Source: a phage. From it: a stretch of DNA of 64,000 nt. Every line of letters starts with the position of its first letter. The stretch's first letter is position 1. The position numbers and the translations under genes were made by a program. Shown piece after piece: positions 1 to 64,000 of the stretch. The notes below the pieces were generated by a model. The model had not been told where the DNA came from and searched no databases. It was given only the letters and a program-made list of their open reading frames with translations. The DNA is taken from NCBI GenBank assembly GCA_012813795.1, contig GCA_012813795.1_4087.1, one strand, 5' to 3'.

Positions 1-23
1 GACCTATTTACCAAATAACCACA

Positions 24-434
24 TTAATTGTAGTATGTTCTACCAACAGTAATGTGATATTTGAAATATTTGGACGGTAAGCCAAGTTCACTACGAATTT
101 GTGTAATGAAGTCATCTTCAAACTCAATGATAAAGAATGACCCTGGCTTCTTATTGTCTTTTACTTCTTCGATGAAAGGATTGAACTTAATCTTCACTTT
201 CATACCATCGTACTTTTTCCAGTACTCTGGATTTGGTGGCACTTCACCTCGAACAATACTGACGTGTGCTCCCCATTGTGGGTCTTTAACATCAATGTGT
301 AGATCAGTTCTGATGAAGTACTGGTAGTATCTAACCAACTGTAATGGAAGTTGCAGTACTAACCAGAAATCCTTCTTCTTTTTCATAGTCCCACGGTCTG
401 GATCATACACCAGAGTTCCTTCCATTTCAATCAT
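24..434 (-). CDS. 2H phosphoesterase family protein (LigT-like)
   Basis: 136 aa; two H-x-[TS]-x motifs (HVSIV and HITVG) about 70 aa apart, typical of the 2H superfamily; ATG at 432-434. Confidence 0.55.
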   Translation of the reverse strand: MIEMEGTLVYDPDRGTMKKKKDFWLVLQLPLQLVRYYQYFIRTDLHIDVKDPQWGAHVSIVRGEVPPNPEYWKKYDGMKVKIKFNPFIEEVKDNKKPGSFFIIEFEDDFITQIRSELGLPSKYFKYHITVGRTYYN

Positions 435-441
435 ATTTTAC

Positions 442-645
442 CTATAAATGTACATATATGTTTTTATTTTCAATACGAACATATGTTTCCAAAACATCTT
501 TTGGAATTTTATTACTTGTTTTGTACCATGTAGTATTATCTACTAAAACAAAAGTTTCACCGTCAGTTTCACCAAATGTACTCAATGCATAAATGAAGTA
601 ATTTGGTGCTGCACTACAATAGATATCAGCATTAATTTCAATCAT
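442..645 (-). CDS. hypothetical protein
   Basis: 67-aa track ORF, packed between minus-strand neighbours. Confidence 0.45.
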   Translation of the reverse strand: MIEINADIYCSAAPNYFIYALSTFGETDGETFVLVDNTTWYKTSNKIPKDVLETYVRIENKNIYVHL

Positions 646-648
646 ATT

Positions 649-783
649 TTACACCATTACAAAGCTTAATACAACTAATGTAATAAACACACCGACAATC
701 GCGGTCATTTCTGGATTTGCATCATAAGTGTAGCGAATACACTTAACAAAATCCGATCCAAATTTCTTTAATCCTTTCATCAT
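649..783 (-). CDS. small hydrophobic protein (44 aa)
   Basis: Below track cutoff; MMKGLKKFGSDFVKCIRYTYDANPEMTAIVGVFITLVVLSFVMV; AAGGA-like RBS about 7 nt upstream; C-terminal TM segment. Confidence 0.35.
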   Translation of the reverse strand: MMKGLKKFGSDFVKCIRYTYDANPEMTAIVGVFITLVVLSFVMV

Positions 784-832
784 TTTTTTCCTTTTTTAAC
801 ATCAAACATAAAGACTTCTACGTATACCACGG

Positions 833-1219
833 TCAATTCCCCAAATCTGTTAAGATATCTAAGATTATATCATGAATTTCGAAATCGGTGTAAGAAAAGT
901 TTCGTGTGAGCTTATCATTAACTTCATCAATGGACAACATTTGATATCCGACTAGTACACCCTGAACACGACTGCGTTTAACTCTTGAGTACAGGTAAGA
1001 AGGTACTGAAATACGAGTCCCAAGAAATGTAGTACCTTCCCCATATAACTCTACTGTATATCGGTTCTTACTTTTGTTTCTTACATTAACATAGCATTGT
1101 GGATAACGTCTAGGTGTAATACTTTCATACAACATAGATGCAAAACTATCTTTAGAATTATAATACTTTTTGACGATCTCTGTAAATCGTTTAGTATGTC
1201 TCTTTTTCCATCTCATCAT
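833..1219 (-). CDS. hypothetical protein
   Basis: 128-aa track ORF; 4-nt overlap with upstream gene. Confidence 0.5.
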   Translation of the reverse strand: MMRWKKRHTKRFTEIVKKYYNSKDSFASMLYESITPRRYPQCYVNVRNKSKNRYTVELYGEGTTFLGTRISVPSYLYSRVKRSRVQGVLVGYQMLSIDEVNDKLTRNFSYTDFEIHDIILDILTDLGN

Positions 1220-1677
1220 TTAGATCCTATAAAAACTAATGGAAAATATATCTCATCATAAGTTGAGAGTGATTTACATTTCTGAATCATCTCATAATGG
1301 ATAATTTCAGATTCAATATTAGGATATGGAACAGGTGTAGGTGTGGATGGTTGTAATGCATAAAATGTATCTAATCTATTATATTCACCCATTGGTGTAT
1401 TACTCACATCTGGATATCTAACTTCGATCATAACCTGACAATTCGTTGTGTCATCCCACACATAAAATAACTCTTGTGCTACGCATTGGACTGAATAATT
1501 ACCATCAAATGCACTAAACATCGCACCGTCATAGTATCGGAATTGCGGATTTGTATACCCAAGAATTTCAGCTAATATATTAGCTTTGTGTTCATAAAAA
1601 TCCATTTTCAATAGATTAGTATCTTTACAAACATCAACCAAACGATACAAGCATTGCAATATTTCACGATTAATCAT
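1216..1677 (-). CDS. hypothetical protein
   Basis: 153-aa track ORF. Confidence 0.5.
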   Translation of the reverse strand: MINREILQCLYRLVDVCKDTNLLKMDFYEHKANILAEILGYTNPQFRYYDGAMFSAFDGNYSVQCVAQELFYVWDDTTNCQVMIEVRYPDVSNTPMGEYNRLDTFYALQPSTPTPVPYPNIESEIIHYEMIQKCKSLSTYDEIYFPLVFIGSK

Positions 1678-1723
1678 AATATTACCTTAAAAATATTCCC
1701 CACATAGTGAGGAATATAAAGTT

Positions 1724-1957
1724 TTAGTCATCTTTATCAAGCAACTCTTGCAATTCTTCACGATATGTGAAGTACGAGATGATGATAAGTAGAACGACAA
1801 TTGCAGTAATTACAATCCATACTGGTACAAAATGTAATACTAATGCGAACATCAATATTACTAAAATGCTCATTGCAGTACTGAATAGTAGTTTCACTGT
1901 ATCAACAAAACCATCCAACAAGCGTACTGCAATATTTTTAAGTAGTTTATCAACCAT
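1724..1957 (-). CDS. small membrane protein
   Basis: 77 aa with a long hydrophobic core (ILVILMFALVLHFVPVWIVITAIVVLLIII); lies just downstream of tk. Confidence 0.5.
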   Translation of the reverse strand: MVDKLLKNIAVRLLDGFVDTVKLLFSTAMSILVILMFALVLHFVPVWIVITAIVVLLIIISYFTYREELQELLDKDD

Positions 1958-2534
1958 TTTTATTCCTCATATAGTTTTTATAACATTTTCTACACAGGCT
2001 CTTATATGATTCATCACCACCAATAAACACTTTATCAGTACTATCTACGATGCGTGCATTCATTATGGCATTTCTTCCGCACTTTTGATTTTCACATACG
2101 TTCTTTAATTCATGGATCTCATCTGCTATTTCAAATAACCTTTGAGAACCTTCAAATGTATTTGATTCAAAATCGGTTTTAATACCATAACAATATACAT
2201 CAACCATATGCTCATCAGCAATATCGGCTAATAAATCAATTTGTTTTCGATTTAAAAACTGACATTCATCAACGTAGATACTATTATAATCATTGTCAAC
2301 CTGTAATAGTTTTATTACGTCATGAATAACGCTTAGGTCATCTTTTGGAATAACTTGAGCTTCAGATTCTATACCGATTCTCGATGTTATTTTACCAGTA
2401 CCATAACGATCATCTAATGCACTCGTTAAGTAGATGACTTTCATCCCGTTCTTCTTGTGGTTATATGCGTTCTGTAAAAGATGTGTACTCTTTCCTGATG
2501 ACATACTCCCACTAAAGAAAATAAGTTTACCCAT
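1950..2534 (-). CDS. tk: thymidine kinase
   Basis: P-loop GSMSSGKST near N-terminus and C-terminal Zn-binding cysteines (CENQKCGRNA...CRKC); track start 2540 is TTG, the ATG with AAGGA RBS is at 2532-2534. Confidence 0.9.
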   Translation of the reverse strand: MGKLIFFSGSMSSGKSTHLLQNAYNHKKNGMKVIYLTSALDDRYGTGKITSRIGIESEAQVIPKDDLSVIHDVIKLLQVDNDYNSIYVDECQFLNRKQIDLLADIADEHMVDVYCYGIKTDFESNTFEGSQRLFEIADEIHELKNVCENQKCGRNAIMNARIVDSTDKVFIGGDESYKSLCRKCYKNYMRNKNG

Positions 2535-2548
2535 AACCAATCCTTAGT

Positions 2549-2719
2549 TTATAAACTTGTTTCTGTTGTACTAATTACACTACCTCCGTATAGTAATTTT
2601 ACAGTAATGCGTTTATGTGGTGAAGTACTACCATCACTATTCCACAGTTCTACATCTTCTGATTCTATTTCTACACTAAGATTATTTCGAATTAGTAATT
2701 CTATATCTGTTTCATCCAT
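2549..2719 (-). CDS. small acidic protein (56 aa)
   Basis: Below track cutoff; MDETDIELLIRNNLSVEIESEDVELWNSDGS...; fills the gap upstream of tk; weak RBS. Confidence 0.3.
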   Translation of the reverse strand: MDETDIELLIRNNLSVEIESEDVELWNSDGSTSPHKRITVKLLYGGSVISTTETSL

Positions 2720-3047
2720 TTTTAATTCTCAAAAAAGTATGTTTACATTTTACTCTTTGTCCGTAATAAGAAACACCTTCATTGAACATTTCAATCTTAC
2801 CTTCTTTAAGAAGACGTAAGATATCAGGGTCATTCTTCGTTTGAACACAATGTTTTCCATTAACCTGTAATTCTGCACCGCTTTTCAGAATTTCATAAAT
2901 CAATTTGCGGCGTTTCCCGCCATAAGGTGCATCACGCACTGTATCAAGTAATACCTTACATTCAGGCTTTAAATCTCGGTGTAGTTTTCCATCTTTCGAA
3001 ACGTATGTTTCAAAAGCATTATAGTTCTTACTACCTCTAAGTGCCAT
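2712..3047 (-). CDS. hypothetical protein
   Basis: 111-aa track ORF, basic. Confidence 0.5.
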   Translation of the reverse strand: MALRGSKNYNAFETYVSKDGKLHRDLKPECKVLLDTVRDAPYGGKRRKLIYEILKSGAELQVNGKHCVQTKNDPDILRLLKEGKIEMFNEGVSYYGQRVKCKHTFLRIKNG

Positions 3048-3534
3048 AATTTTTCACCATATCAGGATACTTTTCCATTAGTTCAGTAAGACGTTTACGT
3101 TCTTGTTCTTCAAGTAAGCTATTAGAATATAGTGTTTTTAACTTTATACCTAATACATTTTCTGCGTTTTTAATTCGTTCACAGAAAGCATGATTTTTTG
3201 TGATTTTCTTACTTTCTGAAAACATTATATCACCAACATTGAAAATGTACTTTTCTTCTTCAGTACTGAATTCTGGTGCTTCAGCAACTATATAGATATC
3301 TTCAGAATATTGTGGGTACGTACTAAAAACTTTACCATTATACAAGGCAGTGATTGCAATATCGGCAAATACATTCGATGGTTCAGAACGTTCACGGTAA
3401 TGTTCAGTTCGTACAATCTCTTTAATGGTATCAATCGCATCTGATGTACTATGTGCGTAATCAAAACTCATTATACCATCAGTTGCACAATCAGATTCAC
3501 CATATGAACTACGCAATAATATAATTGTATACAT
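3037..3534 (-). CDS. hypothetical protein
   Basis: 165-aa track ORF. Confidence 0.5.
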   Translation of the reverse strand: MYTIILLRSSYGESDCATDGIMSFDYAHSTSDAIDTIKEIVRTEHYRERSEPSNVFADIAITALYNGKVFSTYPQYSEDIYIVAEAPEFSTEEEKYIFNVGDIMFSESKKITKNHAFCERIKNAENVLGIKLKTLYSNSLLEEQERKRLTELMEKYPDMVKNYGT

Positions 3535-3541
3535 AAAACCT

Positions 3542-3823
3542 CTACATTGCTGGTACTGTACTCAACATTAGAAGTACTGCATTTTCATCAAGGGACTCTG
3601 CTGAATCCATAATTACAGAGTTAAACAAATCAGAATCATACTCAAATGCTTCGTAGTCTGTGTCATTAGGGATAAGCTGGTACGTATAGACGATATCGAA
3701 TGTATCATCGTCAGTGGTTTTTTTGAAATGCTTTAAATCATTTACATTTTCAAGGATTGCATATTCTTCAAAGCCTTTAGTACCATCATTCATCAACATC
3801 CATGCTACGCCAACAATTTTCAT
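3542..3823 (-). CDS. hypothetical protein
   Basis: 93-aa track ORF, acidic. Confidence 0.5.
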   Translation of the reverse strand: MKIVGVAWMLMNDGTKGFEEYAILENVNDLKHFKKTTDDDTFDIVYTYQLIPNDTDYEAFEYDSDLFNSVIMDSAESLDENAVLLMLSTVPAM

Positions 3824-3838
3824 ATATTTGAATCCTTA

Positions 3839-4408
3839 TTATTTGTTTACAAAGAAATTACGTGCTTCTTCAAAGGTCATTGAAGTATATACTGGATTCC
3901 ACGCATCGTCAACAGAAGTCAGTACTTTAACTTCCATTACATCTTGTGGTGTATAGAATTGCCATGTATTGTGATCTGGCTCATAGTTAGGGTCCAGAAC
4001 AAAAACTGTTCCATCCTGACCATAAACTTGACCATCCTCGAATAGCTCACGGAAGAAGTCTTCTCCAGTAGTTGGGTCTTCGTATGCATTATAAAAACGA
4101 AAAACAACATTCTCAACATCAGTTCGGGTAGTACCATCGTCTTCATCATATTCTACCAAACGGTCCTGATGAAATACTAGGTCAATAGCACCAATGCGAG
4201 GTTTATTATGTGGAGTTTTGATTTCTTGCTGGGAATTGAAATCAATACGTTCAGTACTGATGAATACACCACTCGGAGTAATTTCAATACCAGTGACATT
4301 TTCAGCAGAATAGTAAACCTCACACATATCATCAATGTGCATGTGCTCATGATACACTTCCATTTCAGGATTCTGCATCAACAGTGCTGCTAAGTCTTTT
4401 GCTTTCAA
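3839..4408 (-). CDS. hypothetical protein
   Basis: 189-aa track ORF. Confidence 0.55.
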   Translation of the reverse strand: MKAKDLAALLMQNPEMEVYHEHMHIDDMCEVYYSAENVTGIEITPSGVFISTERIDFNSQQEIKTPHNKPRIGAIDLVFHQDRLVEYDEDDGTTRTDVENVVFRFYNAYEDPTTGEDFFRELFEDGQVYGQDGTVFVLDPNYEPDHNTWQFYTPQDVMEVKVLTSVDDAWNPVYTSMTFEEARNFFVNK

Positions 4409-4797
4409 TCTTCAATCTCCATAGAATTATCATCATCATAATCGTCACTTGTGTACTTAGTTTTTACCTCAATACCATTCTCGTGAAGGTATGTGATAAA
4501 ACCATTACCATAAACGAATTGATTATAGTAAATGTTTTCTTCCACATGAGTGTCATATTCATCTTCATAATATGTGGGCATTGTAACATCATGCCCTGCA
4601 CTTTGCAAGTACTGGAACAACTCTTTCAGTACTACTTCAATATCACCTTCTTCTGTACCATAACAATACGCAGGTTCACCATGTGTGAATTTGAATCCTT
4701 TACAGGAAACTGTAAAAATATCACTCATACACATACCACAATCATCACATTCATGTATAGAACAATGCTGGTGGAATTTAATCTTTTTGATTTGCAT
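4405..4797 (-). CDS. hypothetical Cys-rich protein (possible Zn-binding)
   Basis: 130 aa; N-terminal cluster HQHCSIHECDDCGMCMS...C. Confidence 0.5.
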   Translation of the reverse strand: MQIKKIKFHQHCSIHECDDCGMCMSDIFTVSCKGFKFTHGEPAYCYGTEEGDIEVVLKELFQYLQSAGHDVTMPTYYEDEYDTHVEENIYYNQFVYGNGFITYLHENGIEVKTKYTSDDYDDDNSMEIED

Positions 4798-5131
4798 TTA
4801 GAAAATCCTGTAAAGATGTAGTAGACATTGGACTATCAGCACCATCATACCACAGTGATGTATATGGCTGAACTGAACTAATATCAATACACAACCCTTC
4901 ACGCTCACATTTTCGAGCGAATTCTTCAGTAGTTAGTTTGTTACCAAAAGAAATCTCAAATTCATAACTAGACATATCAATATCAGTACTGTAAATCAAT
5001 GCACCATCATATGTAATATGGAGTTTAGAATCTGCGTCAAAAAGACGATCTGAAATAGTTTCATAATCATCTTCAGGAACTGCTTCAATAAGACGTGCCA
5101 TTAGTCCAGATGTTACGCGGTAATCACTCAT
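4778..5131 (-). CDS. hypothetical protein
   Basis: Track ORF 4778..5161 trimmed to the internal ATG (MSDYRV) that has a GGAGA RBS. Confidence 0.5.
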   Translation of the reverse strand: MSDYRVTSGLMARLIEAVPEDDYETISDRLFDADSKLHITYDGALIYSTDIDMSSYEFEISFGNKLTTEEFARKCEREGLCIDISSVQPYTSLWYDGADSPMSTTSLQDFLNANQKD

Positions 5132-5181
5132 ATATATTCTCCAAAAGAAAAGGAGAGTCAATATGACTCTCCATGTTTATA

Positions 5182-5643
5182 TTATTCAAGATACTTAAGT
5201 TTATATAAAGTACCCTCAATGAAACTCATTATATCTTCAAGGGTATTAGTACTACCATAGTCTTCTGCTTCTTCAAGCATAGCATGAACGTACTTACATT
5301 GTTCACAGTATTCTTCAAGAATAGGAATACACTGTTCAATTGGTGTGAACTTATAACTGTGTCCAGTGCCAATTTGTAAAGCACCACGAGTGTTCATAAT
5401 TCCTTCAATGAACGCATCGACATATTCTGGTAACTCTTTATACAACTCATCTAATTGTAGATGTTTTGTGTAGTGTTTACTTTGTAAATGCCAGCTATGT
5501 GCAATTGCTGGTAGTATAATGCTGTTTTCAATAAATGTCAATAGTACTTCATCATAAGCACTGTCTTCTTCAGTACAGCCAATGAAGTCCATAACATGTC
5601 GCAAGTCGTTAATATTTTCCATAAAATCTCTCCAGGGAGTCAT
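5182..5643 (-). CDS. hypothetical protein
   Basis: 153-aa track ORF. Confidence 0.55.
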   Translation of the reverse strand: MTPWRDFMENINDLRHVMDFIGCTEEDSAYDEVLLTFIENSIILPAIAHSWHLQSKHYTKHLQLDELYKELPEYVDAFIEGIMNTRGALQIGTGHSYKFTPIEQCIPILEEYCEQCKYVHAMLEEAEDYGSTNTLEDIMSFIEGTLYKLKYLE

Positions 5644-5654
5644 TCTATGTCTAT

Positions 5655-6071
5655 TTATTTGATCAGAAATGTAAATTCGGGATTCATATCTCTTATTACT
5701 GAATTACGTCTTCTATCCCATACAACTTTACTAAAATACTCGGAGTCATCACATACTATCAGTATACAATTCCTAAGAGAACTCGTTGTGTAAGTACTTA
5801 AATCATTTTCTGTAATGAAATGAACATTCCAGTTGACTTGTACTGGATAATCTCGTTTAAAAAACAAAACTACTATAGGTCTTTCAGTACTCAATGCATT
5901 AATAAATTCGATTACACTATCATAGATTTCAGTACGGATATTATTGGTTTTTATTGTACTTATGTAATTCTGTTTAATTCCGTGCTCTTCATTGATTTGA
6001 TACTCAAAAAACTTTTTAAACAATTCTTTGGTTAAATCAGATGAATTTTTAATATTCGTTGCGTTACTCAT
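5655..6071 (-). CDS. hypothetical protein
   Basis: 138-aa track ORF. Confidence 0.5.
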   Translation of the reverse strand: MSNATNIKNSSDLTKELFKKFFEYQINEEHGIKQNYISTIKTNNIRTEIYDSVIEFINALSTERPIVVLFFKRDYPVQVNWNVHFITENDLSTYTTSSLRNCILIVCDDSEYFSKVVWDRRRNSVIRDMNPEFTFLIK

Positions 6072-6791
6072 TCACTTCGTTCTCTCGTAACTCAAGAATT
6101 CGTTTCGTTATCTACGATAACTCACTCATTCATATTAATTAATATTGTATTGTACTTTTAAAGATTGACGGGATTTGTTGAGGACATTTTCATCCCCCCG
6201 CAGGGGAATGATATTAAAAAAGAACCAATGAAGGTTCTTGATTTTGACGCTGATGGCATCGGAATTTATCGAATTGCGAATTTCTCCATATTTTGGACGG
6301 TTCAAGGGTGTCCAATTTTTGGAGAACGAAAGCGGGTTGCTCTGTTTCTCTCTATCGCAGTCATATGCAACGGTCGCAGGTATTTTCATCCCCTGCACTA
6401 AAGTACTGGAACTATTCGATCAATTCAGTACTCGTTTTACTCAATTTTTGGGTGCAACTTTCCCGTAGAAAAATTGACCGCTTGTTTTAAGTAAAACTCC
6501 CTTAGCAAATCTGGTAAGGTGCGATCCTTATACATCTATCGAGGAACTCTCTGTATGCTTATCGGAGTTCTTTATTGAGCCGTGTCGCCGTGTGATCCGT
6601 GTCTTATTTCGCGTTTGTATGAATGCACTTGGATGGTACTAACGGGTTTCTTTTGCTCATCGCCTCAGTGGGAAGGCTCATCTATCCTTTACATTTTCAA
6701 GAGAAGTAGGTTCTTCTTGTCCGTTGTTAAAACGTCCACTGACATTTTCCATTACAATATAATTATAGCACAATATAAAGTATTGTCCCAA
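6072..6791 (-). other. non-coding, GC-richer island; candidate structured RNA or regulatory region
   Basis: About 720 bp with no convincing ORF in a genome that is otherwise densely coding; short overlapping ORFs in several frames; minus-strand -10-like TATAAT near 6762-6767; duplicated TTTTCATCCCC, CCGTGT x3, several hairpins; closed by a minus-strand terminator near 6220. Confidence 0.35.
6214..6239 (-). terminator. intrinsic terminator (minus strand)
   Basis: Stem AAGAACC/GGTTCTT with 6-nt loop, followed on the minus strand by a T-run. Confidence 0.5.
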
Positions 6792-7205
6792 TTACATATA
6801 AACTTTTTTCAATTCTTTGCTGCTTCGTTCAAATACTGTTTCAATGAACTCAATATCCTGAAGAAGCTGTAGAGTACTGGCATCTGTCTCATTGCGTGAC
6901 ACATTTCTGTACTTTTGTTCAGGGTGATTGAATACCACCTTGACTACACTATTTAGGTCTACAAAATTTGACGTTTTTTTCGTATAGGAAGCCTGAAGCT
7001 TAATATACTTCCCATTATCTTGTAGATTAGTTTTATGAATTAGTTCTTCAATACCTGTAAGATGTAAATAACTATCTTCTTCTTTGACGAATGTAATAGT
7101 CAACAGTACTGTCTTTTCGTCTCCCATGTCAGAGATATTTTTCACAGCACTAACAATTTCCAAGTTTGAAAAATCTAAATCTTTAAGCATTACACATATT
7201 TCCAC
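6792..7205 (-). CDS. hypothetical protein
   Basis: 137-aa track ORF. Confidence 0.5.
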   Translation of the reverse strand: MEICVMLKDLDFSNLEIVSAVKNISDMGDEKTVLLTITFVKEEDSYLHLTGIEELIHKTNLQDNGKYIKLQASYTKKTSNFVDLNSVVKVVFNHPEQKYRNVSRNETDASTLQLLQDIEFIETVFERSSKELKKVYM

Positions 7206-7546
7206 AAAGTTCTATAAGTGATAATTTCTTCTCTGGTAACAGAAACTTCATTGCACTTAACACCATCCGTTTCATACTCGAATGGTCGTTGTGGTCGATA
7301 TTCTGTTAAACCTCGTTCATACGTACAATGATAATACTTGTTCTCGTTTATGTCAAGAAAAACAAGATCAAATTCTTCAGTAAATCGTCTATGCCCTTTA
7401 CTTTCATTGCAAATGATTTTGTACTGCACATCTGGACCAAAGGTTTCAGTACTGTCATCCCATGCACCATAGTCAGTATACAAATCATCTTCATCTAACT
7501 CTGCAAGATGCCACATTAACTGTGGTAAAAAGATTTTTGATTTCAT
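7190..7546 (-). CDS. hypothetical protein
   Basis: 118-aa track ORF; ATG at 7544-7546. Confidence 0.5.
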   Translation of the reverse strand: MKSKIFLPQLMWHLAELDEDDLYTDYGAWDDSTETFGPDVQYKIICNESKGHRRFTEEFDLVFLDINENKYYHCTYERGLTEYRPQRPFEYETDGVKCNEVSVTREEIITYRTLWKYV

Positions 7547-7560
7547 TTATTTTCTCCATT

Positions 7561-7586
7561 AAAAAAGGACTTGATTTCTCAAGTCC
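7561..7586 (-). terminator. intrinsic terminator (minus strand)
   Basis: Stem GGACTTGA/TCAAGTCC with 4-nt loop, followed on the minus strand by T6. Confidence 0.5.
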
Positions 7587-7599
7587 CTATTATAACATA

Positions 7600-8211
7600 T
7601 TACTCATGTTTATCCAACAGCTTTTGTGCCTTTTTTAATGCTTTCATGTGTCGCCCGTACTCACGAACATGCCACAGATGATCGTTATCCCATAGCTCTT
7701 GACGCAATTTACGTTCTTCGATCATTTCTGGTGTAGGACGTTTACTTTCCTTCTCAATCTTATTGAAATAACGATTCATATGTTCTTCAAGTAGATTTAG
7801 GTTTTTGACTTTCTCAAGGAATTCATCAACCGTTTCAGTTTTATTTGAACGCATTTGGTTGCATCTTGAGCACATTGTATTAAAGTTGGACTCCAAATCA
7901 GCACCACCTTTAGATGCAAGATGATTATGATCTACAGTCATCATAACTTCATAAAGACCACATACTGCATACACATTTAAATGCGGTTTACCATATACCG
8001 GATCACTACAGTTAGAACGTTCGATTCGAACTTCTGTAGCCTCGATGCCACAAGCAATGCACTTACAATTCTTAACGAATGTTAGTACTTTTTGTGGAAA
8101 GTATCTGAAAGTAATACCATTATAAGTATAACGTTTCATTTTGGTACTAGTATGATTGAGTTCATCTAGTAAACTCAATTTGGTTACATAATAAACATGA
8201 TATTTAGACAT
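7600..8211 (-). CDS. HNH endonuclease (free-standing homing-endonuclease-like)
   Basis: 203 aa; HNH signature DHNH...N...CSRCNQ plus upstream Cys pairs. Confidence 0.65.
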   Translation of the reverse strand: MSKYHVYYVTKLSLLDELNHTSTKMKRYTYNGITFRYFPQKVLTFVKNCKCIACGIEATEVRIERSNCSDPVYGKPHLNVYAVCGLYEVMMTVDHNHLASKGGADLESNFNTMCSRCNQMRSNKTETVDEFLEKVKNLNLLEEHMNRYFNKIEKESKRPTPEMIEERKLRQELWDNDHLWHVREYGRHMKALKKAQKLLDKHE

Positions 8212-8212
8212 A

Positions 8213-8527
8213 CTATTCCTTAACTTTTATGTTAACACGAATATTTTGGTCTTGGAGTTTGCGAATTGTATCAATTAGTGCATCATATCTCAGTGCACAT
8301 TCATTGTATATGGAATCCCAACGCGTCAGAACGTTAAGAATTTCATCACCAGCATATCCTCTATTACCATGTGAGTCAACAACAATTTTTTTAGGAATTG
8401 GTGTATCTTCTTCGCATCGTTCTAATAAGATTTCCTGGGTGATTATTGGTGACGCTTGAACTGGAACCTTATTAGAACACCCAGTGATAAACATAAAAGT
8501 AATCAAGAATGTTAATATGTATTTCAT
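8213..8527 (-). CDS. o-spanin-like outer-membrane lipoprotein
   Basis: 104 aa; signal peptide with lipobox FITGC; immediately downstream of the i-spanin-like gene with 4-nt overlap. Confidence 0.6.
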   Translation of the reverse strand: MKYILTFLITFMFITGCSNKVPVQASPIITQEILLERCEEDTPIPKKIVVDSHGNRGYAGDEILNVLTRWDSIYNECALRYDALIDTIRKLQDQNIRVNIKVKE

Positions 8528-8898
8528 TTAAATTTCTCTCTAGCTGCAAGTGAATTTTGTTTTAGATCATTCAAAAGTTTTACCCCTTCTTCATCTAAAC
8601 ATACATTTCTATAAACTTCACGCTCAATAATAACTGGTACTTTAGTTTCTATTACCTTTGCATTATTTTGCATTATATGTTTAGTTTCTACATAGTTTTT
8701 GGTATTTTGGCTTTCAATTTTACTTAAAGCCGCATCTACTTTCTTCTCTATTTTTAATTCAATACTTTCTTTATACCCAGTATAAAAAGTATTAGCCTTC
8801 CAGCCACCAAAAGTACATGATGCCATCAGGAGAACAAACGCAATTGGTTTCCAGAACGGTATCAGTACTTTTGAAACAATAATATCTAGTACACTCAT
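8524..8898 (-). CDS. i-spanin-like protein
   Basis: 124 aa; N-terminal TM anchor followed by a charged helical region; paired with the downstream lipoprotein. Confidence 0.55.
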   Translation of the reverse strand: MSVLDIIVSKVLIPFWKPIAFVLLMASCTFGGWKANTFYTGYKESIELKIEKKVDAALSKIESQNTKNYVETKHIMQNNAKVIETKVPVIIEREVYRNVCLDEEGVKLLNDLKQNSLAAREKFK

Positions 8899-8943
8899 AA
8901 TAATATCTCCTATAGATGATGATATTATTTAGAGTGCTGAAAA

Positions 8944-9369
8944 TTAGCGTTTATCGATCATTGTTTGTACATGTTCTACGAGATGTACGATTCTGGAATC
9001 ACCTGATTCATACTTATCTTCGATCTCAACCTTAAATTCATCTTCAAGTTCCATGATCATTTCTACCCAGTCCAGTGAATCAAATTTGAATTTTTCTTCA
9101 ATTTCTAAGGAGGTTAAATGTAAATTCATCAGTACATCTGCCTCTGATACATCACCATAACGTCCAGAAATGAATTTTGCAATTGCTTTCTCAACGTCAG
9201 TTGGTCCACGTGTACGGTATTCTGGTTCAAGGAACCATTCACCCTTATTGATAGCTTCTAATTCTAGTTTAATTTCATGCATTACTTTATAACGATCAGT
9301 ACTTTTATGGATGCGGCTAACTTCGCGATTCAGTACACGTAGTGCATCAATAATTGTTGAATTCAGCAT
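8944..9369 (-). CDS. acyl-carrier-protein-like domain protein
   Basis: 141 aa; C-terminal ~85 aa resembles ACP, including the phosphopantetheine-site motif DSLDWVEMIMELEDEF (compare DSLDTVELVMALEEEF). Confidence 0.6.
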   Translation of the reverse strand: MLNSTIIDALRVLNREVSRIHKSTDRYKVMHEIKLELEAINKGEWFLEPEYRTRGPTDVEKAIAKFISGRYGDVSEADVLMNLHLTSLEIEEKFKFDSLDWVEMIMELEDEFKVEIEDKYESGDSRIVHLVEHVQTMIDKR

Positions 9370-9378
9370 ATAATCCTC

Positions 9379-10620
9379 TTATTTTTTACCATACCACTGC
9401 ATTTCTCGAATATCGATTAGAACTTTTGCAGCTAGTTGAATGTTTGGTTTCTTTGGTAGAACTGACTTAGGATACACCACATTGCGGATATAGTCAACCT
9501 TTTCATTGAAATAATCCATGACTTCTTCATATTTCCATTTGCCGTTGCGGATATCCATTAGCATATCAGCATCAGGACGTTTAACAAGGATAATACCGCT
9601 TTGTAATGCTTCTTCGGCACTATTTAGCAGCCTGATCGTATGCATAGCATGTTTTAAATCGAAGCCGTGCTGTGATTCCATAAGAGCACGTTTAGCATTA
9701 CGATTCTCTTTCCATTTGTGATAACTTTTACGGTTCTCACTGTTCTCACTGTATTCTTTTTCATTGAATTTGACAATGAGTTCAGGTCGCACTTTCAATT
9801 CTTCAGTACTGCGTTCTTTGTTGAAATAACGTAAAGAACCATCAGCGTTAATTGTACTTTCATTAGGATTGATAATAACACCAAAGATATTTTCACCGTA
9901 ATGAATTAATTCGTACCCATTGTTATAATCCAATAAGTTGAAATCACGGTCTAGTACTTTATCAGTACTGTAATTATGTACTAAACGTACAAAATGATAC
10001 TGTTTCAACGGATGAGTTGAAACTAACTGCAATGAAGTATCACGCATGTATTTTTCAAAATCAATTTTCTTAGCATTAAATGGATGTAGTTTAGAAGTAT
10101 CTAAACGTTCTACCAAATAGTGTGGGAAATTTTCATACATCCATGCTAAAGTTTCATCTACTGGAAAATCTTCTAAGATTTCATTTAGACGTTTTTCAGC
10201 AATACGCTCTTTATCCATCCACCCGTGGTGATTAGACATACGCTTAACCTGATTATATGCATAACCGGTATAAGAGAATGCAATCTTAGAACTAAGTAAT
10301 TGTTGATTGAATGTACGTAGATAATCATAGATTTCAGTACTTTCTACGATGTGTTCAGGATCGACCCATAGTGATTCAAGAATATTTGGGTTAGCCTCTG
10401 TATATAGTCTTAAGTACTGGTTTAGTTCATAGAATTTAGTATCTTCTTCTCTTGAATCAGAAACTTCCTTTACATTATAAAAAGGCGTAAGGATGAATTC
10501 TTTGTTAGCAAGAAAAATACCACGATAATCCGTATCACTTTCAGGTGTACTGGTTCCATACGCTTGTGAACCTGCTAAGTGCTTCACAATTGTTTGTTCA
10601 AGAAATTTGTTATTATTCAT
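9379..10620 (-). CDS. Pol-beta-superfamily nucleotidyltransferase (RlaP-like)
   Basis: 413 aa; N-terminal HLAGSQAYG...SDTDYRGIF matches the GS...[DE]x[DE] nucleotidyltransferase signature. Confidence 0.5.
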   Translation of the reverse strand: MNNNKFLEQTIVKHLAGSQAYGTSTPESDTDYRGIFLANKEFILTPFYNVKEVSDSREEDTKFYELNQYLRLYTEANPNILESLWVDPEHIVESTEIYDYLRTFNQQLLSSKIAFSYTGYAYNQVKRMSNHHGWMDKERIAEKRLNEILEDFPVDETLAWMYENFPHYLVERLDTSKLHPFNAKKIDFEKYMRDTSLQLVSTHPLKQYHFVRLVHNYSTDKVLDRDFNLLDYNNGYELIHYGENIFGVIINPNESTINADGSLRYFNKERSTEELKVRPELIVKFNEKEYSENSENRKSYHKWKENRNAKRALMESQHGFDLKHAMHTIRLLNSAEEALQSGIILVKRPDADMLMDIRNGKWKYEEVMDYFNEKVDYIRNVVYPKSVLPKKPNIQLAAKVLIDIREMQWYGKK

Positions 10621-11018
10621 AGATGTAATGTTAGCTCCTTAAGAAACCCATTATAGTACTTCATGAAATCTTTATGAAGAACTTTGTATTCTGATAAACT
10701 AAAACCTAGATTGATTATAGTATCTTCTTGAAAGAACTTTTCTTCTTCGGATAAATCCAGAGAAATAGATTGTTTGCCACCATTTAATATTTTAGTAAAG
10801 TGTAAACCATCATTATTGATTTCAACGTACATGAAGTTATTTTCACGGTCACGAGGGCAAACAATATTAATGGAACTTTCACCAGTATCATCGTATTCGA
10901 ATGATATTACATCATACTCCCCGATTCCATAAAATTGTTTATCACTCTTGTAACCACTATATACTTTTTTATACGAATCCATCTGTCTTATGGTGCTATA
11001 CACATCATCAAGATCCAT
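10617..11018 (-). CDS. hypothetical protein
   Basis: 133-aa track ORF. Confidence 0.5.
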   Translation of the reverse strand: MDLDDVYSTIRQMDSYKKVYSGYKSDKQFYGIGEYDVISFEYDDTGESSINIVCPRDRENNFMYVEINNDGLHFTKILNGGKQSISLDLSEEEKFFQEDTIINLGFSLSEYKVLHKDFMKYYNGFLKELTLHL

Positions 11019-11021
11019 ATA

Positions 11022-11525
11022 TTAACTCCTGTAATATTGTAAGTATTCGTTCTTTGCATCATCCAATTCTTTTTGTTCCTGAATTTTCTTGTCGATATCT
11101 TTCACGTTAGTAATACTGTTATATAGTGCGTGAAGTACAAGAAAATCAGATACAGAAGTTGAAAAATCCTTCCACCCACCCGACATTTTAATACGCACAC
11201 GTATATCACGTCTGTCCATCCAGAACATGAACCCTCGATTCCCACGTAAATCATTAATCATATACACTTTAAAACAAGAATCTCGTGTGCTGCTTTCTCG
11301 TCTTTCAAAATCTACATGAATACTGAACAAGTTTTTTGAACAGTACTTACAAAATGCATAGATAACAGGATCACATTTTGAAAGAAGATATTTGTTTTGA
11401 ATAATTTCTCTGCGATCTTTGTCTGATTTAATATTAGGTACTAATAAAGTACTTTTGTTTAAAATCAACGCAACTAAGTACTGAAGAATATCATTATCTT
11501 TTACTTTATGTTTACCGAAGATCAT
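11022..11525 (-). CDS. hypothetical protein, tandem paralog 3 of 3
   Basis: 167 aa; shares the L...S.L......D.DR..I..K..LS motif block with the two upstream genes. Confidence 0.55.
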   Translation of the reverse strand: MIFGKHKVKDNDILQYLVALILNKSTLLVPNIKSDKDRREIIQNKYLLSKCDPVIYAFCKYCSKNLFSIHVDFERRESSTRDSCFKVYMINDLRGNRGFMFWMDRRDIRVRIKMSGGWKDFSTSVSDFLVLHALYNSITNVKDIDKKIQEQKELDDAKNEYLQYYRS

Positions 11526-12025
11526 TAGTATAATCCTTTTAGTTTATTAAATTCATTAAGTTTATGCTGCTCGTATTCTAACTTCTTGTACTTTGTTTCA
11601 AGCTCACGAAGTGCAACGAGTAAATGAAACAAAAACATTTGTTCATGTTTAGGTAGAATATTCGCATCTCCGTTAATATAAACAAATGTATGTTTTTCAT
11701 CATAATCTTTAGATGAATATGTTACTGCATTAAAATCAACCTTAGTTTCGGTATCAAACAATTTTACACGGTTGATATGATTACCATATATGAATACTGG
11801 TTCATATAACCAACGTTCACCGTATGGTTCTTTAACTAGGTCAGTGATTAGTTTCATTAGAGAATGAGAACTTAACATTTCTTTAATTTTAAGTATAGTT
11901 CTACGATCTTCATCAGTACTGATAATTTCTTTTAAAGAATAGCTTTTCATCAGTACTGGAAGAATTAATGTACACCACTCTACATTTTCTCTTTTGTGAT
12001 CATTATTTTTCTTTTTGAAAAACAT
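11525..12025 (-). CDS. hypothetical protein, tandem paralog 2 of 3
   Basis: 166 aa; paralogous to 12035..12595 and 11022..11525. Confidence 0.55.
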   Translation of the reverse strand: MFFKKKNNDHKRENVEWCTLILPVLMKSYSLKEIISTDEDRRTILKIKEMLSSHSLMKLITDLVKEPYGERWLYEPVFIYGNHINRVKLFDTETKVDFNAVTYSSKDYDEKHTFVYINGDANILPKHEQMFLFHLLVALRELETKYKKLEYEQHKLNEFNKLKGLY

Positions 12026-12034
12026 AGTAACCTC

Positions 12035-12595
12035 TTAATATAAATCAGTTATTCTCTTTTGGATTTTGAATTTACGCTGTTCTTCTTCAATTTGTGATAA
12101 CTTTTCTTTAATATCTTCAGCACCAATAATCACATGGAACAGGATCATTAACTCATCATCATCAAGCATATCATAATGAACACCGAAGTTTGAAGAAACA
12201 ACACATGACAAATCTCTTGATTGAATGATAGTTTCTTCGGTTCTGTGTTCAATCCCTGCTGGTGTATACTCAACCTTAAACATGATTGCATTTTTTAAAT
12301 CGCGTAGTATGAATTCTTCATCACCACCCCACAGTTTTTTTTGAACCATAGACCAACGATCACTGAATGGATTTTGGGTGTATTCTGCCAGTAATCCATA
12401 TAGTTTATGCTTACTTAACTTGTACTTAAGTTCGATAAGTGATTTACGATCATTATCGGTTTTCACAAAATCTTTAAGAGTTACACTTTTGCATAGCAAA
12501 CGAACTACTAGTGTATTCTGAAAGTGCTGCTCTTTTTCTTTTAAACGTTGTAACTGTGCGGGTGACAGTGGTGGTCTAAAACGTGATTGTACCAT
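12035..12595 (-). CDS. hypothetical protein, tandem paralog 1 of 3
   Basis: 186 aa; paralogous block around KSVTLKDFVKTDNDRKSLIELKYKLSKHKL. Confidence 0.55.
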   Translation of the reverse strand: MVQSRFRPPLSPAQLQRLKEKEQHFQNTLVVRLLCKSVTLKDFVKTDNDRKSLIELKYKLSKHKLYGLLAEYTQNPFSDRWSMVQKKLWGGDEEFILRDLKNAIMFKVEYTPAGIEHRTEETIIQSRDLSCVVSSNFGVHYDMLDDDELMILFHVIIGAEDIKEKLSQIEEEQRKFKIQKRITDLY

Positions 12596-12635
12596 AGATT
12601 CCTCCTAGTTTTTTAGCATTATACAGATAAAAGAA

Positions 12636-12657
12636 AAGCCTGTCAATAGACAGGCTT
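12636..12657 (-). terminator. intrinsic terminator (bidirectional hairpin) after the fiber locus
   Basis: Stem AAGCCTGTC/GACAGGCTT with 4-nt loop, T-rich on both sides; immediately after the stop of 12664..15405. Confidence 0.5.
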
Positions 12658-12663
12658 AATTTT

Positions 12664-15405
12664 TTAACTCCAACGAGTACCAGATTGTGATGGTAACCCA
12701 GAACTAGCTGGGATAGCAGAACCACGATTGTAGGTACTTGGGCGGTATAGCAAGAATCTGGACACTTTTTCAGACTCGATTGATGCAATACCATTAGCAT
12801 CAGTTACTATCTTACCAATGTAGGTTGATGTCATAGTTTCTGATAATTGATATAGTGATATCTGATACGAAGCTGTAGATGTACCTCTATCCATAACCGC
12901 ATATATGTAGAATGTTGAATTATCTGGTGTAGTACTTATGGTAGATAAGTCTATCATAGTCGGTGGTATCTTTGCAAACTTTCCACCCAAGAAAACTGGT
13001 ACTTCTTGTGAAAAGTACACGTTGAACCCTTGTGCCACATCCTGTGAAGCAACAACTAAGTACTGTGATATCGTTTCATTACCAGATATTAGTTTATCCA
13101 TATCTGCTTCAGTAGTACCACATACAGCAAAAACTGATTTAGTTTGATAATCGTTTTTGTTCATTTGGTAATATCCAAACCCAATCCCTGGAATTGTACC
13201 TATATCAAATTGTGCGTTTGAAATATAAGTTGTTTCCATATATCGTTGACTTGAAATAATACCATTTTTCACTTTAGCAATCATGTTAGGATAACGAGTC
13301 CATCCTGGGGTATCAATGCCATATAAAATGTTCACACCTAAGTAGTTAAAACCACTAAACTTAGCAACCGTCATACCAGCCCAACGTTTGATCATTTCAT
13401 TTGGTGAAATTTGGAATGTATTCGTGATTGATGTATATCTTGCTGTATCAACACTAATACCACGTAAAATTATAGTACCACTTGTACCCAGTGCACTACA
13501 TGATATTTCGGAAAAAATAATATAACACACGTTGGTAGTACCGTTTAGTGCAGAAGTGACTGCAATAGATTTAGAATATGTAGTATCAGGTACATAATAA
13601 AAAACAGTTTTATGTTCAGTTATTCCAGTCAATCCAGCTTTAGCAACGGCATTATAACCTATACCTGATAATGTAGTTCCTGAAATTTCATATCTATCAC
13701 TGTTAAAGTCCATTGTAACAGGGTCGAATTTTCCATAAGCTGGTTTATCGATACCTTCTATTAAAGAAGATCCATAAGTGCTGACATTTCCATTGGCATC
13801 AACCAATGTTACCATACCTGCATATTTGTAATCAGTACTTAAATAGTGTCTATTACCTGATGGTGCAAAACCATTCATTGTGGTATTTTGTTCCAAGTTT
13901 TTATAACTATAAGTTGGATTCTCACCTATTTCAGTAAAAACTGTACTATCATAACCATAAGAAATTCCATCAGCAGTACCAGAACATGCAACAAGTATCT
14001 TACGTTTATCAACGAAACGAACACCTATTAAGTTTTCACCTACAGGTGAACCATAAACGGGCATTACTTCTACGCGTTTTAAATTACTACCAGTACGTGT
14101 TTTAGCAACCCAACTATCATAAGGTGTACCAGAAACTTTGTATGTTTGTACTGCATAGGTCGGCATGGATGACCATCTTGCTTTGGTAGTGAAAACAAAA
14201 CCATCAGAAGTTTGACAGATTGAACCATAGTTACCAAGTGCACCATCATAAAACCCTGTAAAGTTTTCCATATTGATTGAAAACGGGTTTCTCACTGTTA
14301 TACTGCCAGTTGATGCATTAGCTGATACTCTGATTGGACCACGTTCAGAACCGTCAAGTGTCATTGTTTTAGTACTGATATCATATGTAAAGCTAATGCC
14401 AAGTGAATATACACTAGATGTTTTTGTTTCAGTAAAGACACGAAACCCTGGATATATCGCTACTCTTATTTTTGTACCATCAGGGCTAAGAACTGCTTGG
14501 GTATTAAACGTGTAATGTTGCCAGTCATCGATTTTGGAAACCCCATTATCATATGCTATTAGTGCATCACCACCTGAACCCAATACTGAATAGCTATCAT
14601 AAACGCGAATATTATTTGAAGCTGAATATGTTACATCTCGTATAGTTCTTCCTGAATAACCACTAATTTGTGTTACTGTCGAAACTGAACCAGTATTAAA
14701 TGCAGTTAAAGGTACTGTGTATATGATAAATGCACAACCGCGAACACTATTAAGAACACTTGAATCCCTACACCATATATAAACTGAATCATTTACGATG
14801 TGTGCATAGATTGGTTTATTTGTTATTGCTGTTTTTGGAATTCTACAGTGTTTATGAGCAGATTCATTTAATGTTTCATTTGTTAATGTAAGGTAGTATG
14901 ATGCTCTATCAGTTGATTCCCAAAATAGTAATTCATATGCATTTGACCCATAAAATTCATAAATGTAATCAGTGCTTGGTAGCACAGAAGGTCTATACAT
15001 CGTGTTGGTTGTAATTATATTATCTTGAGTTAGTGTTTCTATATCTCTTATATTTTTAATATAAGCATAATAGTAACCATACGAACTTCCATTTGTACCT
15101 GCACGTAAAATTACACCAGTACCATCATTTTCAATGATACAAGGTTGCATTATTTTTGCAAATGAAAAGGAAGAAGCACCTTCAAATGTACCGTTAATAC
15201 TCATCGGTAGGTAATCTTGATCACCTACCCTTGAAACTGGAAGCATATCAAACATCTGATCTACTTCCGCTTTGTCATAATATTGGTAAGTGATTTTACC
15301 AGCAGAATCAGCAGGGAATCCATTAAAGGAACGTAATGCATACTTTCCATTAATTTTCAAATTCCCTAGTATTTCTGCGTTTCCTATAATTCGTCTCGAA
15401 GCCAT
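12664..15405 (-). CDS. tail-fiber-like large structural protein (paralog B)
   Basis: 913 aa from the ATG with AAGGA RBS (track ORF extends to 15432); S/T/G/N/Y-rich; N- and C-terminal similarity to 16017..18716; ends ...SSGLPSQSGTRWS. Confidence 0.6.
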   Translation of the reverse strand: MASRRIIGNAEILGNLKINGKYALRSFNGFPADSAGKITYQYYDKAEVDQMFDMLPVSRVGDQDYLPMSINGTFEGASSFSFAKIMQPCIIENDGTGVILRAGTNGSSYGYYYAYIKNIRDIETLTQDNIITTNTMYRPSVLPSTDYIYEFYGSNAYELLFWESTDRASYYLTLTNETLNESAHKHCRIPKTAITNKPIYAHIVNDSVYIWCRDSSVLNSVRGCAFIIYTVPLTAFNTGSVSTVTQISGYSGRTIRDVTYSASNNIRVYDSYSVLGSGGDALIAYDNGVSKIDDWQHYTFNTQAVLSPDGTKIRVAIYPGFRVFTETKTSSVYSLGISFTYDISTKTMTLDGSERGPIRVSANASTGSITVRNPFSINMENFTGFYDGALGNYGSICQTSDGFVFTTKARWSSMPTYAVQTYKVSGTPYDSWVAKTRTGSNLKRVEVMPVYGSPVGENLIGVRFVDKRKILVACSGTADGISYGYDSTVFTEIGENPTYSYKNLEQNTTMNGFAPSGNRHYLSTDYKYAGMVTLVDANGNVSTYGSSLIEGIDKPAYGKFDPVTMDFNSDRYEISGTTLSGIGYNAVAKAGLTGITEHKTVFYYVPDTTYSKSIAVTSALNGTTNVCYIIFSEISCSALGTSGTIILRGISVDTARYTSITNTFQISPNEMIKRWAGMTVAKFSGFNYLGVNILYGIDTPGWTRYPNMIAKVKNGIISSQRYMETTYISNAQFDIGTIPGIGFGYYQMNKNDYQTKSVFAVCGTTEADMDKLISGNETISQYLVVASQDVAQGFNVYFSQEVPVFLGGKFAKIPPTMIDLSTISTTPDNSTFYIYAVMDRGTSTASYQISLYQLSETMTSTYIGKIVTDANGIASIESEKVSRFLLYRPSTYNRGSAIPASSGLPSQSGTRWS

Positions 15406-15415
15406 ATATATTCCT

Positions 15416-16006
15416 TTACCATTCTGTCCCACTATTCACATCTGGTGTACCAGAACTGATAGGGATAGCTGAACCAATTTTTGTAGCACTTACTCTGAAG
15501 TCGTCAAATCTTGACACTTTATTTATACTGACCCCTGTAATGCCATCTGGGAAAACTGTCATTTGTCCTATGTACATATTAACATTACTTTCAGGGCGTT
15601 GAGTTTTAGAAATGATGTAGTCAGCTACCCCAACATCTAATATAACATATACATAATGTGTTTCAATATTAGTTCCAGTAACGCCTGGGTCCGTTATTGT
15701 TTTAGCAGGGAGGGTATAAACCGCTCCCGCCATGAACAATGGTAATTCTTTACTGAAAGTTAATTTGAACCCAGCAGCAGTAATACCTAATGGTTCAGTA
15801 CTGTAAAGTGAACCAAATTGTGATAACGGAAAGGAACTGGTAATGTAATTCACATCATCTGTACTCATGAGTGGTACATCAACATTCCCATTAGCATCAG
15901 CTTGATACACATTACCAGAACGATCAGTTATCGTGGTCCCAGTATTTTTTCCTTGTGATTTAACGGAAGCATACGCTTCCACATCAGATCTAAATTTATA
16001 AGCCAT
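15416..16006 (-). CDS. short protein carrying the fiber C-terminal domain
   Basis: 196 aa; C-terminal ~120 aa alignable with the C-termini of both large fiber-like proteins; ends ...SSGTPDVNSGTEW. Confidence 0.55.
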   Translation of the reverse strand: MAYKFRSDVEAYASVKSQGKNTGTTITDRSGNVYQADANGNVDVPLMSTDDVNYITSSFPLSQFGSLYSTEPLGITAAGFKLTFSKELPLFMAGAVYTLPAKTITDPGVTGTNIETHYVYVILDVGVADYIISKTQRPESNVNMYIGQMTVFPDGITGVSINKVSRFDDFRVSATKIGSAIPISSGTPDVNSGTEW

Positions 16007-16016
16007 ATTATCTCCA

Positions 16017-18716
16017 TTACCAATTCACATTACCAGAACTTGAAGGGAACCCAGAACTAACTGGGAAGGAACTTCCGGCAGCGTCGAATGATGAACCAAA
16101 CAGGTCTAAACGCGAACGTTTTTCTATATTAATTTCGGTTATTTGTAAATCATCAGTTTTCACTGTACCAATCCAGTATATTGAATGAGTTTCAGCTAAT
16201 TCAGTTGTTGATATGTGATAGTTTGCAATACCCTGTACTAATTTAATATACACATAAAATGTAGTATTGGCAGGATTTGCTTTCACAGTTGTTAAATCTA
16301 TATTTGATATTGGTAATTTATAGTGTTTACCTGATAGCAGTACTGGTGTCTCTTCGGTGAAGTATATAATAAAACCTTGAGCAACATCTTGGGAAACAAG
16401 ACATATAAATGGATTTCCTTTATCAGTCCATGCATTATAATCCGCTAATGTAGTACCATATGTTCTAAAAATTGTTTTGTTTGTATTATCTATACTTTGA
16501 AGAATACCAAACCCAATATTAGGTAAAGCGAATGGTTGACCATCTAATGCATAGATAGGACGTGCACCAGCTATATGGAAATTATTAAATTGGGCTGTCG
16601 CTTTATCCACTGTAGCACGGAAAAATGGAGAGTTTGTATTACCAACTGTATTAAAGAAACCTGGAATACCACCACCAATGAAGTAGAAAGAACCAGCATC
16701 ATATATAGTAATACCAATACTTCCACTATCAAGATGATATGCGGTATCTGTTTTGTAATCCCCAGCTTGAACACTTTCATGTACTAAACGTTTGAACGAC
16801 CATGTTGTAATATCACCAGTTCTTGTATTGACATTCAATTCAACAACTCGTACATATAAACCACGGGCTGTAGTAGATGCTGCAAGAACACCAAAAACAG
16901 GAATATCAGTTTGTTGTGGAACAAATACAGATAATGTTTTTATTGATTCTGGTGATATATTCCATGAACTAGCAACTTTAGCAAATTCGGAATTTCGAAT
17001 AGCATTCATTATATCTTGAGACATACTGATTGTACCATTATTCAGTACATTACCTTTATAATCAAAACTAATAGGAGTTGATGTTCTATTATCTGCCACC
17101 AAAACACCACCATTAGTAGTGACCGTTGAACCAGAAATTGAACTTATAAAAATTCTAGATTCTGGTGTAGTTATAAACGCTCGGTCTGGTGTTGGTTCAT
17201 AACCAGGAACAGTACCATAGTCTAGAGACTTAAATGTAAAGTTCGGTGTAGCTTTATGTACAGCATAGGATGGATAAAAACGACCATCACCAGAACGTCT
17301 TGAATATTGTTTAGTACTGTTATTTGGTAATAACTCTACACCTACTTGGTATGAACCAACTGCTGAACCAAATCTTGGTGATACTACACCATTAATAAAA
17401 TTAGTTGCTGATACACTTCTAACATTCATTAAATTAAACAATGACTGTGGTGGATATTTCGCATATGATAAGTTCAATGCTTCTGCGAGGTTTGGTGAGA
17501 ATGAACAAAATGCATCACCAGTTGATGGTACATAGCAATAATTACTAAAAATATTACGACCACCCGCGTGAAGATAAAATGGATCTTTTGTTATGCATTG
17601 ACCCGTTACATTCATACTTGAACCCGTGTCATTAACAGCAACTGGTGTAGTCGTTAACATATTATCTAATTTACATTGTTTTGTCACAACATCAAAAGTC
17701 ATACTAAAACCATGTTGTGGGCGTGTGTCATATCGTCCATTTGTCATCCACATATCACCACATAATCTAAATCTGAATTCGGATGTACCAGATTTCTGTG
17801 CAACATATAAATCTGGATCTGTCATATAAACACCAAACCCAATAATACCACTTGGAATTAAAACGTATGGATTATCATTGGTATTTGTTGAATTTATTTT
17901 CATAGTTGGAACAATATTGTCATCATATACCATTGCATTATAAAAAGTTCTTGTGGCCCAACCAGTAATTCTAGTAACACTATAAGTACCACCACCTGGG
18001 TTATTACTTGGACTAAAAGTAACTTTAGTAACGGATATTTTAAGAGTATTGCTTGGTGTATCTAAACTGAAAAAGTATAATGAACCATCTTCAGCACGAA
18101 TAACAAATTGTATTGCACCAAAAGGTTGTACGGCTGTATGGTCTGATAGAATAATACCAGTGTGCATTGTATCATTCATAGTACCATTATTGACTGAAAC
18201 AAAAACTCTATCAATATATGTACCATCAGAATTTTCAGTTCTCACCAAACCACAAGTAATATCATCACTGCTTGGATACAAATAAACTGCATACCCAGCA
18301 CCAAAATAATTTGGTTTATATGCACGAGTAGTATTAACCATACGACTTGTATTTGTTGTACCAACCGCCTGGGTCATATAACTATAATAAATCCCCTGTG
18401 TACTTCCATTAGTACCCGGACGTAACATTACTAAAGTGTTATCATCTTCCAAAAATAATTTTGTATTTCTGGAACTAGCATTTTCTGAAGAACCAACTGT
18501 TGTACCATTGACACCAGCAGGTAGATAGTTTTGTGTACCATAACGAGAAATGGGTAACATACCAACCATTTCCAGCATATCATCTTGTGTATATGCATCT
18601 ATTGTGAGATTGCCATTTTCATCAAATACGTTATCATTGATGCTCTGAACACTTCTCTTACCTTTGACTGTTACATTATGTGTAACATCAATGCCACCAT
18701 ATATTTTCTTTGCCAT
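16017..18716 (-). CDS. tail-fiber-like large structural protein (paralog A)
   Basis: 899 aa; N-terminal LPISRYGTQNYLP block and C-terminal SQDVAQGF...SSGFPSSSGNVNW shared with paralog B; ATG with AAGGGA RBS; late-promoter-like box upstream. Confidence 0.6.
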   Translation of the reverse strand: MAKKIYGGIDVTHNVTVKGKRSVQSINDNVFDENGNLTIDAYTQDDMLEMVGMLPISRYGTQNYLPAGVNGTTVGSSENASSRNTKLFLEDDNTLVMLRPGTNGSTQGIYYSYMTQAVGTTNTSRMVNTTRAYKPNYFGAGYAVYLYPSSDDITCGLVRTENSDGTYIDRVFVSVNNGTMNDTMHTGIILSDHTAVQPFGAIQFVIRAEDGSLYFFSLDTPSNTLKISVTKVTFSPSNNPGGGTYSVTRITGWATRTFYNAMVYDDNIVPTMKINSTNTNDNPYVLIPSGIIGFGVYMTDPDLYVAQKSGTSEFRFRLCGDMWMTNGRYDTRPQHGFSMTFDVVTKQCKLDNMLTTTPVAVNDTGSSMNVTGQCITKDPFYLHAGGRNIFSNYCYVPSTGDAFCSFSPNLAEALNLSYAKYPPQSLFNLMNVRSVSATNFINGVVSPRFGSAVGSYQVGVELLPNNSTKQYSRRSGDGRFYPSYAVHKATPNFTFKSLDYGTVPGYEPTPDRAFITTPESRIFISSISGSTVTTNGGVLVADNRTSTPISFDYKGNVLNNGTISMSQDIMNAIRNSEFAKVASSWNISPESIKTLSVFVPQQTDIPVFGVLAASTTARGLYVRVVELNVNTRTGDITTWSFKRLVHESVQAGDYKTDTAYHLDSGSIGITIYDAGSFYFIGGGIPGFFNTVGNTNSPFFRATVDKATAQFNNFHIAGARPIYALDGQPFALPNIGFGILQSIDNTNKTIFRTYGTTLADYNAWTDKGNPFICLVSQDVAQGFIIYFTEETPVLLSGKHYKLPISNIDLTTVKANPANTTFYVYIKLVQGIANYHISTTELAETHSIYWIGTVKTDDLQITEINIEKRSRLDLFGSSFDAAGSSFPVSSGFPSSSGNVNW

Positions 18717-18747
18717 ATATATCCCTTTTATCTAGATATCCATAGTG

Positions 18748-18755
18748 TATTTATA
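18748..18755 (-). promoter_or_regulatory. T4-type late promoter box TATAAATA (minus strand)
   Basis: Exact TATAAATA on the minus strand about 32 nt upstream of the fiber-A ATG, directly after a terminator. Confidence 0.4.
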
Positions 18756-18761
18756 ATAGTA

Positions 18762-18786
18762 TAAAAAAAGCACCCAAAGGGTGCTT
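18762..18786 (-). terminator. intrinsic terminator (minus strand)
   Basis: Stem AAGCACCC/GGGTGCTT with 3-nt loop, followed on the minus strand by T5-6. Confidence 0.55.
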
Positions 18787-18793
18787 CTTCATA

Positions 18794-18952
18794 TTAACCG
18801 CCGTGTTTAGAAAATTCAACTGCTCTTAATTGTTTAAGTGCTTCTTTTCTGGTTGGGTGACGACCGAGAACTTTCTTCCCTGTGTGGTCAGTAACAACCC
18901 ACTCATTTCCACGTTTCTGTATCTTTTCCGAAATAATATCAAGATAACGCAT
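18794..18952 (-). CDS. small basic protein (52 aa)
   Basis: Below track cutoff; MRYLDIISEKIQKRGNEWVVTDHTGKKVLGRHPTRKEALKQLRAVEFSKHGG; overlaps the nrdG 3' end by 14 nt; followed by the terminator. Confidence 0.4.
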   Translation of the reverse strand: MRYLDIISEKIQKRGNEWVVTDHTGKKVLGRHPTRKEALKQLRAVEFSKHGG

Positions 18953-19418
18953 AATCTACTCCTTTACGAAGAATACGTTGATTATTAGAGCCTCTAAATG
19001 GTAATTCTAAATTCTTTTCTTCAAGAATAAATTTACCATCAACTAATACATCAATGTACTCTAGTATTGCGGAGGCATGATTATTTATTATTTCCTCTAA
19101 AGTATAACCACTCCAGCACCAAATATCTTTATTTGGATATTTTTCTTTTACTACTTTACATAACTCAACAACAGTACTGATATTCTTTGGCATCAATGGA
19201 TCACCACCAAGAAGTGACAACCCTTGTACATATGGCTTGTTAAGTTCATTCAGGATGATATCAACTGTTTCAGTACTGAATTCTGAACCACTGCGATAAT
19301 CCCATGCTTTTTCGTTGAAGCATTCTTCACATCCGTGGCTACACCCTGAAACAAAAAGGGAGCATCTAACTCCCTCTCCATTGACTAAATCATCCTTGAT
19401 TATCGTCTGGTAATTCAT
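18939..19418 (-). CDS. nrdG: anaerobic ribonucleotide reductase activating protein (radical SAM)
   Basis: 159 aa; radical-SAM C-x3-C-x2-C cluster (CSHGCEEC) near the N-terminus; adjacent to nrdD. Confidence 0.85.
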   Translation of the reverse strand: MNYQTIIKDDLVNGEGVRCSLFVSGCSHGCEECFNEKAWDYRSGSEFSTETVDIILNELNKPYVQGLSLLGGDPLMPKNISTVVELCKVVKEKYPNKDIWCWSGYTLEEIINNHASAILEYIDVLVDGKFILEEKNLELPFRGSNNQRILRKGVDYALS

Positions 19419-19725
19419 CTAATATTGCACTCACTATTTCAACAAGAACATCTCCGTGACATGATTTGGGCTTACAAAAGCACCCAAGACGCTTCCCAGC
19501 CAATTCAAGTAGTTCTTCGATAGTAACCTCACCATTATCAATTCTTTGGATAAGATACTCTCTGAACTTCTCAATCGACTCTTCTCGTGTCGGAACTATA
19601 AACTCTGCCTTTGTTTGTTTGTCATTAATGTGGGTAAATGGATTTCCCCATTTAGACCCACGACCAATATACACATCATATGGTTCTTTATATTTGTTAA
19701 CTACAATTGGTTTTAAGTCCATCAT
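19390..19725 (-). CDS. conserved small phage protein (DUF4326-like)
   Basis: 111 aa; motifs [12 protein letters not shown] and [13 protein letters not shown]; inserted between nrdG and the GrcA-like gene. Confidence 0.45.
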
Positions 19726-20084
19726 AGACCTTTAGTAAAAGTACGATTGATTACATCATCTTGTTGTTCTTTTGTTAGTGAATTGAAACGAACTGCATAA
19801 CCACTAACACGAATTGTAAGTTGCGGATACTTTTCTGGATTATTTTGTGCATCAATGAGTTGTTCTTTAGATAGAACATTTACATTCAAGTGCTGACCAC
19901 CTTCAATATTCGGTGCGTGTTGAATTTCCACATCACGCAGTACCTCACCATCAAAAGTACTCAAAAGTACTTCATCATCTTCGGAAATGGTCTTTGATAC
20001 AATAATACGTGCAATATCATTTTCTATTAGCATGATAGTTCCACGGTGCTCACCAGACATGACTTGTTTACCTTGAATTGACAT
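19722..20084 (-). CDS. autonomous glycyl-radical cofactor (GrcA/YfiD-like, T4 Y06I-type)
   Basis: 120 aa; C-terminus [11 protein letters not shown]...[20 protein letters not shown]...Q.DVI.RTFT is near-identical to the glycyl-radical domain of GrcA. Confidence 0.85.
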
Positions 20085-20093
20085 AATATCTCC

Positions 20094-21899
20094 TTACATG
20101 TGTTGTATACGTTGAATAACTTCAGCTTGTTTACCTTTATTGAACGGGCGACTATTTGGGGCACTAAGATATCCCGAAACTCTGCGAATAACCGACATTG
20201 TGCGTTCATTGCGGTTGTCACATACCGGACAATGGAAACCATTTTTATCTACACTAAATTCACCCTCAAAATCACATTCAAAACACTTATCGACCTTCTG
20301 ATTAATACCAAAATATGGAATTTTAGTATAAGCAAAATTTATTAATGTTTCAAGTGCTTGTATATTATTAGCTAGATTTGGTGTTTCAACATAGCTAATA
20401 TTACCACCATTGCTTAGATAAGCAAAGTTTTCCTCATAATCCCATTTAGCAAAAGGTGTACTTTCAACCCATACTGGTTGATGGAATGAGTTAGTGATAA
20501 AGTCACGTTTCAGTACTGAAGGATGTTTTGCCTCAATACAACGTGCAAATTTATAACATAGTGATTCTGCTGGTGTACCGTAAAGACTAAATGCAATGTT
20601 ACTCTCTTTTTTGAATTCATCACATTTTGCTTTCATGTAGTTCAAAATACTCATACAGAACTCTTTACTAATAGAACCAGTGAGGATCTCTGAACACTCA
20701 GATAACCCAACATAACCAATACTGATACTAGCATAACCATTATAAAATAAATGGTCAATAGTGTCTTCAGGATCAAGACGTGCAATCGCACCTTCAGCGA
20801 AAAGTATAGGGTTTTGTTTTGCCTTTGTACCTTTTAAACGTTCTACACGGTTCATCTGTGCTCTGTAAGCAATATTCATGTGCTCATCAATCTTATCAAA
20901 GAAATCACCATCAGACTCACTCTCAAGAGCAATTAGTGGTAAGTTGATAGACACAACGCCAAGGTTGAATCTACCATTGTATTTTTCTTCTCCTTGTATA
21001 TTTTCCCATTTCCCTAAGAAACTTCTGCATCCCATAGGAGTAACAGGAATAGTTGTGCTTCCAGTAACTTTTTGATTCAAAGGTACGGATACAAAATCAG
21101 GATAGATGCGTTTAGCTGCACAACGCATAGCTAATTGTTTTAAGTCATAATTACAATCAGTACTGTTCATATTAATTCCATCCTGAAGAAAGAATATTAC
21201 TTTAGGAAATACTGGAGTAATCTTATCTTTACCTAGTCCATTTTCATGTACTTTCAAATATTGTTCAGTGATTAGTTTTTCAAATTTAGATGTACCTAAT
21301 CCTAAACTCAAAGAAATGAACGCAGCCTGGCCATTAGTACTGATCATTGAGTTTGTTTGATATAGAATTGTTTGACAACCGTCATAAACTTCCTTACGCA
21401 ACTCATCTTCGATGAATTCAGTGCTAAGATTGTATTTCTTTTGTTTTTCTAGGAGTTTATCCCATGACTTTTGTACATATGGTGCAAGGCCAGTGTCAAT
21501 GTGAGCCAACGACTGACCACCGTATTGTGAGCTTGCAACAGCCTGAACGATCTGGGTTAGTACTGTACAAGCTACCCCAAAGCTTTTTGGTTCTTCAATC
21601 TTGGCACAACCAATCATGAAGCCATTAGCAAGCATATCAGGATAATTAACTAAACAACAGTTTGTTAATGGGCTAATGTAATAGTCTAAATCATGAATAT
21701 GACCGTAACCTTCATTATGCCACTTCATCAATTCATCAGGAATCACATCTTGGGAATAATGTTTAGAAAGAATACCTGCCAATAAATCACGATGTGTATT
21801 AACACATTTAGCGTCTTTATTTGCATTTTCGTTTGTTAAATCAGCGTTACTCTGGTTGAGGAAGTTAGTTACGTCCGTATATAATTTATCTATTTGCAT
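20094..21899 (-). CDS. nrdD: anaerobic ribonucleoside-triphosphate reductase
   Basis: 601 aa; C-terminal Zn-ribbon (CFECD...CPVCDN) followed by glycyl-radical motif RRVSGYL; ATG at 21897-21899 with AAGGAA RBS. Confidence 0.9.
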   Translation of the reverse strand: MQIDKLYTDVTNFLNQSNADLTNENANKDAKCVNTHRDLLAGILSKHYSQDVIPDELMKWHNEGYGHIHDLDYYISPLTNCCLVNYPDMLANGFMIGCAKIEEPKSFGVACTVLTQIVQAVASSQYGGQSLAHIDTGLAPYVQKSWDKLLEKQKKYNLSTEFIEDELRKEVYDGCQTILYQTNSMISTNGQAAFISLSLGLGTSKFEKLITEQYLKVHENGLGKDKITPVFPKVIFFLQDGINMNSTDCNYDLKQLAMRCAAKRIYPDFVSVPLNQKVTGSTTIPVTPMGCRSFLGKWENIQGEEKYNGRFNLGVVSINLPLIALESESDGDFFDKIDEHMNIAYRAQMNRVERLKGTKAKQNPILFAEGAIARLDPEDTIDHLFYNGYASISIGYVGLSECSEILTGSISKEFCMSILNYMKAKCDEFKKESNIAFSLYGTPAESLCYKFARCIEAKHPSVLKRDFITNSFHQPVWVESTPFAKWDYEENFAYLSNGGNISYVETPNLANNIQALETLINFAYTKIPYFGINQKVDKCFECDFEGEFSVDKNGFHCPVCDNRNERTMSVIRRVSGYLSAPNSRPFNKGKQAEVIQRIQHM

Positions 21900-22036
21900 T
21901 TCACATTCCTTGTATGTTATTCGTTTGGGTGAATTTATTTAACTTCAACAAAGAGCATTATAGCCTCATATTGGCCTTTTTCTCTTGACCTAAATCAAGG
22001 AAAAGTGCAATTGATTAAGTACTGTACAAACACAAA

Positions 22037-22055
22037 AAGCACCACTTGGGTGCTT
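22037..22055 (-). terminator. candidate intrinsic terminator (minus strand)
   Basis: Stem AAGCACC/GGTGCTT followed by a short T-run; stem sequence is the same family as the hairpin at 18768. Confidence 0.4.
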
Positions 22056-22132
22056 TATAGAATAGACAAAATAACAACTGACCAGATTAGCATAACATAT
22101 AAATTGCAATTACACAGCATCCAATGAATAGT

Positions 22133-22318
22133 TTAATTAGTCTCATCTGGACTCCATGTAATAGTTACAGTAAATGTACCTTCCTGGAAGCCATATTCAT
22201 CTTGTGGGATTTGTTCAGCTAATGGGTTAAATCTTGAATCAAAAGCTTCATGCACATCTCTTTGGATATCATATAGACTTTCACCATCATATTCTTTTTT
22301 GAAGATTTCATTCTGCAT
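22133..22318 (-). CDS. hypothetical protein
   Basis: 61-aa track ORF, acidic. Confidence 0.45.
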   Translation of the reverse strand: MQNEIFKKEYDGESLYDIQRDVHEAFDSRFNPLAEQIPQDEYGFQEGTFTVTITWSPDETN

Positions 22319-22718
22319 TTAAACGTAACGACCCTCTGAATGTGTCTGGATAACTGTCTAATAGATCGATTAGTCTATTAAACGCATGAGTACTGATGAA
22401 TGGATGTTTCTTCGCGAGTTCGATGCGTTTCTCAAAATCCATTAATGTAATCTCGGTTCTATTGAAACTACCTTTACGTCTGTACGTTAGTAAACGCTCT
22501 TTGTGTCCATTAAGCTGGAAATCAAAATATGTTGTTGTAGTATAATCACTATCATCACTGATAGGCTTTGAAAAATCCAGATTATACGTAGAACCAAATG
22601 CGAAAAAGAAACCACCATCTTCCAATGGGATATCTTTATCGCTTAGATTGAAATCTGATTCATCGCATAAAATATCAAATATCTTTCTACTTAATTTTAG
22701 AAACTCATCTTCTAACAT
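22308..22718 (-). CDS. hypothetical protein
   Basis: 136-aa track ORF. Confidence 0.5.
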   Translation of the reverse strand: MLEDEFLKLSRKIFDILCDESDFNLSDKDIPLEDGGFFFAFGSTYNLDFSKPISDDSDYTTTTYFDFQLNGHKERLLTYRRKGSFNRTEITLMDFEKRIELAKKHPFISTHAFNRLIDLLDSYPDTFRGSLRLNAE

Positions 22719-22720
22719 AG

Positions 22721-22942
22721 TTATTCCTCGTTTTCATTTGGAATACAATATACAAATACTAAATGCTTAAAGTGATCAGTACTGGAATATAATGCCAATT
22801 CATGTAATGGGAAATTTGTATCTTTAAATTTACCATTTTCGTATATAGTTATTTGTAACGAATGTTTTGGCTCAAAAATATAATAGTACATTATTGATTC
22901 ACCAAAAAGTACAGTATGGTGCTGATATCGTTCAATTTTCAT
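22721..22942 (-). CDS. hypothetical protein
   Basis: Track ORF 22721..22990 trimmed to the ATG (MKIERYQ) that overlaps the upstream TGA stop as ATGA. Confidence 0.5.
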   Translation of the reverse strand: MKIERYQHHTVLFGESIMYYYIFEPKHSLQITIYENGKFKDTNFPLHELALYSSTDHFKHLVFVYCIPNENEE

Positions 22943-23307
22943 GTATGGATAATCTCTTTTACCCCGTACTCCTGAATTGCTAATGTACAAATCTCACAAG
23001 GTTTAGCTGGTACTGGGATACCATCTTTGCTTACACGAGCGATAAGAAGAGTATGTACTTCAGCACGAGCAGCAAGAAGACACGAAATTTCAGCGTGTAA
23101 AAATTCCCCTTGTGGACGACCAGCACGAATTGCAAAGCCTTTCTGCTTAGGGTGAGTCTGTGTGTAAGAGTTGGTACGAGTAGCCAGTACTCGACCTTTC
23201 TTATCCAGTGCACGAGCAATTACTCTATACCGTTTGTAATTGCCAACTTGTTCAATCGGCGGCATCTCACGGAGTTCTTCTACCAGTTTAAGCAATTTCG
23301 GGTTCAT
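22939..23307 (-). CDS. small cytidine/deoxycytidylate-deaminase-fold protein
   Basis: 122 aa; zinc-deaminase motifs HAE (HAEISCL) and PCxxC (PCEIC); distinct from the canonical dCMP deaminase at 43989. Confidence 0.65.
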   Translation of the reverse strand: MNPKLLKLVEELREMPPIEQVGNYKRYRVIARALDKKGRVLATRTNSYTQTHPKQKGFAIRAGRPQGEFLHAEISCLLAARAEVHTLLIARVSKDGIPVPAKPCEICTLAIQEYGVKEIIHT

Positions 23308-23921
23308 ATGTTGTAGTCTATACCTTTTCTAAGTGATTCCTCAAGCACCCATAGTTTACATTCCTCGGATTGTAAATGTTTGTTTGCCTCTTCTTGTTCT
23401 TCTATTGTACAAGTTTTGAGGAATTCTTTCAAGGCTTTTATTGTACCTTTAATGTTTTCAATATCACCTGGAATATAATCAAGTTCAATTTCAGATAATT
23501 TTGAGTTCTCCCATGTGTTACGAAGTTCTTCTGGTTGGAACATTGATGAAGGAAAAACACTTTTCGTCACTACACGCTGATGTACAGAATCATACTTAGC
23601 TTCCGCTTCTTCTTGTGTGTAATCACCGTACTTTTCTAGGATCTTGGTGTATAAATTATCAATTGCTTCTTCATATGTATCACCACCACAATCCAACTCG
23701 TACTCATGTCCACGAACAAACTTCCCTTCGTCTTCATCGAAAAAAGGAGTTAGCATTTCGATCCAGTACTGTGTTTTTGTATTCAGGGCCGGATAATCTT
23801 CAATTCGATTTGTGATGGGACATACATCGTGTGGCTCAACATCAATGCGAGCATCAACGTAGTCTTTATTGATAAATTCAGGGTGTCCCAAAATCCACCA
23901 GTACTTTTGTGATGTAGTCAT
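23304..23921 (-). CDS. hypothetical protein
   Basis: 205-aa track ORF, acidic. Confidence 0.55.
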   Translation of the reverse strand: MTTSQKYWWILGHPEFINKDYVDARIDVEPHDVCPITNRIEDYPALNTKTQYWIEMLTPFFDEDEGKFVRGHEYELDCGGDTYEEAIDNLYTKILEKYGDYTQEEAEAKYDSVHQRVVTKSVFPSSMFQPEELRNTWENSKLSEIELDYIPGDIENIKGTIKALKEFLKTCTIEEQEEANKHLQSEECKLWVLEESLRKGIDYNI

Positions 23922-23965
23922 ATAGTCTCCATAAAAAGTACTGCCACATGGACAGTACTGAACTA

Positions 23966-24769
23966 TTAGTAGTCTTCGTTATATGCAAAAGCGTAATGAG
24001 AAATTAGTTTATCGTTATACGATACTAAGGTGTAATGTCTACCTTCATCTGATTCAAATAAGCGGTATTCGATTTGACCCCATTTTTCTTTTTTAATGCG
24101 TTTTGCTTTTTCAACATCATATTCTTGCTTTAGGAATGCTTTACAATCAGCAGTCGTTTTGATATCAACGGAATCGGGACTATACAATGAACGCCCAATA
24201 ACTTCAGACATAAAGGCATTAATACCTTTATTCTTACTTTCATCAATATCCATATGACTTTCAAAAGTGCCAATTTCAATCAATTCTAAATTAGAAAGCT
24301 TACTCCATTCTATTAATGTAATATTATCAAGAAGGCAGTAATCATCTTCAAGTTCACCGATATTGGTTTTCATACCAAACATTAGATAAGTTCCATCATT
24401 TGCAGTATCCGGTTTACCTAAAACGACAGTTCCATCACAATTGTTTAATGCACATTTTAGGTCATCTGCTTCTTCTTCACAATCAACATCGGCATTTTTA
24501 TAAATCGTATCAAAAACCCATTGTTTGTCATGTAACGGAATAACAAAATCATCAACATTGGTAATCTGTTCTTTCCAATCTAGTAATGGACTTACGGTTT
24601 GATTGATTTCTGGAATAACTAAAACGTTTGGTTCAGAAACTACTTCATCATATACATTAACATCTTCATAAGTGACGAGAAGAGAACGAGAAGGTTTAGG
24701 ACATTTCAATGTATGTGGTTCATGGTAGAATTTAGTTTTTGAACAATGCTTACAGATTGGATTCGACAT
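23966..24769 (-). CDS. hypothetical protein
   Basis: Track ORF 23966..24937 trimmed to the ATG (MSNPICKHCSK) with GAGGA RBS, which removes the long overlap with the upstream gene; N-terminal Cys pairs. Confidence 0.55.
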   Translation of the reverse strand: MSNPICKHCSKTKFYHEPHTLKCPKPSRSLLVTYEDVNVYDEVVSEPNVLVIPEINQTVSPLLDWKEQITNVDDFVIPLHDKQWVFDTIYKNADVDCEEEADDLKCALNNCDGTVVLGKPDTANDGTYLMFGMKTNIGELEDDYCLLDNITLIEWSKLSNLELIEIGTFESHMDIDESKNKGINAFMSEVIGRSLYSPDSVDIKTTADCKAFLKQEYDVEKAKRIKKEKWGQIEYRLFESDEGRHYTLVSYNDKLISHYAFAYNEDY

Positions 24770-24779
24770 GGATTGATCC

Positions 24780-25139
24780 TCAGATATAACGTTTCTTTTT
24801 ATAATCATACCCGATTGCTTTATAAAAGTCAAACAATGAAGCATGGGTAAACGTAGGTAATAGATCATATGGGTGCTGATAGTTTGCAATGCCAACAATT
24901 TTAAGCATTGATACCGCAGTTCTTGCATTATCTTCATCCCATTCGTCTAAACGCCAAAGGGAACAAAGCACTGCTCGTTCATGTTGCTTACCGAGAAAGA
25001 ATTCAGCTTCACGGTCACGGAATGCACCTACGCTGATAGTACTTTTGTACCAGTCTTTCTCACCATAAGCTGGTAGACGAATGATGTGCTTTTCTTCAGC
25101 TTTACCAAAACGATGTAGGAATGCAACATAATCACTCAT
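24780..25139 (-). CDS. hypothetical protein
   Basis: 119-aa track ORF. Confidence 0.5.
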   Translation of the reverse strand: MSDYVAFLHRFGKAEEKHIIRLPAYGEKDWYKSTISVGAFRDREAEFFLGKQHERAVLCSLWRLDEWDEDNARTAVSMLKIVGIANYQHPYDLLPTFTHASLFDFYKAIGYDYKKKRYI

Positions 25140-25161
25140 AGTTTATATCCCATTACGTCTT

Positions 25162-25395
25162 TCATTGAGCATCCCTTGGGACTGTTGTTAAGCGTTTGCG
25201 GTTAACAATTTTGCGACACATAAGATTTAGATCCTGTCCGTGACGCATCTCATGACAGGCATAGAGTGTGCCATTATGATTCAGTTTAGTTAAGTCCTTA
25301 CGGATCATTTCTGCATCCATCTCGTTAACTTTAGGTGCACAGCCGACGAGTAAGGTTGTCCCAGCAACTAAACAAGAAATGATAATCTTTTTCAT
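25162..25395 (-). CDS. small lipoprotein
   Basis: 77 aa; signal peptide with lipobox LLVGC. Confidence 0.5.
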   Translation of the reverse strand: MKKIIISCLVAGTTLLVGCAPKVNEMDAEMIRKDLTKLNHNGTLYACHEMRHGQDLNLMCRKIVNRKRLTTVPRDAQ

Positions 25396-25602
25396 GAATT
25401 AATCCTCTTTGTAAATGTATTGTAATTTTGTTTCACCATTAATGACATACATCTGATTACTTTCTAGTAAACAGTTATCTGGTGCTTCTTCAAACACTGA
25501 ATAGTATTGTGTACTGTATTTAAAGTCCATTAGTGAACAAGATGATATTAACATTAATACTAATACATATGCAAGTCTTTTTATGATTATTTTCCAATGT
25601 TT

Positions 25603-26253
25603 TTAAGTTTTGGTCTTAGCTAATGCAATCTGGATTCGTGTAATGAACTCACGCTCAATTTCATCGGCATTTGTACCTTGGTATTGCGTCTTGAATAGTT
25701 CCATAGCTTTAAGTGCCATTTGTACTGAAATGTCAGCAATGCTCTCAGTACTGGAATTGTCAAATACACATTTGAGGCTTAGTTCACCGTCACTTACATC
25801 ATCTACTAAAATTGGCGTTTTGTTCTGTTCATCAATGTAACGCAACGCTTTGTACTCTGCTTTGGTTAGATTTTCATACCAACGCGGATGGTTGAACAAA
25901 TCATACATTGTAACTTTCGCTGATTCCATGAGAAGCAATAGCTCTTCATTTCTGCGAATATGTTTTTCTTCACCTTTGTGATTTTTGTAAGCATATGCAC
26001 AACGCATAATGGCTAAACGAACTTCACCTGCTTTGGTGATAGTATATGAATGTGTTGCATTATCATAATCACTTTCCCATTGCTGTCCAGCGTATTCATA
26101 CCAAAGATCATTAGTTTCCCATTTCAGGAAATCAAATTCCAATAAATTATCAATCAACTTAGCCATATGACCAACGTATTCTCGGCTAATAATATTGAAA
26201 GAACCGTTATGTTTAGCGTGATACAGAATCTTTTCTTGAGTTACATTTTTCAT
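25603..26253 (-). CDS. hypothetical protein
   Basis: 216-aa track ORF. Confidence 0.55.
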   Translation of the reverse strand: MKNVTQEKILYHAKHNGSFNIISREYVGHMAKLIDNLLEFDFLKWETNDLWYEYAGQQWESDYDNATHSYTITKAGEVRLAIMRCAYAYKNHKGEEKHIRRNEELLLLMESAKVTMYDLFNHPRWYENLTKAEYKALRYIDEQNKTPILVDDVSDGELSLKCVFDNSSTESIADISVQMALKAMELFKTQYQGTNADEIEREFITRIQIALAKTKT

Positions 26254-26582
26254 TACATGTAATCCTTGATATATTTTAGAAGTTTAGATTTCTCTTCAGT
26301 ACTTAATGATTTCTTGTTCATTAAATGTTTCATTTCTTGACGTTCAATTTCTTCGCGACGTTGTGATTCTAACTGCAAACGGATATTGTATTCTTCATCC
26401 GTTTCTTCTCGTGTCCAAATTACATTGTATCCATCGAAACCGCCGTAACCACCGTCTGGTGAAAGACTAATGTGTCCCTTGTACTCTGCACGGTACTTAT
26501 TAAGAGTGTCAATCAATGTATCAATACAACACTGTTCAATTTCAATATAGCCAATAACTACATCAACATCAACTTTGCTCAT
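26253..26582 (-). CDS. hypothetical protein
   Basis: Track ORF 26253..26744 trimmed to the internal ATG (MSKVDVDVV) downstream of the terminator hairpin. Confidence 0.45.
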   Translation of the reverse strand: MSKVDVDVVIGYIEIEQCCIDTLIDTLNKYRAEYKGHISLSPDGGYGGFDGYNVIWTREETDEEYNIRLQLESQRREEIERQEMKHLMNKKSLSTEEKSKLLKYIKDYM

Positions 26583-26603
26583 AACGTTTAACCTATAAAA
26601 ATA

Positions 26604-26619
26604 GGGAGCATTAGCTCCC
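26604..26619 (-). terminator. hairpin terminator (T-rich on both sides)
   Basis: Stem GGGAGC/GCTCCC with 4-nt loop, flanked by T-rich tracts on both strands; overlaps the stop of 26611..27168. Confidence 0.45.
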
Positions 26620-27168
26620 TTTGTATTGTTTTTTACGCTTAGTACTGTATTTCCAGCCAGTACTGTGTCTTGTTCTAAAATCGTCCCAATATGTCGGTAG
26701 TGAACGCATCTTGCGTTTTCCACGAATATCAGGTTCACCATCATCCTTCAGTACTGCACACGCCATACGACGCTCTTGTTGGGTCTTAGGACGTTTGTAG
26801 CGAGAATGGTTATGCTTGTACATGTAAGAGCGTTTGTGTCGCCATTCGGTGTCACGGGCCTTACGTTTATGTTCCCAGTACTCATTATAGAGAACCATGT
26901 ATTCACCCATAAGTAAATCAGGCGATACTAATAAACCTTTTTCAGTACAGAGATAATAACCGACAAACTTTTCAGGATACATTTCGTAATAGAAACGATT
27001 TTTCCAGAATGATTCACGATTCTTCTTGTTGAACTCGGATAAATCAAATTTCATTTTGCTGTGAAATAGATCAACCCCTTCGTGGTCAGCAATATATTGT
27101 AGAAGATTATCAACAATCTCTACTTTTCCAGAATCATGGTACAACGTAAATGTTTGGTCAAAGAACAT
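26611..27168 (-). CDS. hypothetical protein with highly basic C-terminal tail
   Basis: 185 aa; C-terminal ~70 aa rich in K/R/H/Y. Confidence 0.5.
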   Translation of the reverse strand: MFFDQTFTLYHDSGKVEIVDNLLQYIADHEGVDLFHSKMKFDLSEFNKKNRESFWKNRFYYEMYPEKFVGYYLCTEKGLLVSPDLLMGEYMVLYNEYWEHKRKARDTEWRHKRSYMYKHNHSRYKRPKTQQERRMACAVLKDDGEPDIRGKRKMRSLPTYWDDFRTRHSTGWKYSTKRKKQYKGS

Positions 27169-27231
27169 ATTATTTTCTCCATTAAGTTAAAGTTCCTTAA
27201 TGGAAAGTCATGCGACCTCTGAAAGTATCTT

Positions 27232-27978
27232 TCATACATCCTCCTTGGGGTATAATTTTCTAAATTCAGTCATCAGTTTGTTGCGAATCGGTTTCGCATA
27301 ATCAATAACAGCTTGTGCTTTTACATGATAATCACCATATGTTTCATCATATATCTTATAGATGTTGTCGCGAATGTTCAGCATTTCAAGCACATCAAAC
27401 TCTTGTTTCATTGACGCAATATTCATTTCATGTTCAGTATTGGATCTGTACAGATTGTAATAATGCGTAATGATATAGATGAAGTGAATGCTATGCCAGA
27501 TGTTCTTCAGTCCTAACATCTTATCGTAATCTTCCAGTACTGTCAACTTCTTTTTTCCTTTATTAAAGGCTTTATCTGATGCAGTACTGCAAATTTTACG
27601 AATCTCACTGTTACGGCGTGTCATCATAACCGAACCGATATGACCAAGGTACATCAAAAGATGATTTGCACATTTCGGTACAATAGTACCAAAACCGATG
27701 GTATAGTATTTAACATCACCACGCATTAATTCGACACGAAGATGATTGAGAGTCATACATTCAATATTGACAGGTATATCAATACAATCTAATTTTACAG
27801 AGAACTCACCTTCTTCAAACTCTTCTGGTACTATATTAATAACATCAATATCATTTGGTAATTTGTCATCATACTTATACAAACAAAAAGTATTCCACGA
27901 ACCATAGATAAATGGGCATTTATAACCAATTTTGATTAGTTCGGTGATGATTGCTTCGGTTTGTTTTTCAAGATCCAT
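27232..27978 (-). CDS. hypothetical protein (possible minimal nucleotidyltransferase fold)
   Basis: 248 aa; N-terminal YGSWNTF...NDIDV weakly resembles the GS...DxD nucleotidyltransferase motif. Confidence 0.5.
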   Translation of the reverse strand: MDLEKQTEAIITELIKIGYKCPFIYGSWNTFCLYKYDDKLPNDIDVINIVPEEFEEGEFSVKLDCIDIPVNIECMTLNHLRVELMRGDVKYYTIGFGTIVPKCANHLLMYLGHIGSVMMTRRNSEIRKICSTASDKAFNKGKKKLTVLEDYDKMLGLKNIWHSIHFIYIITHYYNLYRSNTEHEMNIASMKQEFDVLEMLNIRDNIYKIYDETYGDYHVKAQAVIDYAKPIRNKLMTEFRKLYPKEDV

Positions 27979-27997
27979 AGTTTACCACCAATAAAAA

Positions 27998-28019
27998 ATC
28001 CCTGCCAATTGACAGGGAT
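27998..28019 (-). terminator. intrinsic terminator (minus strand)
   Basis: Stem ATCCCTG/CAGGGAT with 8-nt loop, followed on the minus strand by T5. Confidence 0.55.
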
Positions 28020-28122
28020 GAAAAACTTACTGAAATAACACATGGAGTTCTTTTTAAATTCATAAAAAGTATTATTATTCTTATGAAAGTATTTATTAAG
28101 AACTCCAAAAAAACGCGTTAAA

Positions 28123-28311
28123 TCAAAAACCTTTTTGTGCAACCAGTTCACGATATTGTGCACGTGTTAGTACACCTTGCTTACGTAGAGACTGAAGCCC
28201 ACTTAAAGTTTCAGCTTTACGTAGCTCATAAGTGCGTTGTTCTTTGGATTGAATAACTTTCACTTTTTTAACTTTAACTTCTGGTTCTTTTTTCTTAGGT
28301 TGTTTAGCCAT
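28123..28311 (-). CDS. small basic protein
   Basis: 62 aa; Lys-rich N-terminus (MAKQPKKKEPEVKVKKVKV). Confidence 0.45.
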   Translation of the reverse strand: MAKQPKKKEPEVKVKKVKVIQSKEQRTYELRKAETLSGLQSLRKQGVLTRAQYRELVAQKGF

Positions 28312-28379
28312 GATTTACTTCCTTCTTCGATAATGGTGTGTTCATTATAGCAATGAACACATTTAATGTCAATAATAGA

Positions 28380-29819
28380 TTACATATTTTCTTCTGCAAA
28401 CTCTGCAAGTGCAGAACGTACAACACCTTCCAATTCAATGATACGACACCCTTCCCAATCTTTGAATTTTTCAGTTACATATGTCAAACCACTATTAACT
28501 GGACTAATAAACTTACTATCAATCTGTGCTAAGTTACCCATAATGATAACCTTACAGTTTTGACCAGCACGGGTAAGAATAGTCTTTGCCTGTGCAGGGG
28601 TGATGTTCTGGAATTCATCTACAATTAGAATTGTATTAGTAAAAGAACGACCACGAATAAAGTTCAATGCTTTAAACTGCATTACGTTACGTTTGAGAAT
28701 CTCTTCAATGCTACCTTGTGGGTTAGCATCATCTTTGTGTAGATACTCTAGAGCATCGATTGCAGCCCCACAGAATGGGATGACCTTTTCAGCTTCAGAA
28801 CCAGGCAAGAAACCAATTTCTTCAAATTGAGAATCTTGTGTTTTGGAGAAGATTATACGATCATATTTACGTTTTTCCAGCACTAATTCAAGGGAAGTAG
28901 CAACGGTAATCAGTGTTTTACCAGTACCTGCTGAACCTAGTAGTACTGTCAAATGTACATCAGGGTCAAGAATACTGTTAATTGCTAGTGCCTGTTGAAT
29001 ATTCTTTGCTTTAATATCCCAAACTTTAGCACGAAGAGCGATACTTTGACCAATATCCTGGAATACCAAAATATCTTCAGGTGTTAGTGAACCGTCTTCT
29101 TCTTCGATAGCAGATTGACCTTCGTATACGAATAGTACATCAGCATTATCATATAGATAATCACCAATACATAGATTATCTGGTAGAACATCTTGAATCA
29201 ATGCGGTTGGAATATAGTGATATAGACGGCGACCTTCTTGTTGGGATTTAATTTCAGCATTGTTAACTTCACTGAATGTTTTCCAGAAATCAATATCAAG
29301 GTGGTGCTGTCCAATATGAATCAACTCACTATCTTCGATTGCAACGTCATGGCGGTAATCTTGTACCTCAACACCGTAGCTCATTGCTTTGATACGCATG
29401 TTAATGTCGCGAGTTACCAGTACTGATTGTGATGCCAAAGCCACTAGAATGATTTTGTCATCTGGTACAGTACTTTTAAGTAGAGTTTCTACTTTATCTT
29501 CACTGCCGCCCATACGAATAAGTGCTTCAGCTTCTTCATTCGTCATAACGAATAGCTTACTGGATGCATCCATATTTTTGTGGATATTGGCAATATTAAC
29601 ACCAGTACTGCTGATTTCTTCATGAGTAGCATCTTTCAGAATTGCATCGATGTTACGGATTGCGAAACGTGCATCACGTGATACGTCAACATTACGGCTC
29701 TTGATTGAATCAAGTTCTTCAAGAACAGTGAATGGTAGAATCACTGCTGCCCCATCAAATGCTACGGTTGCATTTGGATCGGATAGTAGTACGTTTGTGT
29801 CAATTGTGTATTTTTTCAT
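28380..29819 (-). CDS. phoH: PhoH-like ATPase with N-terminal PIN-like domain
   Basis: Walker A GSAGTGKT and Walker B LIVDEFQN in the C-terminal half; N-terminal IDTNVLL...LEELD is PIN-like; start set to the ATG (MKKYTID) with AAGGA RBS. Confidence 0.85.
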   Translation of the reverse strand: MKKYTIDTNVLLSDPNATVAFDGAAVILPFTVLEELDSIKSRNVDVSRDARFAIRNIDAILKDATHEEISSTGVNIANIHKNMDASSKLFVMTNEEAEALIRMGGSEDKVETLLKSTVPDDKIILVALASQSVLVTRDINMRIKAMSYGVEVQDYRHDVAIEDSELIHIGQHHLDIDFWKTFSEVNNAEIKSQQEGRRLYHYIPTALIQDVLPDNLCIGDYLYDNADVLFVYEGQSAIEEEDGSLTPEDILVFQDIGQSIALRAKVWDIKAKNIQQALAINSILDPDVHLTVLLGSAGTGKTLITVATSLELVLEKRKYDRIIFSKTQDSQFEEIGFLPGSEAEKVIPFCGAAIDALEYLHKDDANPQGSIEEILKRNVMQFKALNFIRGRSFTNTILIVDEFQNITPAQAKTILTRAGQNCKVIIMGNLAQIDSKFISPVNSGLTYVTEKFKDWEGCRIIELEGVVRSALAEFAEENM

Positions 29820-29883
29820 AAAACATCCTTGAGTTATGAGCACATCCTTGTGCTCTACGGTAGATTATAGACTCAGACACTTC

Positions 29884-30183
29884 TTATTGTGGCTCATAGT
29901 CAACGTAGCAGCGGTGACCGCGAGCCTTTTCTGTCCAGCATTCATTGTAAACAATTTGCCCAACTGAAACTGGTTTCCTTGATGCTCCATACTTAATAGA
30001 CCCATCTTCAGTCTTATAAGTAAATGAACATGTATTTTCTTCACACTGCCCTATGTCAGTAACAACAGCAGTACGGTAGTATATATCTCTGTGTTTGGTT
30101 TGATCTTGATGATAAAAGAACCAAAACCCAATAAGAAATATAATACTTGTGATTATAAAGCTTTGTATATGATGTTTTGTCAA
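29884..30183 (-). CDS. membrane-anchored hypothetical protein
   Basis: 99 aa; N-terminal TM (FIITSIIFLIGFWFFY) then Cys-containing domain. Confidence 0.5.
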   Translation of the reverse strand: MTKHHIQSFIITSIIFLIGFWFFYHQDQTKHRDIYYRTAVVTDIGQCEENTCSFTYKTEDGSIKYGASRKPVSVGQIVYNECWTEKARGHRCYVDYEPQ

Positions 30184-30512
30184 TTGTCCCCTCTCAAAAA
30201 TCTAAAACCATTCTGTAAGTACGTGTCAATGTTGACCTTCCCTACAGGATTACTGCTATGGATGATATAATCGAATTCAGTACTGATATTGTTTTCGACC
30301 ATATAATCAATTAGAAATTTTGCAAATGAATACCCTGTCTTTTCATCCTCCCCAACATCACCTAAGTCATGATCGAAGCTAATAAATTGTGGTAAACCAT
30401 GTTCATTTACATAAGCACATGCACTTTCATAATCACGACATAAAACCATGTTTTGATTTGGATAATACTTTTCAGGATCACGAATATCATCCAGAAACAT
30501 TGAGTAAGACAT
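30180..30512 (-). CDS. hypothetical protein
   Basis: 110-aa track ORF; ATG verified; 4-nt overlap with downstream gene. Confidence 0.5.
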   Translation of the reverse strand: MSYSMFLDDIRDPEKYYPNQNMVLCRDYESACAYVNEHGLPQFISFDHDLGDVGEDEKTGYSFAKFLIDYMVENNISTEFDYIIHSSNPVGKVNIDTYLQNGFRFLRGDN

Positions 30513-30523
30513 TATAATTCACC

Positions 30524-31072
30524 TTATAAGTAACTAATCAGTAAATTCTCGGATTGAACAAGATGTTCTAATTCCATTTTAGCAGTTCCTATGAAGTTTT
30601 GTGTCATAAGATTATTATATCCTGCTTCTCGGTTTTGTCCCTTTGAATAACGAGAAATGTGACATAAATTAACACCAGCCACTTCTGCACTTGCATGTTT
30701 AGCAGTACTGTATCCATCGCGAATCGCTTTCAATTCTTCGTAAGTAACTTCATAACTATAGCTATGGGTATGTGCTCCTGGATATAGTTCGTAAGTTTTC
30801 AATGGTTTCAATTGTTCGATAAAAATATTATAATTCATCTCTTCCTGAATTTCACGGAATAGTGCATCTTCTAAGGTGGCATCGGTATCTTCGACTGTTC
30901 CACCACAACCACCCAGTAAACCATCCCAACGAAGCTGGAGTAATACCAGATTCACAACAGGGATATCATTTAATTCATAACCTTTATATGGGTTACAATT
31001 TCGAGCAAAGAAGTAACAGAATACAAAGTTTGCTCGTTTACCATACTCACCTAGAGGTACTTCTCGAATCAT
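30524..31072 (-). CDS. Nudix-family hydrolase
   Basis: 182 aa; Nudix-box-like GGTVE...REIQEEMNY with non-canonical spacing; start overlaps the Sir2 stop as ATGA. Confidence 0.55.
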   Translation of the reverse strand: MIREVPLGEYGKRANFVFCYFFARNCNPYKGYELNDIPVVNLVLLQLRWDGLLGGCGGTVEDTDATLEDALFREIQEEMNYNIFIEQLKPLKTYELYPGAHTHSYSYEVTYEELKAIRDGYSTAKHASAEVAGVNLCHISRYSKGQNREAGYNNLMTQNFIGTAKMELEHLVQSENLLISYL

Positions 31073-31821
31073 TTCATTCTATCCTTAATGATAGTTTCCA
31101 GTACTGGAATCGCTTTTGTAGCTGGTTTTATAATTTTTTCATTGAACATGAAATCGTTATCATTTTTTCTGATGTTGATATTAACACTAAAGCATGGTAA
31201 ACAAGCAACCAGATGTGACCATTTCAGTACTGTGTCACTGCTACCAATGACTACAACTGTATCATCTTCTGTTAAGGATTGCAATACTAAATTACGCTCA
31301 TCGTATATTGGGAGTTTTTCACCATCAACATAACGATAATATTCACCAATGAACACTACGTTTGGTTTCGCAAAGACACCTTCTTTCGGAATGTACGGTT
31401 CATAACCACAATCCACAATACTATAATCGTCACCACCAATTGTAAAATTCTCAATAACTTCTTTTAAATTACCATGTAACTTTAATTCATTACCACCAAT
31501 ACGAGTATAGAGATCATCCATATTCGAAGTCATATGTAAAAAGTTATCCCCGTATGTATCTTCTAGAGATTTGATATAATAATGCATATCATTAGGAACA
31601 CAATCTTTCATTTTATCACGTAATGTATTATAGAAAGTGTGTACTAAATGATACTTAGTACTAAGACGTGCAATGTTACATACATCATTTATTTGAAATT
31701 GATCCCATAGACCATCGTCCATGCGAAACGGTTCCATCCCACTTTCAACGGATAGACCTGCACCGGAAATAACCAATACACGTTTATTACCTTTATTTTT
31801 TATAAAAGAGTCAGAAATCAT
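31069..31821 (-). CDS. Sir2-family (sirtuin-like) NAD-dependent enzyme
   Basis: 250 aa; canonical sirtuin motifs GAGLSVESGMEPFR, TSNMDDL, LHGNL, VVFIGE, VVVIGSS; no Zn-ribbon cysteines. Confidence 0.8.
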   Translation of the reverse strand: MISDSFIKNKGNKRVLVISGAGLSVESGMEPFRMDDGLWDQFQINDVCNIARLSTKYHLVHTFYNTLRDKMKDCVPNDMHYYIKSLEDTYGDNFLHMTSNMDDLYTRIGGNELKLHGNLKEVIENFTIGGDDYSIVDCGYEPYIPKEGVFAKPNVVFIGEYYRYVDGEKLPIYDERNLVLQSLTEDDTVVVIGSSDTVLKWSHLVACLPCFSVNINIRKNDNDFMFNEKIIKPATKAIPVLETIIKDRMK

Positions 31822-32030
31822 AGCTTACCTACTGTACCTAATGAACTCAAATCATATACAAATAATATACACACAACAGAGATGATAATATGATATACCA
31901 TCCATCCATTGAATTTCTCTTTGTTTTTGATAATTTTATATATACATTTAATATTATTGTACGCTGCAACTGCTAGAAATACAACAACAAAATAAACAAA
32001 GCATAGTGAAAAGTAATTGATAGTTATCAT
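31818..32030 (-). CDS. small membrane protein
   Basis: 70 aa with two hydrophobic segments. Confidence 0.45.
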   Translation of the reverse strand: MITINYFSLCFVYFVVVFLAVAAYNNIKCIYKIIKNKEKFNGWMVYHIIISVVCILFVYDLSSLGTVGKL

Positions 32031-32063
32031 AGTTATAATACTCTCCTTATTAAATTAATATAG

Positions 32064-32087
32064 GGGATTATAAGAATCCCCTTTTTT
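32064..32087 (+). terminator. orphan plus-strand intrinsic terminator hairpin
   Basis: Stem GGGGATT/AATCCCC with 4-nt loop, followed by T6 on the plus strand, inside a minus-strand gene block. Confidence 0.4.
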
Positions 32088-32090
32088 GTA

Positions 32091-32693
32091 TTACAGCTTA
32101 GGATAGCTTAGTAAATCATACTCAGCACTAACGCTGGTGACATTATCACTTACAATTTTGAAGATAGAATCGGTGCGGTCAACCATCTTAACACCTGTTT
32201 CTTTTTGAACTTCAATATATGCTTGCATAGCTGCAATTGCATGATATGTCCCACTACCTACTGACGTAATTTGAGTCTTCGGCTGGAGTACTGAAAAATC
32301 CCCTTGAACTTCATAAATTGTATGATTGTGGAGAATAATAAACTGTCCACCACCAACGTCTTGAGTTGTATCACGAGCACCCCATTCTTCTTTAAAGAGT
32401 GTGCGAATACGTGGGATTACCTCAAGTACTAAGTACTGTGAGAATGTTTGGTTTGATTGCTGTTCAGGTAAATCAAGTTTATACGTCAGCAATTGTCCCA
32501 TGCGGAAGCTCGACGTGTATCCCATTGCCATAACTTCTTTGGTGCGATTCAATCCACTTTCATCGATTTTGATGAATTCTTTTTCAAACACTTTTGGTTC
32601 AGTTTGAATTGCTTTAGTGAAACCATTACTACCCAGTTTGTCACCAGCGATAAAAGATGTGTTACCATCAGTATAAGCAATAATACAAGTCAT
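32091..32693 (-). CDS. HslV/proteasome-beta-like Ntn hydrolase
   Basis: 200 aa; N-terminal MTCIIAYTDGNTSFIAGD aligns with the HslV Thr1 region (TTIVSVRRNGHVVIAGD); internal SVGSGTYHAIAAMQA aligns with HslV IGSGGPYAQAAARA. Confidence 0.55.
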   Translation of the reverse strand: MTCIIAYTDGNTSFIAGDKLGSNGFTKAIQTEPKVFEKEFIKIDESGLNRTKEVMAMGYTSSFRMGQLLTYKLDLPEQQSNQTFSQYLVLEVIPRIRTLFKEEWGARDTTQDVGGGQFIILHNHTIYEVQGDFSVLQPKTQITSVGSGTYHAIAAMQAYIEVQKETGVKMVDRTDSIFKIVSDNVTSVSAEYDLLSYPKL

Positions 32694-32704
32694 TGATATC
32701 TCCG

Positions 32705-32968
32705 TTATAAAAGGTGTGTTACATCTAAGATTGTGTACATGAAATACAATAGTAAACCCAAAATTATGAGTAAAATTGTATACGAAATTTTAAAGAAATA
32801 ATAAAAGTACTTTTCAGTTTTAGAAGAAAACTCACCATTTTCTTCAAGAAAACCACTCTTAAAATCACTTGCCATAATCACTGATAAAAGAACAATGATT
32901 CCATATGTAACTATAGTAGCATAGAAGATGAACTCTGTCCAGCCTTGAAGATGTGATAATTCTGTCAT
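32705..32968 (-). CDS. small membrane protein
   Basis: 87 aa with two TM segments. Confidence 0.45.
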   Translation of the reverse strand: MTELSHLQGWTEFIFYATIVTYGIIVLLSVIMASDFKSGFLEENGEFSSKTEKYFYYFFKISYTILLIILGLLLYFMYTILDVTHLL

Positions 32969-33094
32969 TTTTTGTTTCCTTGGTTGTTAATGTACAACCA
33001 TTATATCTTAAAATCGGGTGGCAGTACACCACCCTTAACCAAAATCATGAATTAGTATTAGGATTATATCATTGCTTCATAAAAAATACAACTT

Positions 33095-33700
33095 TTATTG
33101 AATAATTCCCCATTTAACTAGATCTGTTCTTCGTAAGACAACGATATCCTCACCATGTTTAGTACTGATATCAATGAGTGTTTCAGCGGGGATACCGTTA
33201 TGTGCGTACAGTGTAAAAAGATACCCAACTTTAGTTGAGACTTGATGTGTAAACTCCATCAACTGTCTAACTGAAACGAATGTAGTATCTGGATCTGCAC
33301 CATTCGTAGATACCAGTGAGATGTTATGTAAACCCATCACTGCGGTATCACTCATATCCCTACGTTCAGTTGATGCAGAGAAAAAAACCAGACTACAAGA
33401 CGAATTACATTGCTTTGGGACATAAACAGTTAACTTTTTAGCAGCCACAAACAATCCCAAATCTAATCCTGCATCAAAATCTCCACCTGGTGATGTAATT
33501 GTTAAAATTTTAAATCTTGTTTCTTTCCACAACTTCTTCACTTCTTGTACAGTTTCATCATTTAGTTCACCATCAATTGACACAACATGTTCATTTAATA
33601 GAAAAACAGATGATTTTTTTGAAACTTCTGCCGCTGCCGGAAAGTTTAATGCAGCGATTAAAACAACGGTTTGTACAATCTCTTTCAAGATTCGTTTCAT
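33095..33700 (-). CDS. secreted ClpP/S49-like serine peptidase-fold protein
   Basis: 201 aa; N-terminal signal peptide (VVLIAALNFPAAA); ITSPGGDFDAGLDLGLF resembles the ClpP/crotonase-fold active-site region. Confidence 0.5.
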   Translation of the reverse strand: MKRILKEIVQTVVLIAALNFPAAAEVSKKSSVFLLNEHVVSIDGELNDETVQEVKKLWKETRFKILTITSPGGDFDAGLDLGLFVAAKKLTVYVPKQCNSSCSLVFFSASTERRDMSDTAVMGLHNISLVSTNGADPDTTFVSVRQLMEFTHQVSTKVGYLFTLYAHNGIPAETLIDISTKHGEDIVVLRRTDLVKWGIIQ

Positions 33701-33899
33701 TTATTACCTCGGATTTGAGTTAAGGAACATAAATAATAGTATAATAATTGATCAATTATGTCAAGTACAAAACTGAACAATTATGACTGTAGTATCAAGT
33801 GTTTTTGTTAAGTTCATTGATTTACCAATTGACCATTTGAACTATGGTATCATATTGGGAGGCAGTTTGCAATCCCATTTTTTAAGGTAAGGAGATGTT
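33701..33899. promoter_or_regulatory. divergent promoter region
   Basis: 200-bp AT-rich spacer between divergently transcribed genes; contains CATAAATA and TATAAT near 33728-33745, TTGACC near 33829 and an AAGGAGA RBS for the plus-strand gene. Confidence 0.4.
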
Positions 33900-36800
33900 A
33901 TGAAACCAATAGCTGGCTTAGATCAATTTCCATTTGTTATAGGTGGATTGCAGGTTACTGCTGCAAAGATAGAAGGGCAAGTATTTGTTAAAGAATTGTA
34001 TGTTATAAAACAAAGAACATTCGATTCGTATGATTTGATATCTGAAAATTTCAAGATTTACAAAGATATAAAAATCACAGGTAGAAATAAAGATAAATCA
34101 ACATTGACGTATGATGATGACGATGCTGAAATTGCTAAATCTTTAGCAAATAATACATTTTGCATAAAAGAATCTGATGATTTTAACAAAAAATATGGTT
34201 TTGGTATACAATATCAATTGAATAAAATAAAATTACATAATGGTGAAGTGATATTTAGACAATCCTCAATTCGACCATCAGTACTTAATGGTGTTTTCAT
34301 TACACCGAGTTCATTTGAGATTGATGTTGGTCAACAACAAGTATTTGACGCGATATATGATCCACAAAGTTGGATTAATAAAAATGGTACTTGGGATTAT
34401 GATAAATCAGTTTTTGATGTGGTTTCTTTTACACAAACATCAATCACACTTCTCGCTAAACAAGATGCCATTAATACAGAAATAAAATATTCACCTACTG
34501 GACGAGAAATAAATCGCATAGCAGTCAGTATAGGTTCAGTAGTAGATAACACTTCTATAATTAAAAACATTTCAATAACACCTAATGTCATAAATTCCAA
34601 ATTATCTGAAGATTTTACAGTTAATGTAGTTTATGATCCTATCAAATATAAATTCAAATCAGGTAAATGGTCTGTCAGTGATACATCAGTACTACAATTT
34701 GTTTCTGGTGATGGTGAAACTGCGACATTTAAACCTATCAGCGTTGGTTCTTCCACAATAACATTCACATTAGATAAAGATAGTACAAAAACTGCAACTG
34801 CATCAGTTGAAGTATCTTATGCAGATTTAAAATCCGTCACAATATCACCAGAAAATGTAACTGGTACTATAGGTGAAACTGGTAGTATTTCAATAAGTTA
34901 TGTACCAGATAATGCACAAAAAGGTGGTTCATGGGCTATTTCTGATAAATTAATACTAAAAGAATTATCATCGACAATATCAGAATTTGATTATGAATTG
35001 GTTGGTAATGGAACAACATATGCTACATTCGTCCCATTAGCTAATTATGATGGTTCAATGATAACTGCTAAATTTGATGTTAACTATTCAAAACTTGAAA
35101 ACATTGTTCTTACACCTTCATCAGTTAGTAATCTAGTTCCAGGCGACACAGGAAAAATTAGTATTGAATATACACCAAGTACTGTTGAAACTGGTGGTAC
35201 ATGGTCATTCAATCCAACTGGTGTAATAGAACAAGATCTCAGCAAAAGTACGAGTACTGAAATGTATTATAATGTATTAATCCCAGGTACATCAACTGCA
35301 ACATTCCACCCAACTGCGTCATATGATGGAACTCCTAAAACTGTTTCATTTGAAGTTGGGAATTCCGAGTTAACTGGTATTACGCTAACACCTACTACAT
35401 CAACCGTAAAAATTGGTGATGATTTCTATATTGATATTACATATGAACCAAACACTGCTCTACATGAAGGTACATGGAATACATCAGATTTTGAGAAATA
35501 TGTAACACTCGAATCAGATAGTACACCTGATCGTGCACATTTTAAAGCTATAGGTGTGATTGATTCTGTTAATCTGACATATTCAAAAGGAACAATTAGT
35601 GCAACTAACAAATGTGCAGTTAATTATTCTGATTTAAAATCTATCACATTAAGTCCAACTGCAACATATGCTAAACTTGGTGATGATTTCTATGTAGATA
35701 TTGCATATGATCCAGACACAGCACAACACACGGGTTCATGGAATACATCAGATTTTGAGAAATATGTAACACTAGAATCAGATAGTACACCTGACCGTGC
35801 ACACTTCAAAGCAATTGATTTAGTTGATGAAGTTGATTTGGTATATTCGAATGGTAATATAAGTGATACGAATTATTGTGGAGTTAGTCGTCCACCATTA
35901 ATTTCAGTTTCATTGTCACCTTCTTCTGAAAAAGTTAAAGTTGGTGATTCCTTTAATGTGAAGATTACATATAACCCTAATACTGCTCAACATTACGGTG
36001 AATGGAATTTGGATGAAATAAAAGAATATCTTACATATGATTCGGATCTTAGTGTTTATGATGTGGCTGTGTTTGATGTTATTAAACGTTCTGAAACACC
36101 AATAGAATTGAAATTTACAAGTGCAGGTAAAACTGCAACAAACACTTGTGAATTTGAAGAAGCTGTGTTAACCGGAATTTCATTGAAAATACAAGAAAAT
36201 ACGCCAATATACGACAGCCTATATGTTGTACCATATAAAGGTGACATATATATTGATGTTCTACCTATTCCAGCCGACGCAAAATTACCAGACGATATTG
36301 GAACCATCACTGATAATACGGGATTATATGATTTAACGTTTTTTGATTTTTTGAGTTTTAATAAAGAAAAAAGTACAAATCACCGTTTGTATTTTGATTT
36401 TGTTTCATCATTTGATGAGTATATGTATTTTATTGAGGAATCTTCAAAAGGATTAATATTCACATATACACTGTCTAATGGTATGACGGTAGACTCACCG
36501 GCAATGGTAACAAATTTTCCAGAACTGACGAAAGTCACCCTTGTGCCATCATCTGGAAAATGTGATGTTAACTCAATAATAAAATGCGAGGCAACACTTG
36601 ATAATGGTATGTCAACTTATTATATTAATCCGTTGAGTACTTATACAAGTGAACACGAGGATTATTTGGTAATTGAAGATAGAACATCCTTTCAGCCGTT
36701 TGATGAATTCCTTGAACCAATTGAAATTGTAGGTAAACTTCCAACAAATATATATGTACCAGATGGTAATTACGTATATTTCACATATACACTATCAACC

Positions 36801-37187
36801 ACACCTGCCCAACCGTTGATTGATTATAATATTTACATATATGATAGTAATGAATGTATAAAAGGACGTATAAAAAATCCAACAGACGTAGTTAACATAA
36901 AATATATGAATGTCTTTTTCTTTGACATAGAGAATAATCCACCAAATGCTTTATATAGAGGAAAAATGGAAGGTGGTATTCCTGTTACGTTTCAATATGA
37001 CACCCAAAATTCTAGATTAAATTCGTATACTTATATGGTACAGGGGGTAACTGATGGACCAATAACTCTAAAATACACTTCATCTGCTACTGGTGTTATT
37101 AGAACTGCACAAGTTGATGTTACTGGACCAATGACTGATGATAGTAATAAAACTGATGAGGGGGGTGATGGTGATTTACTTAAATGA
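33900..37187 (+). CDS. large Ig-like (Big_2-type) repeat protein 1
   Basis: 1095 aa; about 7 tandem ~90-aa units with the recurring pattern ...TP..(V/K)(L/I).GD.F...I.Y.P.TA.H.G.W...; distinct ~330-aa C-terminal region. Confidence 0.75.
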   Translation: MKPIAGLDQFPFVIGGLQVTAAKIEGQVFVKELYVIKQRTFDSYDLISENFKIYKDIKITGRNKDKSTLTYDDDDAEIAKSLANNTFCIKESDDFNKKYGFGIQYQLNKIKLHNGEVIFRQSSIRPSVLNGVFITPSSFEIDVGQQQVFDAIYDPQSWINKNGTWDYDKSVFDVVSFTQTSITLLAKQDAINTEIKYSPTGREINRIAVSIGSVVDNTSIIKNISITPNVINSKLSEDFTVNVVYDPIKYKFKSGKWSVSDTSVLQFVSGDGETATFKPISVGSSTITFTLDKDSTKTATASVEVSYADLKSVTISPENVTGTIGETGSISISYVPDNAQKGGSWAISDKLILKELSSTISEFDYELVGNGTTYATFVPLANYDGSMITAKFDVNYSKLENIVLTPSSVSNLVPGDTGKISIEYTPSTVETGGTWSFNPTGVIEQDLSKSTSTEMYYNVLIPGTSTATFHPTASYDGTPKTVSFEVGNSELTGITLTPTTSTVKIGDDFYIDITYEPNTALHEGTWNTSDFEKYVTLESDSTPDRAHFKAIGVIDSVNLTYSKGTISATNKCAVNYSDLKSITLSPTATYAKLGDDFYVDIAYDPDTAQHTGSWNTSDFEKYVTLESDSTPDRAHFKAIDLVDEVDLVYSNGNISDTNYCGVSRPPLISVSLSPSSEKVKVGDSFNVKITYNPNTAQHYGEWNLDEIKEYLTYDSDLSVYDVAVFDVIKRSETPIELKFTSAGKTATNTCEFEEAVLTGISLKIQENTPIYDSLYVVPYKGDIYIDVLPIPADAKLPDDIGTITDNTGLYDLTFFDFLSFNKEKSTNHRLYFDFVSSFDEYMYFIEESSKGLIFTYTLSNGMTVDSPAMVTNFPELTKVTLVPSSGKCDVNSIIKCEATLDNGMSTYYINPLSTYTSEHEDYLVIEDRTSFQPFDEFLEPIEIVGKLPTNIYVPDGNYVYFTYTLSTTPAQPLIDYNIYIYDSNECIKGRIKNPTDVVNIKYMNVFFFDIENNPPNALYRGKMEGGIPVTFQYDTQNSRLNSYTYMVQGVTDGPITLKYTSSATGVIRTAQVDVTGPMTDDSNKTDEGGDGDLLK
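35415..35825 (+). repeat. near-identical intragenic tandem duplication (period about 273 bp)
   Basis: Two copies sharing an almost identical ~60-bp core (catggaatacatcagattttgagaaatatgtaacact.gaatcagatagtacacctga), encoding the duplicated peptide SDFEKYVTLESDSTPDRAHFKAI. Confidence 0.8.
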
Positions 37188-37223
37188 TTATAAATTAATT
37201 TTAATGCTAAGGAGAAATATTTT

Positions 37224-39743
37224 ATGGCAGAATTAAAATCAATTAGATTTAACAATAATGGTGTTGTAAACAGCACCATTTATAAAACCAGTACTATAAC
37301 GGTTACATATGACCCAGTTGATTGGTATGATCAAACTGGGAAATGGGTATATGATAGTACGTATATTAAAGTGTTGTATAGGAGTGGTGAGAAACTTATT
37401 TTCAAAACACTCAAAGAAGGAAACACAAATATATCATTTTCACCAACTAATTATGATTCTTTAAAACAAACGTGTACTGTTGATATTCATACCGATACAG
37501 TTCAAAGTATCTCATTGAATCCAACTGAAAACATGTTGAAGTATAGTTCTGAATTTGAAATCGATGTCACTTATAACCCACCAATTGGCACGGATCTTCC
37601 AACATGGACATATGATAAAAATGTTTTAACATATGATGCTGAAAAAAGTACAAGGGATAAAGCTTTCTTTAAAGTAAATTCTAGTGTTTTAAGTCCAGTA
37701 TCAGGTAAGATTACATGTACGTATGGTGTAGATTTATCAGCGGAAAGTTTTTATTACGTGTCCGAAAACCCCGCATCACGTGTAAAATTGTCTCCTGATA
37801 CATCAAACGTACTACTTGGTGATACGTTCTCAGTTAATATTTTATATGATCCACTTGGGTGTGATAAAACTGGTGTATGGAGTTACGATGATACATGTCT
37901 TGAATACAACGAATCACGCTCAACTTCTGATGTTGCATATTTTAAAGCAATTAAAACACCAGAAGGAAATAATGACACGTTAAAATTAACATATAAATGT
38001 GCATCATCCGTGTCCGATTCAACAACGTGTACAATATCATATGATCCATTGCAATCAGTTAAATTGACAACAATCCCAGCTTCATTGAATCCAGATGCAA
38101 TGATAAACGTAAAAGCTGGGGATGGGTTTAGTGTTAAGGTCACATATGTCCCAGACACCGCCAGACATGATGGTGTTTTGAATTTTAACCCACTATATTT
38201 CACCTATGAAAAAGACCAATCTGCACAAGACACTTTTTTAATCACACCAATTCTACCATCTATAGACACTGATGAACCTGTGCAGCCGATATCTTTTACT
38301 TCTAACGGGATTATATCAAATATACTCAATTTCACAATAGATTATTCTGACCTTGTTTCGGTATCTTTTGACCCACCAGAAGTTAATACAACCGCTGGTT
38401 CTGTATTTGGTGTAACTGTGATTTATAATCCAAGCACAGCTAAAAATGACGGTGAATGGAACATTGCTAATGTTCTGGATTATATTAAAAAAGGAACAAC
38501 AGTCGGTGATTCAACTTCATTCCAATCTTTGAAAGCCACAGTTGATAGTGATGGAAACCCATCAAGTATAGATATGGTTTACAAAAGTGGTTATATCAGT
38601 ACACCTATTAAATGTAACATTGATTATAGTGAGTTGAAATCTATTAATGTAAAATGTGATCCGTCATATCCACTGAATACTTCTCTTGGGATAATAGCAA
38701 CATATACACCAGACACCGCAAAACATGATGGTGTATGGACATGTTCATCAGATTTAATTCCAGGTGCATCTACTCCAGATCTTGGGTCATTCCGTACAGG
38801 TAAATTAGTAAATGCAAAAAGTGTAGTTACTGTAACATCTAAATCCAATAAAGATATTGGTGCATCATGTGGATTTACCTCAACTTATTCTAAGTTAAAA
38901 GGTATAACAGTAACACCACTTGGAACAACAACAGTTAAACCTGGTGATTCATTTGGTATACAAATATCGTATAATCCAAACACTGCACAGCATCTTGGTA
39001 TGTATAATTGGGATTTTAACCCTGATTATTTTGAATATAACTATGAGTTGTCAGAGCCAAACAAAGATATACAATATTTTAATGCTTTATTACCCACACC
39101 AGAAGAAGGTTCAGTACTAACATGTCTCCCACCTGAAGGGTCTGGTGCTACATCTGGTAAATGTGTAATAACCGTTAGTTATCCTCCAATCAAATCAGTG
39201 TCTATTGAACCACCTGAATCAACTCATAAATTTGGTGATGTGTTCAACCTTATCGTGAAATATGATCCAGATACAGCAAGAAAAATGGGTACATGGGAAT
39301 ATGATAAAGATCGAATAGCATTAGTTAATCCGGTAACCGACCTTAACGATCAAGCAACATTTTATGTTATCAATAACGGTATAGGTGGAGAAACGGATAT
39401 ATCATATTCATATTATCCAGGCGTAACTGCAACACATAAGTGTACTGTAGAATATGAAAACTTGGATACCCTAAGTTTAGTTCCTCCAAGAATCAAGAAA
39501 AAACCAGGTAATACTTTCTATATAAAAATCATATACACACCAGATGGTGCATTACATGATGGTACATGGACATACAATAAAACTGTATTTGAATATACAC
39601 AGGAAAGTACTAAAGATTTGGGAGTTTTTAAAATTTCCGACACTGCTCCTGAAGGTGCATACCAATTATCATATCAACCAAAAACTGCTGATCCAGATCA
39701 AACATTCCCACCTGTAATTTTACAATGCACTATTACAAAATAA
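37224..39743 (+). CDS. large Ig-like repeat protein 2
   Basis: 839 aa; about 9 repeat units of the same type; GGAGAAA RBS. Confidence 0.75.
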   Translation: MAELKSIRFNNNGVVNSTIYKTSTITVTYDPVDWYDQTGKWVYDSTYIKVLYRSGEKLIFKTLKEGNTNISFSPTNYDSLKQTCTVDIHTDTVQSISLNPTENMLKYSSEFEIDVTYNPPIGTDLPTWTYDKNVLTYDAEKSTRDKAFFKVNSSVLSPVSGKITCTYGVDLSAESFYYVSENPASRVKLSPDTSNVLLGDTFSVNILYDPLGCDKTGVWSYDDTCLEYNESRSTSDVAYFKAIKTPEGNNDTLKLTYKCASSVSDSTTCTISYDPLQSVKLTTIPASLNPDAMINVKAGDGFSVKVTYVPDTARHDGVLNFNPLYFTYEKDQSAQDTFLITPILPSIDTDEPVQPISFTSNGIISNILNFTIDYSDLVSVSFDPPEVNTTAGSVFGVTVIYNPSTAKNDGEWNIANVLDYIKKGTTVGDSTSFQSLKATVDSDGNPSSIDMVYKSGYISTPIKCNIDYSELKSINVKCDPSYPLNTSLGIIATYTPDTAKHDGVWTCSSDLIPGASTPDLGSFRTGKLVNAKSVVTVTSKSNKDIGASCGFTSTYSKLKGITVTPLGTTTVKPGDSFGIQISYNPNTAQHLGMYNWDFNPDYFEYNYELSEPNKDIQYFNALLPTPEEGSVLTCLPPEGSGATSGKCVITVSYPPIKSVSIEPPESTHKFGDVFNLIVKYDPDTARKMGTWEYDKDRIALVNPVTDLNDQATFYVINNGIGGETDISYSYYPGVTATHKCTVEYENLDTLSLVPPRIKKKPGNTFYIKIIYTPDGALHDGTWTYNKTVFEYTQESTKDLGVFKISDTAPEGAYQLSYQPKTADPDQTFPPVILQCTITK

Positions 39744-39770
39744 TAGACTGAAATTACTTTACAAAAAAAA

Positions 39771-39792
39771 TGTGGTTGAATATTCAACCACA
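39771..39792. repeat. perfect 22-bp palindrome
   Basis: TGTGGTTGAATATTCAACCACA preceded by A8, 20 nt upstream of the RBS of 39814. Confidence 0.7.
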
Positions 39793-39813
39793 TAATAAGA
39801 AGGAAACATAATT

Positions 39814-41439
39814 ATGATAGAAGATTCAAAAAATCTTATTTCAGTTAGTTTAAACAAAAGAACTATTAGAACTTCTGTTCGTGATGTTAACACATTATAT
39901 GTTAGTTTTAATCCACCTGACTATATTAATCAGGTTGGAACATGGACATATGATGAACAGTATATTGAAATGATCACACAAGATAATTTGGTTTTTGTTT
40001 TTAAATCTATAAAAAGTGGTGTAACCACCATAACATACACACCACGTGATAATAAAGCATTATCGAAGAATTGTATAGTTAATATTGAAAAAATACCATT
40101 ATCATCAATTAGTCTTAACCCAAATTATATAACTTTATACAAAGGTCAAACTTTTGATATTGATATATCATATATCCCAGATGGAGCAGTTCATTCGGGT
40201 AATTGGAGTAATTTAAACAATGATATATTGTATATAGGTCAACAAAGTACACCTGATAAATCAAGAATGCAAGTACTAACAACTGATGCTAAGATGATAA
40301 CTTTATATTATACCAGTGGCGAAATATCAGTTCCTTTGAATTGTACTATATTGAACAACCCAGCAGATGAAATTATTTTCGATCCACCATCACCAATTAA
40401 TGTAACAGTTGGTGAGAGTTTTTTTGTAAACATAAACTATGCACCAGAAAATGCGGATAAGGTTGGATTCTGGGAATATGATGATTCAGTACTGATGTTA
40501 TTGAATGATAGTGATAAGGCATCCAGTGCACATTTTGTGGCTACCAAAAAAACCACATCAACTGGAACTGAACTTAAATTCCGTTCAGGTGATGTGTACT
40601 CAACGTTACAGTGCTTTATAACTCCTGGTGTTTTAGATTTATTAACATTAACACCTAGTTATGAAACGGTGGTTGTTGGTGACGCGTTTGACATTGGAAT
40701 AACCTATTACCCAGAAGACATAATTCACAAAGGTATATGGGAATATGATTCTACATATTTCAAAAAAATGTTCGATGACTCAAATACTGCAACATTTAGA
40801 TTAATCAAAAAATCCGACATACCATTAAAATTAAGATATATCTCTTATGGGAGAGCATTTAATAATATATGCACTACTGTTGAAAATGGTGATTTAGTTT
40901 CATTACAATTAAACCCTAATTCCGAATCAGTTGAGGTTGGTAAAAGTTTTGATATCGCAATAACATATAAACCTGATAATGCTTTACATAGTGGTATATG
41001 GGATTTCGATTCGGAATATATTAAATTGGAAAAATCAAGTACAGTGGATAAAGCAACATTTACAGTACTGAAATATAATCCAAATCCATTAACATTAACT
41101 TATAAATCAGGTAAAACAACTGCAACAAACAAATGTATTACTGTAAAAAATACACCAGTATTAAGTAGTATTAAAGTATCCCCAGAATCAACTGAAATGA
41201 AAGTTGGTGATACAGTATTATTATCAATTTCATACAACCCTAATACAGTAGAGCATATGGGAATGTGGTATTATGATAAAAAACTATTCAAATTAATAGA
41301 CACAGGTCAAACACATGACTATGGTATATTTGAATGCTTGGCGGTGTCAGACGCAAAATCACCAATAGTATTTTCAAGTGCTGGAAATGCTGATGCTTGT
41401 ATTGTCACAACTAAAGAAAAAACAACTAAAGAGGATTAA
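39814..41439 (+). CDS. large Ig-like repeat protein 3
   Basis: 541 aa; about 6 repeat units; AAGGAAA RBS. Confidence 0.75.
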   Translation: MIEDSKNLISVSLNKRTIRTSVRDVNTLYVSFNPPDYINQVGTWTYDEQYIEMITQDNLVFVFKSIKSGVTTITYTPRDNKALSKNCIVNIEKIPLSSISLNPNYITLYKGQTFDIDISYIPDGAVHSGNWSNLNNDILYIGQQSTPDKSRMQVLTTDAKMITLYYTSGEISVPLNCTILNNPADEIIFDPPSPINVTVGESFFVNINYAPENADKVGFWEYDDSVLMLLNDSDKASSAHFVATKKTTSTGTELKFRSGDVYSTLQCFITPGVLDLLTLTPSYETVVVGDAFDIGITYYPEDIIHKGIWEYDSTYFKKMFDDSNTATFRLIKKSDIPLKLRYISYGRAFNNICTTVENGDLVSLQLNPNSESVEVGKSFDIAITYKPDNALHSGIWDFDSEYIKLEKSSTVDKATFTVLKYNPNPLTLTYKSGKTTATNKCITVKNTPVLSSIKVSPESTEMKVGDTVLLSISYNPNTVEHMGMWYYDKKLFKLIDTGQTHDYGIFECLAVSDAKSPIVFSSAGNADACIVTTKEKTTKED

Positions 41440-41442
41440 ATC

Positions 41443-43644
41443 ATGTCAAAAGATGATCAATTAACATCTGTTACCCTACAACCAGAATCAGTAACACTGA
41501 ATGTGGGTGACAATAAAATTGTATATGCAGTTTATACACCAAATACATATACACCAAAAAAAGGTAAATGGATATATGATGCAAATATTGTATCTGTTAC
41601 ACATGAAGAAGATACCTTTATGCAATTCATTGCAGTAAAACCTTCTGAAACTGAAATAACGTACATTCCATTGGGTGCACCTGAATTTGCTTGTAGTACA
41701 GTTGTTACAATTAAAGGTACTGATCCAACAGATGATTTGGTATTAGATCCAGAAAACGAAACAGTTCAGGTCAATACTGATTTTTATATTAATGTAAAAT
41801 ATAATCAAGCAGATGGTATCCCAACATGGAAATATGACCAATCTGTAGTTAAATATATGCCTGATAGTACACCTAGTAAAGCACACTTTAAAGCACTAAA
41901 AACTACTGCGAATAGTATTCCTTTGGTTTGTGAATGCGGAAATAACACTAAAATGAATTTATGTACAGTTGTTGATACTGCGGCCACCATATCATTGAAT
42001 CCACAACACGTAACTAAACAAGTTGGTGACGACTATTATGTTGATATTTTTTACTCCAAAAAAGTTCAAGATCCAGTAGTTACATGGGACGGTACTGATG
42101 AGTTTTTAGAATTACAACCTGATAGCAACCCATACCGTGCTCATTTCAAAGTTGTAAAATATTCTGAAGATCTTGTTTCAAGAAGAATTACAACTTCAAT
42201 GGGTAAAAGTGCCACACATACCTGTGTTACACGTTATAGTGATTTGAAAAACATTTTCATTGATTATCCAAGTAAAAATTTAATGGTTGGTGACCAATTT
42301 AAATTAACAGCGTTGTATTATCCAGATACGGCAAATCATGATGCTAAATGGTCGTTTGATTCTGGTAATTTTATTATTGATAGTAGTAGAACCACGCCAA
42401 ATGAAGCATACTTCACTGCACTAAAAGCAACATCAGGGGCAGACTTCAAGAGTATTACATTGAGTAGTGGTACATTTAAAGATGAATGTAAATGTATAAT
42501 TAATGAATCCTCATACTCAGAAGAAGATAATGTGCCAGTACTAAATCAACGTGCAAGTGGGGATTTGGATAGTGTTGTAGTAACTCCATTAACAATTGCA
42601 TCCAGAGTTGGGCAGCCTAAAATTATATCTGCGGTTTTCGAACCAAGAGATTATAGTGATAAATCAGGAACTTGGATGTATGATCCACAAACACTTGACG
42701 TATTGTCTGAACAAGATAACTATATAATCATAAAACCGAACCATATTAGTAATACATTTGTTGAATTTGTTTCCAATGATAAACCTTCATTTAGTTCTAA
42801 TTGTTCCATCGTGGTTTCAAGTGATGGTTTTGTAATTTCACCAACACACCAACATGTAAAATTAACTGAAGATTTTTATATTGATGTTTTATTCGATGAA
42901 TCGAAAGGTAAACCAGTATGGAGATACGATACTAATTACATAAAAATGTTGGATGACAGTACTGATACCAAACCACATTTTCAAGCATTTAATATGACAA
43001 GTGAGGATGAATTAATAACCAAATTAGTATGTTCGTATGACAATATGGAACAAATATTCACTTGTTATATTGATAAAAATACTAACCCAATATCATGTCA
43101 CCCATCAAAATCATTACAATTTATGTCATCTGATTTTTGGATAAATGTTGCATATGATAAAGAAAATACAAAATCTTCTTTATTGGATGTCGATTTTATT
43201 ACATGGGATGATGATAATGAATACGTTGAACTACAACCTGACAGTACCTCTTTCGTAGCCCATTTCAAAGTTGTGAAATATAAAAATGGTCAAATTACAA
43301 GAACAGCAACCTCCAAATCTGGACATACCGCCACATTTGCCATATCATTATATTCACCATATACTTACATCGATATGACACCACAATTTGAAACTTATTC
43401 TATGAATAGTATTATAGTTTTGAGCATAAATTACGGAGGTAGTCCATATACACCTGAATACAAAAAATTCAATGACATGTTAAATTATGATTCTAGATTT
43501 CTGCAATTGGAGGATGATAGTACTGGCGATAAACTATACTTCACTCCTTTATCTCCAACAGGAAATAACTTTACAACTGTTATATTTTCCGACGATAACA
43601 CACGTTTGATGTCTGCAAAAAGTTGCATTACAATTAAAAAATAA
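41443..43644 (+). CDS. large Ig-like repeat protein 4
   Basis: 733 aa; about 8 repeat units; starts 3 nt after the stop of protein 3. Confidence 0.75.
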   Translation: MSKDDQLTSVTLQPESVTLNVGDNKIVYAVYTPNTYTPKKGKWIYDANIVSVTHEEDTFMQFIAVKPSETEITYIPLGAPEFACSTVVTIKGTDPTDDLVLDPENETVQVNTDFYINVKYNQADGIPTWKYDQSVVKYMPDSTPSKAHFKALKTTANSIPLVCECGNNTKMNLCTVVDTAATISLNPQHVTKQVGDDYYVDIFYSKKVQDPVVTWDGTDEFLELQPDSNPYRAHFKVVKYSEDLVSRRITTSMGKSATHTCVTRYSDLKNIFIDYPSKNLMVGDQFKLTALYYPDTANHDAKWSFDSGNFIIDSSRTTPNEAYFTALKATSGADFKSITLSSGTFKDECKCIINESSYSEEDNVPVLNQRASGDLDSVVVTPLTIASRVGQPKIISAVFEPRDYSDKSGTWMYDPQTLDVLSEQDNYIIIKPNHISNTFVEFVSNDKPSFSSNCSIVVSSDGFVISPTHQHVKLTEDFYIDVLFDESKGKPVWRYDTNYIKMLDDSTDTKPHFQAFNMTSEDELITKLVCSYDNMEQIFTCYIDKNTNPISCHPSKSLQFMSSDFWINVAYDKENTKSSLLDVDFITWDDDNEYVELQPDSTSFVAHFKVVKYKNGQITRTATSKSGHTATFAISLYSPYTYIDMTPQFETYSMNSIIVLSINYGGSPYTPEYKKFNDMLNYDSRFLQLEDDSTGDKLYFTPLSPTGNNFTTVIFSDDNTRLMSAKSCITIKK

Positions 43645-43664
43645 TTATTATATTAAATAATTTA

Positions 43665-43684
43665 AAGGAGCCATAAGGCTCCTT
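43665..43684 (+). terminator. intrinsic terminator closing the plus-strand cassette
   Basis: Stem AAGGAGCC/GGCTCCTT with 4-nt loop followed by TTTCTTTT; sits between convergent genes. Confidence 0.55.
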
Positions 43685-43689
43685 TTCTT

Positions 43690-43992
43690 TTATAGTTCAA
43701 TATTACCAGATAACACACTGTAATCTTTATTCATAAGTTCACAAACATATGATACAGTTGAAACATCTTTGTAATAAATTGTTAACCCAAAACGACCACG
43801 GATACGTTCTTCTTTTTCTTGATACATGAATGTTCGTACAACGTAGTACTTATTATTCTTTGGTTCATAACGTGCTTCGTACCCTTTAACTTTGTAAGCA
43901 CTAGTAGAAGTACAAATAATCAATGACACAATAACCCACACGATTATAAAGAATGCCATTAGTCCAAGAAAAACAAAAGCTTGAATCATCAT
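43690..43992 (-). CDS. membrane-anchored hypothetical protein
   Basis: 100 aa; N-terminal TM (FVFLGLMAFFIIVWVIVSLII). Confidence 0.5.
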   Translation of the reverse strand: MMIQAFVFLGLMAFFIIVWVIVSLIICTSTSAYKVKGYEARYEPKNNKYYVVRTFMYQEKEERIRGRFGLTIYYKDVSTVSYVCELMNKDYSVLSGNIEL

Positions 43993-44468
43993 TTTAATCC
44001 CATGTCAAATATACAGTTAACTTCAATCCCAGCATCTTCCAGTACTTTAATAGCTTCTAGTGGAGTGCGAGGATACGATTTTTCGTAAATTACACGAGAA
44101 ATACCACTACCAGCGATTAACTTAGAACAAGTATAGCACGGTTGGAGTGTGGTGTAAAGTGTTGCACCCTGACGTTCTTGTGGTGAACTATATAGTAATG
44201 CATTCATTTCCGCATGGATCTCATGAATGTTGCTCCACTCGTGATGTAAGTGTTTTGCATCTTCATCAATCCAATTTTGAAATTGACCATTGTTTACGAG
44301 ATGTTTATTAACATCACAACAGTTAGGTTGCTTTGATGGTGTACCGTTATATCCAGTACTCAATACTCGGTTATTCTTTACAATAACACAACCTACTTTC
44401 TGGGAAAGACACTTACTTTCCTCAGCAACGACACTGGCTATCTTCAACCACGTTGTATGTTTCATCAT
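43989..44468 (-). CDS. cd: dCMP deaminase
   Basis: 159 aa; N-terminus WLKIASVVAEESKC parallels T4 Cd; zinc motifs HAEMNAL and PCYTCSK. Confidence 0.85.
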   Translation of the reverse strand: MMKHTTWLKIASVVAEESKCLSQKVGCVIVKNNRVLSTGYNGTPSKQPNCCDVNKHLVNNGQFQNWIDEDAKHLHHEWSNIHEIHAEMNALLYSSPQERQGATLYTTLQPCYTCSKLIAGSGISRVIYEKSYPRTPLEAIKVLEDAGIEVNCIFDMGLK

Positions 44469-44943
44469 ATGTCCCTAAATTGGTTAATAGTTCTTTACAG
44501 ATCTGATGCGTACGTAAAATACGCATATAGTCTACTATATCTTTCTGGGTAATGTCAAATGGTTTTGAGCTATAAACATTCCAGCAACGAACGATTTCCA
44601 GAATGAAATCCACTTCCTTATTCATAATCTTATCAACTGCCACGATAACATCTTTTTCGTTTTGTTCTAATGTACGACCAGTATCTGAAAAAATCCCACC
44701 TAATGTGAACATCGCCCCACTATACAACCCAATAAAAATATCAGATGGTTTGTACATATTATACATAGTAAGTGCATAAATTTTCATGAAGATATTACGG
44801 TGAAAGTGTTTGTATGTTTTTTCTTTAGCTTCGTCTGATACACGGTCAGCTTCCGAAATACATTGTCGCACAAGTTCCAACGTATTGTTTACGTTCTTTA
44901 GCCAAATATCAGTATCTTCTTGTGATAATTGATTATAGTTCAT
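44422..44943 (-). CDS. hypothetical protein
   Basis: 173-aa track ORF; 3' end overlaps the cd start by 47 nt in another frame. Confidence 0.5.
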   Translation of the reverse strand: MNYNQLSQEDTDIWLKNVNNTLELVRQCISEADRVSDEAKEKTYKHFHRNIFMKIYALTMYNMYKPSDIFIGLYSGAMFTLGGIFSDTGRTLEQNEKDVIVAVDKIMNKEVDFILEIVRCWNVYSSKPFDITQKDIVDYMRILRTHQICKELLTNLGTYDETYNVVEDSQCRC

Positions 44944-44944
44944 A

Positions 44945-45454
44945 TCACTCCTTTAATTTTAAAGATTCAACCATCTCTTCACACATTTTCATGTGATGAT
45001 ATTGTTTTTCATCTAAAGTATATGGGATATTACGACTTTGTAAATCCATACTAATATCATAATTTCTATACATAAATGACGAGTGCTTAATCATAAATGT
45101 TACAGCTTCCCAAACTTTACCCGATTCTTCATATATTTCCTTAGTATTGATTGATGTTAATTTTCTAATTTTTTTAATATCCATACCAACAATTGTTGAA
45201 TTGAAATCAAGTCCAATGTAATTAAAATTCATACAATTATATCTTAATACTAGTCCATCTCCCTCAGTTATAGTAGTAAGAAACCACTGGTAATCATTAA
45301 TTTTATGATACCATTTTCTTGTATTCAAATAATTATCGTACCATTTCTTGGTTATTTCTATTGCTTCAGTACTGATATTTTTTGCGTACTCATTTATTAA
45401 AAACATATTTTTTGAGAACTCAATACTGCTTTCTTTAGTGATTTTAAAGATCAT
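44945..45454 (-). CDS. hypothetical protein
   Basis: 169-aa track ORF. Confidence 0.5.
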   Translation of the reverse strand: MIFKITKESSIEFSKNMFLINEYAKNISTEAIEITKKWYDNYLNTRKWYHKINDYQWFLTTITEGDGLVLRYNCMNFNYIGLDFNSTIVGMDIKKIRKLTSINTKEIYEESGKVWEAVTFMIKHSSFMYRNYDISMDLQSRNIPYTLDEKQYHHMKMCEEMVESLKLKE

Positions 45455-45807
45455 TAAAGTATTACCTCCTTCCTAGTGTTACTTGCGTCGCACCAATAAA
45501 AGACGTGCCAGTCAGGAAACTCCTTCTTTATTTGTACTGCACAAGCTTGACTTAATATATGTGATGCTTGTTGGATCATAAACATCCCAGGTGCTTCCAC
45601 ATTTATCATATCCGATGGTGACAGATATGAACTCCAATTGGATGCCTCCCAAATTTGCTGGTAAACATACAAGCTATGCATTAAACCTGCACTAAAAAGT
45701 TTTTTGTATCCATCAAGATCATCATTAATCCAATAGTCTCCTGTTTTAGAAGTCCATATAGGATCAGATGAATAATCCATATCAACAGAAATGTAAACTT
45801 TACTCAT
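45454..45807 (-). CDS. hypothetical protein
   Basis: 117-aa track ORF. Confidence 0.5.
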   Translation of the reverse strand: MSKVYISVDMDYSSDPIWTSKTGDYWINDDLDGYKKLFSAGLMHSLYVYQQIWEASNWSSYLSPSDMINVEAPGMFMIQQASHILSQACAVQIKKEFPDWHVFYWCDASNTRKEVIL

Positions 45808-45855
45808 ATAATTTACCTATGCGAAAAGGGAGTACAATGACTCCCATTTATTTAA

Positions 45856-46302
45856 TCACTTTTCGGTCGGTGTATAGTTATATTGTTGACAATCTTCAAC
45901 AGTTAATACACCTTCATCGTAGCCGTACTGAAGTACAATATCAAATGCTTCATCTACCATAGTAACAACATCACGATAACGGACAATAGTATGTGCACGT
46001 TTTTCAACAGCTTTCATGATACCCATTAGCAGCCATTTACCTTCGTCGGTATGTAGTTTTGCAAAACGTGGTCGTTTAGTTGCTGCCATAATATCAGTCC
46101 AATCAGCCTTAAACACTTCAGGACGTTTAGGAATATCAAACAATGTAGTTGGGAAGGTTACATTGTTTTTCTTCATTGCGTCAGCTTGTGCAGCACGATA
46201 GCCTTGACGGAAAATTGGATGCTGCATTTTAAGTTGTTCTGGTGACAATACTAGTTTATTTTTAAACGCATCATAACCATCTTTGTATTGTTCATTAGCC
46301 AT
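45856..46302 (-). CDS. hypothetical protein
   Basis: Track ORF 45856..46395 trimmed to the ATG (MANEQYK) with AAGGAA RBS just after the upstream stop. Confidence 0.5.
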   Translation of the reverse strand: MANEQYKDGYDAFKNKLVLSPEQLKMQHPIFRQGYRAAQADAMKKNNVTFPTTLFDIPKRPEVFKADWTDIMAATKRPRFAKLHTDEGKWLLMGIMKAVEKRAHTIVRYRDVVTMVDEAFDIVLQYGYDEGVLTVEDCQQYNYTPTEK

Positions 46303-46306
46303 TGTA

Positions 46307-46600
46307 TTATTCCTTATCTTCTGTGCTGACAGCTTTTTTCTCGTTGAATGAACCGTGTTCGGCTCGCAAATTTGCAGCATATTGCACTGCATCAATTGGT
46401 TTAATATTGTTCTTCATAAGAACTTCTTGCATCAATTCAAGAATTTCAGCCATACCAACCAGTAGGTCTTCTGATTCTTTAATGTCTTTTAGTGCTAACG
46501 CTTGAGTACTGATCTGCTCTAGTGCAGTACTGATGAATTCCGAATCATCAAGAATTTCAACTTCTTCAGTGCTAGAGTTTCGTACAAGTTTCTTTGACAT
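46307..46600 (-). CDS. hypothetical protein
   Basis: 97-aa track ORF, acidic. Confidence 0.5.
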   Translation of the reverse strand: MSKKLVRNSSTEEVEILDDSEFISTALEQISTQALALKDIKESEDLLVGMAEILELMQEVLMKNNIKPIDAVQYAANLRAEHGSFNEKKAVSTEDKE

Positions 46601-46664
46601 TTTAACTCCTTAGAAAATGCCCCACATAGTGAGGCATAATATATTTTAAGTTTTTAGTACTGAA

Positions 46665-47360
46665 TTATACCCACTCTTCCACGCCACCGCGACGTTTAAC
46701 TAGGTATTGACCTTTTTCATTACGTGGACCAAGGATAATACCATCGATAAATCCAAGTTCACCATACTCAAGTGCTTCATCTGCACTCAACCACAAATCG
46801 CGGTCCGCATCTTCTAGTAGTTTTTCATGAGAAACACCTACAGCTTCAGCGATTTCTTTCGTCAGCAATGTGTTCAATGCATCAGAGTGTTTTAGTGCAA
46901 TTTTCTGATCAGTGATCAGACCTTGTGTACCAGAACTTACTTGGTGACACATAAAGTACGAGCGTTTACCACCAAGACGATAACCTTTAGTACCAACTAC
47001 TGATTGTGTGTAGCAACCCATTGATGCTGCATAACCCATCACTACTGTGCGGATTGGTGATACACAAGATTTAGCAATATCAGAAATACCCAAACCTGCA
47101 TGAACACTACCACCCGGCGAGGAAATATAAAGAGTAATTGGTTCAGAACCTTGAGAATCCAACCACACCAATTGTTGCTTGATGATATGTGCCATTTGGT
47201 CGTTGAAATCAGTATCAAGGAAAATGATACGGTCTTGCATCATACGAGATGCTAGATCATAAGTACGTTCGTTGCCATTAACTTTTTCAACTACATATGG
47301 AATTGAAATGTTAGTTGTTTCACCATTCGCATAACCACCAAACATAAATTGTTGAGTCAT
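46665..47360 (-). CDS. clpP: ATP-dependent Clp protease proteolytic subunit ClpP
   Basis: 231 aa; collinear with ClpP: RIIFL, ITLYISSPGGSV, catalytic-Ser context AASMG, His context FMCHQ. Confidence 0.85.
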   Translation of the reverse strand: MTQQFMFGGYANGETTNISIPYVVEKVNGNERTYDLASRMMQDRIIFLDTDFNDQMAHIIKQQLVWLDSQGSEPITLYISSPGGSVHAGLGISDIAKSCVSPIRTVVMGYAASMGCYTQSVVGTKGYRLGGKRSYFMCHQVSSGTQGLITDQKIALKHSDALNTLLTKEIAEAVGVSHEKLLEDADRDLWLSADEALEYGELGFIDGIILGPRNEKGQYLVKRRGGVEEWV

Positions 47361-47420
47361 TGTATATTTTCCTCTATTGTTTCATTGATGTGAGTATTAT
47401 ATCACAGTGTTCTTATTTGT

Positions 47421-47804
47421 CTACAATTTTCTTGTAAAATCTAGTAAACCGTAAATTGTTTCTTTGTTGTACAGAGTTGGGTCTATCTTCAGTAACCTAA
47501 CCATACCTGTATCATACACAGAAGTGTTGGTAATGTCAAACAAAGAATGTGTATAAAATCGGTCAGTACTGACATAAATGAAGAATTCGTTCGATTTATC
47601 TAAATCTTCAAAGAAAACTGCATCATAGTATTCAGCATTGCCATCAATATACACTTCAACTGAATCATCATCAAGCCAGTAGTGAGAGATTTCAGTACTG
47701 TTCTGTTGTAACTTTGTTTCACCTCTCGTGTGGTGTAAGTTTGCATTTAACACGTACTTGATTTCGTTATTATATACGATTGTGTACACAGTAATAAGTT
47801 TCAT
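47421..47804 (-). CDS. hypothetical protein
   Basis: 127-aa track ORF. Confidence 0.5.
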   Translation of the reverse strand: MKLITVYTIVYNNEIKYVLNANLHHTRGETKLQQNSTEISHYWLDDDSVEVYIDGNAEYYDAVFFEDLDKSNEFFIYVSTDRFYTHSLFDITNTSVYDTGMVRLLKIDPTLYNKETIYGLLDFTRKL

Positions 47805-48199
47805 CAGTACTCCCTAATTGATACCAGTGCGTTAAGAAATTCTAAACGAATTCCACATGGTATGGTATCAAAATCAACCTCAATCATTCTTAATGAATCA
47901 GAGAGTTCATTTCTAAAGAACATATTACATGCAAAAGTACTGAAAGGTAACACATCACCTTTACTATCATCACAAACAACAACGTACACTTTACCACTAA
48001 AAGAATCCAAATCATCTGCTCTCTGGATATCACGACTATAGTGATACCTATCTTTCAGTACTGAGTTGATTCCTTTCTTATCATCATAGAATTGAACTTT
48101 ATCACAATATGTCACCAGACGCATACCATATCTTTGGAACATACGAGCACTTCCATTGATTACGATCATTTTGTCTTTTGTATGCAATGTATATATCAT
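47804..48199 (-). CDS. hypothetical protein
   Basis: 131-aa track ORF. Confidence 0.5.
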   Translation of the reverse strand: MIYTLHTKDKMIVINGSARMFQRYGMRLVTYCDKVQFYDDKKGINSVLKDRYHYSRDIQRADDLDSFSGKVYVVVCDDSKGDVLPFSTFACNMFFRNELSDSLRMIEVDFDTIPCGIRLEFLNALVSIREY

Positions 48200-48208
48200 A
48201 GTAATCCC

Positions 48209-49000
48209 TTAGATTTCGAATACCAATTTAGGATTGTAATCGAAATTCTCACAAGCTCCACTATAAGATTCGTAACCTCTTGGATTACAAATGATACGTG
48301 TCTTACCGATGTGGTAATCAAAGCTACTATGAACATGACCATGAATCCAAACATCAGCACCCAAATCTTCAATGTACTGATCCATGTCTGAACAGTAACA
48401 ACCATTCAGTGAATCGTTTTTATATTTTGGTGAAACACTTTGAAAACTCGGTGCGTGATGGGTAATCACGATGACCTTGAAATCATTATCCTGCATTAAG
48501 CGTACTGTGTCAACTGAATTTTTGATAAATTGTTTATCTTTGTAATGCATGAACTCAGTATCTTCTGGTGTCAGTTTCTTACGCCAAGGCTCGGATGTTG
48601 TTCCATGACGGATGTGTTTGTAATCGTTCATCTTCTGACGAGCATCAAACTTCGTCATGGAATTACCTTTGTCAAAGTCTGTCCACAGAGTACTACCAAC
48701 GAGCAAAACACCATCCAGCCATACAAATTTGTTTTGCAAAAAGATGAAATTAGGAAACTCATCTTGCATATCGGACAGTACTTGATGCGTTTTGTAAATG
48801 TTCGAACCGTAGTACTCGTGATTACCAGGAACCAGTACTACATTCTTGAACTGCTTACACAGTGATTCGATACCAGTACGATAACGACTACGTTTAACTT
48901 CATCGAAGTCCCCAGCAATGATCAGTACTGTGTCACTGTAATCACCACTATGGAGGTAATCAGTGCCACCGTGTACATCAGATGTTACGACAAATTTCAT
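48209..49000 (-). CDS. calcineurin-like metallophosphoesterase
   Basis: Motifs SDVHG, GDF, GNHE, HGHVH; start set to the ATG (MKFVVTSDVHG) with GGAGG RBS. Confidence 0.8.
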   Translation of the reverse strand: MKFVVTSDVHGGTDYLHSGDYSDTVLIIAGDFDEVKRSRYRTGIESLCKQFKNVVLVPGNHEYYGSNIYKTHQVLSDMQDEFPNFIFLQNKFVWLDGVLLVGSTLWTDFDKGNSMTKFDARQKMNDYKHIRHGTTSEPWRKKLTPEDTEFMHYKDKQFIKNSVDTVRLMQDNDFKVIVITHHAPSFQSVSPKYKNDSLNGCYCSDMDQYIEDLGADVWIHGHVHSSFDYHIGKTRIICNPRGYESYSGACENFDYNPKLVFEI

Positions 49001-49019
49001 AATTACCTCCAATAAATGT

Positions 49020-50438
49020 TTAGCCAAGTGATTCAATAATACTGTTTGAGAAGACCTCAACTGCACTATCACGAATTTCTAAGATACGAGTATAATCGTC
49101 ACAAGTGTTTTTGTCAAATCTAAATTCAATAAACACTGGTAAAAATAGTGATGGCTCACCAGTACGCTTGTCGAATACAATGTCATTACACTCAACTGTA
49201 ACCACTTTACCAATAAGTTCTTGCATTCTTTCCCAAATGGTTTTAAATGTCCATTCAGCATCTTTTTCGCGGATTCCTGTTCCTACGCTTACTTTTAGTG
49301 TACCACAAGCACTTTCCAGTTGTAAAGAACCAAGCATACCTTTACGCTTACCTTCACCTTCATTGAAACCAACAATACGCAAGTCCAGTTGCATTTTCAA
49401 TTTCATTTTCAACTGCTTAGGAGAAGTATGTGATTTCCAGATACCATCTTCACATTTCAGTACTGAACCTTCTTCACCTGAACTCATGAGTTCAGAGTTG
49501 TAAGCAAAGGCTTCTTTGAGATCCTTCACCTTACGATATCCAACCATACGCACGAATTCACTACCTAATGCATTGATTGCACCTTCAAGAATCTCGCGAC
49601 GTTCCTTACGTTTTACATCCCAGATACCATCACAATATGCATCGTATGGCACTACATCCCAGAGAACGAATACTGTACGCATTGCTTCGTTTTGGGTGAT
49701 AGTATCTTTACCTGCTTTCTGAATGATGCCGTTACCAGTTGTACGTGGAAGAATAGTTTCCCCATCAGTATCCAGTACTAAACCCTCGCCCATAAAGACT
49801 ACACCACTACTGAAACGTTCATCTGTACTTTGGATATGATGAGCAAGGCCAGCCATTTCAGCATCACGACAACCGAGGAAGTCGTAAATCTTACCATTAC
49901 GGGAAGTGGATGTTAATGATGCATTGATAACAACGTGGTTCAAGTACTGACCATCCATCTTAACTTCAGCAACGGCATAACCATAATCTTTGAAGTTGAT
50001 GTTCTTAGCAGTTTTCTTGTCAATCAATGAACAACGCATATAAGGTTCATCTTTAATGAAGCCTTTACCGAATACATCATTACAGTTCTTTTCCTGAATA
50101 CCACAATCAAGGTTCTTCGTGAGCATTTTACGGAGAACTTCCTGGTCATCTTCAGGAACAGCACCCAGTACTGAAGCAATGAAATCACGCCCTGTATTAC
50201 CCGTCACACCACGCTTATAGATGCATTCTAGCTTATCAATAGCTTCATCTAACGTCATATGTTGATACACGTCAGCAGCGTCTGGTAGCTTCTTATAGCC
50301 ACTTACGATAGTAGGGTCTAGCGTATATTTCAGTACTTTTTTGAGTGTTTCATTGTTTTTGTTTTCTTCAAGGATTGCTTTCTTACCAAGTGTACTTGAA
50401 GTCTTTTTGATTTGTTCCAGAATTGCTAAAATGCTCAT
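49020..50438 (-). CDS. 30: ATP-dependent DNA ligase
   Basis: 472 aa; adenylation motif I KxDG in AEVKMDGQY; size comparable to T4 gp30. Confidence 0.85.
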   Translation of the reverse strand: MSILAILEQIKKTSSTLGKKAILEENKNNETLKKVLKYTLDPTIVSGYKKLPDAADVYQHMTLDEAIDKLECIYKRGVTGNTGRDFIASVLGAVPEDDQEVLRKMLTKNLDCGIQEKNCNDVFGKGFIKDEPYMRCSLIDKKTAKNINFKDYGYAVAEVKMDGQYLNHVVINASLTSTSRNGKIYDFLGCRDAEMAGLAHHIQSTDERFSSGVVFMGEGLVLDTDGETILPRTTGNGIIQKAGKDTITQNEAMRTVFVLWDVVPYDAYCDGIWDVKRKERREILEGAINALGSEFVRMVGYRKVKDLKEAFAYNSELMSSGEEGSVLKCEDGIWKSHTSPKQLKMKLKMQLDLRIVGFNEGEGKRKGMLGSLQLESACGTLKVSVGTGIREKDAEWTFKTIWERMQELIGKVVTVECNDIVFDKRTGEPSLFLPVFIEFRFDKNTCDDYTRILEIRDSAVEVFSNSIIESLG

Positions 50439-50447
50439 TATATTCCC

Positions 50448-51647
50448 TTATAGATAATAGGTTCCATAAAAAATAGGACAGTCAGTGCTAATATGAACCA
50501 TAGGTTTTTTATTAGATTCTGATGTATTATTACTGTATCGTTTGGTTGGTGGATAGAAAGGTGAATTATAACCACGCCATGTATTGAAAGATGTATGTTT
50601 ATCGATATCAACATCCATTGACATTACACCATTCGCATCAACTTCTACTGGGTATCCGCAGTATTTTTCAAAATCACCCTTGTACGCTATAGAATAATCA
50701 TGGCGATAATATCCATAGGAATTTCTGCTGTTGTTATCTGAAATACCAAAGAATACACGATATTTTTGACCATTCTGTTCAGTCATGAATAATACGTTTT
50801 CATTGAAACGACCATTAACAAGAACGTCTTTAGTGATTTCAGTGTATTTTACTTTCATATCAGTACTTTTAAATGATTTAGTACTGATCAGTACTGGTCT
50901 ATTGCATTCACCTAATGCGTTCTCAGTTCGCATTCGGTACGTATTGAAATACGCATTTGCTTTAACAATTTCAGCTTCCATTGTTGTTTTAACGTTATGG
51001 AGTGCTCTGGGTGTTAATTCGTATCGGTCAAGGCTTGCACATACACCATATGTACCATCAGCGATACAATACACCATATGATAGAAAGAACTTTTGTTAG
51101 GTAAAGAGAATTCTTTAGTTTTCTTCAAACAAAGAGTATGAACGCGACCACAATAGTAGTACTCTTTTTTGTTATAAAGGAATCCATCACCAACTTTCAA
51201 CTCACCAACAACGCATTTACGTTCTTCAGCTTTCTCTTGCTTCTCTTGCATCTTAGCAAATGTTTTTGTATTACCATTAATGAGTTCAAGATTATTATTA
51301 AAGAACATAGCATCTTGGAATACACCATTAACGATATCATTGTGTGTGATTAAGTCCAGCATATTGTTTGCAGTGATATTGAACTCAAATCCTTCTGGGT
51401 GACGGCAAACGAAATAAGTATCTCGACCACTGTGAATCAATTTCTGAACAATAGCGAAACCTTTTTTCGGTTCATTGTCGAGTGTAAGTGACGGCATATT
51501 ATTGGTTCTTGCCCAGTACTCAACACGTTCTTTCTTATTTTCAAATGCTTTAGTGTGAGTTTTAGTTGCGTCGATAATAAATCCGTCAACCTGATCTCCA
51601 CTAACAAAACGTCTTGCGACGAAAATCTTTTCAGGAAAATTCATCAA
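50448..51647 (-). CDS. hypothetical protein
   Basis: 399-aa track ORF. Confidence 0.55.
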   Translation of the reverse strand: MMNFPEKIFVARRFVSGDQVDGFIIDATKTHTKAFENKKERVEYWARTNNMPSLTLDNEPKKGFAIVQKLIHSGRDTYFVCRHPEGFEFNITANNMLDLITHNDIVNGVFQDAMFFNNNLELINGNTKTFAKMQEKQEKAEERKCVVGELKVGDGFLYNKKEYYYCGRVHTLCLKKTKEFSLPNKSSFYHMVYCIADGTYGVCASLDRYELTPRALHNVKTTMEAEIVKANAYFNTYRMRTENALGECNRPVLISTKSFKSTDMKVKYTEITKDVLVNGRFNENVLFMTEQNGQKYRVFFGISDNNSRNSYGYYRHDYSIAYKGDFEKYCGYPVEVDANGVMSMDVDIDKHTSFNTWRGYNSPFYPPTKRYSNNTSESNKKPMVHISTDCPIFYGTYYL

Positions 51648-52063
51648 ATAGTCCTCATTGTACTCATAGCTTTTAGTGTTTCGTACATATGACCGTATTT
51701 GGAAAATAGCTGTAAATCAGACATTGGGTCGTTAGTACGCATCAGTGCCATGTCATCAATCATTTCTTCAGTGCATAGTACTGCTACACTAGTGAGGGTA
51801 TCGTTCAAACCTGGTTCATTGAATTTAGCAAATGGAACCTTGCCCTGTTTGGATAGATTCTCGTAATGAGTGGTTAATTTATCTTGGTTGCCAGCATTGA
51901 GAATTACAATAGTTTCGTGCTCATTATACCATTCATCGATTAGAGTACTGAATACTGTACCTTCATATTCTTTGACGAGTTTAATACCAGCATGAAATGC
52001 CTGAACGCCAGCCTGAACACCCTGACAGTACATGTTTGTTAAGCAATATAGTTTCACTTCCAT
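51644..52063 (-). CDS. hypothetical protein
   Basis: 139-aa track ORF. Confidence 0.5.
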   Translation of the reverse strand: MEVKLYCLTNMYCQGVQAGVQAFHAGIKLVKEYEGTVFSTLIDEWYNEHETIVILNAGNQDKLTTHYENLSKQGKVPFAKFNEPGLNDTLTSVAVLCTEEMIDDMALMRTNDPMSDLQLFSKYGHMYETLKAMSTMRTI

Positions 52064-52281
52064 ACCTCTTGTTTTTCTACATATCCTTTACCATCACAAT
52101 CTGGACATGCATAATAGCGACGAAATTCTTCATCGGGAACTTGTTGTGATCCGTTACATTTAGGACAAATGCGACGAACACCAGAAATAATACGTTCATG
52201 ATGCTCAGCTTGTTTAGCTGAATCAAAAATGCGACCATCTTCAGTTTGATATTTTTCAACCTGAACATAAATTACTTTCAT
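52054..52281 (-). CDS. small Zn-ribbon protein
   Basis: 75 aa; CPKC...CPDC pairs. Confidence 0.5.
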   Translation of the reverse strand: MKVIYVQVEKYQTEDGRIFDSAKQAEHHERIISGVRRICPKCNGSQQVPDEEFRRYYACPDCDGKGYVEKQEVWK

Positions 52282-52290
52282 TTTATATCC

Positions 52291-52569
52291 TTATAAAAAA
52301 GTTAAATCTTCAGTACTTAATTGTACAAAACATTTGTTAGTTTCATTGTCAACCAGAATTTCAACATACACCTTCACTTCATGAATTGTTACAATTCTAT
52401 GAATCACACCAACAGTAGTTCCATCTATATATGGTAGCTCAACCCAACGACCAACCAATTTATCACTTAAATGGTCTTTCATTTGTTGGTTGGTATCATT
52501 GATTATTGTATCGAGTGATTTTTTAAAAAAGTTAAATTCGGTTAATGAACTATCAATCATGTCATGCAT
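52291..52569 (-). CDS. small protein, K-[YL]-[IV]-G-[KR]-x-V family
   Basis: 92 aa; contains DKLVGRWVEL; member of the small-paralog family described in findings. Confidence 0.5.
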   Translation of the reverse strand: MHDMIDSSLTEFNFFKKSLDTIINDTNQQMKDHLSDKLVGRWVELPYIDGTTVGVIHRIVTIHEVKVYVEILVDNETNKCFVQLSTEDLTFL

Positions 52570-52574
52570 AATAA

Positions 52575-53318
52575 TTACCTCTTGAATCGACTAAATGAAT
52601 ATTCGTCTTTTTCTTTACGCAAATAACACATCTTACCACCTTGAGGGGTAGCAATAGTCAAATCACCAGTAAGAAACTGACTGTCAATCCAGATACGGTT
52701 ACCATAAATGAGGGGATCAAACACGGCAGTATGCCCACTAAGTACATAATCTACGTTGGTAATACGTGATGCATTAAAGACGTTGTTGGCTTTACAGAAA
52801 TCAAATGTCTTTCTGTCCCATAGGCATGACTCAATTGTATCACTGGACATTGATTTTGTCCCAGTAATGAACTTATTCCAGTCAGTGTGCTTAAGGTCTA
52901 CACTTGCATGTACGAGGCCAATCTTGAGTCCTCTGTGATTGATTTGGATAATCATAGGTAGCTGGTTCAAGTACTGACGGAAGAATTCCACTCCTGATAC
53001 ACCAACTTCTTCCAGGAACTTATCGCCCCCATTCTGTGTCCAGCAATGATACCAGTCACGATGAGTTGCAGAATCAACACACATCGATTCATGATTGCCC
53101 ATGATCATATATCGATTCTCAGCGAATAAAAACTCAAACAAAAGGTGAGCACTTTGCTCACCTCTGTCAATTAAATCGCCTAAACTGAATACATAATCTT
53201 CAGGAGTAATACCAAATTCTTTCTTGGTATGTTCCCATAGTTTTGCATTACCGTGAATGTCTCCTACTATATACAAATCTTTTTCATCAGGAACTGTTAC
53301 TTCTAAGAAATGTTTCAT
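52575..53318 (-). CDS. PPP-family Ser/Thr protein phosphatase (lambda-PPase/ApaH-like)
   Basis: 247 aa; motifs GDIHG, GDLIDRG, GNHE in canonical order; ATG verified. Confidence 0.8.
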   Translation of the reverse strand: MKHFLEVTVPDEKDLYIVGDIHGNAKLWEHTKKEFGITPEDYVFSLGDLIDRGEQSAHLLFEFLFAENRYMIMGNHESMCVDSATHRDWYHCWTQNGGDKFLEEVGVSGVEFFRQYLNQLPMIIQINHRGLKIGLVHASVDLKHTDWNKFITGTKSMSSDTIESCLWDRKTFDFCKANNVFNASRITNVDYVLSGHTAVFDPLIYGNRIWIDSQFLTGDLTIATPQGGKMCYLRKEKDEYSFSRFKR

Positions 53319-53569
53319 TGTTCTTTAATCCATATAATTCTATCATAGGTGACAACTTGAGTATTGGCAATTTGGTCATTGACATAGCAATCTACGTAAT
53401 ATCGCACATCACCATGATATGTTCCCATATCTCTTATGCATATTTTTTGCCAACCTCTGGAGTGTTTAAGAAGAATTTCTTGACCAATATATTTGTGCTT
53501 AGCACGTTGGACAAAATCATCATATAACGATTGTAACATCTTTAACTGTTCAATTTCAGTCTTTGTCAT
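53315..53569 (-). CDS. small protein, K-[YL]-[IV]-G-[KR]-x-V family
   Basis: 84 aa; contains HKYIGQEILL. Confidence 0.5.
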   Translation of the reverse strand: MTKTEIEQLKMLQSLYDDFVQRAKHKYIGQEILLKHSRGWQKICIRDMGTYHGDVRYYVDCYVNDQIANTQVVTYDRIIWIKEQ

Positions 53570-53792
53570 GTTTCTTCTTCTTGAATTTTGTTAGTGTATT
53601 GTAAAAATCTTTACAGATTGAAATGAAAAGATACACCAACGACACAGGCCACAGTACTGATAACATAGAGCAGGTACTAATATTAATCATTGTGGTATGG
53701 GTATCTTTAAAAGAACCCCAGTTGATGATAAGAAAAGTACTCAAAAATGTACTCAGTACTCCTACACCATACAAAGCAAAAAATAAAATCAT
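53556..53792 (-). CDS. small membrane protein
   Basis: 78 aa, two TM segments. Confidence 0.45.
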   Translation of the reverse strand: MILFFALYGVGVLSTFLSTFLIINWGSFKDTHTTMINISTCSMLSVLWPVSLVYLFISICKDFYNTLTKFKKKKHDKD

Positions 53793-54137
53793 TTATTCCT
53801 CTTCTATTAGTTCTAAACGATCTAAACGGTAAGTGAATCCGTACCATTCAGAACTTTTTGGATTTTCATATTCCACATCAACATAGATTGATGAATTCTT
53901 TACTCGCAACAAAGTAATAAACATAACTGTATTTTCGTTGATATGAGAAGCTTCATCATCACAATAAATCCAGTCAGAATCTACTTCATCCTCCTTAGCC
54001 TTATTGATGTGGTCAATATACTCTTGAGTGAATTTTACTTTTTTGCCTATTAATTTATTTTTTAAGGTACTAACGAATTCTGATTGAAGATCAAGGAGAG
54101 ATTCGAAGTACCTTAGTTCAGATGATAACGGAACCAT
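53793..54137 (-). CDS. small protein, K-[YL]-[IV]-G-[KR]-x-V family
   Basis: 114 aa; contains NKLIGKKVKF. Confidence 0.5.
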   Translation of the reverse strand: MVPLSSELRYFESLLDLQSEFVSTLKNKLIGKKVKFTQEYIDHINKAKEDEVDSDWIYCDDEASHINENTVMFITLLRVKNSSIYVDVEYENPKSSEWYGFTYRLDRLELIEEE

Positions 54138-54745
54138 TAATCACAGCTTCCTGAACTTGAGCTTGAACTATCACAAGAGCCACTATCATAAGAGGAAGAT
54201 GAGTCGCTATAGGATGAAGTACTGATAATTGCGGCAGTTGTTGCTGCTGTCAGTAGAACAGTGCTTGTACCATCATCAGTACTGGTAGTACTGGAAGATG
54301 CTTCCTTATCAGTTTTAGTGCTTTTGCGAGTTGTACTGGTTTTTTTGGTATTTTTAGTGCTAGTCTTGCGACCTTTTGTTTTCTTAGAAGTTTTTGCTTT
54401 TGTTTTAGTTGTTGGTGCTTTTGGTTGTGGTTCTTCTTTTACTGGAACTTCTTCCTGAACTGATTTAACTTCTTCAGCAGCACCATCAATGTAAACGTCA
54501 TCAACTGTTAAAGTTGGCGTATATCCTTCAAAAACTGGTACATCATGTACTGCTTTATCACGATTATCGTCAATGACTAGTGACATGTCACGGCGACCCA
54601 TAATAATGAGTAAACCTAGTTCTAGTACTGGCGTAAAAATAATACCAAATACTGTGTATACCAGTGCATTACGGTTGTAAGATTTTGCCAAAAACCAACC
54701 AATAACCAGACCAAGTACGTATAGTACGTATAGTGCATAAATCAT
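54137..54745 (-). CDS. membrane-anchored protein with K/T/S-rich low-complexity tail
   Basis: 202 aa; N-terminal TM segments, then a basic low-complexity stretch (TKTKAKTSKKTKGRKTSTKNTKK) and S/C-rich C-terminus. Confidence 0.5.
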   Translation of the reverse strand: MIYALYVLYVLGLVIGWFLAKSYNRNALVYTVFGIIFTPVLELGLLIIMGRRDMSLVIDDNRDKAVHDVPVFEGYTPTLTVDDVYIDGAAEEVKSVQEEVPVKEEPQPKAPTTKTKAKTSKKTKGRKTSTKNTKKTSTTRKSTKTDKEASSSTTSTDDGTSTVLLTAATTAAIISTSSYSDSSSSYDSGSCDSSSSSSGSCD

Positions 54746-55041
54746 AGTATGACTCCTTTAATTACAATTATTTTACCGATATCTTCGATATAATTAGAAA
54801 AGTGATAGTTGTCTTGGTATATCAACCACGCACCAAACCCATCTACTATTTCGATTATATTAATTTCTTCAATTGGATTATTTTTACATTCAGCAACGAA
54901 CGGACAAAAATAATCATTTAAAATTTGAAGATATATTTTACTTACCTCTAACCATTCAGTTCTATTATAGTATTTGTCAAAAATAAAAGTTTCCCACAGA
55001 AGTTTATATGTTTCTTCTGCTTCATATAATGTTTTAATCAT
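54742..55041 (-). CDS. hypothetical protein
   Basis: 99-aa track ORF. Confidence 0.45.
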   Translation of the reverse strand: MIKTLYEAEETYKLLWETFIFDKYYNRTEWLEVSKIYLQILNDYFCPFVAECKNNPIEEINIIEIVDGFGAWLIYQDNYHFSNYIEDIGKIIVIKGVIL

Positions 55042-55340
55042 ATACTAATAATTTCGTTAGTGGATACTACTCTTCCGTACATCAATGGGATTACGTACAC
55101 ATTTGGAATCGAAATCCCCACTGATTTAATTGTATCACATAGCTCATTATTTGTCCTGGCATTTTTGAACTTTATTTCTCTACCTTCAAATGCATCAATA
55201 ACAGATTGTGAATATGAATCCATTAACACCCTGAAGTTAATCATCATAGTTGGGTAGTCTAGTATCCCCTCAATTCGCATATCATGGCACGTTCTGAATA
55301 GCATAATGTATGTTTTATGACAAAGTAATAGTTCATTCAT
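55038..55340 (-). CDS. hypothetical protein
   Basis: 100-aa track ORF. Confidence 0.45.
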   Translation of the reverse strand: MNELLLCHKTYIMLFRTCHDMRIEGILDYPTMMINFRVLMDSYSQSVIDAFEGREIKFKNARTNNELCDTIKSVGISIPNVYVIPLMYGRVVSTNEIISI

Positions 55341-55654
55341 ATGAAAATCTCATCCAGATACAATGTAGTACTGGGTCTGTCTGTATTAACATCAGTACTG
55401 CAATCAATCATCAGACCGTAGTCAGTACCCCATATTTGCTTGATATAAATGTCATAATCACGACTGGTATTTGCTTCATATACTACATTATTATAAAAAA
55501 GATCAGTCAATTCGTAATAGAAATCTTTAACAAGTTTATTCACCTCTTTTCTGTACATATCCATCTCAACGTTATCAATGTACAATAACCATTTCAGACA
55601 ATAATTAAAATGATTCTCGTACATTATTAATTTATTATATTCTTCTTGTGTCAT
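55337..55654 (-). CDS. hypothetical small protein (paralog of 55651..55974)
   Basis: 105 aa; IWGTDYGLMIDC...YLDEIFI parallels HGVFGTSHGIFVDY...YIEEIEL in the neighbour. Confidence 0.5.
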   Translation of the reverse strand: MTQEEYNKLIMYENHFNYCLKWLLYIDNVEMDMYRKEVNKLVKDFYYELTDLFYNNVVYEANTSRDYDIYIKQIWGTDYGLMIDCSTDVNTDRPSTTLYLDEIFI

Positions 55655-55974
55655 AGTTCAATCTCTTCTATGTACATACTATTTTCTGTGTACGGATCAA
55701 ATGGGTGTATTTTATAATCAACAAAGATTCCATGTGATGTACCAAAAACACCATGAATATATACAATTTCATCTTCGCACTTAATAGTTCTGTACTTAAA
55801 TCTCTTTTCCAATGATTCATATATTTCACTAATTATACAGTTAATATAGTTCTTAAACTGACGGTTTGATTTAGTGCATTGTTCTTCAAGAAGTATATTA
55901 TATATAATCAGAAAGTGTCTGTTTATATAATTCAAATAATCTAATTCACTTTTTGTTATTAAAGTGTTGCTCAT
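55651..55974 (-). CDS. hypothetical small protein (paralog of 55337..55654)
   Basis: 107-aa track ORF. Confidence 0.5.
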   Translation of the reverse strand: MSNTLITKSELDYLNYINRHFLIIYNILLEEQCTKSNRQFKNYINCIISEIYESLEKRFKYRTIKCEDEIVYIHGVFGTSHGIFVDYKIHPFDPYTENSMYIEEIEL

Positions 55975-56275
55975 ATATAATCTCTATCTCGTTTGAATCG
56001 TAATATGCTTTATGGGTTCTTGTTTTATTTTGGTATTTTATTTTGGTTTTGATAAAATATATAACCTTTTTCCATTCATAATACACGTACTCAATTTTAC
56101 CATAGTCACCAGTACTAAGTAATACTTTTTTACCTTTGTACAGTTCTTGTAATTGTGTTTTATAATCCTCAAGAAATCTACTTTCAAAAATTTTTACATC
56201 ACTTTCCATCACAAGGTCGATAAGAATAGCAAGATGCCTATCCAATAATAGTAAGTTCTCTTGATCGTATTGCAT
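55946..56275 (-). CDS. small protein, K-[YL]-[IV]-G-[KR]-x-V family (start uncertain)
   Basis: Track ORF 55946..56362 contains LYKGKKVLL; start trimmed to an internal ATG to limit overlap; no clear RBS. Confidence 0.4.
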   Translation of the reverse strand: MQYDQENLLLLDRHLAILIDLVMESDVKIFESRFLEDYKTQLQELYKGKKVLLSTGDYGKIEYVYYEWKKVIYFIKTKIKYQNKTRTHKAYYDSNEIEIIYEQHFNNKK

Positions 56276-56552
56276 AATATCTTTGTCCATTATCAGATTT
56301 TGCCGTATACATGTATGCCCCATAAGAATATGATATGTTGGTAATTTCAACTTCTCTTCCAAGATATATAGCTTTTGTTCCTACGTATTTTTTAAGCAGT
56401 GGTGTAGTTAGTTCAAGGAGATAGGTTTCAAGGAAATCGGAAATATCATAAGATGGATAATAATCATCCATTTGGGTATGAAAGAAACGACGTGTATCTC
56501 TTATTAATTTCACGTGCCTGTCATACAATTCTAATTTCGTCATATGTTGCAT
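56238..56552 (-). CDS. small protein, K-[YL]-[IV]-G-[KR]-x-V family (start uncertain)
   Basis: Track ORF 56238..56615 begins with TTG; contains KKYVGTKAIYL; start set to an internal ATG. Confidence 0.4.
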   Translation of the reverse strand: MQHMTKLELYDRHVKLIRDTRRFFHTQMDDYYPSYDISDFLETYLLELTTPLLKKYVGTKAIYLGREVEITNISYSYGAYMYTAKSDNGQRYYAIRSRELTIIG

Positions 56553-56802
56553 CCCATAAAAAACCTGCTCGTTCGCACCTGTACAAAATATTACCATTCC
56601 ATGTCGCCACTTCAATAATTGTCCAAGTTAAATCAGTATCATCTAGAACATTGACACCAAAAACCGATTTAGACAATTCGTTCTCGTAATTATCCATCAG
56701 TACTGATAATGATGTTAGTAATCTTTCATCGGATTCTGAAAAATATAAACTACGTAAAATACGATAATGATAATAAAAAAACTTCAATGAATCATTATTC
56801 AT
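56521..56802 (-). CDS. hypothetical small protein
   Basis: 93-aa track ORF. Confidence 0.45.
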   Translation of the reverse strand: MNNDSLKFFYYHYRILRSLYFSESDERLLTSLSVLMDNYENELSKSVFGVNVLDDTDLTWTIIEVATWNGNILYRCERAGFLWDATYDEIRIV

Positions 56803-57104
56803 GAAAAAATAAACCTCGAATATATTCTTGAGCGAAATGTTATATCACTTGGGATATATTTGCAACAAAGGTATGGATATCCGTAAGTACTGGATTCGAT
56901 TTCGGTAATAATAACATCACTACCTCGATATTTGCACTGAACATTTGAGTATTTTTTATTCAAAAAGTCAAGATATTCATCATGGAAATAAATGAGTTGT
57001 TCTTCAAACTTGTATTGTTTTTCATTATACATTGCAAGAGATTCTTCTTTAAGAAGATATAATGTTTTCATTAATGCTTGGAATTCATTCGTATTCATAT
57101 CCAT
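56799..57104 (-). CDS. hypothetical small protein
   Basis: 101-aa track ORF. Confidence 0.45.
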   Translation of the reverse strand: MDMNTNEFQALMKTLYLLKEESLAMYNEKQYKFEEQLIYFHDEYLDFLNKKYSNVQCKYRGSDVIITEIESSTYGYPYLCCKYIPSDITFRSRIYSRFIFS

Positions 57105-57351
57105 CCACTGTAGTTATTGTTGCTCGCGTTGTGAATTGGTATCTATGCCCATACATATCAACGCCAGATACAACTATATTATTGTTAGTATCAAGATATA
57201 CTGAATCAATTTTAATAATGCGTTCCCAGTCACTTGTATCATAGACACATTTAACATATGTATCTTTATATTTTTCTGATAGTTGCTTTACTAAATTTTT
57301 CAGTACTTGAATATGTGAATTAACAAATTGGAAATCTATATTAATATTCAT
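57085..57351 (-). CDS. hypothetical small protein
   Basis: 88-aa track ORF. Confidence 0.45.
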   Translation of the reverse strand: MNINIDFQFVNSHIQVLKNLVKQLSEKYKDTYVKCVYDTSDWERIIKIDSVYLDTNNNIVVSGVDMYGHRYQFTTRATITTVDGYEYE

Positions 57352-57353
57352 GT

Positions 57354-57614
57354 TTATTCATCCGATATAGATAATTCAGAGATAATTTTTACCATATGTT
57401 CACCCAAGAAATCGTTAGATCCAGTTAGGAATATTTTAGCTTTTATTTTAATTTCATCACTAAGTGGAGAATAATAAATCTCTACAATTTGCCCACGTCT
57501 TCCAGTTGATAAACATGTAGCAATTTTGCCTATGTACTTGATTCGCAACTCTTCCATTAGGGAGTGTAAAACCAACTGGCATTGTTTGAAATGTACATCA
57601 TAACTATTATCCAT
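57354..57614 (-). CDS. small protein, K-[YL]-[IV]-G-[KR]-x-V family
   Basis: 86 aa; contains IKYIGKIATCL. Confidence 0.5.
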   Translation of the reverse strand: MDNSYDVHFKQCQLVLHSLMEELRIKYIGKIATCLSTGRRGQIVEIYYSPLSDEIKIKAKIFLTGSNDFLGEHMVKIISELSISDE

Positions 57615-57637
57615 TATATCACCTAAATTAAAAGAAA

Positions 57638-57657
57638 AGGGATCAGTACTGATCCCT
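57638..57657 (-). terminator. intrinsic terminator (minus strand) after pseT
   Basis: Perfect palindrome AGGGATCAGTACTGATCCCT (with CAGTACTG at its centre), followed on the minus strand by TTTTCTTTT. Confidence 0.5.
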
Positions 57658-57666
57658 TTGTAATAA

Positions 57667-58599
57667 TCAAAATAGTCCAGGTTCCACCTGAAATACTTTC
57701 AAGCCTAGTAGCTTACGCCACATGAATACAACTTGTGATCTATCATCAAATACTTTCTTAACATCGTAATGATTAACAACGTTATTCATATACAACTCGA
57801 ATTTGACAACATCATCAGGACGTTTATCATCGATAGCTCGCATTAACAATACATCGTAGGGAATGCCCCAATTCTTAAGCCACTGTTCAGTATCAGCACG
57901 ACACCCTTCAGTACGCCCACTCATGACGATTACCTTACGCTTATGGAAAACAGCCTCAGCAATGACAGACAGAATTACTTCTTCATCTGGTGTATCCTGA
58001 AGGACAGTACTTTCATCAAACGGGTTACGTCCCCACTTATGAGCAAGAGTACCGTCGATATCAACAATGATAGCAGCTTCACGTGCATTACCATAGTAAC
58101 CAATGTGCATCGCCTTACTATAATAGTACGTATTTGCCATAGTGTCAATGATTTCATCTTGTACTGAACGCTCACGCTGGAGGTTATATTTCTTACAAAG
58201 TTTTACGAACTCTTTAATCTTAAAGAATTCATGAACATCTGCACCACGGTCTTCATTAGGTACAAAATCATCATAGAAGTTCTTTTCTTTGTAATCATAA
58301 CCATTATCTTTAGCCCACATTTTCCATTGATCACGGAAATGTGGTTTAAGGTTCGTATCGGATACGATGATATTCCAACTATTCTCCGCTGCTGAATTTG
58401 CTGCACTGAACTGTAAATTAGTTACGTACTTCTCATTAGCATCGTTGAATTTGTAAGCATCATGTGACCCAGCCATAGATTCACGAATATCATCACGGTT
58501 GATGTTGATAGTCTTGGATTTGGCTTTTTTAATCTCTTGCACTGCCCATGTAGTTTTACCACACCCTGGCAATCCAACTGTTAGTGTAATAGTTGGCAT
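57667..58599 (-). CDS. pseT: polynucleotide 5'-kinase/3'-phosphatase
   Basis: 310 aa; N-terminal P-loop GLPGCGKTT and C-terminal HAD-type phosphatase motif IVDIDGTLA, the T4 Pnk architecture; ATG verified. Confidence 0.85.
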   Translation of the reverse strand: MPTITLTVGLPGCGKTTWAVQEIKKAKSKTININRDDIRESMAGSHDAYKFNDANEKYVTNLQFSAANSAAENSWNIIVSDTNLKPHFRDQWKMWAKDNGYDYKEKNFYDDFVPNEDRGADVHEFFKIKEFVKLCKKYNLQRERSVQDEIIDTMANTYYYSKAMHIGYYGNAREAAIIVDIDGTLAHKWGRNPFDESTVLQDTPDEEVILSVIAEAVFHKRKVIVMSGRTEGCRADTEQWLKNWGIPYDVLLMRAIDDKRPDDVVKFELYMNNVVNHYDVKKVFDDRSQVVFMWRKLLGLKVFQVEPGLF

Positions 58600-58911
58600 T
58601 TAATCCTCAATAAATTTCACATTCTTTAGATTGTACCACGAAAAACGTTCATGACGTGTGTTGTGTCCTATAGTTACTTCTACATAGCACTCGTCAGTAA
58701 TGTGATGAGTAACTACATGAAATTTGACATTAACATCACTAATGATAGTTTCGAACCATGTTTTAGTGTTGTAATCCCAGCATTCAACTTTCTTACCAAT
58801 GAGTGATTTCTTGTATTGTGTAATCATATCATGAACAATTTCAGAAATAGTATTAGTTAATTCAATTTCTGCATTCATTAAATTATGAAGTTCTTTTAAT
58901 GCTTTATTCAT
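58600..58911 (-). CDS. small protein, K-[YL]-[IV]-G-[KR]-x-V family
   Basis: 103 aa; contains KSLIGKKVECW. Confidence 0.5.
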   Translation of the reverse strand: MNKALKELHNLMNAEIELTNTISEIVHDMITQYKKSLIGKKVECWDYNTKTWFETIISDVNVKFHVVTHHITDECYVEVTIGHNTRHERFSWYNLKNVKFIED

Positions 58912-59183
58912 TAGATTACCTCAATAATATCATCAATTGAGATATCAATACAATTATCGACAATGATATTCAATGTAAAATCATCATCTACATATACATT
59001 AGTGATTTTACCATAAACATTCATCCCATCATAAGATGATTTATAACGTACTCTTTTGTTAATATATTTTGCACGTAGAGTATTACTCTCACGGTACAAT
59101 ATATCCGTCAAACATTCTGATAGTACTTTATAATATAACAAATCACTTGAATGATTGTTTTTCATTGTATTTCCCAACTCCAA
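58911..59183 (-). CDS. small protein, K-[YL]-[IV]-G-[KR]-x-V family
   Basis: 90 aa; contains AKYINKRVRYK. Confidence 0.5.
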   Translation of the reverse strand: MELGNTMKNNHSSDLLYYKVLSECLTDILYRESNTLRAKYINKRVRYKSSYDGMNVYGKITNVYVDDDFTLNIIVDNCIDISIDDIIEVI

Positions 59184-59379
59184 ATCGCTTGGAGATTTTT
59201 ACAAGTACAGCTTCATCACAACGAATACTAGCAGTGTTATTGGATGAACTGTACTTTAAGGGGGTCCACTGTAATTGAGATTCTTCAAGGAACTTGATAC
59301 ATCTGAAGTAATCTTTCAGAGAAAGAAACTTAACCACTGACATATCCTGAACAATACTATGCTGAACTTCAACTTTCAT
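59143..59379 (-). CDS. hypothetical small protein
   Basis: 78-aa track ORF. Confidence 0.45.
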   Translation of the reverse strand: MKVEVQHSIVQDMSVVKFLSLKDYFRCIKFLEESQLQWTPLKYSSSNNTASIRCDEAVLVKISKRFGVGKYNEKQSFK

Positions 59380-59388
59380 ATGAACTCC

Positions 59389-59646
59389 TTATAGTGGATC
59401 GAATTTATTTTCACGTTTCGATGTATAGCGAGTTACATCATGTATTCTCGGCTTAACATCCTTTGGTTTCCTTTTCTTCTTATATTCAGTACTACTACAC
59501 CCAAAAGTATTCTCGATTCGCTTCTTACTAATCTTCACACCTTTCATTGAGCGTTTGTGCTGTAAATCATCGATTTCTTGTTGTATTTTCCTGAACTCAG
59601 TAGGAGAAAGGGAACCATCATTTTTATACTTAGGTTTAGCCATCAC
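59389..59646 (-). CDS. small basic protein
   Basis: 85 aa, K/R-rich. Confidence 0.45.
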   Translation of the reverse strand: MMAKPKYKNDGSLSPTEFRKIQQEIDDLQHKRSMKGVKISKKRIENTFGCSSTEYKKKRKPKDVKPRIHDVTRYTSKRENKFDPL

Positions 59647-59672
59647 TTCTCCTTGTGCTGGGCTAGTTAGTA

Positions 59673-60818
59673 CTAAAAATCCTTTAGTACATCTTTGTAG
59701 TACTTTAGTAAAGTCTCTTTATAATCGACACTTTTGCCATTGTACAACGCAAAGGCCAAGCCTTGTCGGTTCAATACATTAGGTAAATCTTGCTGAACCT
59801 TTTGAGCGAATTCCTTTCGCTCTAAGTGCTTGTATGCATGGACGAAGCTTTCTACCTCATCTTGTAAAGCATTATAGCACGAAAATACCAATTGTTCCAT
59901 TCTTAATATCTTATCCATAGCATATGTATCAGTACTGAACAATTGTTTTAAGTCATCACTTGCACCAGTCAGTACAGCTTCATATAAATGGGAATCAATA
60001 AGAATGGAATCTTTTGTTAAATGCAAAGAGCAATACCAGTCAGTTTTGATTTTGCACATTGTACCATCTTTCATTATACACACAAAACCTTCAATGTCAA
60101 GCATAGAACGTACTTTATCGATTGACTCTTTAAATGTAGGCATAATCGGGAATGTATGATGAATGTCATTACCTGTCATATTAGTACTGTACTGTGAAAG
60201 GCATGGAAACTTATCACGTAGTGCTTTACCGCATAACAACTCACCACTAATACGATGACGAACGTTAAGAACAAATAACTGTTCCACCTGATATGGTAAC
60301 ACAATTCGATACTCTGGGCTTGTGTATTCCAGATTCACAGTATAGCCCAAACGGTCTGCTTCATCAATGTATTGATAGAGATTTTGGTTCTCGTTCAAAA
60401 GTCGAGTACTGTTAATAGCATGGTCAGAAGATAACGAAGTGTGTGATTTACAACGGATTTCACCATCGTTATCACGGAATGTGCTGATGATAGAACCATC
60501 TAGCTTAGGCATTACAACCGCAATATCATCACAGGTAGTATCAGTACTGAACATTGTGTACGGGTTTTCATATGCATTGAAGAACTTTTTCATTGTACGT
60601 GCTGCACAACGAATCATAATTCCGTTGGAATCGATTTCCCACATAGAACCACGAGTTTCTAGTGCATTTTTATTTGTGAAATCGGTATAAGATGCCAGAC
60701 GATAGGTGAATACACGGTATAAACCACCACCAGGGCTTGTATGATCTATATAGAAAAATGCATCATTAGATTCACATAGTTCCATTAAATCATTGTATAT
60801 TTCTCGCAAATTACTCAT
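59673..60818 (-). CDS. rnlA: RNA ligase 1 (T4 Rnl1-like)
   Basis: 381 aa; nucleotidyltransferase motif I KxDG in VMPKLDGSIIS about 100 aa from the N-terminus; size matches T4 Rnl1; ATG verified. Confidence 0.8.
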   Translation of the reverse strand: MSNLREIYNDLMELCESNDAFFYIDHTSPGGGLYRVFTYRLASYTDFTNKNALETRGSMWEIDSNGIMIRCAARTMKKFFNAYENPYTMFSTDTTCDDIAVVMPKLDGSIISTFRDNDGEIRCKSHTSLSSDHAINSTRLLNENQNLYQYIDEADRLGYTVNLEYTSPEYRIVLPYQVEQLFVLNVRHRISGELLCGKALRDKFPCLSQYSTNMTGNDIHHTFPIMPTFKESIDKVRSMLDIEGFVCIMKDGTMCKIKTDWYCSLHLTKDSILIDSHLYEAVLTGASDDLKQLFSTDTYAMDKILRMEQLVFSCYNALQDEVESFVHAYKHLERKEFAQKVQQDLPNVLNRQGLAFALYNGKSVDYKETLLKYYKDVLKDF

Positions 60819-61123
60819 CTAATTACCTCTATATCTACATCTGTGCCATAGTAGGAAACGTAACCATTATCTGACTTACATTGAATTGATAACTCTGATT
60901 CATAGTATGTTACTTTGTTCACTGTTAGAACTTTTTCTTCAATTTCTCCCGTTAAATAATCCATTTCACGAACACGAACGTTGGTTCCTTTTGGGAGTTC
61001 TTGTGCAATTTTATTAACAAGTTCAAAAGCAGCTTCTTCAAGTGTGTGCAACAATTGCAATCTATCTTGGATATTCATATTATTTCCACCAACTGGTATC
61101 TCGACCACCAGACAAAGATTCAT
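60815..61123 (-). CDS. hypothetical small protein
   Basis: 102-aa track ORF. Confidence 0.45.
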   Translation of the reverse strand: MNLCLVVEIPVGGNNMNIQDRLQLLHTLEEAAFELVNKIAQELPKGTNVRVREMDYLTGEIEEKVLTVNKVTYYESELSIQCKSDNGYVSYYGTDVDIEVIR

Positions 61124-61769
61124 TGTACTGATGCCTGAAATTAGTATTTGGATTATTTGTCATTGTACTAATAAAATCAAATTTAGTGTTCTCTTGGATA
61201 TATTCAATAACACTATCTTTAAACTTGATAGTACTGAAATCTAAATCCAAATGTTCATACGATACTGGATGACAAAACTCATGATTACACAATGATCTCA
61301 TCGTATCTTTAATGTATTGTACGGTGTTAATCATTGCTTCATAGTCTGGCATTGCACGCATCATCATAAGCTGGAAGTGTTCTTCCTCTGTCATTGATTC
61401 ATCCAAATCAATAACAACTTCTTCATTCTTAGAGTCATATACTTTAATCTTACTATTCGTAGGGTCAAGCATAGCCCAATCAGGGTACAGGCATGTTTTC
61501 CAGAAAGGATTATTACACTGAAACATACTGACCAGTACTTGATTTTTATCGAAGATTGCAAAACCAAGATCATTACTGGGCTGTACTTCACACACATATA
61601 TATCATATGCAGAGTCTTCAGTGCAGAATGAACCAACTACATTTGATATATGAGTGTATGGAGTTTCTCTTGATTTTAATTCAAAGGCTCTCTCCATGCG
61701 GTTAATCTGTGGTTGTAAAGTAATTACACCCCTTAGTACATATAAAATTCTATCTAAATCTTTAATCAA
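61080..61769 (-). CDS. hypothetical protein
   Basis: 229-aa track ORF. Confidence 0.5.
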   Translation of the reverse strand: MIKDLDRILYVLRGVITLQPQINRMERAFELKSRETPYTHISNVVGSFCTEDSAYDIYVCEVQPSNDLGFAIFDKNQVLVSMFQCNNPFWKTCLYPDWAMLDPTNSKIKVYDSKNEEVVIDLDESMTEEEHFQLMMMRAMPDYEAMINTVQYIKDTMRSLCNHEFCHPVSYEHLDLDFSTIKFKDSVIEYIQENTKFDFISTMTNNPNTNFRHQYNESLSGGRDTSWWK

Positions 61770-62344
61770 AATTCTATCCCCGTGTCGGTTAATTTTGCCC
61801 CGTCCATGTACCTGACAGTTATTTCAATACGACTCTCGGTACTCAATTTCTGAAGTTCACTGTAGTACAATTTAAATTCTTCAAAGAACTCAAACGGTGG
61901 AATATCGAATAGAGTACTCATCTGGAAGTGCTCAGGTAAGCCAAAATCTAATATATTAATCTTAGGAATAAGACCATCTGATGCTGCACCTTCAGGTGTA
62001 CTGCTATCTGCTATATAAAACATAGAATCACCATGACGCTGGATAACGAATATACAATCATCTTCAGTTACATAAATTATATTTCCTAGGTATGGATCAT
62101 TATCACACCACTCATCATGGACGAGTTCTTCAACTTGAAGTAAATCTTTTATAATTCCCTGCCCACTATCATCAACTCGAATATGTAAACTAGAATCATC
62201 TTTACTCAACCAGCGGTATCTGGCATCTGATTCTGATTCCATGAATGGATATTTGGAAAAATCCATATCAGTACCGTTATAATACCAATTGTACCACTCA
62301 TTACGCATAGTAATCAGCTTAGTACTTAATTCTACAATATTCAT
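61766..62344 (-). CDS. hypothetical protein
   Basis: 192-aa track ORF, acidic. Confidence 0.5.
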   Translation of the reverse strand: MNIVELSTKLITMRNEWYNWYYNGTDMDFSKYPFMESESDARYRWLSKDDSSLHIRVDDSGQGIIKDLLQVEELVHDEWCDNDPYLGNIIYVTEDDCIFVIQRHGDSMFYIADSSTPEGAASDGLIPKINILDFGLPEHFQMSTLFDIPPFEFFEEFKLYYSELQKLSTESRIEITVRYMDGAKLTDTGIEF

Positions 62345-62640
62345 TTTAGTTTTAACCTTTTAGCAACATATTCTCTTAATTTTCCATCAGGAAGTTCTAC
62401 TACAAAATATGGATGATATGTTAGTCTCAGTGTAACCCTTTTTATTACACCTCGGTCATATGATATGGGAATTCCATAGGGATCATCAATTTCAACTTCC
62501 TTGCCATATAACATTGCATTGCAGGTATAGGTGTATTGCGTGAGTATACCGTGCATAGCACTGACGGAACCACCACTGCTCCATCTGGCAGCATCTGCGA
62601 GCATTGTTATCGTACTACTAACTAATTGTATTTTGTCCAT
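62341..62640 (-). CDS. hypothetical small protein
   Basis: 99 aa; contains MLYGKEVEI, possibly a distant member of the small-protein family. Confidence 0.45.
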   Translation of the reverse strand: MDKIQLVSSTITMLADAARWSSGGSVSAMHGILTQYTYTCNAMLYGKEVEIDDPYGIPISYDRGVIKRVTLRLTYHPYFVVELPDGKLREYVAKRLKLK

Positions 62641-62683
62641 AATGTACCTACAAAAAAGACCAGCAATCCATGCTGGCCTGTAC

Positions 62684-62962
62684 TTATTTTAATTCTTTAT
62701 ACGTGTATATACCAACAGTATCATTTGAGAAAATAATATAAAAATACACACCATGTGTATCAAAATCAATTTCATCAATGATACCTGATTTATTCATTGA
62801 TTTATGTGTAACTTCTTTATTAGTATAAAGTGGAATAAACTCAGAAGAAAAATCATCTATCAAAGCCCTTATATCGTCTATGTATGGTTTATTTTTAATA
62901 TACATATCACCATAAAGTTCTAAAAGATATTCATATATCCACACATCTCTTTGTAAATTCAT
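62684..62962 (-). CDS. hypothetical small protein
   Basis: 92 aa; contains LYTNKEVTHK. Confidence 0.45.
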   Translation of the reverse strand: MNLQRDVWIYEYLLELYGDMYIKNKPYIDDIRALIDDFSSEFIPLYTNKEVTHKSMNKSGIIDEIDFDTHGVYFYIIFSNDTVGIYTYKELK

Positions 62963-62970
62963 AACTTACC

Positions 62971-63699
62971 TTAGAAGTAAATCATACCAAGTAATTCAGA
63001 ATCATCAGGTCTGTTATAATCTTGCTTCTTAACTTTGAAGTAGAAAGACTCATGTTCTTCTAAATTATATCTCTTTTTAAGGCAACGTGTATAAGTTTGA
63101 CAGTTAGGTGTGACCCATTCATAAATGTGGACACCATTCTCATCATAACCATTTACACTACAACGATTGCCTTCGTGCTTTTTGTAGTTTTTACTCTTTT
63201 CAGTAAATTCACGAGCACATGTGGTATGTGGTTTTTTATAATCAAAAGGTACTTCAGTTATACGGAAATAATAGAAAAATTCGTCTTCATCATATCCCAA
63301 GAGCACTGTGTTAGTTTCACGTACATTGTAATGATTCTTACTTTTTGCTTCATTTTCGTATATATCTTTCAGTACTTCATCAAATACTACATCACTTGCA
63401 GCATTCGGGTTTGACACACCTGATACACGGCGTTCAATAATAAAATCGGTAAACTTACGTTCTTCTTCAATATCACCGTTCATATACAGACTAACAAACT
63501 TATCCTTGTATGTTTTGACTGAATATTGTTTACCTTGCACTTCACTGTATACATCAGCTAGTAAATTCTCTTGTCCGCATTGGACACCACTTACTGAATA
63601 TGCAGTTGCATGTTCTGCCATTACGGATGTTAGCATTTGGAAATTTGCAATGTTTAATTGGTTTGCTAACTCGCTGGCAAATCTGATACGGTCAATCAC
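62971..63699 (-). CDS. hypothetical protein
   Basis: 242-aa track ORF. Confidence 0.5.
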   Translation of the reverse strand: MIDRIRFASELANQLNIANFQMLTSVMAEHATAYSVSGVQCGQENLLADVYSEVQGKQYSVKTYKDKFVSLYMNGDIEEERKFTDFIIERRVSGVSNPNAASDVVFDEVLKDIYENEAKSKNHYNVRETNTVLLGYDEDEFFYYFRITEVPFDYKKPHTTCAREFTEKSKNYKKHEGNRCSVNGYDENGVHIYEWVTPNCQTYTRCLKKRYNLEEHESFYFKVKKQDYNRPDDSELLGMIYF

Positions 63700-63757
63700 T
63701 CTACACGCTCCTTGTGTTAGATATTATTCCATACCAACAATTATATCACTACTTATA

Positions 63758-63997
63758 CTACTGTCCCGCTTTATAACAATAAAGATTCTCTAATTTGAAG
63801 TCCGCAAGGTCACATTCAGAACGTACTCGGTTCTTGTTCCAGTACAAAATACGAATCCTTTCATAATCACGATAAACACTAATAATGCTTTTGTGCTTGG
63901 ATTTATAGTATTCCTGCACAGTCACAAGATACACGGTCCTCAATAAAGACTTAATGGGATAGGGCATATTCTGTGCTGTAGTAATACTATAAATCAT
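63758..63997 (-). CDS. hypothetical small protein
   Basis: 79-aa track ORF starting 3 nt from the window end. Confidence 0.4.
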   Translation of the reverse strand: MIYSITTAQNMPYPIKSLLRTVYLVTVQEYYKSKHKSIISVYRDYERIRILYWNKNRVRSECDLADFKLENLYCYKAGQ

Positions 63998-64000
63998 CTT

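What the first reader, a model, noticed from the sequence alone, without database searches (positions are those of the whole stretch)
22721..23307. Second, minimal zinc-deaminase-fold gene translationally coupled to a downstream ORF
Besides the canonical dCMP deaminase, a 122-aa protein carries the HAE and PCxxC zinc-deaminase motifs. Its TGA overlaps the ATG of the next gene as ATGA. Small stand-alone deaminases in phages may edit nucleotides for DNA modification or act on host nucleic acids.
Basis: partly seen in the sequence, partly recalled or inferred. Interest (0 to 1): 0.45.

Follow-up and report, generated by a model that had tools for sequence, protein, structure and literature searches.

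The report
Minimal second deaminase in jumbo phage
A giant E. coli phage carries, besides its ordinary dCMP deaminase, a conserved 122-residue zinc deaminase that ends after the fourth strand of the fold; it belongs to a large, untested family found in phages, so the gene is real and already annotated but its substrate is unknown.

Summary
On the minus strand, 22939..23307 encodes a 122-aa protein with HAE (71-73) and PCEIC (103-107). Its TGA overlaps the ATG of a 73-aa ORF (22721..22942). It passes Pfam PF00383, and the zinc ligands and catalytic Glu are invariant in 91 relatives. dN/dS against PBECO4 is 0.04.

The window is an Asteriusvirus (97.5% to phage A4), where this gene is already annotated "dCMP deaminase". 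The canonical paralogue lies at 43989..44468.

New points:
- The protein has only the four-strand deaminase core and stops after strand 4.
- It fails four of the five dCMP-deaminase clade signatures; the paralogue passes all five.
- It belongs to a large family of 96-166-aa, basic proteins (median pI 9.7) that includes phiKZ gp260. I found no characterised member.
- Every RaK2-like phage checked keeps both deaminases, which argues against redundancy.
- The ATGA coupling is generic (19 cases in the window). The 73-aa partner is Asteriusvirus-specific.
- The conserved partner is the upstream 205-aa gene, which also overlaps by ATGA.

Most likely function: an unregulated deoxycytidine-nucleotide deaminase, with the phosphate level unresolved. 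A polynucleotide-editing role is not excluded. Interest is moderate to low.

The parts
22939..23307 (-). Mini-deaminase gene, 122 aa. H71/C104/C107 are the predicted zinc ligands and E73 the catalytic Glu. HAE is at nt 23089-23097 and PCEIC at nt 22987-23001.
   Evidence: ORF. PF00383 30 bits against a 25-bit cut-off. Invariant residues. AF2 model with pLDDT 92 that ends after strand 4. dN/dS 0.043 against PBECO4.
23304..23921 (-). Conserved upstream gene, 205 aa. Its TGA overlaps the deaminase ATG. It has an N-terminal alpha+beta domain of about 105 aa and a C-terminal helical hairpin. Function unknown.
   Evidence: phrog_16370, no Pfam hit. Homologues lie directly upstream of the deaminase in RaK2, GAP32, XbC2, PBECO4 and five IMG/VR contigs. 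Invariant H13 N47 W53 E55 H72 D77 G79 G80 E85 A86. AF2 pLDDT 89.7.
22721..22942 (-). Downstream 73-aa ORF whose ATG overlaps the deaminase TGA. A real gene, but lineage-specific and of unknown function.
   Evidence: No Pfam, PHROG or PADLOC hit. 60% identical in PBECO4, where it is unannotated. dN/dS 0.17. Found only in Asteriusvirus loci.
22308..22718 (-). 136-aa ORF of unknown function, next gene in the same apparent unit.
   Evidence: phrog_28285. Present in PBECO4 and 121Q; not detected in the other RaK2-like loci.
22133..22318 (-). 61-aa ORF of unknown function, conserved downstream of the deaminase across RaK2-like phages.
   Evidence: phrog_11659. 69% identical to RaK2_519, which directly follows the RaK2 deaminase. 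Hits in L019, L021 and L022.
23937..23959 (-). Terminator-like hairpin just upstream of the 205-aa gene.
   Evidence: Consensus scan: 4 sites found against 1.6 expected. Pattern match only.
22036..22056 (-). Terminator-like hairpin after the 61-aa ORF and before nrdD. With the hairpin above, it brackets a five-gene unit.
   Evidence: Pattern match only.
20094..21899 (-). nrdD, anaerobic ribonucleoside-triphosphate reductase. Conserved 0.5-2 kb downstream of the mini-deaminase in RaK2-like phages.
   Evidence: PF13597 E 7e-163. Synteny.
43989..44468 (-). Canonical dCMP deaminase paralogue, 159 aa. It carries all five dCMP-deaminase clade signatures.
   Evidence: PF00383 78 bits. 97% identical to A4_461. 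Sequence. Orthologues in every RaK2-like genus checked.

Best explanation
The gene encodes an active, zinc-dependent hydrolytic deaminase of the cytidine/deoxycytidylate deaminase superfamily. It belongs to a distinct clade of minimal proteins, found in phages, that includes phiKZ gp260.

Predicted chemistry: His71, Cys104 and Cys107 hold the zinc-bound water, and Glu73 shuttles the proton. Asn46, Ala72, Glu73 and Pro103 correspond to the residues that contact the deoxycytidine moiety in T4 dCMP deaminase.

I think it most likely deaminates a free deoxycytidine nucleotide to the deoxyuridine nucleotide, feeding thymidylate synthesis. The phosphate level (dCMP, dCDP or dCTP) is unresolved. A di- or triphosphate is attractive for two reasons: the protein is very basic, and in RaK2-like phages it sits just upstream of the anaerobic reductase NrdD, which makes dNTPs.

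The protein ends after strand 4 and has no second zinc site. It therefore lacks the segments that in canonical dCMP deaminases build the hexamer and the dCTP/dTTP allosteric site, and it should be unregulated. This would make it complementary to, rather than a copy of, the regulated canonical enzyme encoded 21 kb away.

Shown here: family membership, conservation of catalytic residues, purifying selection, truncated architecture, synteny. Inferred: the substrate and the physiological role.
For: Family membership and conservation:
- PF00383 above cut-off, and 91 of 91 family members hit it.
- N46, H71, E73, P103, C104 and C107 are invariant; A72 is near-invariant.
- dN/dS is 0.043.

Similarity to dCMP deaminases:
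- The best PDB profile match is the cyanophage S-TIM5 dCMP deaminase, 6.4e-9, followed by the S. mutans, T4 and human dCMP deaminases.
- The helix-3/strand-4 segment PCxxCxxAIxxxGVKxhhY resembles that of these enzymes in the printed alignments.
- The T4 dC-contacting residues Asn40, Ala105, Glu106 and Pro131, listed in PMC12697855, have conserved counterparts here.

Precedent: phage PF00383 enzymes that have only the catalytic metal site are biochemically proven dCTP deaminases (PhiR1-37, DSS3_VP1).

Context and properties:
- Conserved position just upstream of nrdD/nrdG in four genera, with a thymidylate kinase gene in between in XbC2.
- pI 9.67 for this protein, and the family median is also 9.67.
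- Every RaK2-like genome checked keeps both deaminases, consistent with distinct, complementary roles.
Against: - No member of this clade has been assayed; I found none in the literature.
- The protein lacks four of the five sequence signatures of the dCMP-deaminase clade given by Iyer et al. 2011.
- A uniformly basic family with no C-terminal elements over the active site would also suit a polynucleotide substrate.
- Distant family members (phiKZ, cyanophages, Aeromonas phages) do not sit near nucleotide-metabolism genes.
- A terminator-like hairpin separates the unit from nrdD.
Confidence: 0.45

Rival explanations
1. It is a polynucleotide deaminase. It edits C-to-U or A-to-I in tRNA or mRNA, or C-to-U in single-stranded DNA of host or phage. 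The open, uncapped four-strand core admits a polymer.
For: - The family is uniformly basic: median pI 9.67 and 98% of members above 8, against 7.0 for the canonical paralogue.
- No helix 4, strand 5 or C-terminal cap is present.
- The second-best PDB profile match is a tRNA-specific deaminase of M. capricolum (2.4e-7), and TadA hits follow.
- Some phage PF00383 'dCMP deaminases' act on ssDNA in vitro (bioRxiv 10.1101/2024.12.05.627091).
- Co-retention with the canonical enzyme argues for a different job.
- PHIKZ260 has its own transcription start site in an early-infection dRNA-seq map (PMC8244752).
Against: - It lacks the C-terminal helices that TadA/Tad2 use to hold tRNA (Iyer 2011), and the ExPCxMC-type motif; it reads AKPCEIC.
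- No TadA model of NCBIfam matches at E up to 1.
- There are no tRNA genes in the window.
- Basic pI is common in small phage proteins and also fits triphosphate binding.
- MafB19-deam and Bd3614 Pfam hits do not discriminate, because the canonical paralogue hits them more strongly.
Confidence: 0.25
2. It deaminates another small cytosine-bearing molecule rather than a DNA precursor. Candidates are a nucleoside (C or dC salvage), a modified dC nucleotide, or a cytosine-containing immune signal such as cCMP. In the last case it would act as a counter-defence enzyme.
For: - Foldseek's best solved matches are homotetrameric cytidine deaminases and blasticidin S deaminase.
- About half of the family carries a short tail after strand 4 whose pattern, YT-x-x-G plus alternating hydrophobics, looks like the CDA-type beta4-beta5 hairpin.
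- It fails the dCMP-deaminase signatures.
- It has a family-specific, nearly invariant H52-P53-x-Q55 motif and R91 of unknown role.
- Distant members sit among small early-type genes of unknown function.
Against: - TIGR01354 (tetrameric CDA) scores 14 bits against a cut-off of 114.
- No PADLOC match.
- No modification-type thymidylate synthase homologue lies next to it.
- E. coli already has a cytidine deaminase (own knowledge), so nucleoside salvage adds little.
- The immune-signal idea has no direct support.
Confidence: 0.15
3. It is a non-catalytic or accessory subunit: a deaminase-fold protein that binds a nucleotide or partners with the upstream 205-aa protein without deaminating anything.
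For: - The core is truncated.
- It is tightly and persistently linked to the 205-aa gene in RaK2-like phages, with overlapping stop and start.
Against: - The catalytic Glu and all three zinc ligands are invariant across 91 sequences averaging 26% column identity. Inactive paralogues typically lose the Glu.
- Distant family members occur without the 205-aa gene.
- Stand-alone homologues of the 205-aa protein's N-domain occur without a deaminase.
Confidence: 0.05

Closest known systems
Small viral dCMP deaminases (cyanophage S-TIM5, PDB 4p9c; chlorovirus PBCV-1 bi-DCD, 7fh4)
   Same: - Best sequence-profile match in the PDB: 4p9c at 6.4e-9 over profile positions 10-117.
- Same HAE and PCxxC motifs.
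- Similar helix-3/strand-4 segment.
- Small size and viral origin.
   Different: - S-TIM5 is 138 aa with about 20 more residues after strand 4.
- S-TIM5 carries the GWNGTP and HAEQNAL clade signatures (alignment).
- The window protein has NSYT and HAEISC instead, stops at strand 4, and has its own HPxQ insert.
T4-type canonical dCMP deaminase (PDB 1vq2), represented in this window at 43989..44468
   Same: Same superfamily and the same catalytic residues. The counterparts of the T4 dC-contacting Asn, Ala, Glu and Pro are conserved.
   Different: - The canonical paralogue has the second zinc site, NxxP, NA, TxxxT, Tyr after strand 4 and about 40 residues beyond strand 4. The mini protein has none of these, apart from a His/Tyr at the last position.
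- tblastn between the two finds nothing.
- pI is 7.0 for the canonical protein against 9.7.
- Only the canonical one matches the PADLOC dCTP-deaminase model.
PF00383-family dCTP deaminases of dU-DNA phages (PBS1, DSS3_VP1, PhiR1-37; PMC12697855)
   Same: Phage-encoded zinc deaminases. Two of them (DSS3_VP1, PhiR1-37) have only the catalytic metal site. They show that 'dCMP deaminase' annotations can hide triphosphate specificity.
   Different: - The named Yersinia hits I saw were fHe-Yen9-03 and fHe-Yen9-04. PhiR1-37 did not appear in the rows shown, but most hit rows were not listed, so I could not settle whether its enzyme is a relative.
- I know of no evidence that Asteriusvirus DNA contains dU.
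TadA / Tad2 tRNA adenosine deaminases
   Different: There are no C-terminal helices, no match to an NCBIfam TadA model, and a different motif before the PC.
Homotetrameric cytidine deaminase and blasticidin S deaminase
   Same: Similar size (120-135 aa). These are the top Foldseek hits, TM 0.49-0.57. Longer family members seem to have a CDA-like beta4-beta5 hairpin.
   Different: - The first zinc ligand is His, not Cys.
- TIGR01354 scores far below its cut-off.
- The window protein has no strand 5 at all.
phiKZ gp260 (PHIKZ260) and the 'second CMP/dCMP deaminase' of RaK2-like phages (GAP32_134, CBB_135, 121Q gp490, A4_486)
   Same: True homologues or orthologues: 33% identity to the phiKZ protein, 55-100% to the RaK2-like ones. 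Architecture is the same.
   Different: None in kind. These are database annotations without experiments. The phiKZ version reads HSE instead of HAE and has a longer N-terminus.

Membership tests
Cytidine/deoxycytidylate deaminase superfamily (Pfam PF00383, CDA fold) | Match to the family HMM above the curated cut-off | tested here: met
   30 bits against a cut-off of 25, E 5e-7, model positions 20-99 of 102. All 91 aligned relatives also match.
Cytidine/deoxycytidylate deaminase superfamily (Pfam PF00383, CDA fold) | H/C-x-E at the start of helix 2 and PCxxC at the start of helix 3 (zinc ligands and catalytic Glu) | tested here: met
   H71-A72-E73 lies at the start of predicted helix 72-80. 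P103-C104-x-x-C107 lies at the start of helix 105-114. These residues are invariant in 29 and in 91 sequences.
Cytidine/deoxycytidylate deaminase superfamily (Pfam PF00383, CDA fold) | Three-layer alpha/beta/alpha core with a four-strand sheet in 2-1-3-4 order (Iyer et al. 2011) | tested here: met
Cytidine/deoxycytidylate deaminase superfamily (Pfam PF00383, CDA fold) | A fifth strand, either parallel after helix 4 or antiparallel as a hairpin, described for the deaminase families in Iyer et al. 2011 | tested here: not met
   The protein ends one residue after strand 4 (E118-121 of 122), with only 15 residues after the CxxC. Among 148 family representatives, 63 have 19 or fewer residues there.
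Cytidine/deoxycytidylate deaminase superfamily (Pfam PF00383, CDA fold) | Zinc binding and hydrolytic deamination | not testable with these tools
   Needs purified protein.
dCMP deaminase / ComE clade (signatures from Iyer et al. 2011, PMC3239186) | [quoted passage not shown] | tested here: not met
   The insert (residues 46-70) has one helix and no Cys. The protein's only Cys residues are C76, C104 and C107, and C76 is not conserved. The canonical paralogue has C20, C49/C50 and the His cluster.
dCMP deaminase / ComE clade (signatures from Iyer et al. 2011, PMC3239186) | NxxP at the end of strand 2 | tested here: not met
   The window protein reads N46-S-Y-T; the nearest Pro is P53. The paralogue reads GYNGTP.
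dCMP deaminase / ComE clade (signatures from Iyer et al. 2011, PMC3239186) | [quoted passage not shown] | tested here: not met
   HAEISC here and HAEIxxL in the family. HAEMNAL in the paralogue.
dCMP deaminase / ComE clade (signatures from Iyer et al. 2011, PMC3239186) | TxxxT in strand 3 | tested here: not met
   HTLLIARV here. ATLYTT in the paralogue.
dCMP deaminase / ComE clade (signatures from Iyer et al. 2011, PMC3239186) | [quoted passage not shown] | tested here: inconclusive
   The aligned position is His121 here and Tyr in most relatives (consensus ...VxYT). No helix 4 follows it.
dCMP deaminase / ComE clade (signatures from Iyer et al. 2011, PMC3239186) | Allosteric regulation by dCTP/dTTP, and dCMP-to-dUMP activity | not testable with these tools
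   The sequence after strand 4 is absent, so I infer there is no canonical allosteric site. The activity has not been measured.
TadA / Tad2 tRNA adenosine deaminase | Extra C-terminal helices beyond the core that bind tRNA (Iyer et al. 2011), and a match to curated TadA models | tested here: not met
   There are no residues beyond strand 4. The NCBIfam scan at E up to 1 returns only a 14-bit hit to tetrameric CDA.
Homotetrameric cytidine deaminase (TIGR01354) | Match to the equivalog model above its cut-off | tested here: not met
   14.4 bits against a cut-off of 113.65.

The most novel reading that the evidence does not exclude
The phiKZ-gp260-like mini-deaminases are a distinct, very widespread clade, found so far only in phages, that retains only the four-strand catalytic core. 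There are at least 868 clusters at 50% identity with E of 1e-10 or better. Their real substrate may not be a DNA precursor. It could be a polymer (tRNA, mRNA or ssDNA) or a cytosine-bearing signal, which would make them an unrecognised class of phage editing or counter-defence enzymes and unusually compact scaffolds for base editors. In RaK2-like phages they might work together with the always-adjacent 205-aa protein.
Probability: 0.25. Interest if true: 0.7.

Novelty: new variant of a known kind. Interest (0 to 1): 0.35.

Why it matters
If the mini-deaminase only duplicates dCMP deamination, this is routine phage nucleotide metabolism.

What makes it worth an assay:
- Every RaK2-like jumbo phage checked keeps both enzymes.
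- The small one has lost everything outside the catalytic core, including the regulatory parts.
- Hundreds of sequence clusters of equally small, basic relatives exist in phage-derived data, and I found none that has been tested.

Recent work shows that 'dCMP deaminase' annotations in phages hide dCTP-specific and 5-methylcytosine-selective enzymes that also act on ssDNA. A naturally 100-125-residue deaminase with a defined substrate could therefore be of practical use as well as clarifying how jumbo phages manage pyrimidine pools under aerobic and anaerobic growth.

Tried and rejected
1. Downstream 73-aa ORF as a functional partner, or as a supplier of the missing strand 5 through frameshift or readthrough. 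Rejected. The ORF is absent outside Asteriusvirus, while the deaminase ends at the same residue there. The junction ATCCATACATGAAAA shows no slippery heptamer. ATGA overlaps are generic.
3. MafB19-deam and Bd3614-deam Pfam hits in the family as a sign of toxin-like nucleic-acid deaminases. Rejected as non-discriminating, because the canonical dCMP deaminase hits both more strongly.
4. Single-sequence PDB search found nothing relevant; only family profiles work.
5. tRNA genes as candidate substrates nearby: none in the window.
6. Bacterial homologues: a pattern scan of 185,579 species genomes found none, but that scan is pattern-limited. The broader alignment A3 was too divergent for it.
7. Literature on PHIKZ260 or gp260: only a transcription start site mention.
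8. PhiR1-37 dCTP deaminase as a characterised family member: not seen in the rows of tblastn hits that were shown, and most rows were not listed.
9. Gene context of distant members (phiKZ-like, cyanophage, Aeromonas phage): only small hypothetical genes.
Full report
**What is in the sequence.** The coordinates cover two minus-strand ORFs. The first, 22939..23307, encodes 122 aa (MNPKLL...VKEIIHT). The second, 22721..22942, encodes 73 aa starting MKIERYQ. HAE is residues 71-73 and PCEIC is residues 103-107. The deaminase TGA overlaps the next ATG in CATACATGAAAATT. The upstream 205-aa gene (23304..23921) overlaps the deaminase ATG in the same way (AACATATGAACCCG). A second, canonical deaminase of 159 aa lies at 43989..44468 on the minus strand.

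**Where the window comes from.** Positions 21900-24000 are 97.5% identical to Escherichia phage A4, an Asteriusvirus jumbo myovirus of the RaK2-like group. They are about 80-84% identical to PBECO4-type phages over part of that stretch. In A4 the gene is A4_486, annotated 'dCMP deaminase'. PBECO4 calls it hypothetical, and 121Q and GAP32 call it 'dCMP deaminase'. [quoted passage not shown] The existence of a second deaminase-like gene in these phages is thus known at the annotation level.

**Is it a real deaminase gene?**
- Pfam PF00383 scores 30 bits against a cut-off of 25.
- PHROG 174 gives 5.8e-13.
- In 29 relatives, H71, A72, E73, P103, C104 and C107 are invariant.
- In 91 much more diverse relatives (mean column identity 26%), N46, H71, E73, P103, C104 and C107 stay invariant. 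H52, P53, Q55, A72, R91, G96, A101 and A110 are nearly so.
- Against PBECO4, the non-synonymous proportion is 0.064, the synonymous proportion 0.657, and dN/dS 0.043.
- An AlphaFold2 model is confident (pLDDT 92).
- Its solved-structure neighbours are all deaminases. Foldseek puts tetrameric cytidine deaminase, blasticidin S deaminase and human dCMP deaminase on top.

**What kind of deaminase.** The model's elements are helix 3-14, strands 28-34 and 40-45, helix 53-61, helix 72-80 (HAE), strand 86-92, helix 105-114 (PCxxC) and strand 118-121. The protein then ends. Iyer et al. 2011 define the core of the fold as four strands in 2-1-3-4 order plus a variably placed fifth strand: a hairpin in the CDA clade, or a strand after helix 4 in all the other deaminase families (PMC3239186). 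This protein has the core only. The Pfam match ends at model position 99 of 102, so the protein is essentially the Pfam 'zinc-binding region' and nothing more.

The same paper lists five signatures of the dCMP deaminase/ComE clade:
- a bihelical insert carrying a second zinc site;
- NxxP after strand 2;
- NA two residues after HxE;
- TxxxT in strand 3;
- Tyr after strand 4.

The canonical paralogue has all five: C20, GYNGTP, CC...HxH, HAEMNAL, TLYTT and VIYEKSY. The mini protein has no Cys in the insert, NSYT, HAEISC and HTLLIARV. At the last position it has His121, which is Tyr in most relatives.

By profile search the nearest solved proteins are still dCMP deaminases: S-TIM5 at 6.4e-9, S. 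mutans at 4.5e-7, T4 at 2e-5 and human at 9e-5. tRNA deaminases are interleaved, with M. capricolum at 2.4e-7 and TadA at 2e-4. NCBIfam gives only a 14-bit hit to tetrameric CDA, whose cut-off is 114. I therefore file the protein in the superfamily but not in the dCMP deaminase, TadA or T-CDA families.

**The family.**
- A profile search of 1.84 billion representative proteins gave 3,895 hits at E of 1e-3 or better and 868 at 1e-10 or better. The best 150 are all 96-166 aa.
- Among 148 of these with a recognisable PCxxC, 63 end within 19 residues of it, as the window protein does. The other 85 have a longer tail.
- The longer tails I inspected read like a turn plus one strand (for example YYTNKEGELIELE and YTTDDGYAFEKRI). 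I read this as an optional CDA-type beta4-beta5 hairpin. That is an inference from sequence pattern only.
- The family is strikingly basic: median pI 9.67 and 98% above 8 for the 200 sequences I held. The window protein is 9.67 and the canonical paralogue 7.03.
- In GenBank phages, tblastn finds the family in 196 records. These are RaK2-like jumbo phages of Escherichia, Klebsiella, Salmonella, Cronobacter, Erwinia, Serratia, Yersinia, Pectobacterium and Xanthomonas, plus phiKZ-type Pseudomonas phages (PHIKZ260, 33% identity, HSE motif), T4-like cyanophages and Aeromonas phages.
- A pattern-limited scan of one genome for each of 185,579 bacterial and archaeal species found no relative.
- I found no experiment on any member. 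For PHIKZ260 there is only a primary transcription start site in an early-infection dRNA-seq map (PMC8244752).

**Neighbourhood.** In RaK2 (Alcyoneusvirus), GAP32 and XbC2 (Mimasvirus), PBECO4 and 121Q (Asteriusvirus) and four further IMG/VR jumbo-phage contigs, a homologue of the 205-aa protein lies immediately upstream. It is 35-58% identical. The stop/start overlap itself was seen in the annotated records; the IMG/VR loci show adjacency only.

The downstream side varies. The 73-aa ORF and the following 136-aa ORF were found only in Asteriusvirus. In RaK2 the deaminase is followed directly by the homologue of the window's 61-aa ORF (22133..22318). nrdD follows within 0.5-2 kb in all of them. 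The 73-aa ORF is nevertheless a real gene: it is 60% identical in PBECO4, where it is unannotated, with dN/dS 0.17.

ATGA overlaps are generic. There are 19 on the minus strand of this window, including the one after the canonical deaminase. Terminator-like hairpins at 23959-23937 and 22056-22036 bracket the 205-aa gene, the deaminase, the 73-aa, 136-aa and 61-aa ORFs as an apparent unit separate from nrdD. These are pattern matches only, 4 found against 1.6 expected.

Distant family members (phiKZ-like, cyanophage, Aeromonas phage and short metagenomic contigs) sit among small hypothetical genes, and tblastn finds no 205-aa homologue in those loci.

**Both deaminases are retained.** Orthologues of the canonical enzyme (67-97% identical) were found in the RaK2-like genera listed, including RaK2, K64-1, Muenster, EJP2, 7t3, GAP32, CBB, the Erwinia phages and all the Asteriusviruses. 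The same genomes carry the mini enzyme at 55-100% identity. Co-retention over this divergence argues against simple redundancy.

**How it most likely works.** Zinc-dependent hydrolytic deamination is well supported by the invariant His, Cys, Cys and Glu. For the substrate I favour a free deoxycytidine nucleotide, with confidence about 0.45. The grounds are:
- its closest sequence relatives are dCMP deaminases;
- it has conserved counterparts of the T4 residues that contact the dC moiety, Asn40, Ala105, Glu106 and Pro131 (PMC12697855);
- it sits next to the anaerobic reductase genes in four genera;
- phage PF00383 enzymes that carry only the catalytic metal site are known to be dCTP deaminases (PhiR1-37, DSS3_VP1).

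NrdD reduces triphosphates (established biochemistry; the Pfam family name says the same). An unregulated dCTP-to-dUTP step beside it would make metabolic sense and would fit the basic charge. This step is inference. Without the sequence after strand 4 and without the second zinc site, canonical allosteric control is unlikely.

The main rival, at about 0.25, is a polynucleotide-editing enzyme. It is favoured by the basic pI, the uncapped core, the interleaved tRNA-deaminase hits, and reports that phage 'dCMP deaminases' can act on ssDNA (bioRxiv 10.1101/2024.12.05.627091). Against it stand the lack of any TadA-type RNA-binding helices and the lack of direct evidence. Other small cytosine-bearing substrates (about 0.15) and a non-catalytic role (about 0.05) are less likely.

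**Verdict.** The finding is correct as an observation, but the gene is already annotated in close relatives. The emphasis on coupling to the downstream ORF is misplaced. What my analysis adds:
- the gene belongs to a large, uncharacterised clade of core-only, basic mini-deaminases found in phages;
- it fails the dCMP-deaminase signatures;
- it is co-retained with the canonical enzyme;
- in RaK2-like phages it is persistently paired with an unknown upstream gene.

That makes it a reasonable target for a simple substrate screen, but not a surprising discovery in itself.

Noticed in passing
window 19722..20084 (-): A 120-aa ORF directly after nrdD matches Pfam Gly_radical (E 1.9e-17). It ends ...[25 protein letters not shown], like the C-terminus of pyruvate formate-lyase or GrcA. 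NrdD itself (20094..21899) keeps its own glycyl-radical domain. This looks like a phage-encoded stand-alone 'spare' glycyl-radical protein. A4 annotates it 'pyruvate formate-lyase'.
   Followed up: partly
window 43690..44468 (-): The canonical dCMP deaminase (43989..44468) also overlaps by ATGA a downstream 100-aa ORF (43690..43992). That ORF has no Pfam hit, and relatives annotate it as a virion structural protein. In Sharanji, slurp01 and KP13-7 the canonical deaminase is annotated 'tRNA-specific adenosine deaminase'. It carries all five dCMP-deaminase signatures, so that label looks like a mis-annotation.
   Followed up: partly
window 33900..39743 (+): Two very large plus-strand ORFs (1095 aa and 839 aa) are built of many similar repeat modules of about 90 residues (recurring ...Y.P..A...G.W... 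motifs). The window is not collinear with phage A4 here. From A4 coordinates the canonical deaminase was expected near 37.4 kb but lies at 44.0-44.5 kb, implying about 6.6 kb of extra sequence.
   Followed up: no
window 23304..23921 (-); loci L016 3327-3770 and L017 2836-3279: The N-terminal domain of about 105 aa of the 205-aa protein is an uncharacterised phage domain family with invariant His, Asn, Trp, Glu, His, Asp and Gly-Gly residues. In two metagenomic contigs a stand-alone version overlaps a dUTPase gene by 8 nt, which is again a nucleotide-metabolism neighbour.
   Followed up: partly
window 23937..23959 and 22036..22056 (-): Two terminator-like hairpins bracket the five small genes from the 205-aa gene to the 61-aa ORF. 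They suggest a separate transcription unit just upstream of nrdD.
   Followed up: no
window, whole minus strand: Nineteen ORFs of at least 60 aa end in an ATGA that starts a downstream ORF of at least 40 codons. Four-base stop/start overlap is thus a general feature of gene packing in this genome.
   Followed up: yes
L002 6449..6670 (PBECO4, KC295538): The 73-aa ORF downstream of the deaminase is conserved but not annotated in the PBECO4 GenBank record. The record leaves a 228-bp gap there.
   Followed up: yes

What the first reader, a model, noticed from the sequence alone, without database searches (positions are those of the whole stretch)
30180..31821. Phage-encoded canonical Sir2 translationally coupled to a Nudix hydrolase
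The 250-aa protein has the sirtuin NAD-binding and catalytic motifs (GAGLSVESG...FR, TSNMDDL, LHG, VVFIGE) but no Zn-ribbon. Its stop overlaps the start of a Nudix-box protein as ATGA, implying co-expression. Sir2 enzymes consume NAD+ and release ADP-ribose derivatives, and Nudix enzymes commonly hydrolyse ADP-ribose or NAD-derived nucleotides. Sir2 domains are best known as effectors of bacterial anti-phage systems, so a Sir2-Nudix pair carried by the phage is a candidate host-takeover or counter-defence module.
Basis: partly seen in the sequence, partly recalled or inferred. Interest (0 to 1): 0.75.

Follow-up and report, generated by a model that had tools for sequence, protein, structure and literature searches.

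The report
Jumbo-phage sirtuin–Nudix–cREC gene cassette
A giant E. coli phage carries a tightly packed set of genes for an NAD-consuming sirtuin, a NUDT16-type Nudix hydrolase and a cyclic-phosphate esterase; this cassette was already described by comparative genomics and predicted to repair cut RNA, but nobody has tested it.

Summary
On the minus strand, a 250-aa sirtuin (31069..31821) ends in an ATGA overlap with a 182-aa Nudix gene (30524..31072). The catalytic motifs are intact and the zinc-ribbon cysteines are absent.

All three sit in a six-gene block that ends with a PIN–PhoH protein.

The window is an Asteriusvirus jumbo phage, 98% identical to Escherichia phage A4. The order Sir2→Nudix→cREC→membrane protein→PIN-PhoH is kept in all 17 complete related jumbo-phage loci. 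In one clade Nudix and cREC are fused.

The sirtuin is closest to E. coli CobB and does not match defence-type Sir2 models. The Nudix belongs to the NUDT16 family.

In unrelated phages, the same zinc-less sirtuin clade sits next to RNA ligase, kinase and phosphoesterase genes.

Iyer et al. 2022 (Viruses 14:1977) described this neighbourhood and predicted NAD-dependent RNA repair, with the sirtuin acting like Tpt1/KptA. I adopt that as the best explanation at modest confidence. I found no experimental test. Component identities are firm; the mechanism is inferred. Novelty is low.

The parts
31818..32030 (-). 70-aa small membrane protein. It is the first gene of the tightly packed block, and its stop overlaps the sirtuin start as ATGA.
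   Evidence: ORF. No Pfam or PHROG family. Homologues found only in the closest Asteriusvirus loci L001-L003. Junction read from the sequence.
31069..31821 (-). Zinc-ribbon-less sirtuin, 250 aa, derived from the CobB/class III type. Predicted NAD+-consuming ADP-ribosyl-transferring enzyme.
   Evidence: Pfam SIR2 6.5e-20 and phrog_2162 5e-72. E. coli CobB 1s5p/6rxj at 2e-21. AF2 model pLDDT 90.8, Foldseek TM 0.85 to CobB. Invariant G20, G22, T98, N100, D102, H116, G193, S195; near-invariant F32, R33, N216; no conserved Cys pairs. No PADLOC hit.
31069..31072 (-). ATGA stop/start overlap between the sirtuin and Nudix genes.
   Evidence: Sequence. This junction type is common in the genome: 19 of 94 same-strand pairs.
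30524..31072 (-). NUDT16-family Nudix hydrolase, 182 aa. Predicted pyrophosphatase for ADP-ribose derivatives, ADP-ribose- or NAD-linked RNA ends, or IDP/ITP.
   Evidence: Pfam Nudt16-like 3.4e-19 and NUDIX 1.7e-6. Near-full-length (residues 28-178) match to human NUDT16 (5wji 2.5e-13) and Xenopus X29. R73, E74, E77 and E78 invariant in the clade. Fused to cREC in the BF-like clade.
30180..30512 (-). cREC (cyclic-phosphate processing receiver-like) protein, 110 aa. Predicted metal-independent cyclic phosphodiesterase.
   Evidence: Pfam cREC_REC 1.8e-22. Invariant D8, D9, R11, F46, D47, H48, D49, H85, S86, N88. AF2 pLDDT 94; nearest solved folds are response-regulator receiver domains.
29884..30183 (-). 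99-aa membrane-anchored protein with four invariant cysteines. Its TTG start overlaps the cREC stop. It is conserved in the cassette; function unknown.
   Evidence: phrog_14661 1.3e-32. Present in the same position in all 17 complete jumbo loci. Alignment shows GQC..C..CW..CY invariant.
28380..29843 (-). PIN-PhoH fusion protein (PhoH2 type): predicted RNA nuclease plus ATPase/helicase. Last gene of the block. The start annotated in phage A4 corresponds to 29819.
   Evidence: Pfam PIN_4 1.2e-21 plus PhoH 1e-43; phrog_2765 2e-161. It is the most conserved gene of the cassette, with E-values of 1e-219 to 1e-281 in the related loci and effectively 0 in the near-identical phage A4. A4 annotation.
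32062..32082 (.). GC-rich hairpin between the HslV-like gene and the block. Likely upstream boundary of the transcription unit.
   Evidence: Terminator-like site found on both strands. Consensus scan only.
28344..28372 (-). Perfect sigma-70 promoter (TTGACA-17-TATAAT with an extended TG) immediately after PIN-PhoH. It marks the start of the next unit and therefore the downstream boundary of the block.
   Evidence: 12 of 12 match. Consensus scan only.

Best explanation
This is the sirtuin-centred cassette of Rak2-like jumbo phages. It is a block of six co-oriented, overlapping or closely spaced genes: a small membrane protein, a zinc-less sirtuin, a NUDT16-type Nudix, cREC, a small Cys-rich membrane protein and PIN-PhoH.

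The most likely function is NAD+-dependent processing or repair of damaged RNA ends, for example tRNAs cut by host anticodon nucleases.

Proposed steps, all inferred:
1. The sirtuin uses NAD+ to transfer ADP-ribose onto an RNA phosphate, releasing nicotinamide. The target would be a 2'-phosphate left after a 2',3'-cyclic end is opened, or a terminal phosphate.
2. His116 activates the ADP-ribose 2''-OH, as in the second step of the sirtuin reaction. [quoted passage not shown] This is the same two-step chemistry that Tpt1/KptA performs.
3. cREC opens cyclic phosphates, on the RNA end and/or on the ADP-ribose product.
4. The Nudix cleaves the ADP-ribose pyrophosphate to AMP plus a ribose phosphate. 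It acts either on the free product or on ADP-ribose still attached to RNA.
5. PIN-PhoH supplies RNA unwinding and trimming.
6. The phage's own Pnkp and Rnl1, elsewhere in the window, can heal and seal the ends.

Shown here: the identity and intact active sites of each enzyme, the conserved gene order, the Nudix-cREC fusion, and the recurrence of RNA-ligase and kinase neighbours in other lineages.
Inferred: every substrate and every reaction step.
For: Component identities:
- establish the families and folds.
- Catalytic residues are invariant across each clade.

Conserved order:
- Sir2→Nudix→cREC→membrane protein→PIN-PhoH is kept in all 17 complete jumbo-phage loci, down to 38% sirtuin identity.
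- Nudix and cREC are fused into one ~300-aa protein in loci L009-L015, L017 and L018. An independent representative, P0162, shows the same fusion.

Independent lineages:
- In L050 (137 kb) the order is T4-type RNA ligase→cREC→sirtuin, with overlapping or nearly abutting ORFs.
- In L051 it is metallophosphoesterase→RNA ligase→AAA_33 kinase→two small ORFs→sirtuin.
- A Pfam tally of 149 neighbours of 16 non-jumbo sirtuin loci gives Metallophos 4, DNA_ligase_A_M 4, RNA_lig_T4_1 3, AAA_33 3, HAD_SAK_2 2 and NUDIX 2.
- BF-like relatives carry a 2H phosphoesterase (HVTV/HMSI motifs) and a NAMPT-like gene just upstream of the sirtuin.

Other support:
- The same window encodes Rnl1, Pnkp and an RlaP nucleotidyltransferase.
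- No Macro-domain gene was found among the scanned cassette genes and their nearest neighbours, and there is no defence-type Sir2 signature.
- The zinc-less sirtuins form a recognisable subclade with T[ST]N[VM]DD in place of TQNID.
- The same reading was proposed independently by Iyer et al. 2022 (PMC9503650, section 3.7.3).
- From established knowledge: the sirtuin steps (nucleophile attacks C1', then the His-activated 2'-OH attacks the adduct) parallel the two Tpt1 steps.
Against: - No biochemical or genetic test exists in the searched literature.
- No sirtuin is known to act on RNA.
- Between the two jumbo clades, synteny extends well beyond the cassette (p62, p248, p185, p216). Conserved order there may therefore reflect common descent, not selection for co-function.
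- T4-type Pnkp/Rnl1 repair leaves no 2'-phosphate, and this window has no 2H homologue. The step that would create the proposed substrate is therefore not evident in this phage.
- PIN nucleases are metal-dependent and do not make cyclic phosphates (established knowledge).
- The sirtuin's nearest relatives are all protein deacylases.
- cREC contexts elsewhere are heterogeneous.
- Fusions of NUDT16-like domains to Ham1 and HD domains point to nucleotide house-cleaning in some relatives.
Confidence: 0.4

Rival explanations
1. The sirtuin is a protein lysine deacylase used for host take-over. It removes acetyl, succinyl or other acyl groups from host or phage proteins, as CobB does. The Nudix, and possibly cREC, dispose of the O-acyl-ADP-ribose by-product.
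For: The closest sequence and structure relatives are E. coli CobB, Sir2Af and SIRT5, all deacylases. All NAD-binding and catalytic residues are kept. Y64 and R68 are invariant near the class III Y-x-x-R acyl-carboxylate site. From established knowledge, Nudix enzymes such as Ysa1 and NUDT5 hydrolyse O-acetyl-ADP-ribose.
Against: The zinc-ribbon module that helps form the peptide-binding cleft has lost its ligands. The Q of TQNID and the F of FGE are replaced. NCBIfam CobB equivalog scores are far below their cutoffs (92.8 against 318). This reading does not explain cREC, its fusion to the Nudix, or the recurrent RNA ligase and kinase neighbours.
Confidence: 0.25
2. The Nudix and cREC are small-molecule scavengers that blunt host immunity. 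They would degrade NAD-derived signals or toxins (cyclic ADP-ribose isomers, ADP-ribose cyclic phosphate or 1''-phosphate) or deaminated purine nucleotides (ITP/IDP made by RADAR- or Cad1-type deaminases). The sirtuin would have a separate or regulatory role.
For: cREC was defined from its association with NAD- and cyclic-nucleotide-processing systems (PMC7824862). NUDT16 hydrolyses IDP/dIDP (reference cited in PMC11645235). NUDT16-like domains are fused to Ham1 ITPase and to HD domains in other representatives. BF-like relatives place a NAMPT-like NAD-salvage gene nearby.
Against: An NAD-consuming sirtuin is invariably the upstream neighbour in the jumbo phages, which fits a producer and consumer pair better than a pure scavenger. 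No direct link to Thoeris-, CBASS- or RADAR-type systems was found. Substrates are unknown.
Confidence: 0.15
3. The genes are neighbours by descent only. They would be independent accessory genes of the early region that happen to be packed together, with no shared pathway.
For: 4-nt overlaps are common in this genome (19 of 94 pairs). Synteny between the jumbo clades extends beyond the cassette. L005-L008 tolerate an insertion between Sir2 and Nudix. Of 975 phage records with a sirtuin homologue, only 86 have this Nudix.
Against: The Nudix-cREC gene fusion. cREC lies adjacent to the sirtuin in an unrelated 137-kb phage. NAD- and RNA-related chemistry is consistent across all partners.
Confidence: 0.1
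4. The sirtuin is a defence-type NADase, an abortive or superinfection-exclusion effector like ThsA, DSR or SIR2-HerA, carried by the phage.
For: Sir2 domains are common NAD-depleting effectors in bacterial immunity.
Against: No PADLOC model matches. There is no sensor or partner domain such as SLOG, HerA or pAgo. Every best structural and sequence match is a deacylase sirtuin. The gene lies in a lytic jumbo phage's early-type block.
Confidence: 0.03

Closest known systems
Sirtuin-centred 'RNA-repair' gene neighbourhood type 1 of jumbo phages (Iyer, Burroughs, Anantharaman & Aravind 2022, Viruses 14:1977; prototype Serratia phage BF)
   Same: [quoted passage not shown] Serratia phage BF is among the Nudix hits. 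The BF-like loci L009-L018 are collinear with the window.
   Different: Here Nudix and cREC are separate genes, not fused. No 2H phosphoesterase or NAMPT-like gene is present in the window. The paper does not mention the NUDT16 affinity of the Nudix, the PhoH half of the PIN protein, the conserved Cys-rich membrane protein or the loss of the zinc ribbon.
E. coli CobB and other class III sirtuins (SIRT5, Sir2Af1)
   Same: Rossmann NAD-binding core, GAGxS, FR, N/D of the TQNID motif, catalytic His, GSS and N motifs. About 45% identity to CobB (my estimate from the printed alignment) over the N-terminal 110 residues. TM-score 0.85.
   Different: The four zinc-binding cysteines are lost. TQNID is replaced by TSNMD and FGE by IGE. 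Y-x-x-R becomes Y-x-x-x-R. Scores are far below the CobB equivalog cutoffs. The best cellular relatives reach only 34% identity or less.
Tpt1/KptA RNA 2'-phosphotransferase pathway (Tpt1, then a 2H cyclic phosphodiesterase, then Macro/Poa1)
   Same: The proposed logic is the same. [quoted passage not shown] This is a resemblance in mechanism only, and it is inferred.
   Different: The fold is unrelated: a sirtuin Rossmann fold, not an ART-like fold. No Tpt1 family hit was found. cREC and Nudix take the place of 2H and Macro. No activity has been shown.
Human NUDT16 / Xenopus X29 (U8 snoRNA-decapping enzyme; IDP and ADP-ribose-conjugate hydrolase)
   Same: Near-full-length sequence homology (residues 28-178; 2.5e-13 to 5wji). 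The variant Nudix box has the same spacing (LEDxLxRExxEE). PF22327 scores above its cutoff.
   Different: It is phage-encoded, adjacent or fused to cREC, and its substrate is unknown. The family is small: 467 representatives at E≤1e-3 out of 1.84 billion. A pattern scan of bacterial genomes found no close relatives.
Phage T4 Pnkp-Rnl1 tRNA repair
   Same: Both would counter host RNA-cleaving defences. Homologues of both T4 enzymes are encoded in this window (57667..58599 and 59673..60818). Rnl1-type ligases abut the sirtuin in other phages.
   Different: The T4 pathway needs no NAD+ and leaves no 2'-phosphate. The cassette lies 26-29 kb from those genes.
Defence-type SIR2 effectors (ThsA, DSR1/2, SIR2-HerA, SIR2-APAZ/pAgo)
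   Same: The SIR2 superfamily fold and NAD+ as substrate.
   Different: No PADLOC match, no sensor or partner domains, and the nearest relatives are deacylase sirtuins. It is not a member.

Membership tests
SIR2/sirtuin family (PF02146) | Profile match above the curated threshold and a sirtuin fold | tested here: met
   72.3 bits against a cutoff of 24. AF2 model pLDDT 90.8. Foldseek TM 0.76/0.85 to CobB, E 1e-18.
SIR2/sirtuin family (PF02146) | NAD-binding and catalytic residues: GAGxS, FR, N and D of TQNID, catalytic His, G(S/T)S, N | tested here: met
   G20, G22, T98, N100, D102, H116, G193 and S195 are invariant; F32, R33 and N216 are at least 90% conserved across 20 clade members. The residues align to the CobB motifs. 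The Q of TQNID is replaced by S.
SIR2/sirtuin family (PF02146) | Cys4 zinc-ribbon module | tested here: not met
   No Cys pairs between HG and KPNVV in the whole clade. Other phage sirtuins (L030, L055, L057, L058, L064, L067) keep the CxxC pairs. The module keeps a beta-hairpin of similar length.
CobB-type protein deacylase (NCBIfam equivalogs NF001755, NF040867) | Score above the equivalog cutoff | tested here: not met
   92.8 against 318 bits and 85.4 against 320 bits.
CobB-type protein deacylase (class III) | Y-x-x-R acyl-carboxylate recognition motif | tested here: inconclusive
   The window has FYNTLR (Y64, R68; i+4). CobB has FYNARR. T5-like and rV5-like clade members keep Y-x-x-R.
CobB-type protein deacylase | NAD-dependent lysine deacylase activity | not testable with these tools
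   Needs an enzyme assay.
Defence-type SIR2 effectors (PADLOC models) | Match to a defence-system SIR2 model, or presence of sensor or partner domains | tested here: not met
   No PADLOC hit at E≤0.1. The neighbours are Nudix, cREC and PIN-PhoH.
Nudix superfamily (PF00293) | Nudix box catalytic residues RExxEE and a profile match above the cutoff | tested here: met
   28.5 bits against 21.1. R73, E74, E77 and E78 are invariant.
NUDT16 family (PF22327) | Full-length homology to NUDT16/X29 | tested here: met
   69.8 bits against 27. Human NUDT16 at 2.5e-13 over residues 28-178; X29 at 5.7e-11.
NUDT16 family (PF22327) | Decapping, IDP or ADP-ribose-conjugate hydrolase activity | not testable with these tools
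   Needs an enzyme assay.
cREC (PF20274) | Profile match, conserved acidic active-site residues and a receiver-like fold with no histidine-kinase context | tested here: met
   80.3 bits against 27. D8, D9, D47, D49 and S86 are invariant. The nearest solved folds are receiver domains, but weakly (best E 6e-4, TM about 0.45-0.59). No kinase is nearby.
Phage sirtuin RNA-repair neighbourhood type 1 (Iyer et al. 2022) | Sirtuin linked to Nudix, cREC and a PIN endoRNase, with no adjacent Macro | tested here: met
   The definition is in PMC9503650 section 3.7.3.
Phage sirtuin RNA-repair neighbourhood type 1 (Iyer et al. 2022) | Linked 2H phosphoesterase | tested here: not met
   No homologue of the L009 2H protein was found among window ORFs by phmmer. 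It is present in BF-like relatives.
Tpt1/KptA RNA 2'-phosphotransferase | Tpt1 fold and family match | tested here: not met
   No Tpt1/KptA family among the Pfam hits. The protein is a sirtuin. The resemblance is only in the proposed mechanism.

The most novel reading that the evidence does not exclude
The zinc-less phage sirtuin is the first sirtuin whose physiological substrate is RNA. It would be either an NAD+-dependent RNA 2'-phosphotransferase or an RNA-end ADP-ribosyltransferase. A NUDT16-type Nudix would remove or degrade the ADP-ribose 'cap', and cREC would open cyclic phosphates. Together they would form an RNA-repair or RNA-marking pathway that evolved independently of Tpt1/KptA and is used against host RNA-cleaving immunity.
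Probability: 0.3. Interest if true: 0.75.

Novelty: already known. Interest (0 to 1): 0.38.

Why it matters
If the predicted chemistry is right, sirtuins would join ARTs and Tpt1 as enzymes that modify nucleic-acid ends. Phages would then have a second, NAD-dependent route to repair RNA cut by host defences.

The cassette is compact and occurs in cultivable E. coli phages such as A4, 121Q, PBECO4 and G17. Every component has intact active sites, so the hypothesis can be tested directly.

As a finding from this scan, however, it rediscovers a neighbourhood already published in 2022, in a genome nearly identical to a GenBank record where the gene is annotated as Sir2-like.

The small additions from this work are:
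- the NUDT16 affinity of the Nudix;
- the clade-wide loss of the zinc ribbon together with the Q-to-S/T change;
- the conserved Cys-rich membrane protein;
- the PhoH half of the PIN protein.

Tried and rejected
1. Defence-type Sir2: rejected. There is no PADLOC hit and the nearest relatives are deacylase sirtuins.
2. Recent capture of host cobB: rejected. The best cellular matches among 185,579 species genomes reach only 34% identity or less, and the listed top hits are not enterobacterial.
3. The ATGA overlap as evidence of special coupling: rejected as uninformative (19 of 94 pairs).
4. Search for 2H and NAMPT homologues in the window, using the L009 proteins as queries: none found.
5. Search for bacterial homologues of the Nudix by pattern scan: none found. 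This method only finds fairly close relatives.
6. cREC contexts in three unrelated metagenomic phage contigs: heterogeneous neighbours (AAA_28, Nuc_deoxyrib_tr, RtcB and ligase nearby, or nothing informative). This neither helps nor hurts much.
7. jackhmmer with the window's Rnl1 and Pnkp against the fetched loci found nothing. The RNA ligases next to other sirtuins were only detected with Pfam.
8. p248 (27232..27978) as a possible RlaP paralogue: no similarity by BLASTP. It gave only weak Pol-beta/DUF6932 hits and no PDB relative.
9. Literature searches for experimental work on phage sirtuins, cREC or Asteriusvirus Sir2: none found.
10. tRNA scan of the window: no tRNA genes.
Full report
**1. 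What is there**

Everything in the interval is on the minus strand.
- ORF 31069..31821 encodes a 250-aa protein with the quoted motifs SGAGLSVESG…FR, TSNMDDL, KLHG and VVFIGE.
- It is followed by a 182-aa ORF at 30524..31072. The two genes share the four bases ATGA at 31069-31072.
- An AAGGA ribosome-binding site lies just upstream of the second start codon.

Pfam assigns the three proteins as follows:
- SIR2: 6.5e-20.
- Nudt16-like: 3.4e-19, plus NUDIX at 1.7e-6.
- cREC_REC, the "cyclic-phosphate processing receiver domain": 1.8e-22.

PHROGs agrees.

One caveat applies. A 4-nt overlap is ordinary in this genome: 19 of 94 same-strand neighbouring pairs have one.

**2. Where it comes from**

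- The region is 98.4% identical to Escherichia phage A4, a 355-kb Asteriusvirus jumbo phage. It is 74-77% identical to 121Q-like phages.
- In phage A4 the gene is already annotated "Sir2-like protein". In ELP-22 the pair is annotated "Sir2 NAD-dependent deacetylase" and "nudix hydrolase".

**3. The sirtuin**

Nearest relatives:
- The nearest solved relatives are E. coli CobB (2e-21; roughly 45% identity over the N-terminal 110 residues by my count of the printed alignment), Sir2Af and SIRT5.
- An AlphaFold model built from a 20-sequence clade alignment is confident (pLDDT 90.8).
- The model superposes on CobB with TM 0.76/0.85. All top hits are deacylase sirtuins.
- No PADLOC defence model matches.

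Active-site conservation across the clade:
- The NAD-binding and catalytic positions are invariant or nearly so: G20, G22, F32, R33, T98, N100, D102, H116, G193, S195, N216.
- There are no conserved cysteine pairs where the zinc ribbon should be.

Comparison of 22 phage sirtuins:
- A zinc-less subclade includes the jumbo, T5-like and rV5-like phages. It also replaces TQNID with T[ST]N[VM]DD.
- Other phage sirtuins keep both the CxxC pairs and TQNID.

Placement against cellular sirtuins:
- CobB equivalog models score far below their cutoffs.
- The best cellular homologues in 185,579 species genomes reach only 34% identity.
- This is therefore a phage-specific derivative of class III sirtuins. 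It is not a recently captured host gene.

**4. The Nudix and cREC**

Nudix:
- It aligns over residues 28-178 with human NUDT16 (2.5e-13) and Xenopus X29. The unusual Nudix-box spacing is the same and the catalytic glutamates are kept.
- Those glutamates are invariant in the phage clade.
- The family is small: 467 representatives at E≤1e-3 among 1.84 billion.
- Multi-domain members are fused to cREC, to a Ham1 ITPase or to HD domains.

cREC:
- It keeps the invariant DD…FDHD…HSxNP constellation.
- It folds confidently (pLDDT 94) into a four-stranded, receiver-like α/β domain.
- Its nearest solved relatives are response-regulator receiver domains, but only weakly.

**5. The unit is larger than a pair**

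- The sirtuin start overlaps the stop of a 70-aa membrane protein (31818..32030).
- The cREC stop overlaps the TTG start of a 99-aa membrane-anchored protein with four invariant cysteines (29884..30183).
- After a short gap comes a PIN-PhoH fusion protein (28380..29843; PIN_4 1.2e-21, PhoH 1e-43).
- A GC-rich hairpin lies just upstream of the block, and a perfect σ70 promoter lies just after PIN-PhoH. These are consensus scans only, but they suggest one transcription unit.

I then examined 73 IMG/VR loci that encode related sirtuins.
- All 17 complete jumbo-phage loci keep the order Sir2→Nudix→cREC→membrane protein→PIN-PhoH. They fall into two clades, with sirtuin identity down to 38%.
- In the nine complete BF/GAP32/CBB-like loci (L009-L015, L017, L018), Nudix and cREC are one fused ~300-aa protein.
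- That fusion is the strongest evidence that at least those two enzymes work together.

Two cautions:
- Synteny between these clades continues beyond the cassette, so conserved order alone could be inherited.
- L005-L008 have about 380 nt inserted between the sirtuin and the Nudix.

**6. Independent contexts**

In unrelated, smaller phages, the zinc-less sirtuin sits among RNA end-healing and sealing genes.
- L050: T4-type RNA ligase→cREC→sirtuin.
- L051: metallophosphoesterase→RNA ligase→AAA_33 kinase→two small ORFs→sirtuin→DNA-ligase-like gene.
- A pooled Pfam scan of 149 neighbours from 16 non-jumbo loci was topped by Metallophos, ligase domains, RNA_lig_T4_1, AAA_33, HAD_SAK_2 and NUDIX.
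- BF-like jumbo phages add a 2H phosphoesterase and a NAMPT-like gene just upstream. The window has neither.
- The window does encode T4-type Rnl1 (59673..60818), Pnkp (57667..58599) and an RlaP nucleotidyltransferase (9379..10620).

**7. What is already known**

- Iyer et al. 2021 (PMC7824862) defined cREC.
- Iyer et al. [quoted passage not shown]
- They also described the ligase/kinase and HAD variants. They proposed that the sirtuin acts like KptA/Tpt1 to remove RNA 2'-phosphates, while the other enzymes open cyclic phosphates or degrade the ADP-ribose cyclic phosphate product.
- Serratia phage BF is among my Nudix hits.
- I found no experimental study of any phage sirtuin or cREC.

**8. 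Most likely mechanism**

I adopt the NAD-dependent RNA-end processing model at a confidence of about 0.4. The chemistry is plausible.
- In the first sirtuin step, an oxygen nucleophile attacks C1' of NAD+ and nicotinamide leaves.
- In the second step, the His-activated ribose 2'-OH attacks the adduct.
- With a phosphate as the nucleophile, these are the two steps Tpt1 performs (established knowledge; inference here).
- Class III sirtuins already recognise anionic acyl groups. The clade keeps an invariant Tyr/Arg pair near that site.

The NUDT16 affinity suggests the Nudix may act on ADP-ribose still joined to a macromolecule, or on a cap-like RNA end, and not only on free ADP-ribose. That is inference.

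Weak points:
- No sirtuin is known to act on RNA.
- T4-type repair makes no 2'-phosphate.
- This phage lacks a 2H enzyme.
- PIN nucleases do not make cyclic ends.

**9. Rivals**

- CobB-like protein deacylase for host take-over, with the Nudix clearing O-acyl-ADP-ribose: 0.25.
- Nudix and cREC as scavengers of NAD-derived signals, or of ITP/IDP made by deaminase defences: 0.15.
- Neighbours by descent with no shared pathway: 0.10.
- Defence-type NADase: 0.03.

**10. Verdict**

Its interpretation is partly right: canonical sirtuin, active Nudix, and NAD/ADP-ribose logic.
- It missed the third enzyme and the larger cassette.
- It leaned on a comparison with defence Sir2 proteins that the data do not support.
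- The system is already described in the literature and lies in an almost identical published genome. Novelty is low and interest moderate.
- What remains open, and testable, is the biochemistry.

Noticed in passing
window 57667..58599(-), 59673..60818(-), 9379..10620(-), 51644..52063(-): The same window encodes a T4-type Pnkp (AAA_33 kinase plus HAD_PNKP phosphatase), a T4 Rnl1-type RNA ligase, an RlaP 'RNA repair pathway' Pol-beta nucleotidyltransferase and a weak PTH2-like peptidyl-tRNA hydrolase hit. The phage therefore has a rich RNA-repair toolkit 18-29 kb from the sirtuin cassette.
   Followed up: partly
window 27232..27978(-): A 248-aa protein is conserved just downstream of the cassette in both jumbo clades. 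It has an invariant G-S…D-x-D…E pattern typical of Pol-beta-fold nucleotidyltransferases, but only weak Pfam hits (DUF6932 in 9 of 10 members, Polbeta in 5 of 10) and no PDB relative. It may belong to an extended RNA-processing module.
   Followed up: partly
window 29884..30183(-): A 99-aa protein with an N-terminal membrane helix and four invariant cysteines (GQC…C…CW…CY). It has a TTG start overlapping the cREC stop and is conserved in the cassette in every jumbo locus. Its function is unknown, and its soluble part may lie outside the cytoplasm.
   Followed up: partly
L004 7998..8738; proteins P0012, P0013: One branch of the jumbo-phage sirtuins has GNGL in place of GAGL and lacks the FR dipeptide of the NAD pocket, while the rest of the cassette is intact. 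This may be a catalytically dead sirtuin.
   Followed up: no
L005-L008, about 8753..9130: About 380 nt are inserted between the sirtuin and Nudix genes in one sub-group, so the ATGA coupling is not universal. The content of the insert was not examined.
   Followed up: no
L009 3969..5447 and 6872..7318: BF-like relatives carry a 492-aa gene that looks like a nicotinamide phosphoribosyltransferase (by eye, not profile-tested) and a 148-aa 2H phosphoesterase (HVTV and HMSI motifs) just upstream of the sirtuin. Neither has a homologue in this window.
   Followed up: partly
proteins P0211, P0209, P0255 (library representatives): NUDT16-like domains occur fused to a Ham1 ITPase and to HD_4 domains. 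This hints that some family members clean inosine or other non-canonical nucleotide pools, which is relevant to deaminase-based defences.
   Followed up: no
window 28344..28372(-) and 27998..28019(-): A perfect extended sigma-70 promoter (TTGACA-17-TATAAT with TG) drives a 62-aa basic protein gene (28123..28311). It is followed by a strong intrinsic-terminator-like hairpin, forming a very compact, apparently host-RNA-polymerase-transcribed unit.
   Followed up: no
window 32091..32693(-), 33095..33700(-), 46665..47360(-): An HslV-like peptidase, a ClpP/NfeD-like 'protease' with a signal-like N-terminus, and a bona fide ClpP (7.7e-42) are all encoded in this region of the phage.
   Followed up: no
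T5-like loci L019-L042, L075: In T5-like phages the zinc-less sirtuin lies about 3 kb from a PhoH gene that lacks the PIN domain, on the opposite strand. Sirtuin and PhoH therefore co-occur in a second, unrelated lineage. PhoH is common in phages, so this may be coincidence.
   Followed up: no
window 33900..43644(+): This is the only plus-strand block in the window (94 of 99 genes are on the minus strand). It holds four large ORFs, including a 1095-aa protein with many internal repeats of an about 90-aa unit, probably structural or adhesin-like.
   Followed up: no

What the first reader, a model, noticed from the sequence alone, without database searches (positions are those of the whole stretch)
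35415..35825. Very recent intragenic duplication of one Ig-like unit
Two adjacent repeat units in the first Ig-like gene share a near-identical ~60-bp DNA core while other units are diverged at the DNA level. This indicates ongoing unit expansion or contraction by recombination and could make the protein length-variable between isolates.
Basis: seen in the sequence. Interest (0 to 1): 0.4.

Follow-up and report, generated by a model that had tools for sequence, protein, structure and literature searches.

The report
Old tandem Ig-domain duplication, phage protein
Two neighbouring Ig-like domains in a jumbo-phage virion protein are copies of each other and share a 78-base stretch that is 92% identical, but the copying is ancient rather than recent, so this is an ordinary repeat-protein feature.

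Summary
Units A (35367-35630) and B (35631-35894) of the 1095-aa gene 33900-37187 are in-frame 264-nt tandem copies. They are 75.6% identical in DNA; the median of 465 unit pairs in the window is 45.5% and the next best pair is 62.8%. A central 78-nt core (35475-35552 and 35739-35816) is 92% identical and contains a 37-nt exact run.

The interpretation "very recent" is not supported. All six core differences are synonymous, giving core dS of about 0.51. Flank dS is about 0.81 with dN 0.35. This phage differs from its nearest relative, Escherichia phage A4, by dS 0-0.02 in the genes beside the cassette. The same 26-aa core peptide recurs at 22/26 residues in a unit from a related phage, where synonymous sites are randomised.

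The likeliest history is an old whole-unit duplication whose core stayed identical through protein-level constraint, possibly helped by an old short-tract gene conversion.

The unit is a Big_2-type Ig-like fold (pLDDT 96; TM 0.84 to the lambda gpV C-terminal domain). The gene opens a hypervariable Ig-array cassette (34260-44025) in an Asteriusvirus-like jumbo phage.

No close isolate was found, so present-day length variation could not be tested. Related phages carry 18 units in the homologous gene, against 8 here.

The parts
33900..37187 (+). Gene g1 (1095 aa): an N-terminal virion-anchor-like domain followed by an array of Ig-like units. It is listed in NCBI as a hypothetical or Ig-like domain-containing protein (ABV23_RS02350).
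   Evidence: ORF list; translation; exact match P0001 on a 357,761-bp contig; PF22544 E=8e-7; phrog_33171 'virion structural protein' E=1.2e-19 on aa 1-119.
33900..34250 (+). N-terminal anchor-like domain (aa 1-117), the only part of g1 conserved in phage A4 and other Asteriusviruses.
   Evidence: 91.7% nt identity to A4 over the first 360 nt only. 42% aa identity (E=2e-25) to phAPEC6 gp347, a 14.1-kDa protein found in the virion proteome with 75% coverage (PMC7247149, Table 1).
35367..35630 (+). Unit A (aa 490-577), one 88-codon Big_2-type Ig-like unit.
   Evidence: HMM unit; codon alignment; AlphaFold2 model of aa 488-579 with pLDDT 96 and pTM 0.85; Foldseek TM 0.84 to the lambda gpV C-terminal Ig-like domain 7t4f_A.
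35631..35894 (+). Unit B (aa 578-665), the in-frame tandem copy of unit A.
   Evidence: 75.6% nt and 69.5% aa identity to unit A with no indels; sister to A in the NJ tree, bootstrap 189/200.
35475..35552 (+). Core of unit A: 26 codons encoding WNTSDFEKYVTLESDSTPDRAHFKAI.
   Evidence: 72/78 nt identical to the core of B. All 6 differences are synonymous: dN 0, dS 0.51. In the model it maps to residues 39-64: the end of one strand (Trp), a short turn, strand 48-50, the loop ESDSTPD and strand 58-63.
35739..35816 (+). Core of unit B, encoding the identical 26-aa peptide.
35473..35509 (+). 37-nt exact direct repeat. The second copy lies at 35737-35773, 264 nt downstream and in frame.
   Evidence: The shuffle probability of a run this long is 0.0002-0.0004.
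35895..36164 (+). Unit C (aa 666-755), the next unit of the array and an older relative of A and B.
   Evidence: 58% nt identity to A and 55% to B.
37224..39743 (+). Gene g2 (839 aa): nine Ig-like units and no anchor domain.
39814..41439 (+). Gene g3 (541 aa): six Ig-like units.
41443..43644 (+). Gene g4 (733 aa): eight Ig-like units.
34260..44025 (.). Hypervariable cassette. It is flanked by DNA 97-99.6% identical to Escherichia phage A4, but it has no DNA match in A4 or in any other phage record.
   Evidence: A4 has 3.2 kb here. phAPEC6 has only gp347. L002-L004 have 14.6-15.3 kb.
43664..43685 (.). Bidirectional terminator-like hairpin that closes the four-gene cassette.

Best explanation
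Gene g1 encodes a virion-associated fibre-like protein of an Asteriusvirus-type jumbo coliphage. It has a 117-aa N-terminal anchor domain followed by a string of 88-90-aa Big_2-type Ig-like domains. Units A and B arose from an in-frame tandem duplication of one whole 264-nt unit. The mechanism, unequal recombination or replication slippage between neighbouring units, is inferred. The event happened after this cassette lineage split from the L002-L004 lineage, but long ago. Synonymous sites in the outer parts of the units are saturated, and those parts have taken on many amino-acid changes (dN/dS about 0.43). The central 26 codons have stayed identical at the protein level and carry only synonymous differences. 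That segment covers the end of the Trp strand, a turn, a short strand, the ESDSTPD loop and the RAHFKA strand. Purifying selection on this peptide is the main reason the DNA core looks 'near-identical'. The AT-biased codon usage and possibly an old short-tract gene conversion add to the effect. Functionally (inferred), the duplication lengthens the fibre by one Ig domain and doubles one conserved surface or structural patch. Nothing indicates that the array is changing length now.
For: The duplication is shown by period 264 without indels. A/B is the top pair among 465 window pairs and 2,926 pairs across four loci. A and B are sisters with bootstrap 189/200, or 124/200 without the core.

The age is shown by whole-unit dS 0.715, flank dS 0.81 and core dS 0.51. 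Flank codon identity at conserved residues is 19/32, no different from the 0.535 baseline of old pairs (p=0.3). dS to phage A4 in adjacent genes is 0-0.02.

Peptide-level constraint is shown in three ways. There are 0 nonsynonymous changes over 61.8 sites in the core, against 39.5 over 142.5 sites in the flanks, and all 6 core changes are synonymous. The same peptide is 22/26 identical in L002.g1 unit 1385-1467, where only 12/21 codons match, which is about the baseline. The motif W..Y..L..DST..(R/K)AHF occurs in 27 units across the four loci. Core and flank synonymous differences are not significantly different (6/25 against 13/32, Fisher p=0.26).

The fold is supported by an AlphaFold2 model with pLDDT 96, with best PDB matches to Big_2 Ig-like domains of lambda gpV, phi29 capsid protein, an N4 capsid chain and LigA.

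Virion association rests on the N-terminal domain being 42% identical to phAPEC6 gp347, which was detected in virions by mass spectrometry (PMC7247149), and on phrog_33171 'virion structural protein'.
Against: The core has somewhat more identical codons than saturation predicts: 19/25 observed against 13.2 expected, P about 0.01. The ratio of A-B divergence to A/B-outgroup divergence is 0.14-0.33 in the core but 0.60-0.92 in the flanks (Fisher p 0.0003-0.16, depending on the outgroup). Pure rate heterogeneity would predict equal ratios, so a later homogenisation of the core by gene conversion is not excluded and may contribute. The sample is small: 26 codons and 6 differences. Virion association and function are inferred from homology of the N-terminal domain only. 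This protein has never been detected or studied.
Confidence: 0.6

Rival explanations
1. An old duplication was followed by a later short-tract gene conversion of roughly 80-150 nt that overwrote the core of one unit with that of the other. The six synonymous differences accumulated after that event. On this reading conversion, not selection, is the main cause of the core identity.
For: Identity is mosaic: 90-97% in 30-nt windows across 35472-35546, against 60-73% at the unit ends. There is a 37-nt exact run with P=0.0002-0.0004. The relative-age ratio is 0.14-0.33 in the core and 0.60-0.92 in the flanks, significant with 5 of 6 outgroups. In the flanks A is no closer to B (35/62 aa) than to its positional orthologues L00x 497-579 (31-33/56 aa). 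Core codon identity of 19/25 exceeds the saturation expectation (P about 0.01).
Against: Synonymous divergence in the core (dS 0.51) is not significantly lower than in the flanks (dS 0.81; Fisher p=0.26). At codons conserved in A, B and an outgroup, A-B synonymous differences in the core (4-6) are only slightly fewer than A-outgroup differences (6-11). The excess similarity is carried almost entirely by nonsynonymous sites, as selection predicts. The same peptide is conserved across phages without DNA identity. Even if this rival is true, the conversion is itself old.
Confidence: 0.3
2. This is the first reader's reading: a very recent duplication of one unit, with ongoing expansion or contraction that makes the protein length-variable between isolates.
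For: A/B is the most similar unit pair. There is a 37-nt exact in-frame direct repeat. Unit number differs between distantly related cassettes, 8 against 18.
Against: There are 67 differences in 264 nt, with whole-unit dS 0.715, dN 0.224 and 27 amino-acid differences. Core dS is 0.51, at least 25 times the dS to the nearest relative, A4. No variant copy number was found, because no close relative exists in any searched collection.
Confidence: 0.05
3. The core is conserved in both copies because it holds a nucleic-acid signal, such as an internal promoter, a terminator, an RNA structure or a recombination site, rather than because of the protein.
For: None found.
Against: No promoter-like or terminator-like site falls within 35473-35552 or 35737-35816, and promoter-like sites are not enriched in the region (56 found against 66.9 expected). 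There is no Rfam match there at E<=1. All differences are at third codon positions, which is the signature of protein-level constraint, not nucleotide-level constraint. The related unit in L002 keeps the peptide but not the DNA.
Confidence: 0.02

Closest known systems
Ig-like (Big_2 / I-set / FN3) domains displayed on tailed-phage virion proteins (Fraser et al. 2006, J Mol Biol 359:496, cited in PMC5259590), e.g. the lambda gpV C-terminal domain, T4 Hoc and the phi29 capsid protein
   Same: The fold is the same: TM 0.84 and rmsd 1.5 A to the lambda gpV C-terminal Ig-like domain, with further matches to the phi29 capsid protein, an N4 capsid chain and LigA. The domains are appended to a virion-associated module. 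The proposed role, weak accessory binding to surfaces, comes from that literature and was not tested here.
   Different: Here there are 8-18 domains per protein and 31 in four adjacent genes, far more than the 1-4 typical of Hoc or gpV. Sequence matches to Pfam Big_2 fall below the curated cut-off (17.7 against 22.8 bits). Three of the four genes lack any recognisable anchor domain.
Tandem domain-repeat evolution in phage tail-associated proteins: BACON repeats of crAssphage (de Jonge et al. 2019, PMC6949934)
   Same: It is a tandem array of one beta-sandwich domain in a phage structural-region protein, built up by sequential domain duplications. Adjacent units are the most similar.
   Different: The domain family is different (Big_2-like, not BACON), the phage group is different (a jumbo myovirus of E. 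coli), and the array sits in a cassette that is swapped wholesale between close relatives.
Modular Ig-like adhesins of gut phages (Apjok et al. 2026, PMC13370021) and the Hoc-mucus adherence model (own knowledge: Barr et al. 2013)
   Same: These are Ig-like-domain proteins on phages of gut bacteria, in which small changes in domain sequence alter binding (abstract). That is a plausible analogue for the fast-evolving unit flanks (dN/dS 0.43).
   Different: No binding data exist for this protein. Sequence relatedness to those adhesins was not tested.
phAPEC6 gp347 and 121Q ORF471 'virion structural protein' (Asteriusvirus)
   Same: The N-terminal 117 aa of g1 is homologous to them (42% identity), and the genomic position is the same.
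   Different: Those proteins are about 125 aa with the anchor alone. Here the anchor is fused to about 980 aa of Ig-like repeats.

Membership tests
Bacterial Ig-like domain, Big_2 type (fold level) | A beta-sandwich of about 80-90 residues and seven strands, superposable on solved Big_2 domains | tested here: met
   The AlphaFold2 model of unit A has pLDDT 96, pTM 0.85 and 7 strands. Foldseek against the PDB gives 7quz Big_2-CBM56 at E=1.8e-5, lambda gpV 7t4f_A at TM 0.84 and rmsd 1.5 A, and also the phi29 capsid protein and LigA.
Pfam PF02368 Big_2 (sequence family) | hmmscan score at or above the gathering threshold (22.8 bits) | tested here: not met
   g1 scores 17.7 bits (E=0.0036) and g4 scores 14.0 bits. 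The units are too divergent for sequence-level membership.
Pfam PF22544 HYDIN/VesB/CFA65-like Ig-like domain | Whole-protein score at or above the gathering threshold (25.5 bits) | tested here: met
   g1 scores 29.7 bits (E=8e-7), g3 scores 25.5 and g2 scores 25.2 (borderline). The match is summed over weak repeats and no single stretch passes alone in g1.
Recent tandem (intragenic) duplication | The pair is more similar than all other unit pairs, adjacent and in register | tested here: met
   75.6% against a median of 45.5%, with next best 62.8% in the window and 65.4% across four loci. The period is 264 nt with no indels.
Recent tandem (intragenic) duplication | Low synonymous divergence between the copies, of the order of or below the divergence between close isolates | tested here: not met
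   dS is 0.715 for the whole unit, 0.51 for the core and 0.81 for the flanks. dS to phage A4 in flanking genes is 0-0.02.
Recent tandem (intragenic) duplication | Copy-number polymorphism among isolates or reads | not testable with these tools
   No close relative of the cassette was found in the phage records, E. coli complete genomes, IMG/VR, GTDB genomes or JGI metagenomes. No read data are available.
Gene-conversion tract | A bounded tract in which both synonymous and nonsynonymous divergence drop relative to the flanks | tested here: inconclusive
   dN drops from 0.35 to 0 and dS from 0.81 to 0.51. The synonymous contrast is not significant (6/25 against 13/32, p=0.26).
Gene-conversion tract | Different relative age or phylogeny of the tract and the flanks | tested here: inconclusive
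   The A-B/outgroup divergence ratio is 0.14-0.33 in the core and 0.60-0.92 in the flanks, with p from 0.0003 to 0.16 depending on the outgroup. The effect is carried by nonsynonymous sites and is not significant at synonymous sites.
Phage virion decoration / accessory fibre protein (Hoc-like in function) | Physical presence in the virion | not testable with these tools
   The support is indirect. The N-terminal domain is 42% identical to phAPEC6 gp347, which was found in the virion by mass spectrometry (PMC7247149), and it matches phrog_33171 'virion structural protein'.
Phage virion decoration / accessory fibre protein (Hoc-like in function) | Sequence homology to a characterised decoration protein (Hoc, pb10, gpD, Soc, etc.) | tested here: not met
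   No Pfam, PHROG or PDB-sequence match to any such protein. Only the generic Ig fold is shared.

The most novel reading that the evidence does not exclude
The 9.8-kb cassette (34260-44025) is one allele of a recombination-shuffled, hypervariable 'Ig-array' locus of Asteriusvirus jumbo phages. The locus ranges from a bare 125-aa anchor protein in phAPEC6 to about 15 kb with five array genes in other phages. On this reading it encodes long, flexible virion surface fibres whose length and binding surfaces differ from phage to phage. Within it, the A/B core would be a ligand-contact patch kept identical in two adjacent domains, by selection or conversion, to gain avidity, while the rest of each domain diversifies.
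Probability: 0.15. Interest if true: 0.5.

Novelty: new member of a known kind. Interest (0 to 1): 0.2.

Why it matters
As posed, the finding has little consequence. It is a normal, old domain duplication in a repeat protein, and there is no evidence of current length instability.

The context has more interest. Two jumbo coliphages that are 98-99% identical on both sides carry completely different content at this locus. Related phages range from no Ig array to 42 Ig-like units there. If these proteins are virion surface fibres, the locus may account for part of the differences in surface adhesion, or in the 'hairy' morphology, among Asteriusviruses used in phage therapy work. That would make it a natural target for engineering fibre length and binding.

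Tried and rejected
1. I looked for isolates with a different copy number. I ran megablast and blastn of g1 against 50,697 phage records and megablast against 5,426 complete E. coli genomes. I also ran a protein-pattern scan of IMG/VR and degenerate DNA patterns for the core peptide against GTDB genomes and JGI metagenomes.

2. The search for homologous proteins with the 176-aa A+B segment returned nothing, although the parent protein is in the database. Only the full-length query worked; it returned four proteins.

3. I tested for a nucleic-acid element in the core. The promoter and terminator scan and Rfam were both negative.

4. I tested whether unit A is a recombinant junction between a unit-5-type and a unit-15-type of an 18-unit ancestor, which would be direct evidence of contraction. 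A and B both have a core most like L002 units 1296/1385 and a C-terminal part most like the positional orthologue 497-579. Both units share the same pattern and the counts are small, so this could not be resolved and is not claimed.

5. I considered assigning the 'hairy' tail and capsid fibres of phAPEC6 or CBB to this gene family. I rejected this as a claim because phAPEC6 itself has only the 125-aa anchor gene at this locus, and the papers leave the fibre genes unassigned (PMC7247149, PMC5259590).

6. I checked whether g1/g2 or g3/g4 form one interrupted ORF. They are in the same frame, but each downstream gene has its own start codon and Shine-Dalgarno-like sequence, and g1/g2 are separated by two stop codons. 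They are treated as separate genes.

7. An assembly artefact such as a collapsed or mis-joined repeat is unlikely, because the copies differ at 67 of 264 positions.
Full report
**What the window is.** On both sides of the region, the window is 97-99.6% identical to Escherichia phage A4, a 355.5-kb Asteriusvirus (ON286972). It is about 80% identical to 121Q, PBECO4, phAPEC6 and other Rak2-like jumbo phages. The 1095-aa product of 33900-37187 exists in NCBI as a hypothetical or 'Ig-like domain-containing' protein. It sits on a 357,761-bp contig filed under E. coli, which is almost certainly the phage genome itself.

**The cassette.** Identity to A4 stops at 34259 and resumes at 44025. The intervening 9.8 kb has no DNA match in 50,697 phage records. 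It holds four co-oriented genes:
- g1, 33900-37187
- g2, 37224-39743
- g3, 39814-41439
- g4, 41443-43644

An HMM built from the units themselves finds 31 Ig-like units of about 80-90 aa in these genes: 8, 9, 6 and 8. A bidirectional terminator-like hairpin at 43664-43685 closes the block.

**Checking the observation.** Tandem Repeats Finder reports one array of period 264, with 1.9 copies, 77% matches and no indels, at 35409-35901. In codon register, unit A is aa 490-577 (35367-35630) and unit B is aa 578-665 (35631-35894).

- A and B are 75.6% identical in DNA and 69.5% in protein.
- Across all 465 unit pairs in the window, the median is 45.5% (sd 4.4%) and the runner-up is 62.8%.
- In three related loci fetched later (154 units in all, 2,926 within-locus pairs), no pair exceeds 65.4%.

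Similarity is uneven along the unit. Thirty-nucleotide windows reach 90-97% across the centre and fall to 60-73% at the ends. The core, 35475-35552 against 35739-35816, matches at 72 of 78 nt. It contains a 37-nt exact run (35473-35509 = 35737-35773). A run that long is very unlikely if the 67 differences were spread evenly (P=0.0002-0.0004).

**How old is the duplication?** All six core differences are third-position synonymous changes. The 26-aa peptide WNTSDFEKYVTLESDSTPDRAHFKAI is identical in both units. Nei-Gojobori estimates:

| Segment | dS | dN |
|---|---|---|
| Core | 0.51 (6 changes over 16.2 synonymous sites) | 0 |
| Flanks | 0.81 | 0.35 |
| Whole unit | 0.715 | 0.224 |

At residues conserved between A and B, 19 of 32 flank codons are identical. 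That is indistinguishable from the 53.5% seen among the 464 old unit pairs, so the flanks are at synonymous saturation. The core has 19 of 25 identical codons, modestly above saturation (P about 0.01-0.02). The direct contrast between core and flank is not significant (Fisher p=0.26).

For calibration, three genes just to the right of the cassette differ from phage A4 by dS 0-0.02. Even the best-preserved part of the pair has therefore been separate at least 25 times longer than this phage and its nearest sequenced relative. 'Very recent' is not tenable.

**Why the core is so similar.** Full-length g1 retrieved three homologues of 1859-1881 aa (about 48% identity), and I fetched their loci as L002-L004. 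Each carries 18 units in g1.

- The core peptide recurs there. L002.g1 unit 1385-1467 has 22 of 26 identical residues, but only 12 of 21 matching codons, which is about the baseline.
- Other units of L002, L003 and L004 keep 16-19 of 26 residues.
- The looser motif W..Y..L..DST..(R/K)AHF is present in 27 units of the four loci.

So the peptide is held by selection across phages whose DNA has been randomised at silent sites. This is the simplest explanation for a core with dN = 0 next to flanks with dN/dS about 0.43.

One complication remains. The ratio of A-B divergence to A/B-outgroup divergence is 0.14-0.33 in the core but 0.60-0.92 in the flanks (p from 0.0003 to 0.16, depending on the outgroup). 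Simple rate heterogeneity does not predict this. Two things could produce it. One is an old short-tract gene conversion between A and B. The other is a shared, protein-specific constraint on two domains of the same fibre. The effect sits at nonsynonymous sites, and synonymous sites alone do not discriminate. I therefore rank selection first (0.6) and conversion as the main cause second (0.3).

**Are A and B really sister copies?** In a neighbour-joining tree of codon-aligned DNA from all 62 g1 units of the four loci, A and B are sisters. Bootstrap support is 189/200, or 124/200 when the core columns are removed. L002 unit 1385-1467 and the positional orthologues 497-579 come next. A whole-unit duplication after the split from the L002-L004 lineage is therefore supported, though the support outside the core is only moderate.

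**What the unit and the protein are.** An AlphaFold2 model of aa 488-579, built with the 31 window units as the alignment, is very confident (pLDDT 96, pTM 0.85, seven strands). Its best PDB matches are Big_2-type Ig-like domains:
- a Big_2-CBM56 protein (E=1.8e-5)
- the C-terminal domain of lambda tail-tube protein V (TM 0.84, rmsd 1.5 A)
- the phi29 capsid protein
- an N4 capsid chain
- LigA

At the sequence level only PF22544 passes its cut-off, and Big_2 itself does not. The core covers model residues 39-64. That is the conserved Trp at the end of one strand, a short turn, strand 48-50, the ESDSTPD loop and strand 58-63.

The first 117 aa of g1 match phrog_33171 'virion structural protein'. 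They are 42% identical to phAPEC6 gp347, a 14.1-kDa protein recovered from virions with 75% peptide coverage (PMC7247149). By inference, g1 is a virion-anchored fibre of Ig-like domains. The usual proposal for such domains is weak accessory binding to surfaces (Fraser et al. 2006, as cited in PMC5259590; see also PMC13370021). Nothing of this was tested here.

**Length variation.** Over longer evolutionary distances the family clearly changes unit number: 8 recognisable units in g1 here against 18 in L002-L004. The locus as a whole ranges from a single 125-aa anchor gene in phAPEC6, to 3.2 kb in A4, to about 15 kb in L002-L004. The 37-nt exact repeat is long enough in principle for homologous recombination to remove or add one 88-aa unit in frame. 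That is my own knowledge of minimal homology requirements, not a tool result, and it shows only that the event is possible.

**Other explanations excluded.** No promoter-like site, terminator-like site or Rfam family lies in either core copy. The third-position pattern of the differences also argues against a nucleotide-level signal. An assembly artefact is unlikely given 67 differences between the copies.

**Verdict.** Its key adjective is wrong, because the duplication is old. This is a new example of a well-known kind, sequential domain duplication in phage Ig-like or BACON-type repeat proteins (PMC6949934). Interest in the finding as posed is low. The surrounding hypervariable Ig-array cassette is the more noteworthy feature.

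Noticed in passing
window 34260-44025: The whole four-gene Ig-array block is a replaceable cassette. Phage A4 is 97-99.6% identical on both sides but has 3.2 kb of unrelated content there. phAPEC6 has only a 125-aa virion protein gene. Three related contigs have 14.6-15.3 kb with five array genes (40-42 units).
   Followed up: partly
window 37224-43644 (g2, g3, g4): Only g1 carries the N-terminal anchor-like domain. g2, g3 and g4 begin directly with an Ig-like unit (first units at aa 4, 8 and 7), so it is unclear how their products would attach to a virion. g3 and g4 are in the same frame and separated only by TAA ATC before the ATG.
   Followed up: partly
L001 (phage A4) locus 24518-25021, record 94517-95020: In A4 the homologue of the g1 anchor region is annotated as a 66-aa 'putative structural protein' plus a 43-aa ORF. 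This looks like a truncated remnant left at the cassette boundary. A4_464 (722 aa) has its own paralogous anchor-like N-terminus and is 97% identical to gene 5 of L004.
   Followed up: partly
L002 10001-15646, aa 1296-1561 of the 1881-aa protein: A related phage carries three tandem units of the same GDDFYIDITY...ESDSTPD(K/R)AHF subtype as units A and B. They are 61-64% identical in DNA to each other. This is an independent, or older, local expansion of the same unit type.
   Followed up: partly
window 36165-37187 (g1 aa 756-1095): The C-terminal 340 aa of g1 is barely recognised by the unit HMM (one hit, aa 992-1068). It has no counterpart in the collinear alignment with the 1881-aa homologue, which ends at aa 762. 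It may hold degenerate units or a distinct distal domain.
   Followed up: no
window 43664-43685: A perfect 9-bp-stem hairpin (AAAGGAGCC ATAA GGCTCCTTT) with T-runs on both strands sits between the convergent cassette and the leftward genes. It looks like a bidirectional terminator.
   Followed up: no
window 33900-34259 against phage A4: The conserved first 360 nt of g1 is only 91.7% identical to A4, while neighbouring DNA is 97-99.6% identical. Divergence rises towards the cassette boundary, as expected near a recombination junction.
   Followed up: no
window 35367-35894 (protein query): the search for homologous proteins returned no hit for the 176-aa A+B segment, although the full-length parent protein is in the same database at 100% identity. 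This appears to be a sensitivity quirk of the word index for short repeat queries.
   Followed up: no
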